DNA from: Candidatus Lindowbacteria bacterium RIFCSPLOWO2_12_FULL_62_27
GTDB taxonomy: Bacteria > Lindowbacteria > 2-12-FULL-62-27
Direction of reading: 5' to 3'
Length of the DNA stretch: 20,000 nucleotides
Assembly (NCBI GenBank): GCA_001784175.1
Contig: MFPR01000006.1
Location: 246,226 to 266,225, forward strand
The position numbers and the translations under genes are program-made. This document shows positions 1 to 20,000 of the stretch, one piece after another. Positions within the stretch are counted from its first letter, which is position 1; each line of letters starts with the position of its first letter. The notes beneath the pieces were generated by a model. It was not told the origin of the DNA and ran no database searches. It saw nothing but the letters and a program-made list of their open reading frames with translations.

Positions 1-1
1 G

Positions 2-49
2 GGCCTCTGGATGTGGAACGTCGTCCGGAAGGAAGGCGTGGCGCTCTAG
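2..49 (+). CDS. Possible 3' end of an upstream gene (…GLWMWNVVRKEGVAL*)
   Basis: Open frame from the window edge to TAG at 47-49 with host-like GC3-rich codons; too short to identify. Confidence 0.35.
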   Translation, partial: GLWMWNVVRKEGVAL

Positions 50-80
50 GTATGGATGGCCGAGCTATAACTACTCACCT

Positions 81-186
81 CCTCTCCCCCCGGAGGGGGG
101 AGAGGATTGAGGTGAGGGGGGCGGGGGGCCGCGCCGGAAGTCTGCCACCCTCACCCCAACCCTCTCCCGCCAGAGGCGGGAGAGGG
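81..186. repeat. Inverted pair of REP-like palindromes (REPIN/BIME-like doublet)
   Basis: Hairpin CCTCTCCCCCC-GGA-GGGGGGAGAGG (81-105) is followed by GGTGAGGG. The mirror copy has CCCTCACC (148-155) followed by the hairpin CCTCTCCCGCC-AGA-GGCGGGAGAGG (161-185). Confidence 0.75.
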
Positions 187-202
187 GGGGGCGGGGAGGA
201 AC

Positions 203-631
203 ATGGACCGCCGAAAATGGATCGACTGGGCGATCAAGGGCATCACCGGACTCTACGGCATGGCCATCGCCTATCCGCTCGTGCGGTTCCTCCACAGCGG
301 CGAGGGCGAAGCGGAGGAGAAGGTCACGCAGATCAAGCTGGAGAAAAACGTGGTGCCGGAGCCCGGCACGTCCAAGATTTTCAAATTCGGATCCAAACCC
401 GCCATCATCATCAAACGCCCGGACGGCGCCGTCCACGCGCTCTTGGCGACCTGCAGCCACCTCGGCTGCACGGTCGATTACGACAAGAAGGAAGACAAAA
501 TCGCCTGCGCCTGTCACGGCGGCCGCTACGACGCCTCCACCGGCGCCAACATCTCCGGCCCCCCGCCCGCGCCGCTCAAGCCGCTGAAGCTGGAAGAAAA
601 GGACGACGGTTATTACGTCGGGGTGGTGTGA
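203..631 (+). CDS. Rieske [2Fe-2S] subunit of a Rieske/cytochrome b complex (PetC/QcrA-like)
   Basis: CSHLGC and CACHGGRY boxes, C-terminal GPPPAPL, N-terminal Tat-like DRRKW plus TM anchor; RBS GGAGGA upstream. Confidence 0.95.
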   Translation: MDRRKWIDWAIKGITGLYGMAIAYPLVRFLHSGEGEAEEKVTQIKLEKNVVPEPGTSKIFKFGSKPAIIIKRPDGAVHALLATCSHLGCTVDYDKKEDKIACACHGGRYDASTGANISGPPPAPLKPLKLEEKDDGYYVGVV

Positions 632-637
632 GACGGG

Positions 638-2347
638 ATGAACATAGCCACATTCGTTGCGTTGAAGTGGCGATTCCCTGTGGTCTTGCCACAGGGTCTC
701 CTTGGATCGGCCATCTGGCGTATTCTGGGGCTGTCGGTTTCCTTGATTATATTTCTTATCGCAGTACCTCTCACGTGGGCGGCACATCGGATTGTCGGAG
801 GCGCACCAGTGGGCCTCATTGAACACAATTGTGACCTCTCCATCAAAACGGGCGATGTCGATACCGCAGCGGCCGATGAAATATCGTCCTATCTTATTGC
901 CGGCGATTGGACATTCTCGTTTGTCCGTACAGGGGAACTCCTCAAGCGGATATCAAAAACAATCAATCCGGGGCTAAACCCCTATACATTCGATTGGACG
1001 CCGACCCCGCCTGCGACATTTCCGGAGGCGTGTGCGTTTAAGGGGGCGATCGTTGGGATCCAAATTGGCGACCGGTTTAGGTTTGGCGGGCCGTGTGTGG
1101 TGGATGCGAATGTGCTTGAAGAATATCCGCTCTATTTGATCATGCCGACGGCCAGCGGAGACGTCGTTGAGGAGTTTCCGCTATTTGGTGAAATTTTGTC
1201 CAACGGAAGCGAACTCTATGTCAGAAAAGAATCCGCGCCGGGAGTCTTTACGCCGCATCGGTTCAACATTGGAGGTGACGCGCTCATTACAACCGGAGCA
1301 TTTGGGCACGGGTTGAGCGGACCCGGCGAATTCGACGATCCTAGCCAGTTCAATCCTGTTGCCTTGATGTTTTTGGATCCGGGATTGTACGAGGTCGAAC
1401 TCGTCTGGTATATGCCGAAGCCTCCTACGTTCGTGGGCAAAGAGAAAATCAGCAGCGAAATCAAGCTGATCGACGTTCAAGTAAACCGCACGCCTTTGCA
1501 GGTGGTCCCTGAAGAAGCCAGAGAAGTAACGTACACCATCAACCCCAAAATCGATGCGCATCTAAACAGGCTGGCTTTTTTGGTCGAGCGCCGGAAGGGA
1601 AGCGGGGGACATGATCGCGAGCACCACACGCCGTCGTTGCCGGAAACACCGGAATGGGAAGTGATGGATGGAACACAGGACAACACGAACACACATCCCA
1701 CAGGCACGGTGGAAAGCCCGCTTATCGTTTCACGGCAGAGCACAGGTACGAAGAAATATCAAGCAAGCAAATTTGGGGGTCTGGAGCGGGCCAGAATTTT
1801 TGGAGTGCCGCCCAGTTTCCCATCCGTGTCTACTCAAAAGGACCTAAAGGACGAACTCGACCGTCAGAAAGGTCAAGTCTGCCAATTGGGATCCGTCGAG
1901 ATCGAGGTTAAGGTGCCGGACCTCGAATTACTGCCGGATGCGCCGGACCCGGATGATTACGAAAAGATTGGTGGTACTCCCGAACACCTTGGCCCACCAT
2001 CATCGACAACGGACAATAACCACTGGGGGAAGCCCAGTGTAATTCAGGCTTTAAAGGACATAGCTGCCGCTTACGATCTGATCCCCTTCTTGGGACCAAT
2101 TAAATATAATGACATTAGCCTGCCGTGGGGTGGTGGTTTCGATGTGGACGGAAATTGGGGAGCAGATTTGGCGGCAAGCAATCACAGCGGCCATCGCATA
2201 GGGAAGGCCGCCGATGTACGATCCGACCCACCCAATTCTGATGGAATTTCATTGAGTGGACCGTTGGCATGGTCGCTCAAGGGTATCGTGAGTTACTACG
2301 GCGGAGAAGCAAAAGATCATGGCAATCACTGGCATCTGAAATTCTAA
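638..2347 (+). CDS. Exported protein with C-terminal MepA/peptidase M15-like (LAS-type Zn) murein endopeptidase domain
   Basis: Hydrophobic N-terminal signal (ILGLSVSLIIFLIAVPLTWA). C-terminal NDISLPWGGGFD, HSGHRIGKAAD (H-x6-D) and terminal HWH Zn-ligand motifs. Confidence 0.75.
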   Translation: MNIATFVALKWRFPVVLPQGLLGSAIWRILGLSVSLIIFLIAVPLTWAAHRIVGGAPVGLIEHNCDLSIKTGDVDTAAADEISSYLIAGDWTFSFVRTGELLKRISKTINPGLNPYTFDWTPTPPATFPEACAFKGAIVGIQIGDRFRFGGPCVVDANVLEEYPLYLIMPTASGDVVEEFPLFGEILSNGSELYVRKESAPGVFTPHRFNIGGDALITTGAFGHGLSGPGEFDDPSQFNPVALMFLDPGLYEVELVWYMPKPPTFVGKEKISSEIKLIDVQVNRTPLQVVPEEAREVTYTINPKIDAHLNRLAFLVERRKGSGGHDREHHTPSLPETPEWEVMDGTQDNTNTHPTGTVESPLIVSRQSTGTKKYQASKFGGLERARIFGVPPSFPSVSTQKDLKDELDRQKGQVCQLGSVEIEVKVPDLELLPDAPDPDDYEKIGGTPEHLGPPSSTTDNNHWGKPSVIQALKDIAAAYDLIPFLGPIKYNDISLPWGGGFDVDGNWGADLAASNHSGHRIGKAADVRSDPPNSDGISLSGPLAWSLKGIVSYYGGEAKDHGNHWHLKF

Positions 2348-3432
2348 TGAACACCTTAAAAATTAATCTCGGTGTGTTTGTTGTAGGACTTTTTTTAATT
2401 TCACCCTCCTATGGCGATCACCTCGGCCCCGTTGATTTAAGCAGGATGCGCGTAGTCCACAGCGATGCTACCGATTCGTTCAAATTCTTCTTAGACCCTG
2501 TCAGTGGAAACTATTTCGTTGAATATTTCGAGTTGGGTTCATCGGGGCAACTTGCCCGGGAAATCGCTCTCGTCGAACCGACAAACAAAGTCTCGCCCAA
2601 AACGAAAGTGGATATTACGCGAATGAATGCCGGATCATTCTCATATGAGTATACGGTGGAGAATGGACAGGACGCCAAACAACGTATCATCATGTTTAAG
2701 TTGTCATTCTCTAGAGATGTAACACTAAAAAACAGCGAAGGTCCCCTTGCTTGGCTGTCTCTACCTCAGAAAAAAGATGATGACCTCAACAACCGCGTCG
2801 GTTGGGTAAATATCAATCTTGTCGAAAGTTTTTTTGGTTTGGCCCCCGGCGAATCAAAACGCGGATTTAGAGTAGAAGCTGATTATTTACCTGGCATCAT
2901 CAATGCTTCATATTCCGGCGCGGGTGTAGAAAAAAATGCCGAAGGAAGAGCCCTGAGTAATTGGTTTCCACACGAAATTTCCGAAAATCTTGAAGGGAAG
3001 ATTGACGCTCTGTTAAATAATGACACCAATAAATTCACCGTCCGCAAAACGGTTGGGCCAATGAAACCAATTCCAACTGATGCCGGTTTCATCTGCGACA
3101 CGTTCATCCTCGACCTGATCGGCCAAGTACGCGAAGCGGTCACGGCGGGCTGGATCAAGCACGACCTGCGGAAAGACCGGGACGAGGATGACGACGACGG
3201 CGACGAATCCGACCTATCCAATCCGGACAAGCAGTTGCCCGGCGTGGCAAAGTCGATCATCCGGAAGCTGACGAAGGTGCGGCGCGAGTGCATGCGCGGA
3301 AAATTCGGCAACGCGCGGGAGAAACTGCGGACGCTGATCCGTCAGGTGAACGCGCAGCGCGGGAAGCATTTGACCGAGGAATCCTACGCGCTGATCAAAT
3401 TCAACACTGAGTTTTTGCTGGAGAAGCTTTGA
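2347..3432 (+). CDS. Exported hypothetical protein with C-terminal helical (FIMAH-like) domain; partner of the upstream peptidase
   Basis: ATG at 2347 overlaps the upstream stop (TAATG) and begins a signal peptide, MNTLKINLGVFVVGLFLISPSYG. C-terminus GWI…AREKLRTLIRQVNAQRGKHLTEESYALIKFNTEFLL. The ORF-track start at 2269 is probably too early. Confidence 0.7.
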   Translation: MNTLKINLGVFVVGLFLISPSYGDHLGPVDLSRMRVVHSDATDSFKFFLDPVSGNYFVEYFELGSSGQLAREIALVEPTNKVSPKTKVDITRMNAGSFSYEYTVENGQDAKQRIIMFKLSFSRDVTLKNSEGPLAWLSLPQKKDDDLNNRVGWVNINLVESFFGLAPGESKRGFRVEADYLPGIINASYSGAGVEKNAEGRALSNWFPHEISENLEGKIDALLNNDTNKFTVRKTVGPMKPIPTDAGFICDTFILDLIGQVREAVTAGWIKHDLRKDRDEDDDDGDESDLSNPDKQLPGVAKSIIRKLTKVRRECMRGKFGNAREKLRTLIRQVNAQRGKHLTEESYALIKFNTEFLLEKL

Positions 3433-4508
3433 TGAACGTCAAGGAATGGCTCAACCGGTTCCTCGAAGAGCGTCTGCCCGTGAAGGAAATGAAGGACCTG
3501 TCGGCCCACAAGCTGGTGCCGGAGCACAAGCAGGCGGTGTGGTACTATTTCGGCGGCATCTCCCTGTTCTTTTTCATCATTCTCGTCTTCACCGGCATGG
3601 TCCTGCTGTTTCAGTATCAGCCCGGTCTCGAGAGCAGTCACGCGTCGGTGTTGCGGATCGTCACCAAAGTCGATTTTGGCTGGCTGATCCGGTCGGTCCA
3701 CTCGTGGGCGGCGAACCTCATGCTGGTGGCGGTGTTCATTCACATGTTTTCGGTCTATTTCATGAAGGCCTACCAGAAACCGCGGGAGCTGACGTGGTTC
3801 ACGGGCCTTGGCCTTCTGGGGCTGGGCCTCGGATTTGGATTCACCGGCTACTGTCTCGTGTGGGACGACATGGCGTTTTTCGCGACGAAGATCGGCATCG
3901 ACATCGTGGAGGGCATTCCGGGCGGCTCCTACGTCGCGCACATCCTGCGCGGCGGCCCCGACATGGGCGGGCTGACGATCCAGCGGATGTTCGCGCTGCA
4001 CGTGGTGATCATCCCGTGGATTTTCATCGGCCTTCTTTCGGCGCATCTCTTTTTCCTGCAGATCCACGGCAACAAGATACCGGAAGAGATCGAAAAATCC
4101 GGCCAGTACCACAAGATTCCGTTCTTCCCGAATTTTCTTTTGAGCGACCTCTACGTCTGGCTGATCATGCTGAACCTCCTCGCGGTCCTGGCCGCGCTCT
4201 TCCCTTGGCACCTGGGCGCCGAGGCCGACGCGCTGGCGCCGGCGCCGAAGGGCGTGAAACCCGAATGGTATTTCATGGCGATGTTCCAGCTCCTGAAACT
4301 GATGCCGTCCCAGGTGGCCGGCATCAGCGGCGAATTGTTCGGAAACATGGTGTTCGGTGTTGCCGGCCTCTTCTGGGCGCTGGTGCCGGTCTGGAACCCC
4401 GCGACCGCCTCCGGCCGGCGCGCGAAGCTGGCCACCTATGTCGGCTTGTTCGGCATCGTGTGGCTGATCGGTTTCACCATCTGGGGCTATATGGCCCACC
4501 CGGTATAA
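3432..4508 (+). CDS. Cytochrome b subunit (unsplit, PetB+PetD/QcrB-like)
   Basis: Heme His pairs RSVH-x13-H and ALH-x14-H, WYYFGG, GFTGY, KPEWYF; ATG overlaps the previous stop (TGATG). Confidence 0.95.
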   Translation: MNVKEWLNRFLEERLPVKEMKDLSAHKLVPEHKQAVWYYFGGISLFFFIILVFTGMVLLFQYQPGLESSHASVLRIVTKVDFGWLIRSVHSWAANLMLVAVFIHMFSVYFMKAYQKPRELTWFTGLGLLGLGLGFGFTGYCLVWDDMAFFATKIGIDIVEGIPGGSYVAHILRGGPDMGGLTIQRMFALHVVIIPWIFIGLLSAHLFFLQIHGNKIPEEIEKSGQYHKIPFFPNFLLSDLYVWLIMLNLLAVLAALFPWHLGAEADALAPAPKGVKPEWYFMAMFQLLKLMPSQVAGISGELFGNMVFGVAGLFWALVPVWNPATASGRRAKLATYVGLFGIVWLIGFTIWGYMAHPV

Positions 4509-4512
4509 TCGG

Positions 4513-5838
4513 ATGAACTATCCCCAGTGGGTCATTGAAGGTATCGGCGGGCCGTGGGTCATTGGCCTGATCGCCATCAGTCACGTCTTTATCTCGCAGT
4601 TCGCCGTCGGCGGCGGGTTTTTCCTGCCCATTACCGAATACATCGCCCGGAAAAACGGCAACATGGAAATGCTCGAGTACGTCCACAAGCACACCCGGTT
4701 CTTCACGATCCTCACCTCCGTCGTCGGCGCCATGTTCGGCGTCGGCATCTGGTTCGCGATCGGGCTGGTCAATCCGGACGCGACCGCGTTTTTGATCCGG
4801 AATTTCGTCCTCGCCTGGACGATCGAGTGGGTCTGGTTTTTCCTCGAAATCGCGTCCCTCGTCGTCTATTACTACGGCTGGAAGACGCTCTCGCCGCGCA
4901 CGCACCAGATCGTCGGCTGGGTCTATCTCTTCACCGCGGTCATGACGCTCTTCACCATCAACGGCATCCTCACCTTCATGCTGACGCCCGGTGACTGGGT
5001 GGAGAACCGCAACTTGTGGTCGGCCTGGTTCAACCCGACCTTCTGGCCGTCCTTCACGATCCGGCTCCTTGTCTGTCTGGGACTGGCCGGCCTCTACGGC
5101 CTCATCACGGCCTCCCGGATGCCCAAAGAGGGCGGCCTTCGCACGCAGATGCTACGGTATTCCGCGATGTGGTTCATTCCGACCTTCGTCGGCATGCTCT
5201 TCGCCATGGGATGGTACTTTTTCGCGCTCCCGGAGGAAGTCCGGACGATGCTGTACAGCGGCGTGTCGGGGTTTGCGAGAGGCAATCTCGCCGTTCTGAC
5301 GCGCGTGTCGATGCTGACGATCCTCTTCACGTGCACCATGGGCATGATGATCTATTTCGGCGCCTACGCCAACCCGGACGAATTCAAGGGCGGCAAGATC
5401 GCGTTCCTCATGCTGTCCGCGCTTTTCGTGACGGGCGCCGGCGAGTGGACGAGGGAAGTCCTGCGCAAGCCCTACGTGATCCGGTACGTCATGTACTCGA
5501 ACGGGGTCCTCGCGGCGAACGCGAAGACGCTGGAGGATTCGGAGCAGACATTCCTTGACAACATCAAGTGGCGTCGCACGGGCGAGAGCGACGGCGAAGC
5601 GATGTTCCGCGCGCAGTGCCGGAGCTGCCACACGATGGACGGCTACCGCCCGCTCCGGGAGTTTCTGGCGGGCCGGGACGAAAACTCCATCAACAGCCTC
5701 TTGAAAATCATGCGCCCGGGCGACAAGAACCCCTACCAGAACATCATGCCGCCGGTGATGGGCACGGACACCGAACTGGCGTCGCTGGCGCACTATCTGG
5801 CCGAGGAAGCCGCGAAGGCAGACGCGCCGCATCACTAA
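4513..5838 (+). CDS. Cytochrome bd oxidase subunit I-like membrane protein with C-terminal c-type heme domain
   Basis: Multiple TM helices. CydA-like segments ISHVFISQFAVG, WTIEWVWFFLE, NGILTFMLTPG, FNPTF, GEWTREVLRKPYVI. CRSCH heme-binding motif and distal MPP. Confidence 0.85.
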   Translation: MNYPQWVIEGIGGPWVIGLIAISHVFISQFAVGGGFFLPITEYIARKNGNMEMLEYVHKHTRFFTILTSVVGAMFGVGIWFAIGLVNPDATAFLIRNFVLAWTIEWVWFFLEIASLVVYYYGWKTLSPRTHQIVGWVYLFTAVMTLFTINGILTFMLTPGDWVENRNLWSAWFNPTFWPSFTIRLLVCLGLAGLYGLITASRMPKEGGLRTQMLRYSAMWFIPTFVGMLFAMGWYFFALPEEVRTMLYSGVSGFARGNLAVLTRVSMLTILFTCTMGMMIYFGAYANPDEFKGGKIAFLMLSALFVTGAGEWTREVLRKPYVIRYVMYSNGVLAANAKTLEDSEQTFLDNIKWRRTGESDGEAMFRAQCRSCHTMDGYRPLREFLAGRDENSINSLLKIMRPGDKNPYQNIMPPVMGTDTELASLAHYLAEEAAKADAPHH

Positions 5839-5847
5839 AGATTGAGA

Positions 5848-6126
5848 TCAGTATTCGATGAATTCTTTGGGGTAGCGGGAGAGGTCGAGTCGTTCTTCTT
5901 GGGGAATGGGGACGATTCCCCAGTTTTGCATTTCAATGGCGCCAAAGAGGACATCGATCGTCCGGCCGGTTTCGTCCGTTCCAAGTTCATCCACGACGAA
6001 TGCCTGCAGCGTGACGGGTTTGCCCGAAAGTTGCCCAAAGAAGTGACAGGTTTCGGTGCATGTGCGATGTTTTCCGCCAAGGCCGACTCGAAAGGCCGTT
6101 GGCAGGTGGACATGCGCGGGATTTTC
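5848..6126 (-). pseudogene. 5'-truncated retropepsin-like aspartyl protease (C-terminal part only)
   Basis: A frame not in the ORF track reads HVHLPTAFRVGLGGKHRTCTETCHFFGQLSGKPVTLQAFVVDELGTDETGRTIDVLFGAIEMQNWGIVPIPQEERLDLSRYPKEFIEY*. VLFGAIEMQNWGI parallels MLIGAKTMQAWDI of 10089-10487. There is no upstream start codon and no D[ST]G; an in-frame stop lies at 6127-6129. Confidence 0.7.
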
Positions 6127-6136
6127 TCAATTATTC

Positions 6137-6165
6137 TTGACTTTTACCCCCTTGGCGGGTACATT
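6137..6165 (+). promoter_or_regulatory. sigma70-type promoter
   Basis: TTGACT-17 nt-TACATT. Confidence 0.7.
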
Positions 6166-6333
6166 CAGTAATTATACATCACTCGGGCAGCGGCAGGTCC
6201 GGTGTTACGCAGGGACTTATGCCTATAGTACATAATGAAGGAGCCGCCGGTACACGATGCCGCCCGATCTGGCCCGCCGTCTGAAATTCATCCAAACAGC
6301 CGGAAGAGAGAGACTACGCAAAGCCATCCAGAG

Positions 6334-6349
6334 TGTGATCCAGATCACA
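6334..6349. promoter_or_regulatory. CRP/FNR-family binding box
   Basis: TGTGA-TCCAGA-TCACA matches the CRP consensus TGTGA-N6-TCACA. Confidence 0.7.
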
Positions 6350-6636
6350 ACTATATATATACAGTATTTGTATAGCGGCCTCTTGGACCCCGTTCCTCCC
6401 ATGCGGGGAAAAACAAAACGGCCCCGATTTCTCGGAGCCGTTTGTGTCAACCTGTGGGAAGGTCCGATCGAACCATCCGAACCGTCCAATGGCTTGACCA
6501 AACTATATGGCAGAAATACTCGGATGTCAAGTGAACGTGGATCCGGAGGGAATCGAACCCTCGGCCGACAGGTTGACAACCATTGGACGGCGACCCGCCC
6601 GGCCCCACGCCCCAAACATAGCATAAAATCGCGACG

Positions 6637-6661
6637 GAATAACTTAACAACTTACGGTCTG
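6637..6661 (+). repeat. Junction motif type A, copy 1
   Basis: GAATAACTTAACAACTTACGGTCTG, identical at 9488-9512 and 9874-9898. Confidence 0.95.
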
Positions 6662-6776
6662 GCGCCATCGAACAGGCGCCATCGAACACGGGGAAGTTCT
6701 GGGTGTATCCCGGTTCGGGTGACACCATCTTCATCAATAGATATGATGAAAAACACGAGCGAGGAAGGTGAGTGAA

Positions 6777-7007
6777 ATGAAATTTGATCGGATTACGGTC
6801 AATCCCAAGCAGATGGGTGGGGCGCCGTGCATTCGGGGGATTCGTATCCCGGTCGCCTCGGTTGTGGGGATGGTGGCGGACGGAATGAAAGAGGAAGAGA
6901 TTTTGAAGGCGTATCCCGATCTCGAATTGGAGGACATTCGAGAGGCGCTTCAGTATGCGGCCGAGGCCGTGCGGGAACGTGAAATCCCGCTGATCGCCGA
7001 ACGGTGA
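6777..7007 (+). CDS. DUF433 family antitoxin
   Basis: [22 protein letters not shown]…[23 protein letters not shown] signature; RBS GAGGAAGG. Confidence 0.92.
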
Positions 7008-7393
7008 AATTTCTGGTGGACAACGCACTCTCGCCGGCTCTTTCGGCCATCTTGCGGTCGGCGGGTCACGATGCCGTGCATGTGCGGGACTACGGCATGC
7101 AGGCTTCGGACGATGATGACATTTTTCGGCGAGCGGCGGTTGAGGAGCGAATACTGATTTCAGCGGATACCGATTTCGGGACGATCCTGGCGAAGCGGCA
7201 GGAGGTCAAGCCTTCGGTCATTCTCTTCCGACGACTGTCCCCACGCCGCCCGGACGCTCAAACCGCTTTTTTGATTGCCCGGTTGCCCGATGTGGCCGAA
7301 TCCTTGCAACAGGGAAGTATCGTTGTCTTGGAAGAAACGCGAATCCGGATCCGCCCCCTGCCCATCGGCGGACCGGAGCGGAGGAACGATTAA
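7004..7393 (+). CDS. DUF5615 family PIN-like toxin (VapC45-like)
   Basis: [10 protein letters not shown]…GHDAVHVRD…ASDDDIF…[14 protein letters not shown] overlap with the DUF433 gene. Confidence 0.92.
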
Positions 7394-7421
7394 ACCATGA
7401 TGAAAATCAATCCGTCGGGTC

Positions 7422-7736
7422 TACAATGTTGATAATTCGACGATCGAGAGCGACAGCGCAAGTTCAAACGGCGCTGATGGTATCCGACTGAACACGAATT
7501 CTTCCGACAACGCGCTGGGCGGCAATACGGTCCATTCGAATGGATTTTGGGGTATTTCCGTGCGGAGCGCTTCGAATGGAAATGTGATAACAACCAACAC
7601 CCCAAAGTCCAACACGCGGGGTGGAATCGAGATTATCGATGCCGATTCGAACGCGGTAGTTCAGAATGAAGCGGCCAACAACGACACCGGGGTCTGGATT
7701 TATGGAACAGCTTCCGGCAATACCGTCTCAAAAAAC
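7422..7736 (+). pseudogene. Internal fragment of a parallel beta-helix (NosD/PbH1) surface-protein gene
   Basis: Reads YNVDNSTIESDSASSNGADGIRLNTNSSDNALGG…NDTGVWIYGTASGNTVSKN. The first ~50 nt are nearly identical to 18693-18744 (YNVDNSTIENDSASSNG). No in-frame start (TGA at 7401-7403). Confidence 0.85.
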
Positions 7737-7742
7737 ACACCA

Positions 7743-8147
7743 CTAAAACTCGGAGGCTTTCATGATGCGGTATGGCAGCGGCTTGGATAGAGCGAGGAAA
7801 TCGCGGTTTTCGGAGATGAGAAAATCGGCGTTCACCCATTCCGCGTACGCCCCGATCTGGGCGTCGGCGGGCTTGAGGCCGCGGACCAGATACGACGCGA
7901 ACAATGCCTTGGGGACATTGTCGTCATCGTCGATACGGCAAGCCATGTCCAGCCAAAAGCGGTGGCAGAGCTTGAACGCCGTCCGTTTGAGATTCCGCCG
8001 GGTTTCGTCGGCAATCGATCGTGATACAGACAGCGAGTTTTTTTCGGCTTTCTCGATCAAGCGGCCGATCAGCCGCTCACAGGCGGGCTTCCGTTCCGCG
8101 CCGAAGGCGTATATGTACTCGTTGCTATCGAGAACGATGCGGGGCAA
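7743..8147 (-). CDS. PIN-domain toxin (VapC-like)
   Basis: TTG start at 8147 with GAGGAG RBS; RIVLDSN…E…ADAQI…ADFLISENRDF acidic PIN motifs. Confidence 0.85.
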   Translation of the reverse strand: MPRIVLDSNEYIYAFGAERKPACERLIGRLIEKAEKNSLSVSRSIADETRRNLKRTAFKLCHRFWLDMACRIDDDDNVPKALFASYLVRGLKPADAQIGAYAEWVNADFLISENRDFLALSKPLPYRIMKASEF

Positions 8148-8340
8148 AGCGCTCCTCAAAAAGCTCGTATCGAGTTTTTTTAATGCGGGCAAGGATCTGG
8201 GCTGCGGTGAGACCATCGAACAACGTTCCGTGCCGGCGTTTGTAGTCCAGAGCCGCTTCAAACGCCCGGCGAGCCGCCACCGGGTCTGGCTTCCCTCCGT
8301 TTCGTCTATGGAGCCTATCCCTCATCGTCCTTTGTTTCAT
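8125..8340 (-). CDS. Putative antitoxin of the PIN toxin
   Basis: 71-aa basic ORF directly upstream of, and overlapping, the PIN gene. TTGACA-17-GACAGT lies 6 nt before the ATG (leaderless-like). Confidence 0.65.
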   Translation of the reverse strand: MKQRTMRDRLHRRNGGKPDPVAARRAFEAALDYKRRHGTLFDGLTAAQILARIKKTRYELFEERFAPHRSR

Positions 8341-8422
8341 GTCGATACTGTCCTAAATCCCGTCGGGCATGTCAAGCGCGGGGACTTGGAGACGTGGGGA
8401 CGTAGAGACTGGGAAAATTTTT

Positions 8423-8843
8423 CCTTGACTTTCGCTCATCCTGCGGATATGTTCAAGGGGTTGGCTCGGGGTGGCAAGTCCTGCAGGATCAGGACTCATG
8501 AATAGGTTCCATGCGCAGGAAACTGCCCCGGTTGATGACGATACGTCCGTTGCGCGACTCCCGAATCTGGCCTATGTCGGTACACCCTTCGTACGTAATT
8601 CCGTCCGCAGTGTGATCTGGATCACAAAGTATATTTGTATATATACAGGGGGTATTCTGTCCAAACTTAAAGACTTATTGCGGAGAGCGGAAATAGTTGA
8701 CACCTCGTTGAGGAAACAACAACAACATCAACTACGAAAAGACGCAAAATTTCGCGAAAACGCGAAAAACCTCTCTATGAAATTTTTTCGAGATCATTCG
8801 CCGCTTCAAAACTTAAATAACTTAATGCCTGACCCTGTTCTCG
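8423..8843 (+). repeat. Full copy of the non-coding leader element (copy B)
   Basis: Near-identical to 11009-11415. Contains TTGACT-17-TATGTT (8425-8453), hairpin AGTCCTG/CAGGACT (8477-8496), a CRP box and junction motif B (8816-8835). Confidence 0.95.
8611..8626. promoter_or_regulatory. CRP/FNR-family binding box
   Basis: TGTGA-TCTGGA-TCACA. Confidence 0.7.
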
Positions 8844-8887
8844 CTGATGTTGTCCCGCCTCATCACTCGAATCGGGGAACTCCGCAA

Positions 8888-9116
8888 ATGATCCGCCGCC
8901 CTCTCTCTGTTCTTTTGTTTTGCCTTGTCCTGTTTTCTTCTCTAATCCCTATTCCCTATTCCCCATTCCCTGCCCTTCCCCTAATCCCTAATCCCTATTC
9001 CCTAATCCCTGCCCTTGCCGCCCCCAACACCTGGTCCACCCTCGCCGCCGCCCCGGCCGCCGTGGCTGATGGCGGCGCGTTGGTGTATCCCGGTTCGGGT
9101 GACACGATTTATGCTT
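8888..9116 (+). pseudogene. 5' remnant of a secreted Kelch-like beta-propeller protein gene
   Basis: MIRRPLSVLLFCLVLFSS…ALA signal peptide, then APNTWSTLAAAPAAVADGGALVYPGSGDTIYA (about one Kelch-like blade), after which the similarity stops. Confidence 0.7.
8942..9016 (+). repeat. Heptamer tandem repeats in two 39-bp higher-order units
   Basis: Four CYAWTCC heptamers plus CTGCCCTT, occurring twice (8942-8977 and 8981-9016). Confidence 0.9.
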
Positions 9117-9145
9117 CTGGAGGCTCGAATGGCCGTGGCGGCCTA

Positions 9146-9200
9146 TGTGATCAAGATCACAGAGATATTTCCGGCATGAACGGGTACTCCTTGATACAAT
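9146..9200 (+). promoter_or_regulatory. CRP-type box plus extended -10 upstream of hicB
   Basis: TGTGA-TCAAGA-TCACA (9146-9161); TG-A-TACAAT (9192-9200). Confidence 0.6.
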
Positions 9201-9222
9201 ACGGGTTGGGGGTGAAGAATTT

Positions 9223-9408
9223 ATGAACGAATATAAAGTTGCGTTTGTAAAAAGCGGAAAATGGTATGCGGCCTTTGTGCCAGACCTGCCGGGCGCTCAC
9301 TCCCAGGGCAGGACTCTGGCGGAAGCCCGCCGGAACATCCGGGAGGCGATTGCGCTGGTGCTCGAATCCAATCACAAGCGATTCCGCTTCAATTCCCCGC
9401 CATCGTGA
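9223..9408 (+). CDS. hicB: HicB family antitoxin (C-terminus probably altered by deletion)
   Basis: KWYAAFVPDLPGAHSQGRTLAEARRNIREAIALVLE signature. Confidence 0.88.
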   Translation: MNEYKVAFVKSGKWYAAFVPDLPGAHSQGRTLAEARRNIREAIALVLESNHKRFRFNSPPS

Positions 9409-9475
9409 AATCAACACGTTCACGGCTCGCGGCATCTGTAAAGACCTGGGTGTCGAACCTCCGAGCGGCAAATGA
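9392..9475 (+). pseudogene. hicA: C-terminal remnant of a HicA mRNA interferase
   Basis: IPRHREINTFTARGICKDLGVEPP is a typical HicA C-terminus; the N-terminal part carrying the catalytic G-x-H motif is missing. Confidence 0.75.
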
Positions 9476-9487
9476 AACCTGCGGCGT

Positions 9488-9512
9488 GAATAACTTAACA
9501 ACTTACGGTCTG
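9488..9512 (+). repeat. Junction motif type A, copy 2
   Basis: GAATAACTTAACAACTTACGGTCTG followed by ACCCC. Confidence 0.95.
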
Positions 9513-9543
9513 ACCCCGTTGACCAGTTGCCGGTTACGGCTGG

Positions 9544-9639
9544 TTAACTCTGCTTGTGGCGGGGACGTTCGATGAAGACTTCCATGAACACGATGGCCAG
9601 AATCGGCAATATCAGACTGGCCCATTCGGCAATACTCAC
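9544..9639 (-). CDS. 31-aa single-TM peptide (MSIAEWASLILPILAIVFMEVFIERPRHKQS)
   Basis: GTG start overlaps the upstream stop (GTGA) and is preceded by AAGGAGG; hydrophobic core and basic tail; shorter than any ORF in the track. Confidence 0.65.
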   Translation of the reverse strand: MSIAEWASLILPILAIVFMEVFIERPRHKQS

Positions 9640-9821
9640 AGTCGATCCTCCTTCCATACGTAATATACCAGACAACAGATGCCGGCCGCCAACGCGCCGA
9701 CCGGAAACGACGGATGCAGGTCCTGCCGAAAAATCGTCGCGGCCAGCCCGCCGATCATCAGCGCACGGCCCATTTCAAAGATCACCTTCTCAAGTCTCGA
9801 CTCAGGCCTTCTCTCCATCAC
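9636..9821 (-). CDS. Small two-TM hypothetical membrane protein
   Basis: 61 aa with two hydrophobic segments; its own promoter TTGCAC-17-TATGAT (9856-9828) ends 6 nt before the start codon. Confidence 0.65.
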   Translation of the reverse strand: MMERRPESRLEKVIFEMGRALMIGGLAATIFRQDLHPSFPVGALAAGICCLVYYVWKEDRL

Positions 9822-9873
9822 ATCCGGATCATACCGTCAAACCTACTCTTGTGCAAGCTCGTGGGAAGGATTT

Positions 9874-9898
9874 GAATAACTTAACAACTTACGGTCTG
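9874..9898 (+). repeat. Junction motif type A, copy 3
   Basis: GAATAACTTAACAACTTACGGTCTG followed by AGCC. Confidence 0.95.
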
Positions 9899-9909
9899 AG
9901 CCTTCTCTC

Positions 9910-10012
9910 AAAAACCTCTATATGAAATTTTTTCGCGATCATTCGCCGCTTCAAAACTTAAATAACTTAATGCCTGACCCTGTTCTCGGTTCGGGCGACA
10001 CGATTTATGCTT
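9910..10012 (+). repeat. 3' partial leader copy (copy C) fused to a Kelch GSGDTIYA fragment
   Basis: 9910-9988 matches 8765-8843 (2 mismatches), including motif B at 9961-9980; 9987-10012 matches 9091-9116 (1 mismatch). Confidence 0.9.
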
Positions 10013-10020
10013 TCGGAACC

Positions 10021-10049
10021 TTGAAACATCCTCCGGTTGCGGGTATATT
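10021..10049 (+). promoter_or_regulatory. sigma70-type promoter of the protease gene
   Basis: TTGAAA-17 nt-TATATT. Confidence 0.65.
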
Positions 10050-10088
10050 CGAAGATGGGCGCAGGGGTAAAAAGGGGAGTCGAGCGGC

Positions 10089-10487
10089 GTGAGCAAACCC
10101 ATTCGGGACGTGGACATTGAAACGGCCAACGGTAAAAAAACATGCGTTTCGGCTGTCCTCGACAGCGGGTCGTTCTATACGATCATTCGTCAGGATTGTT
10201 TGCCGCGCGGGGCCGTGGTCGAAACGTTGAAGGTCAAACAAAAATTTGGAACGGCAAAACGGCGCGGCGGCAAACTTGTTGTGACCGCGGTTGTGTATTT
10301 AAAAATGCGCGTTGAAGGCCGCTGGATCAGTGACGAGGCGAAGGTCGCCCCCGACTTGGGGTCGGAGATGTTGATCGGCGCCAAAACCATGCAAGCCTGG
10401 GACATCACCATCAAAAACAAAAATGGCCGCACAACCATCCATGTCGGGCATGACATGAACGACCCCGACATCCAGACGGTGCTGTGA
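10089..10487 (+). CDS. Retropepsin-like (clan AA) aspartyl protease
   Basis: AVLDSGSFYTII catalytic motif and MLIGAKTMQAW psi-loop; RBS AAGGGGAG; GTG start. Confidence 0.85.
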   Translation: MSKPIRDVDIETANGKKTCVSAVLDSGSFYTIIRQDCLPRGAVVETLKVKQKFGTAKRRGGKLVVTAVVYLKMRVEGRWISDEAKVAPDLGSEMLIGAKTMQAWDITIKNKNGRTTIHVGHDMNDPDIQTVL

Positions 10488-10533
10488 TGGCAAAGTCAAT
10501 ACGTCAAGGAATGGCACCGTCAGCGGAAAACTT

Positions 10534-10560
10534 AATAACTAAATGCCTGACACTGTTCTC
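10534..10560 (+). repeat. Junction motif type B
   Basis: AATAACTAAATGCCTGACAC-TGTTCTC, compared with AATAACTTAATGCCTGACCC-TGTTCTC at 8816 and 9961. Confidence 0.85.
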
Positions 10561-10568
10561 CTGGTTTT

Positions 10569-10818
10569 GGAAACTGCCCCGGTTGATGACGATACGTCCG
10601 TTGCGCGACTCCCGAATCGATCCTATGTCGGTACACCCTTCGTGCGGATTTCCGTTCGCAGTGTGATCTGGATCACAATATATATGTGTAGTTATATAGG
10701 AGATATTCTGTCTAAACTTATAGACTTACTACGGAGAGCGGAAATAGTTGACATCTCGTTGAGAAACCCCATCAACTACGAAAAGACGCAAATTTTCGCG
10801 AAAACGCGCAAAAAACTC
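10569..10818 (+). repeat. Internal partial leader copy (copy D) with CRP box at 10662-10677
   Basis: Aligns with 8518-~8770; contains TGTGA-TCTGGA-TCACA. Confidence 0.9.
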
Positions 10819-10866
10819 AAAAACTCAATACCTGGTACTGTCTTCTCCGCAGCCGGAAATAACTTC

Positions 10867-10886
10867 AATAACTTAATGCTTGACAC
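10867..10886 (+). repeat. Junction motif type B
   Basis: AATAACTTAATGCTTGACAC, preceded by AATAACTTC. Confidence 0.85.
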
Positions 10887-10896
10887 CGTTCGTCTG

Positions 10897-10917
10897 CCTC
10901 CCCCGCAAGGGGGGAGG
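10897..10917. repeat. REP-like hairpin
   Basis: CCTCCCCC-GCAAG-GGGGGAGG, the same style as the palindromes at 81-186; no U-tract. Confidence 0.5.
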
Positions 10918-11008
10918 AACAACTGCGGCCATGCGAAATTGAACAAAATCTACCACGCCAGTAGCGGTCTGCCGTCTATATGCGGAATCGCTGGACCGGC
11001 CAATTCTC

Positions 11009-11415
11009 CCTTGACTTTCGCTCTTCCTGCGGATATATTCAAGGGGTTGGGTCGGGGTGGCAAGTCCTGCAGGATCAGGACTCATGAATAGGTTCCATGC
11101 GCAGGAAACTGCCCCGGTTGATGACGATACGTCTGTTGTGCGACTCCCGAATCTGGCCTATGTCTGTACACCCTTCGTACGTAATTCCGGCCGCCGTGTG
11201 ATCTGGGTCACACAACATATTTGTATATATACAGGGGGTATTCTGTCCAAACTTAAAGACTTATTGCGGAGGGCGGAAATAGTTGACACCTCGTCCAGGA
11301 AACAACATCAACTACGAAAAGACGCAAATTTTCGCGAAAACGCGCAAAAACTCTCTATGAAATCTTTCCGCGATCATTCGCCGATTCAAAACTTTAATAA
11401 CTTAATGCCTGACCC
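11009..11415 (+). repeat. Full leader element (copy E) upstream of the giant gene
   Basis: TTGACT-17-TATATT (11011-11039), hairpin, CRP box TGTGA-TCTGGG-TCACA (11197-11212), motif B at 11396-11415. Confidence 0.95.
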
Positions 11416-14400
11416 CAGTCTTCTACCCCAGTCTTCCCTGTTTTTCGCCGATTCGCCGTTTCTCCGTCTCGCCGTTTCGATCTTTATAGCCCTCTTCCCA
11501 CTTTTCAATCCCGAAGCACACGCCGCACCCAACGACACCACCGCCGACGCCGTGTGGGGCCAGCCGAATTTTGGCGATTCGACCGTAAATAACGGCGGCA
11601 TCTCGGCAAACAGCCTGCTATATCCGCGCGGCGGCGCATTTGATGCCCAAGGGCGTCTGTACGGCGCCGATCAGGGTAACAGCCGCATCCTGATCTACAA
11701 CGGTCCGGCATCGGGTGACACGACGGCCGACACCGTCTTGGGCCAGCCGGGATTCACAACGAACACCCAAAATAACGGCGGCGTCTCGGCAAACAGCCTG
11801 GCCAATCCAGATGGCGTCGCATTCGATGCCCAAGGGCGTCTATACGTCGGCGATAGGATCAACAACCGCGTCCTGATCTACGACGATCCGGCATCGGGTG
11901 ACACGACGGCCGACACCGTCTTGGGCCAGCCGGGATTTGCAACGAACACATTCAATATCGGCGGCATATCGGCAAACACCCTGTACGAACCGTATAATGT
12001 CGAAGTCGATGCCCAAGGGCGTCTCTACGTCGCCGATTTGAGTAACCATCGCGTCCTGATCTACGACAATCCGGCGTCGGGCGACACGACGGCCGACACC
12101 GTATTGGGCCAGCCGGGATTCGCAACGAACACCGCCAATAACGGCGGCATATCGCCAAACAGCCTGAACAGTCCGTATGGCGTCGAAGTCGATGCCCAAG
12201 GGCGTCTGTACGGCGCCGATCAGGGTAACAGCCGCATCCTGATCTACAACGGTCCGGCATCGGGTGACACGACGGCCGACACCGTATTGGGCCAGCCGGG
12301 ATTCACAACGAACACATTCGATATCGGCGGCATATCGGCAAACGGCATGTACAATCCGACTGGCGTCGAAGTCGATGCCCAAGGGCGTCTCTACGTCGCC
12401 GATTACTCCAACCATCGCATCCTGCGCTTCGACACAGCCCCGCCGCCCCCTCCCTACGCCGGCCCGAAATGGTACGTGAATGACACGTCGACCAGCGGCG
12501 ACTCGTACACGTACGCGGTCGGCAGTGACGCCAACGAGGGGAGCGCATCATTGCCGTTCCGCACGATCATCCGCGCGATCAACGCCGCCTCATCCGGCGA
12601 CACCATCTACATCGACGCCGGACTCTATGACTCGTATGTCGTCATCAGCGCCACCGAGACGGCGGGCGTCAACATCACCAAGGACTCGATCGCGCTCATC
12701 GGCAAGGACTCGGCGTCCACCATCATCGATCCCCCGGGGGCGAAGACGCTGACGGGACTCTACGGCATCTACGCCGACACGCAGACGGGACTCACGATCA
12801 AAAACCTCGGCGTGACGGGGGCGTATGACGGGATTCGCTTCGATAACGTCGATCGGTCCACAGTTTCCGGTGACAGTTGCAGTTCGAACGGCGAATACGG
12901 CGTCTATCTGTTCAACGGATCGGAAACGAACACCCTCAGCAACAACATCGCCAATTCCAATTCGTCCATCGGGTTTCTCGTTTCCGGATCCAACCACAAC
13001 ACCGTCAACAACAACATCGCCAATTCCAACTCCAATGCCGGAATCAATTTCTCGTCCAGTTCCTACGACACCGCAAGCAACAACACCGCCAACCTGAACG
13101 GATTTGCCGGGATCGATCTGAACGGCGGGTCCTATTACACCGTCACCGGCAACACTTCGGACACCAATTCTTCCCACGGCATCTATCTCGAAGGCGGGAC
13201 CAATAACAACACCGTTTCCAATAACACCGCCCGCGGCAACTCGACCACCGGCATCTACCTCAACGCGGCCGATACCAACACCCTTTCCGGCAACACCGCC
13301 GGCGTCAACGGCGACGGGATCAAGCTCTTGAACAGTCAGGCCAACACGCTGAGCTCCAATACGGCCAACTCGGACTCGTGGAACGGCATTGTTCTTTCGG
13401 GATCGAACCGCAATACCCTTGAAACCAACACCTGTCACTCCAACCTCGGCCCCGGCATTCTGCTCGTGGATACGTCGAAGTTCAATACGCTCCGCAACAA
13501 CACGGCCGAAACGAACACCGGCGCCGGAATCAAAGTCCTGAACAGCTCATCCGACACCCTGAGCGGCAACACGAGCCGGTCGAACACCCTGTACGGCATT
13601 CACTTGGACGGGGCGGCGAATAACACCCTGACCAACAACACGGCCAATTTGAACGTGTCCATCGGGATTTATCTTTCCGGCGCTTCGGACACGAACACGG
13701 TGGACAGCAACGCGGCCAATTCGTGCGGCGACGGAATCAAAGTCTTGAACAGCCACGGCAACACGCTGAAGTCGAACACGGCCCAATCGGACACCTACAA
13801 CGGCATCGTCATCTCGGCGTCGAACGACAACACCGTGGAGAGCAACACGTGCAATCTGAACGCTCAGATCGGAATTCTGTTGGCGGACACCTCGAAACGC
13901 AATACCGTGCGGAACAATTCGGCCGACACCAACACGCAGGCGGGGATCAAGCTGACCGGCGCTTCGTCGGACGACACCGTCAGCGGCAACACGTGCCGGT
14001 CTAATCTCCAGCAGGGGATTCTTCTCGACATGGCCGACACCCACACGATTTCATCCAACACGGCCAATTCCAACGGGGACGGCATTAAACTCCTGAACAG
14101 CCACGGCAACACCGTCAGTTCCAACACGGCCCAATCGGATACCAACGGCATCGTGCTGTCGGGCGCGAACAACAATACGCTGGAGACCAACACCTGTTTC
14201 TCCAACCTGCAAATCGGGATTTTGCTGGCGGACACGTCGAAGTTCAACACGGTGCGGAACAACACAACCGAAACGAACACGTATGACGGCATCAAAGTCT
14301 CGGGCGCATCAAGCGACACGGTGGAGGGGAACACGACGCGGTGGAACACGCAGTACGGCATCTGGCTGGACGACACGTCGACGAACAACGTGGTGAAGAA

Positions 14401-17400
14401 CAACACGGTGACGCTGAACGCGAACATCGGGATTTACCTGTCGGACGGGTCGGACACGAACACGGTGGACAGCAACGCGGCCAATTCCAATTCGGACGGC
14501 ATCAAATTGTCGGACGCTCACGCAAATACGGTGGTGAACAACACGGCCAAATCGGATTCGTACAACGGCATCGCGCTCTCGGGCGCGAACCGAAACACGA
14601 TCGAGACGAACACATGTCAGTCCAATCTGCAGATCGGCATCCTGCTGGCGGACGGGTCGAGATACAACGTCATTTCGAACAACACGACGGACACGAACGC
14701 GCAATACGGGATCAAAGTGCTGGGGAGTTACTACGACACGGTGACGGACAACACGGCGCGCGAAAATCCGGTGCAGGGGATTCTGCTGGACGGGTCGGAG
14801 ACGAACTGGGTCGTGAGCAACACGGCGGTTTCGAACGGGGACGGGATCAAATTGCTGAACAGCCACGGCAATACGGTGCGTTCGAACACGGCGCGGTCGG
14901 ACACGTACAACGGGATTGTGCTCTCGGGCGCGAACGGCAACACGATCGAGACCAACACCTGCAACTCGAATCTGCAGGTTGGGATTCTGCTGGCGGACAC
15001 GTCGCGGTTCAACACGGTGTCGGGCAATGTGTCGGAGACGAACGCGTGGGACGGGATCAAGGTGTTTGGCAGTACGTTCGACACGTTGAGCGGGAACAGG
15101 GCGCGGTGGAACACGAACTACGGCATCTGGCTGGCCGACACGTCGACGAACCACGTGATCAGGAACAACACGGCGGCGCTGAATGCAGGCATCGGCATCT
15201 ACCTCTCGGAAGGCGCGGACACGAACGCGGTGGACAGCAACACGGCGAACTCGAACGGGGACGGGATCAAGGTCCTGCGCAGCCACGGCAATACGCTGAA
15301 GTCGAACACGGCCCAGTCGGACACCTACAACGGCATTGTGTTGTCGGGCGCCAACAACAATGTCTTGGAGACCAACATCTGTTTCTCGAACTTGCAAGTC
15401 GGAATTCTGCTGGCGGACACGTCGAAATACAATGTGGTGAGGAACAACACGACCGACACGAACACGCAATACGGGATTCGGCTGTTGAACAGTTCATACG
15501 ACACGGTGACGGGCAACACGGCGCGGTCCAACCCGCTGGTGGGCATCCATCTGGACGGGTCGGACACGAACGTGGTGAAGAGCAACACGGCCAATTCCAA
15601 CGGCGACGGGATCAAGCTGTTGAACAGCCACGGCAACACCGTCAGTTCCAACACGGCCCAATCGGACACCTACAACGGCATCGTGCTGTCGGGCGCGAAC
15701 AACAATACGCTGGAGACCAACACCTGTTTCTCCAACCTGCAAATCGGGATTTTGCTGGCGGACACGTCCAAGTTCAATACCGTGCGGAATAACACGACCG
15801 AAACGAACACGTATGACGGCATCAAAGTCTCGGGCTCATCAAGCGACACGGTGGAGGGGAACACGACGCGGTGGAACACGCAGTACGGCATCTGGCTGGC
15901 CGACACGTCGACGCTGAATGTGGTGAAGAACAACACGGTGACGCTGAACGCGAACATCGGGATTTACCTGTCGGACGGGTCGGACACGAACACGGTGGAC
16001 AGCAACACGGCCAATTCCAATTCGGACGGTATCAAAGTCCAGCGCAGCCATGGCAACACGCTGAAGTCGAACACGGCCCAATCGGACACCTACAACGGCA
16101 TCATCCTATCTGTCGCGAACAACACCCGTGTGGAAAGCAATACGATCAAATCCAACCTGCAAGTCGGCCTCCAGATCGCGGATATCTCCAATAATAATTT
16201 CTTCCGGAATAACACCGTTTCTTCCAATACCCAAATGGGCGTCAAGCTGTACAGTTCGGACTCGAACACCCTCACACAGAACGATATCAGCGGCAACGAC
16301 ACCGGCGTACGGATCGAAGGGACCTCTGCCGGCAACCTCATTACCAAAAACAACATCACCGGCAACAATGTAAACGGGGTTTATAACCAGGCCGGCCTCG
16401 CCCAGACGCTGACCCGTAACTGGTTCGGTTCCGCCGACTCGGTGACGGTCAAGAACAAGATCAGCGACACGGCGTCGGATTGGGATCCGTGGCGACTCGC
16501 CGCGGTCGACACGGCTGCCGGCGCCGACACGACCGCGCCGAAAGCGCCGGACACGGTGGCGGTGGTGAGCGCGGCGGGCGACTCGTCGGTGGGTTTGGAG
16601 TGGGCGGCGGTGACGGCGCTGGAGGAGTCGAACGGCGGCGCCGTGGGGTTGTCGGGGTATCGGGTGTACCGCAGTCTGACCAAAGACACGTCGTCGTGGA
16701 TCAAAATCGGCCAGACGGGGTCGGGGCAGATCCGGTTTCAGGATACGGATGCCGGGCTCAAGACATACTACTACCGCGTGACTGCGTTCGACGCGGCGGC
16801 GTTTGAGAACGAGTCGTTCTTCTCTGACTCCCAGCCGTCGGGCCAGGCGTGGTTTGGCCGGACCGCGTTTTACGTGAACGACGGCTCCACATCGGGCGAC
16901 AGTTTCACGTATGCGGCGGGTTCGGACACGACGGGCGAAGGCACGTCGGGCAAGCCGTTCGGCTCGCCGGCGAAGGCGATGCAGTACGTGACCGCCGGCG
17001 ACACGATCTGGCTGGACGCCGGCACGTACGGCGGCGACACGTGGGAGATGATTTCGGCGACAGAAACCGGCGCCGTGAATCTGGATACGGACAACTTGAC
17101 GCTGATCGGCAAGGATTCGGGGGCGACGGTGATTGATCCGCCGGGACTGGCGACCGGAATCTTCGGCATCTACGCCGACTCGCAGGCTGGCCTGATGATC
17201 AAAAATCTCGGCGTGACGGGCGCCTATGACGGGATTCATTTCCTGACGGTGACGTCGTCCCGGATCGAGAACGACAGCTCCGGGGCGTGCTTGAATGACG
17301 GTTTCTACTTGGAATCTTCGGACTCTAACACGCTGTCGAACAACATCTCCAATTTGAATTCGGCCAACGGGATCACGCTCTCGTACTGCACCGGCAACAC

Positions 17401-20000
17401 CGTGAGCGGCAACACGGCCAACTCGAACGCGTCGAACGGCATCAACCTGGCCGCTTCCCTGAGCAACACGCTGACCGGCAACACGGCCGACGGCAATTCG
17501 AGCCGGGGCATTATTCTGTCAACCGGATCGACCGGAAACCGCGTGACCGGAAACCGCGTGTTCTCGAACGCCTATGGCGTCAGTCTCGGGATCAACTCGA
17601 CCGGCAATCTCGTCGCGCGAAACGCCGCCAATTCGAATACGACCAACGGCATTTACATCCAGAGCGCGAACAACGTCGTGACGCAAAACGACGTCCGGCT
17701 CAACACCCAGTATCAGATCTATCTCACGTCGGCGGCGACCGGCGCCGTCGTCGAGAAAAACAATATCCAGCCGTCGGGCGGCACCGACAGCGGAGCGTAT
17801 GTTCAGGCGCCGACGACGGGACTCCAGACTTTCACCCGCAACTGGTGGGGATCTCTGGATTCGGTAACAATAAAGAAGAGTGTCGTCCAGACAGCCAACG
17901 CCGATTCGGTCATCTGGCAGCCATTCCGGCTGGCGCAGGTCGACACCGCCGCCGGCGCCGACACGACCGCGCCGAAAGCGCCGGACACGGTGGCCGTGAT
18001 CGGCGCGCCGTCGGACACGTCGATTATCGTCGAGTGGTCGGCGGTGAGCGCGCTGGAAGAGACGAACGGCGGCGCGACGGGGCTGTCGGGGTATCGGGTG
18101 TACCGGAGCGCCGTCAAAGACACGTCGTCCTGGGTGAAAGTGGCGCAGACGGCGTCGGGCGTGATCCGGTGGCAGGACACGGATGCCGGGATCGGGACCC
18201 GGTACTATTACCGCGTGACGGCATTCGACACCGCGACGCCGTTCGAGAACGAGTCGTTCTTCTCGGACAGCCAGCCCTTCGACGCCGCGATGTTTGGCCC
18301 TCAGATCAACTGGTACGTGAACGACGGCTCCACCGCCGGCGACAGTTACACGTATGCGGCGGAACCGACACCGCGTCCGGCAAGGGGTCCGCTTCGGCGC
18401 CGTTCAAGTCTCTCGCCAAAGTCATGCAATTCGTGACCGCCGGCGACACGATCTGGCTGGACGCCGGCACATTCGGCGGCGACACATGGGAGATGATTTC
18501 GGCGACCGAAACCGCCGCCGTGAATCTGGATACGGACAACCTGGCGCTGATCGGCGTGGACTCGGGCGCGACGGTCATCGATCCGGCGGGGGTGAAGACG
18601 CTGGCCAATCTCTACGGCATCTACGCTGACACGCAAGTCGGCCTTGCGATCAAAAACATCGGCGTGACGGGGGCGTACGACGGGATTCATTTCTACAACG
18701 TGGACAATTCGACGATTGAAAACGACAGCGCAAGTTCAAACGGCAACTACGGCATTTACCTTCGCGTCAATTCAGACACCAACACGATGACCACCAACAC
18801 GGCCGGGTCGAATTTCTATGGCATCTATCTGACATCAAGTTCGAACAACAACACGTTGACGAGCAACACGGCCAGTTCGAATACAGATGGCATCTATCTG
18901 TCTTCGAGTTCGAACAACACGTTGACGAGCAACACGGCCAGTTCGAATACGGGCAACGGTATCCGTCTGGCCGTGAGTTCGAACAACAACACGTTGACGA
19001 GCAACACGGCCAGTTCGAATACGGACGGCATCTATCTGGATGCAAGTTCGAACAACACGTTGACGGGCAATACGGCCAGTTCGAATTCGAGCCTCGGCAT
19101 CTATCTGTACTCGAGCTCAAACAACACGGTGACGAGGAACACGGCCAGCTCGAATACGGGCTACGGCATCCGTCTGTATGCGAGTTCGAACAGCACAGTC
19201 CTTCAGAACGAGGTCAGGAACAACACCCAATATCAGTTCTATATCGAAGCGGCTTCCTCCTCCGACACCATCCAGAAAAACAACATCGTGACCTCCGGGA
19301 CGAATCCCGACAGCGGGGTCTACAACGCCTCGACCACCGCAACCAACAAATTCACCTTCACCCGCAACTGGTGGAACTCGACCGATACGGGCCGGATCAA
19401 GCAGATGATCTATCAGGCGTCGAACGGCGATTCCGTGATCTGGCAACCGTTCCGGCTGGGGCAGGTCGACACGGCGTCGGGCGCCGACACGACCGCGCCG
19501 AAAGCGCCGGACACGGTGGCGGTGGTGGGCGCGCCGTCGGACACGTCGATCATCCTCGAGTGGTCGGCGGTGAGCGCGAACGAGGAGACGGTGTCGGGCG
19601 GCGTAGGGCTGTCGGGCTACCGGGTCTACCGGAGCAAGACGAAGGATACGAGTTCCTGGACCCGCGTCGCGCAACGAGCGTCCGGCGTCATCCGGTATCA
19701 GGACACGGACGTGTCGCTGGGTGTGAACTATTACTACCGCGTGACGGCCTTCGACACGGCGGCGCCATTTGAGAACGAGTCATTCTTCTCGGACTCGCAA
19801 CCCTTCGATTCCGCGCAGGCGCAGTCGCGAGTGAACTGGTACGTGAACGATATCTACTCCGGCGACTCGTTCACCTACGTCGGCGGGTCGGACACGTCGG
19901 GTGACGGCACAGCGCAAAAGCCGTTCAAGTCTATCCCGAAGGCGATGTCGCTGGCGACATCGGGCGATACAATCTGGATCGACGCGGGGCTTTACGACTC
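11405..20000 (+). CDS. Giant secreted/surface protein: NHL-like repeats plus repeated [WYVND cap + parallel beta-helix (NosD/PbH1) + FN3] modules; frameshifted at ~18360; runs off the window
   Basis: Signal peptide ending PEAHA; five 61-aa GRLYxAD repeats; GI-x-L/NNT beta-helix repeats; three FN3 domains (LSGYRVYRS…YYYRVTAFD). The frame from 18361 is open to 20000 and continues the module pattern. The start position is uncertain. Confidence 0.88.
11540..12430 (+). repeat. Five intragenic 183-bp tandem repeats (NHL-like)
   Basis: GATGCCCAAGGGCGTCT occurs at 11642, 11825, 12008, 12191 and 12374. Confidence 0.95.
14057..16035 (+). repeat. ~450-bp near-identical intragenic direct repeat (14057-~14506 and 15583-~16035)
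   Basis: Both encode NTANSNGDGIKLLNSHGNTVSSNTAQSDT(Y)NGIV…DSNxANSNSDGIK; the first copy lacks one Tyr codon. Confidence 0.9.
18820..19190 (+). repeat. ~66-69-bp tandem beta-helix coding repeats
   Basis: Recurrent AGTTCGAACAAC(AAC)ACGTTGACGAGCAACACGGCCAGTTCGAATAC. Confidence 0.85.

Follow-up and report, generated by a model that had tools for sequence, protein, structure and literature searches.

The window, by which the whole analysed stretch of 20,000 nt is meant, belongs to a 266-kb contig of Candidatus Lindowbacteria bacterium RIFCSPLOWO2_12_FULL_62_27. The host is a groundwater bacterium. Synteny with three other genera ends directly after a cytochrome gene, and no relative closer than these three genera was found. 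The region upstream of a gene for a giant secreted protein holds nine copies of a short motif, all in a single orientation on the + strand and belonging to three or four subtypes. They are listed below as putative terminal inverted repeats (TIRs), a reading developed in the following paragraphs.

5848..6123, - strand: small conserved ORF
6409..6606, - strand: tRNA-like RNA (6535-6606) and small RNA (about 6409-6495) bearing its own promoter and terminator, touching the inner side of TIR A1
6637..6667, + strand: putative solo TIR of type A (A1), two tandem 8-nt boxes plus outer end (nhmmer E 3.8e-06)
6661..6688, + strand: stutter duplication, 14-nt unit, 0 mismatches, beginning within the final bases of TIR A1
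6768..7393, + strand: toxin-antitoxin-type pair, DUF433 (6768-7007) and DUF5615/PIN-like (7004-7393) (Pfam)
7420..7790, + strand: giant-gene body fragment with beta-helix/NosD repeats (profile match)
7743..8340, - strand: PIN-domain toxin (7743-8150) and 71-aa upstream partner (8125-8340, no Pfam match)
8416..8835, + strand: promoter-leader repeat copy 1, with sigma-70-like -35/-10 and a CRP-like palindrome (8611-8626), ending at TIR B'1
8808..8838, + strand: putative solo TIR of type B' (B'1, ATGCC variant) (repeat family, nhmmer)
8825..9226, + strand: truncated N-terminal fragment of a giant-gene paralog, 133 aa, signal peptide and one repeat
9223..9475, + strand: degraded hicB/hicA remnant
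9488..9519, + strand: putative solo TIR of type A (A2) (repeat family, nhmmer)
9503..9821, - strand: two small hydrophobic ORFs (40 and 61 aa) without family
9874..9899, + strand: putative solo TIR of type A (A3) (repeat family, nhmmer)
9953..9983, + strand: putative solo TIR of type B' (B'2), terminating a 79-nt leader-repeat copy (9910-9988) (repeat comparison, nhmmer)
10089..10487, + strand: aspartyl-protease-like (retropepsin-like) ORF, 132 aa
10527..10556, + strand: putative solo TIR of type B' (B'3), fused to an internal stretch of the leader repeat (repeat comparison, nhmmer)
10569..10818, + strand: promoter-leader repeat, partial copy 2 (87%)
10812..10841, + strand: putative solo TIR of type D (AACTC boxes) (nhmmer)
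10860..10889, + strand: putative solo TIR of type B proper (ATGCT variant) (nhmmer)
11002..11415, + strand: promoter-leader repeat copy 3, immediately upstream of the intact giant gene
11388..11417, + strand: putative TIR of type B' (B'5) (nhmmer)
11405..18436, + strand: giant secreted protein, 2343 aa, NHL and many beta-helix/NosD repeats (Beta_helix E 1.3e-198, NHL 4e-23), opened by the ATG at 11405 in TIR B'5
11412..11436, + strand: stutter duplication, 12-nt unit, 1-nt spacer, beginning in the last bases of TIR B'5, within the first codons of the giant gene

The copies delimit eight segments of heterogeneous content. Three of them are gene-free (53, 18 and about 255 nt); in others, there are two toxin-antitoxin pairs, fragmented giant-gene paralogs or promoter-leader copies. 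Among the genes named in a preliminary description of this DNA, the DUF433, DUF5615/PIN-like and PIN domains were recovered, the last of them at E 1.3e-4 and 23.0 bits against a cut-off of 23.6. The claimed hicBA operon, by contrast, is reduced to a truncated 61-aa HicB piece and, for HicA, a faint trace in a different frame (E 0.0079, under the cut-off). As for the two proposed retropepsins, the ORF at 10089-10487 stays below the Pfam cut-off (E 1.5e-4), and that at 5848-6123 has no Pfam match. Given these heterogeneous segments, the gene fragments, and the lack of any repeated unit of cargo plus motif (just leader plus motif and RNA module plus motif recur), the cassette-like array or gene-capture system originally proposed is not supported.

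The positions reported for the motif agree with the repeat-family search, namely 25 identical nt at 6637, 9488 and 9874 (type A), and 8816, 9961, 10534, 10867 and 11396 (type B), all on the + strand; the agreement of both types at 16/20 positions is correct on reading the sequence. TIR B'2 lies 87 nt downstream of TIR A3 on the same strand. With regard to two degenerate candidates, that at 10819-10838 is real and represents the ninth copy (type D, nhmmer E 0.012), whereas that at 10493-10518 is doubtful, as it did not reach E <= 1 in nhmmer. A degenerate 20-mer spanning types A and B matches six times with one mismatch at most, against 0.01 expected, and none of 200 shuffles reaches six. Genome-wide, nhmmer with types A-D returned 44 matches at E <= 1, nine of which fall within 4.8 kb of window sequence, all on the + strand (binomial p 1.5e-18). 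No palindrome was found in the motif.

Three of the type B copies form the 3' termini of a repeat of ~420 nt that had gone unnoticed in the first reading, present at 8416-8835 and 11002-11415 (92.6% identity) and partially at 10569-10818 and 9910-9988. One frame of this leader is stop-free in all three copies. The fragment at 8825-9226 is opened by the ATG of TIR B'1 (8825), is cut near GSGDTIYA and matches repeats on contig C24 and at C6:152-155k, while positions 7420-7472 recur at 18692-18744 of the window and on contigs C34 and C24. A plain segmental duplication, in which the motif would be nothing but the 3' part of a duplicated promoter-leader without a dedicated enzyme, accounts for the location of four of the five type B copies (8816, 9961, 10534 and 11396) in or beside one repeat of 87-97% identity. 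However, the three type A copies and the type D copy have nothing in common beyond the 25-30-nt motif, the motif is also found at 20 other contig sites and with 21/21 identity in other genera, and inverted motif pairs flank Y1 transposase genes. As a full explanation, segmental duplication is counted strongly against, and we regard it as highly improbable.

Two new details concern the outer end of the motif. First, similarity between copies, which had been described as lost within ~10 nt downstream, extends 56-421 nt inward but, in 40 of the 45 informative pairs, breaks off no more than 6 nt beyond the outer end, as exemplified in the window by 8416-8835 versus 11002-11415 and by 6404-6661 versus C6:153624-153878. 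Second, a short tandem duplication or stutter (counted when its unit has 8 nt or more) follows 37 of 90 TIR copies (41%), in comparison with 2.4% of 5000 random sites (p 6e-36). These comprise 17 of the 44 type A-D copies and 20 of 46 copies from five other TIR families, and stutters are present in the relatives too.

The motif has a constant architecture, its inner side being made up of two tandem boxes of 8-9 nt and its outer end being a conserved stretch of 10-12 nt, NNGNYTGRCNCC, whose reverse complement is close to the published GGGGWSAS. Inverted pairs surround a Y1 transposase gene of their own on contigs C43 (type A), C24 (type B proper) and C22 (type C), and, in total, eight of the nine Y1 genes of the genome show this common layout with differing boxes, the box sequence varying with each paralog. 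All five close homologs examined in the relatives are likewise flanked (types A, A, C, D and one further type), including the type D gene of genome G003, and the TIRs of the three other genera are built alike. The type A 21-mer occurs in 4/4 genomes of the family and in 0/37 outside it. Thus, the earlier comparison with RAYT/IS200-like HUH (Y1) loci was well founded, and an association with a recombinase, whose lack had been named as a point against the first reading, does exist. Neither hairpins nor any dependence of solo TIR orientation on local GC skew were observed, so that a strand bias of the IS608 type is not seen; many TIR copies are head-to-head dimers without a gene. Solved Y1 transposases require a hairpin.

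The type A gene on C43 encodes 314 aa with a Y1_Tnp domain (E 7.4e-11, 42.7 bits, cut-off 23) and a Bac_DnaA_C match that remains below the Pfam cut-off (E 8.9e-06, 26.1 bits versus 31.5). The genome contains eight PF01797 matches and nine tblastn matches of this kind, and the HUH histidines (H60, H62) and the YRWSS motif (137-141) are unchanged in 8/8 sequences. Although phmmer found no solved relative, the best Foldseek match of the AlphaFold model (pLDDT 67.7) is the E. coli RAYT structure 4er8 (E 1.9e-05, TM 0.70), followed by the IS200, ISDra2 and IS608 transposases. Across two genera, the proteins are 79% (type C) and 58% (type A) identical, compared to 43-52% between types, suggesting that gene and repeat have been paired in the long term.

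These features are those of the little-studied TIRtrons and their TIR-associated tyrosine transposases, or TIRYTs (Di Nocera, De Gregorio and Rocco 2013, PMC3733652), which correspond to TnpA-Y1 subclass 2.1, with a Bac_DnaA_C-like or HTH tail (Quentin et al. 2018, PMC6006769). As far as the accessible text of these papers goes, the likeness includes a RAYT-like Y1/HUH gene (~300 aa) whose product carries an HTH tail and which is flanked by inverted repeats without hairpins, an outer end in agreement or near agreement with GGGGWSAS, the presence in one genome of several paralogs that each have a TIR of their own, and the scattering of TIRs as single, dimeric and grouped copies. On the other hand, the window has solo ends only, nine co-oriented and gene-less copies of three or four subtypes; moreover, the accessible portions of both papers do not describe the two-tandem-box layout, the stutters or the enrichment at giant-gene 5' ends reported below, and the terms "duplication" and "target site" do not occur in that of PMC3733652. 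We consider it probable, on the grounds of sequence, that the nine copies are solo TIRs of TIRtrons with a predicted enzymatic activity. The motif is then a known kind of element, and a new gene-capture system is not supported. Since no TIRYT gene was found in the window, any enzyme would act in trans, in line with the first description of a polar end tied to an enzyme encoded elsewhere, Y1_Tnp genes with inverted motif copies being located on other contigs. No exactly cognate TIRYT gene for subtype B' (four window copies) or for type D was found in this assembly, which is 94% complete.

REP/REPIN systems with their RAYTs resemble TIRtrons in the enzyme core and in pairing a gene that is mostly single-copy and vertically kept with a short dispersed repeat of its own, both diverging jointly; however, REPs form palindromic hairpins tagged with GTAG or CGTC, unlike the TIRs with their two direct boxes, and TIRYTs carry an extra HTH tail. 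The IS200/IS605 elements (IS608, ISDra2) share the Y1 HUH fold, and action at a defined distance from a recognition element would be expected in both, but their ends are subterminal hairpins on one strand instead of inverted repeats, and they are multicopy and near-identical, whereas TIRYT paralogs are 43-58% identical. Integron and pdif arrays also hold small genes, including toxin-antitoxin ones, among repeated same-strand sites. Their exclusion in the first reading is upheld, as none of the 14 PF00589 matches of the genome lies on the contig and the site is not palindromic; furthermore, the window segments are not single promoterless genes, gene orientation is mixed, and many segments are fragments or empty.

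The giant gene provides two further new details. The ATG of TIR B'5 is its only canonical in-frame start (ATG, GTG or TTG) ahead of the signal peptide, and co-oriented TIRs are overrepresented at giant-gene 5' ends, being found at 7 of 70 open frames of at least 1500 codons but at 24 of 4037 frames of 300-1499 codons (~17-fold; odds ratio 18.6, p 5.9e-07), a count in which many giant frames begin at contig ends and some may be antisense artefacts. Type B ATGs are in frame with three giant proteins (in the window, on C22 and on C24), TIR C lies ahead of one and the same coiled-coil gene in two genera, and in genome G002 a giant gene follows TIR A at a distance of ~45 nt. These data would fit a domesticated control element, in which TIRs now mainly act as portable 5' control modules of downstream genes, giant surface-protein genes being the main targets, by means of an A/U-rich leader without Shine-Dalgarno, a start codon or a putative site for the TIRYT HTH as regulator. 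Nevertheless, types A, C and D have no ATG, 9 of the 12 ATG-bearing type B copies open just short frames of 7-182 aa, identical sequences flank TIRYT genes that point away from them, and many copies are the gene-less dimers mentioned above. As the main role of the TIRs this is rather unlikely, although it is compatible with their origin as TIRtron ends.

A gene capture by one-ended or rolling-circle mobilisation, similar to that of IS91/ISCR, has also been considered. TIRYT would start at a TIR end and take variable lengths of inner DNA along, stacking genes between same-strand ends. The shared orientation of the nine ends is consistent with this, as are the repeated blocks that are precise at the TIR outer end and ragged at the inner boundary (the 420-nt leader, the 261-nt RNA module and a 224-nt block common to C4 and C7). 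In addition, three of six other DUF433 paralogs lie less than 1 kb from an A-D TIR, against about 2% expected, and the homolog of the 5848-6123 ORF in another genus (G002) adjoins a type A TIR. However, no protein-coding cargo is duplicated along with its TIR, none of seven PIN, antitoxin-like, HicB, membrane and protease-like paralogs is near a TIR, gene fragments and empty spacers make up inter-end segments, and the window has no captured coding gene that has demonstrably moved. The enzyme is also a HUH protein, but of the single-tyrosine Y1, RAYT type and not a Rep of the IS91/Helitron type, and no oriIS/terIS pair is present. Contigs from four other runs have an arrangement identical to that of the window, showing neither the circles nor the alternative joints anticipated at the motif, nor any change of length at its two stutter sites, contigs being blind to rare variants. 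Ordinary recombination at short TIR homology could yield the same boundaries. One-ended capture is judged improbable. Overall, the first interpretation is partly supported.

HUH enzymes hold the 5' end on their tyrosine and leave a 3'-OH free, and, to our knowledge, two-ended cut-and-paste is unable to move solo ends. For the TIRtron ends, we propose that the tandem boxes are read by the HTH tail of TIRYT, and that the HUH/Tyr domain would introduce a single-strand nick 5-7 nt inside the outer end, at about the junction of ...CTG and GCNCC, a position deduced solely from the start points of the duplications. If the free 3'-OH primed limited synthesis and the strand was then rejoined, the final TIR bases and 6-11 nt of flank would be copied, giving rise to the stutter at 41% of copies. 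The same end would serve as a breakpoint at which blocks of inner sequence plus TIR, for example the 420-nt promoter-leader and the RNA module, become joined to new DNA downstream. Through this joining of blocks, the window would represent a zone prone to rearrangement ahead of a giant surface-protein gene, in place of the ordered cassette array, which is rejected, and would have accumulated TIR ends together with copies of the leader, toxin-antitoxin genes and pieces of broken giant genes.

The window, which takes up the final 20 kb (C6:246226-266225) of the 266-kb contig C6, belongs to a 4.39-Mb draft genome of 61% G+C (G000), and it carries a set of motif copies whose positions and orientation had been correctly given in the preliminary description, all of them on the + strand:

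Motif copies in the window
6637, + strand: type A
8816, + strand: type B
9488, + strand: type A
9874, + strand: type A
9961, + strand: type B
10534, + strand: type B
10867, + strand: type B
11396, + strand: type B

The three type A copies are identical over 25 nt, and a degenerate 20-mer covering types A and B finds six matches with at most one mismatch (0.01 expected; none of 200 shuffles reaches six). Two degenerate candidates had also been proposed: that at 10819-10838 is a true fourth subtype, D (10812-10841), while that at 10493-10518 falls below the threshold of the profile search. Genome-wide there are 21 copies of type A and 11 of type B, and two further subtypes exist: C has a GGGGCTGGCACC end, and D is marked by AACTC boxes. 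With 32 copies as input, an nhmmer profile matches 44 genome sites at E <= 1; a 4.8-kb part of the window contains nine of these (p 1.5e-18). The layout is that of two direct boxes, and the repeat search of the window found no inverted repeat inside or across the motif, only two distant inverted pairs. At three copies, the type B motif ends a promoter-leader repeat of ~420 nt that had previously gone unnoticed; 8416-8835 and 11002-11415 are 92.6% identical, and partial copies lie at 10569-10818 and 9910-9988.

Comparison with the published description of TIRtrons identifies the window motif as the terminal inverted repeat (TIR) of a TIRtron, an element in which the gene for a Y1/HUH tyrosine transposase with a C-terminal helix-turn-helix (HTH)—a TIRYT—is flanked by TIRs. 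According to the accessible part of Di Nocera et al. 2013 (PMC3733652), these names were given to RAYT-like genes with non-hairpin inverted repeats at their flanks; many TIRs share the motif GGGGWSAS, a genome has several paralogs, every one of them with a TIR of its own, and TIR copies are also scattered singly, as dimers or in groups. Most TIRYTs are assigned to subclass 2.1, with a Bac_DnaA_C or HTH tail, in the accessible part of Quentin et al. 2018 (PMC6006769). In reverse complement, the outer end reads GGGGTCAG in type B' (the ATGCC variant of B) and the C41 family, an exact fit to GGGGWSAS, GGGGCCAG in most type A copies, with a C at the W position, and GGTGCCAG in type C. This kind of motif is already known, and a new gene-capture system is not supported.

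The key result came from divergent motif pairs ~970 nt apart, one of which, on C43, encloses a gene for a 314-aa protein whose Y1_Tnp domain passes the cut-off (E 7.4e-11) and whose Bac_DnaA_C-like HTH tail falls short of its own (E 8.9e-06, 26.1 bits vs. 31.5). The genome yields eight PF01797 matches and nine tblastn hits for such Y1 genes. The three closest paralogs each lie between inverted copies of a single subtype, with a match of 21-26 nt between the two TIRs, and all five close homologs examined in the relatives (G001-G003, from three other genera of the family) also have flanking TIRs:

TIRYT genes and the TIRs that flank them
C43, gene 154945-155889: type A TIRs at 154902 (-) and 155876 (+)
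C24, gene 57242-56346: type B TIRs at 57318 (+) and 56286 (-)
C22, gene 15311-14403: type C TIRs at 15343 (+) and 14382 (-)
G003: type A flanks two genes
G003: type D flanks one gene
G002: type C flanks one gene
G002, contig C73: gene flanked by a further box type

The likeness to RAYT/IS200-like loci, pointed out in the preliminary description, was right, as the same motif subtypes flank Y1_Tnp genes as inverted TIRs. One nhmmer profile matches both the nine window copies and the TIRs of the C43, C24 and C22 genes, which lie outside the window; the cognate genes are in trans. Of the six Y1 genes that are more distant, five have inverted ends on the same plan: an outer end of the GGGG/GGTG type, then two tandem boxes of 8-9 nt with a sequence that differs per gene. 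In total, 8/9 Y1 genes of G000 are flanked by inverted TIRs that are not REP hairpins, the exception being a partial gene on C36 with none, and the genome contains at least nine TIRtron families and ~90 TIR copies. The assembly is 94% complete, and a B' or D TIRYT gene may be missing from it.

All eight aligned sequences conserve the HUH histidines (HxH) and a YRWSS motif without change. The AlphaFold model of the enzyme is of moderate quality (mean pLDDT 67.7; core 72-89), and its C-terminal helical domain (residues 230-300, pLDDT 86-93) is modeled with confidence and yielded no separate fold match. In Foldseek, the model comes closest to 4er8, the REP-associated tyrosine transposase of E. 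coli (E 1.9e-05; TM 0.70 on the target), with the IS200, ISDra2 and IS608 transposases next; phmmer against solved structures found no relative.

TIRtrons share with this system the Y1 HUH gene and the non-hairpin flanking TIRs, and the window copies belong to one sequence family with the TIRs that flank the C43, C24 and C22 genes. REP/RAYT systems (REPINs) differ in that REPs are palindromic hairpins with a GTAG or CGTC tag, whereas the window motif is not palindromic. IS200/IS605 elements are multicopy and near-identical, with subterminal hairpins and no inverted repeats, unlike the TIRYT paralogs described here, which are 43-58% identical and have inverted repeats as ends. Integrons require an IntI-type tyrosine recombinase and palindromic attC sites, and neither was found here; the 14 PF00589 matches in the genome include none on C6, a contig that ends at window base 20000.

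Several features go beyond the published description, as far as its accessible part extends: co-divergence, an end duplication, an outer-end breakpoint, head-to-head dimers and the association with giant-gene 5' ends. Gene and repeat diverge in parallel: between TIRYTs of two genera, identity is 79% for type C and 58% for type A, against 43-52% between types. The type A 21-mer is kept at 21/21 positions across genera and is present in all four family genomes, but in none of 37 sampled outside. With a looser pattern, several MAGs labelled Elusimicrobia also yield related TIRs, one of which lies beside a TIRYT-like gene. Of the 42 stretches from the genome-collection pattern scan, single matches in unrelated phyla were not counted, being about as many as chance would give on a rough estimate (~35).

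The end duplication, or stutter, is a tandem repeat with a unit of 8 nt or more that starts in or just after the outer end; the unit comprises the final 5-7 bases of the TIR and 6-11 nt of flank, and it is repeated 2-5 times. It was found at 17/44 copies of types A-D and at 20/46 copies of five other TIR families, compared to 2.4% of 5000 random positions (p 6e-36), and is also seen at TIRs in relatives. Two cases lie in the window:

Stutters in the window
6661-6688: stutter after TIR copy A1
11412-11436: stutter after TIR copy B'5

The outer end is also a breakpoint: among 45 informative pairs of TIR copies, similarity extends 56-421 nt inward, and in 40 of them it stops no more than 6 nt outward. 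Head-to-head dimers of 60-100 nt, which are mini-elements with both ends, make up most of families F (14 copies), G (9) and I (19), whereas types A-D are mostly solo. The orientation of solo TIRs (n = 42) bears no relation to local GC skew (12/17 against 6/7).

In the most likely mechanism, the HTH tail would read the tandem boxes, which would carry the specificity, while the conserved HUH core would cut the conserved outer end. The free 3'-OH left by HUH enzymes could then prime a few bases before rejoining, giving rise to the stutter, and TIR ends would favor joins that relocate blocks made up of inner DNA plus a TIR. If TIRs are cut and their blocks moved in this way, the region upstream of the giant gene, which encodes a secreted 2343-aa protein, would most likely be a pile-up of TIR-end events.

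This region (5848-11415) had been taken for a cassette-like array of a candidate gene-capture system, but the nine copies delimit eight heterogeneous segments, which are not cassettes. Among their contents are a DUF433/DUF5615 pair, a PIN pair that is oriented the other way, a truncated HicB accompanied by a faint trace of HicA, two tiny ORFs, an aspartyl-protease-like ORF, leader-repeat copies, spacers of 18 and 53 nt, and four pieces of giant-gene paralogs (6702-6730, 7420-7790, 8825-9226 and 9984-10017) that break near the same GSGDTIYA site. The second of the proposed retropepsins (5848-6123) resembles neither the ORF at 10089-10487 nor any Pfam family. At a paralogous locus (C6:152800-153520), a small gene whose product we take to be four-helix-bundle-like is, by eye, inserted at this GSGDTIYA(F) site in the N-terminal region of a giant gene, between arrays of CAATGAACCAATG-like repeats and with a duplicated junction.

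Gene capture is a minority reading and an improbable one. Cargo paralogs give mixed evidence: 3/6 other DUF433 genes have an A-D TIR no more than 1 kb away vs. ~2% expected, and 0/7 paralogs of the remaining cargo genes do. Logan contigs of four other runs (X3, X5, X6 and X7) covering 5000-12500 display the same arrangement and no excision or empty-site joint, at a depth of 5-7 with rare variants dropped, and the loose contig ends checked match other copies in the genome. Synteny with the three other genera is lost directly after the cytochrome gene, and the stretches analyzed downstream of it in these relatives contain no TIR. The metagenome scan for relatives returned the window's own contig, a G002 contig and a 2.8-kb piece, and nothing else. 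From sequence alone, solo transposase ends that have piled up can be mistaken for a cassette array.

In all three copies of the leader repeat (8440-8824, 10569-10866 and 11026-11404), one frame is free of stops and the other two hold 4-8, and this stays so despite a frame-shifting indel between the copies. The substitutions do not clearly suggest a coding role, as third-position changes are not enriched (7 synonymous vs. 10 non-synonymous; 2 vs. 8), and the frame has no Pfam match.

Other small elements were observed in the window. The 81-nt stretch 10913-10993, at both ends of which the reads of other runs branch, recurs at C41:111961-112041 with 94% identity and is probably another small mobile repeat. 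A C-run/G-run hairpin lies just downstream of TIR copies at C14:~3200-3260, C41:~48440-48500 and window 10895-10915, and on C14 and C41 the same ~25-nt sequence comes after it. The ~75-nt near-perfect hairpin at 94-172 weakly matches several unrelated microRNA models on both strands, and is a palindromic repeat rather than a microRNA. The ORFs 638-2347 and 2269-3432 are missing at this position in G001 and G003, where the homolog of 185-619 adjoins that of 3431-4508; this difference is an insertion in G000 or a loss in the relatives.

A further observation concerns an RNA module at 6409-6606 (-), where a tRNA-like RNA of 70 nt is followed by a sigma-70-like promoter and a small RNA of ~85 nt with an intrinsic terminator. 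A paralog lies at C6:153624-153850 and another copy in G003 (C107:13158-13406); all three adjoin a type A TIR, on differing sides. The tRNA-like RNA, which shows a T-arm as well as G3:U70 in its acceptor stem, scores 29.7 bits against the Rfam tmRNA cut-off of 47. By eye, the small RNA is complementary to its anticodon-arm region in two segments, whose order is swapped, and both covary in all three copies; the two RNAs may constitute an undescribed pair, and computed duplex energies did not clearly separate cognate from non-cognate pairs. ARAGORN found neither tRNA nor tmRNA in the window, and a tmRNA integration site was ruled out for the tmRNA-like stretch 6535-6606, the genome's tmRNA being at C6:181175-181534.

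The TIRs are strongly linked to the starts of giant surface-protein genes. A co-oriented TIR is found at the 5' end of 7/70 frames of at least 1500 codons, compared to 24/4037 frames of 300-1499 codons (odds ratio 18.6, p 5.9e-07). The ATG of type B is in frame with three giant proteins, and in the window's giant gene (11405-18436, with NHL and beta-helix repeats), no other canonical start comes ahead of the signal peptide; the paralog at C6:154137 lacks a type B TIR and has a start of its own. The type B ATG had first suggested that the whole family acts as a start codon and leader, a reading that was dropped because types A, C and D have no ATG and TIRs flank TIRYT genes. That TIRs have been co-opted as 5' control modules of giant genes is possible, if unlikely.

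Near-perfect 16-nt palindromes of the CRP/FNR type (TGTGA-N6-TCACA) also occur in this region, at 6334, 8611, 9146, 10662 and 11197, these five in 5 kb being part of 18 genome-wide. An A/T-rich stretch of the TATATAC type comes after several of them, and others lie near giant genes (e.g., C30:68883, C30:69110 and C6:152042), which suggests one regulator for these loci.

The TIRs, as ends of TIRtrons, come in G000 as at least nine gene-repeat pairs on one plan of variable tandem boxes and a conserved end, with ~90 repeat copies and a reproducible scar that points to the probable enzyme cut site. The accessible parts of PMC3733652 and PMC6006769 contain no biochemical test of TIRYT binding or cutting, and the G000 data offer concrete substrates and predictions for a first such study. 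A bolder proposal, which we regard as rather improbable, is that TIR ends, more than leftovers, would be the working sites of an HUH system for rearranging giant surface-protein genes at their 5' ends. The TIRYTs would nick at the TIR, joins would exchange promoter-leader-start modules (in type B even with the start codon), neighboring genes would be gained or lost through the same joins, and the stutter would be the scar of each nick. If this were true, the cell could switch or vary the expression of its giant adhesin-like proteins through TIR joins.
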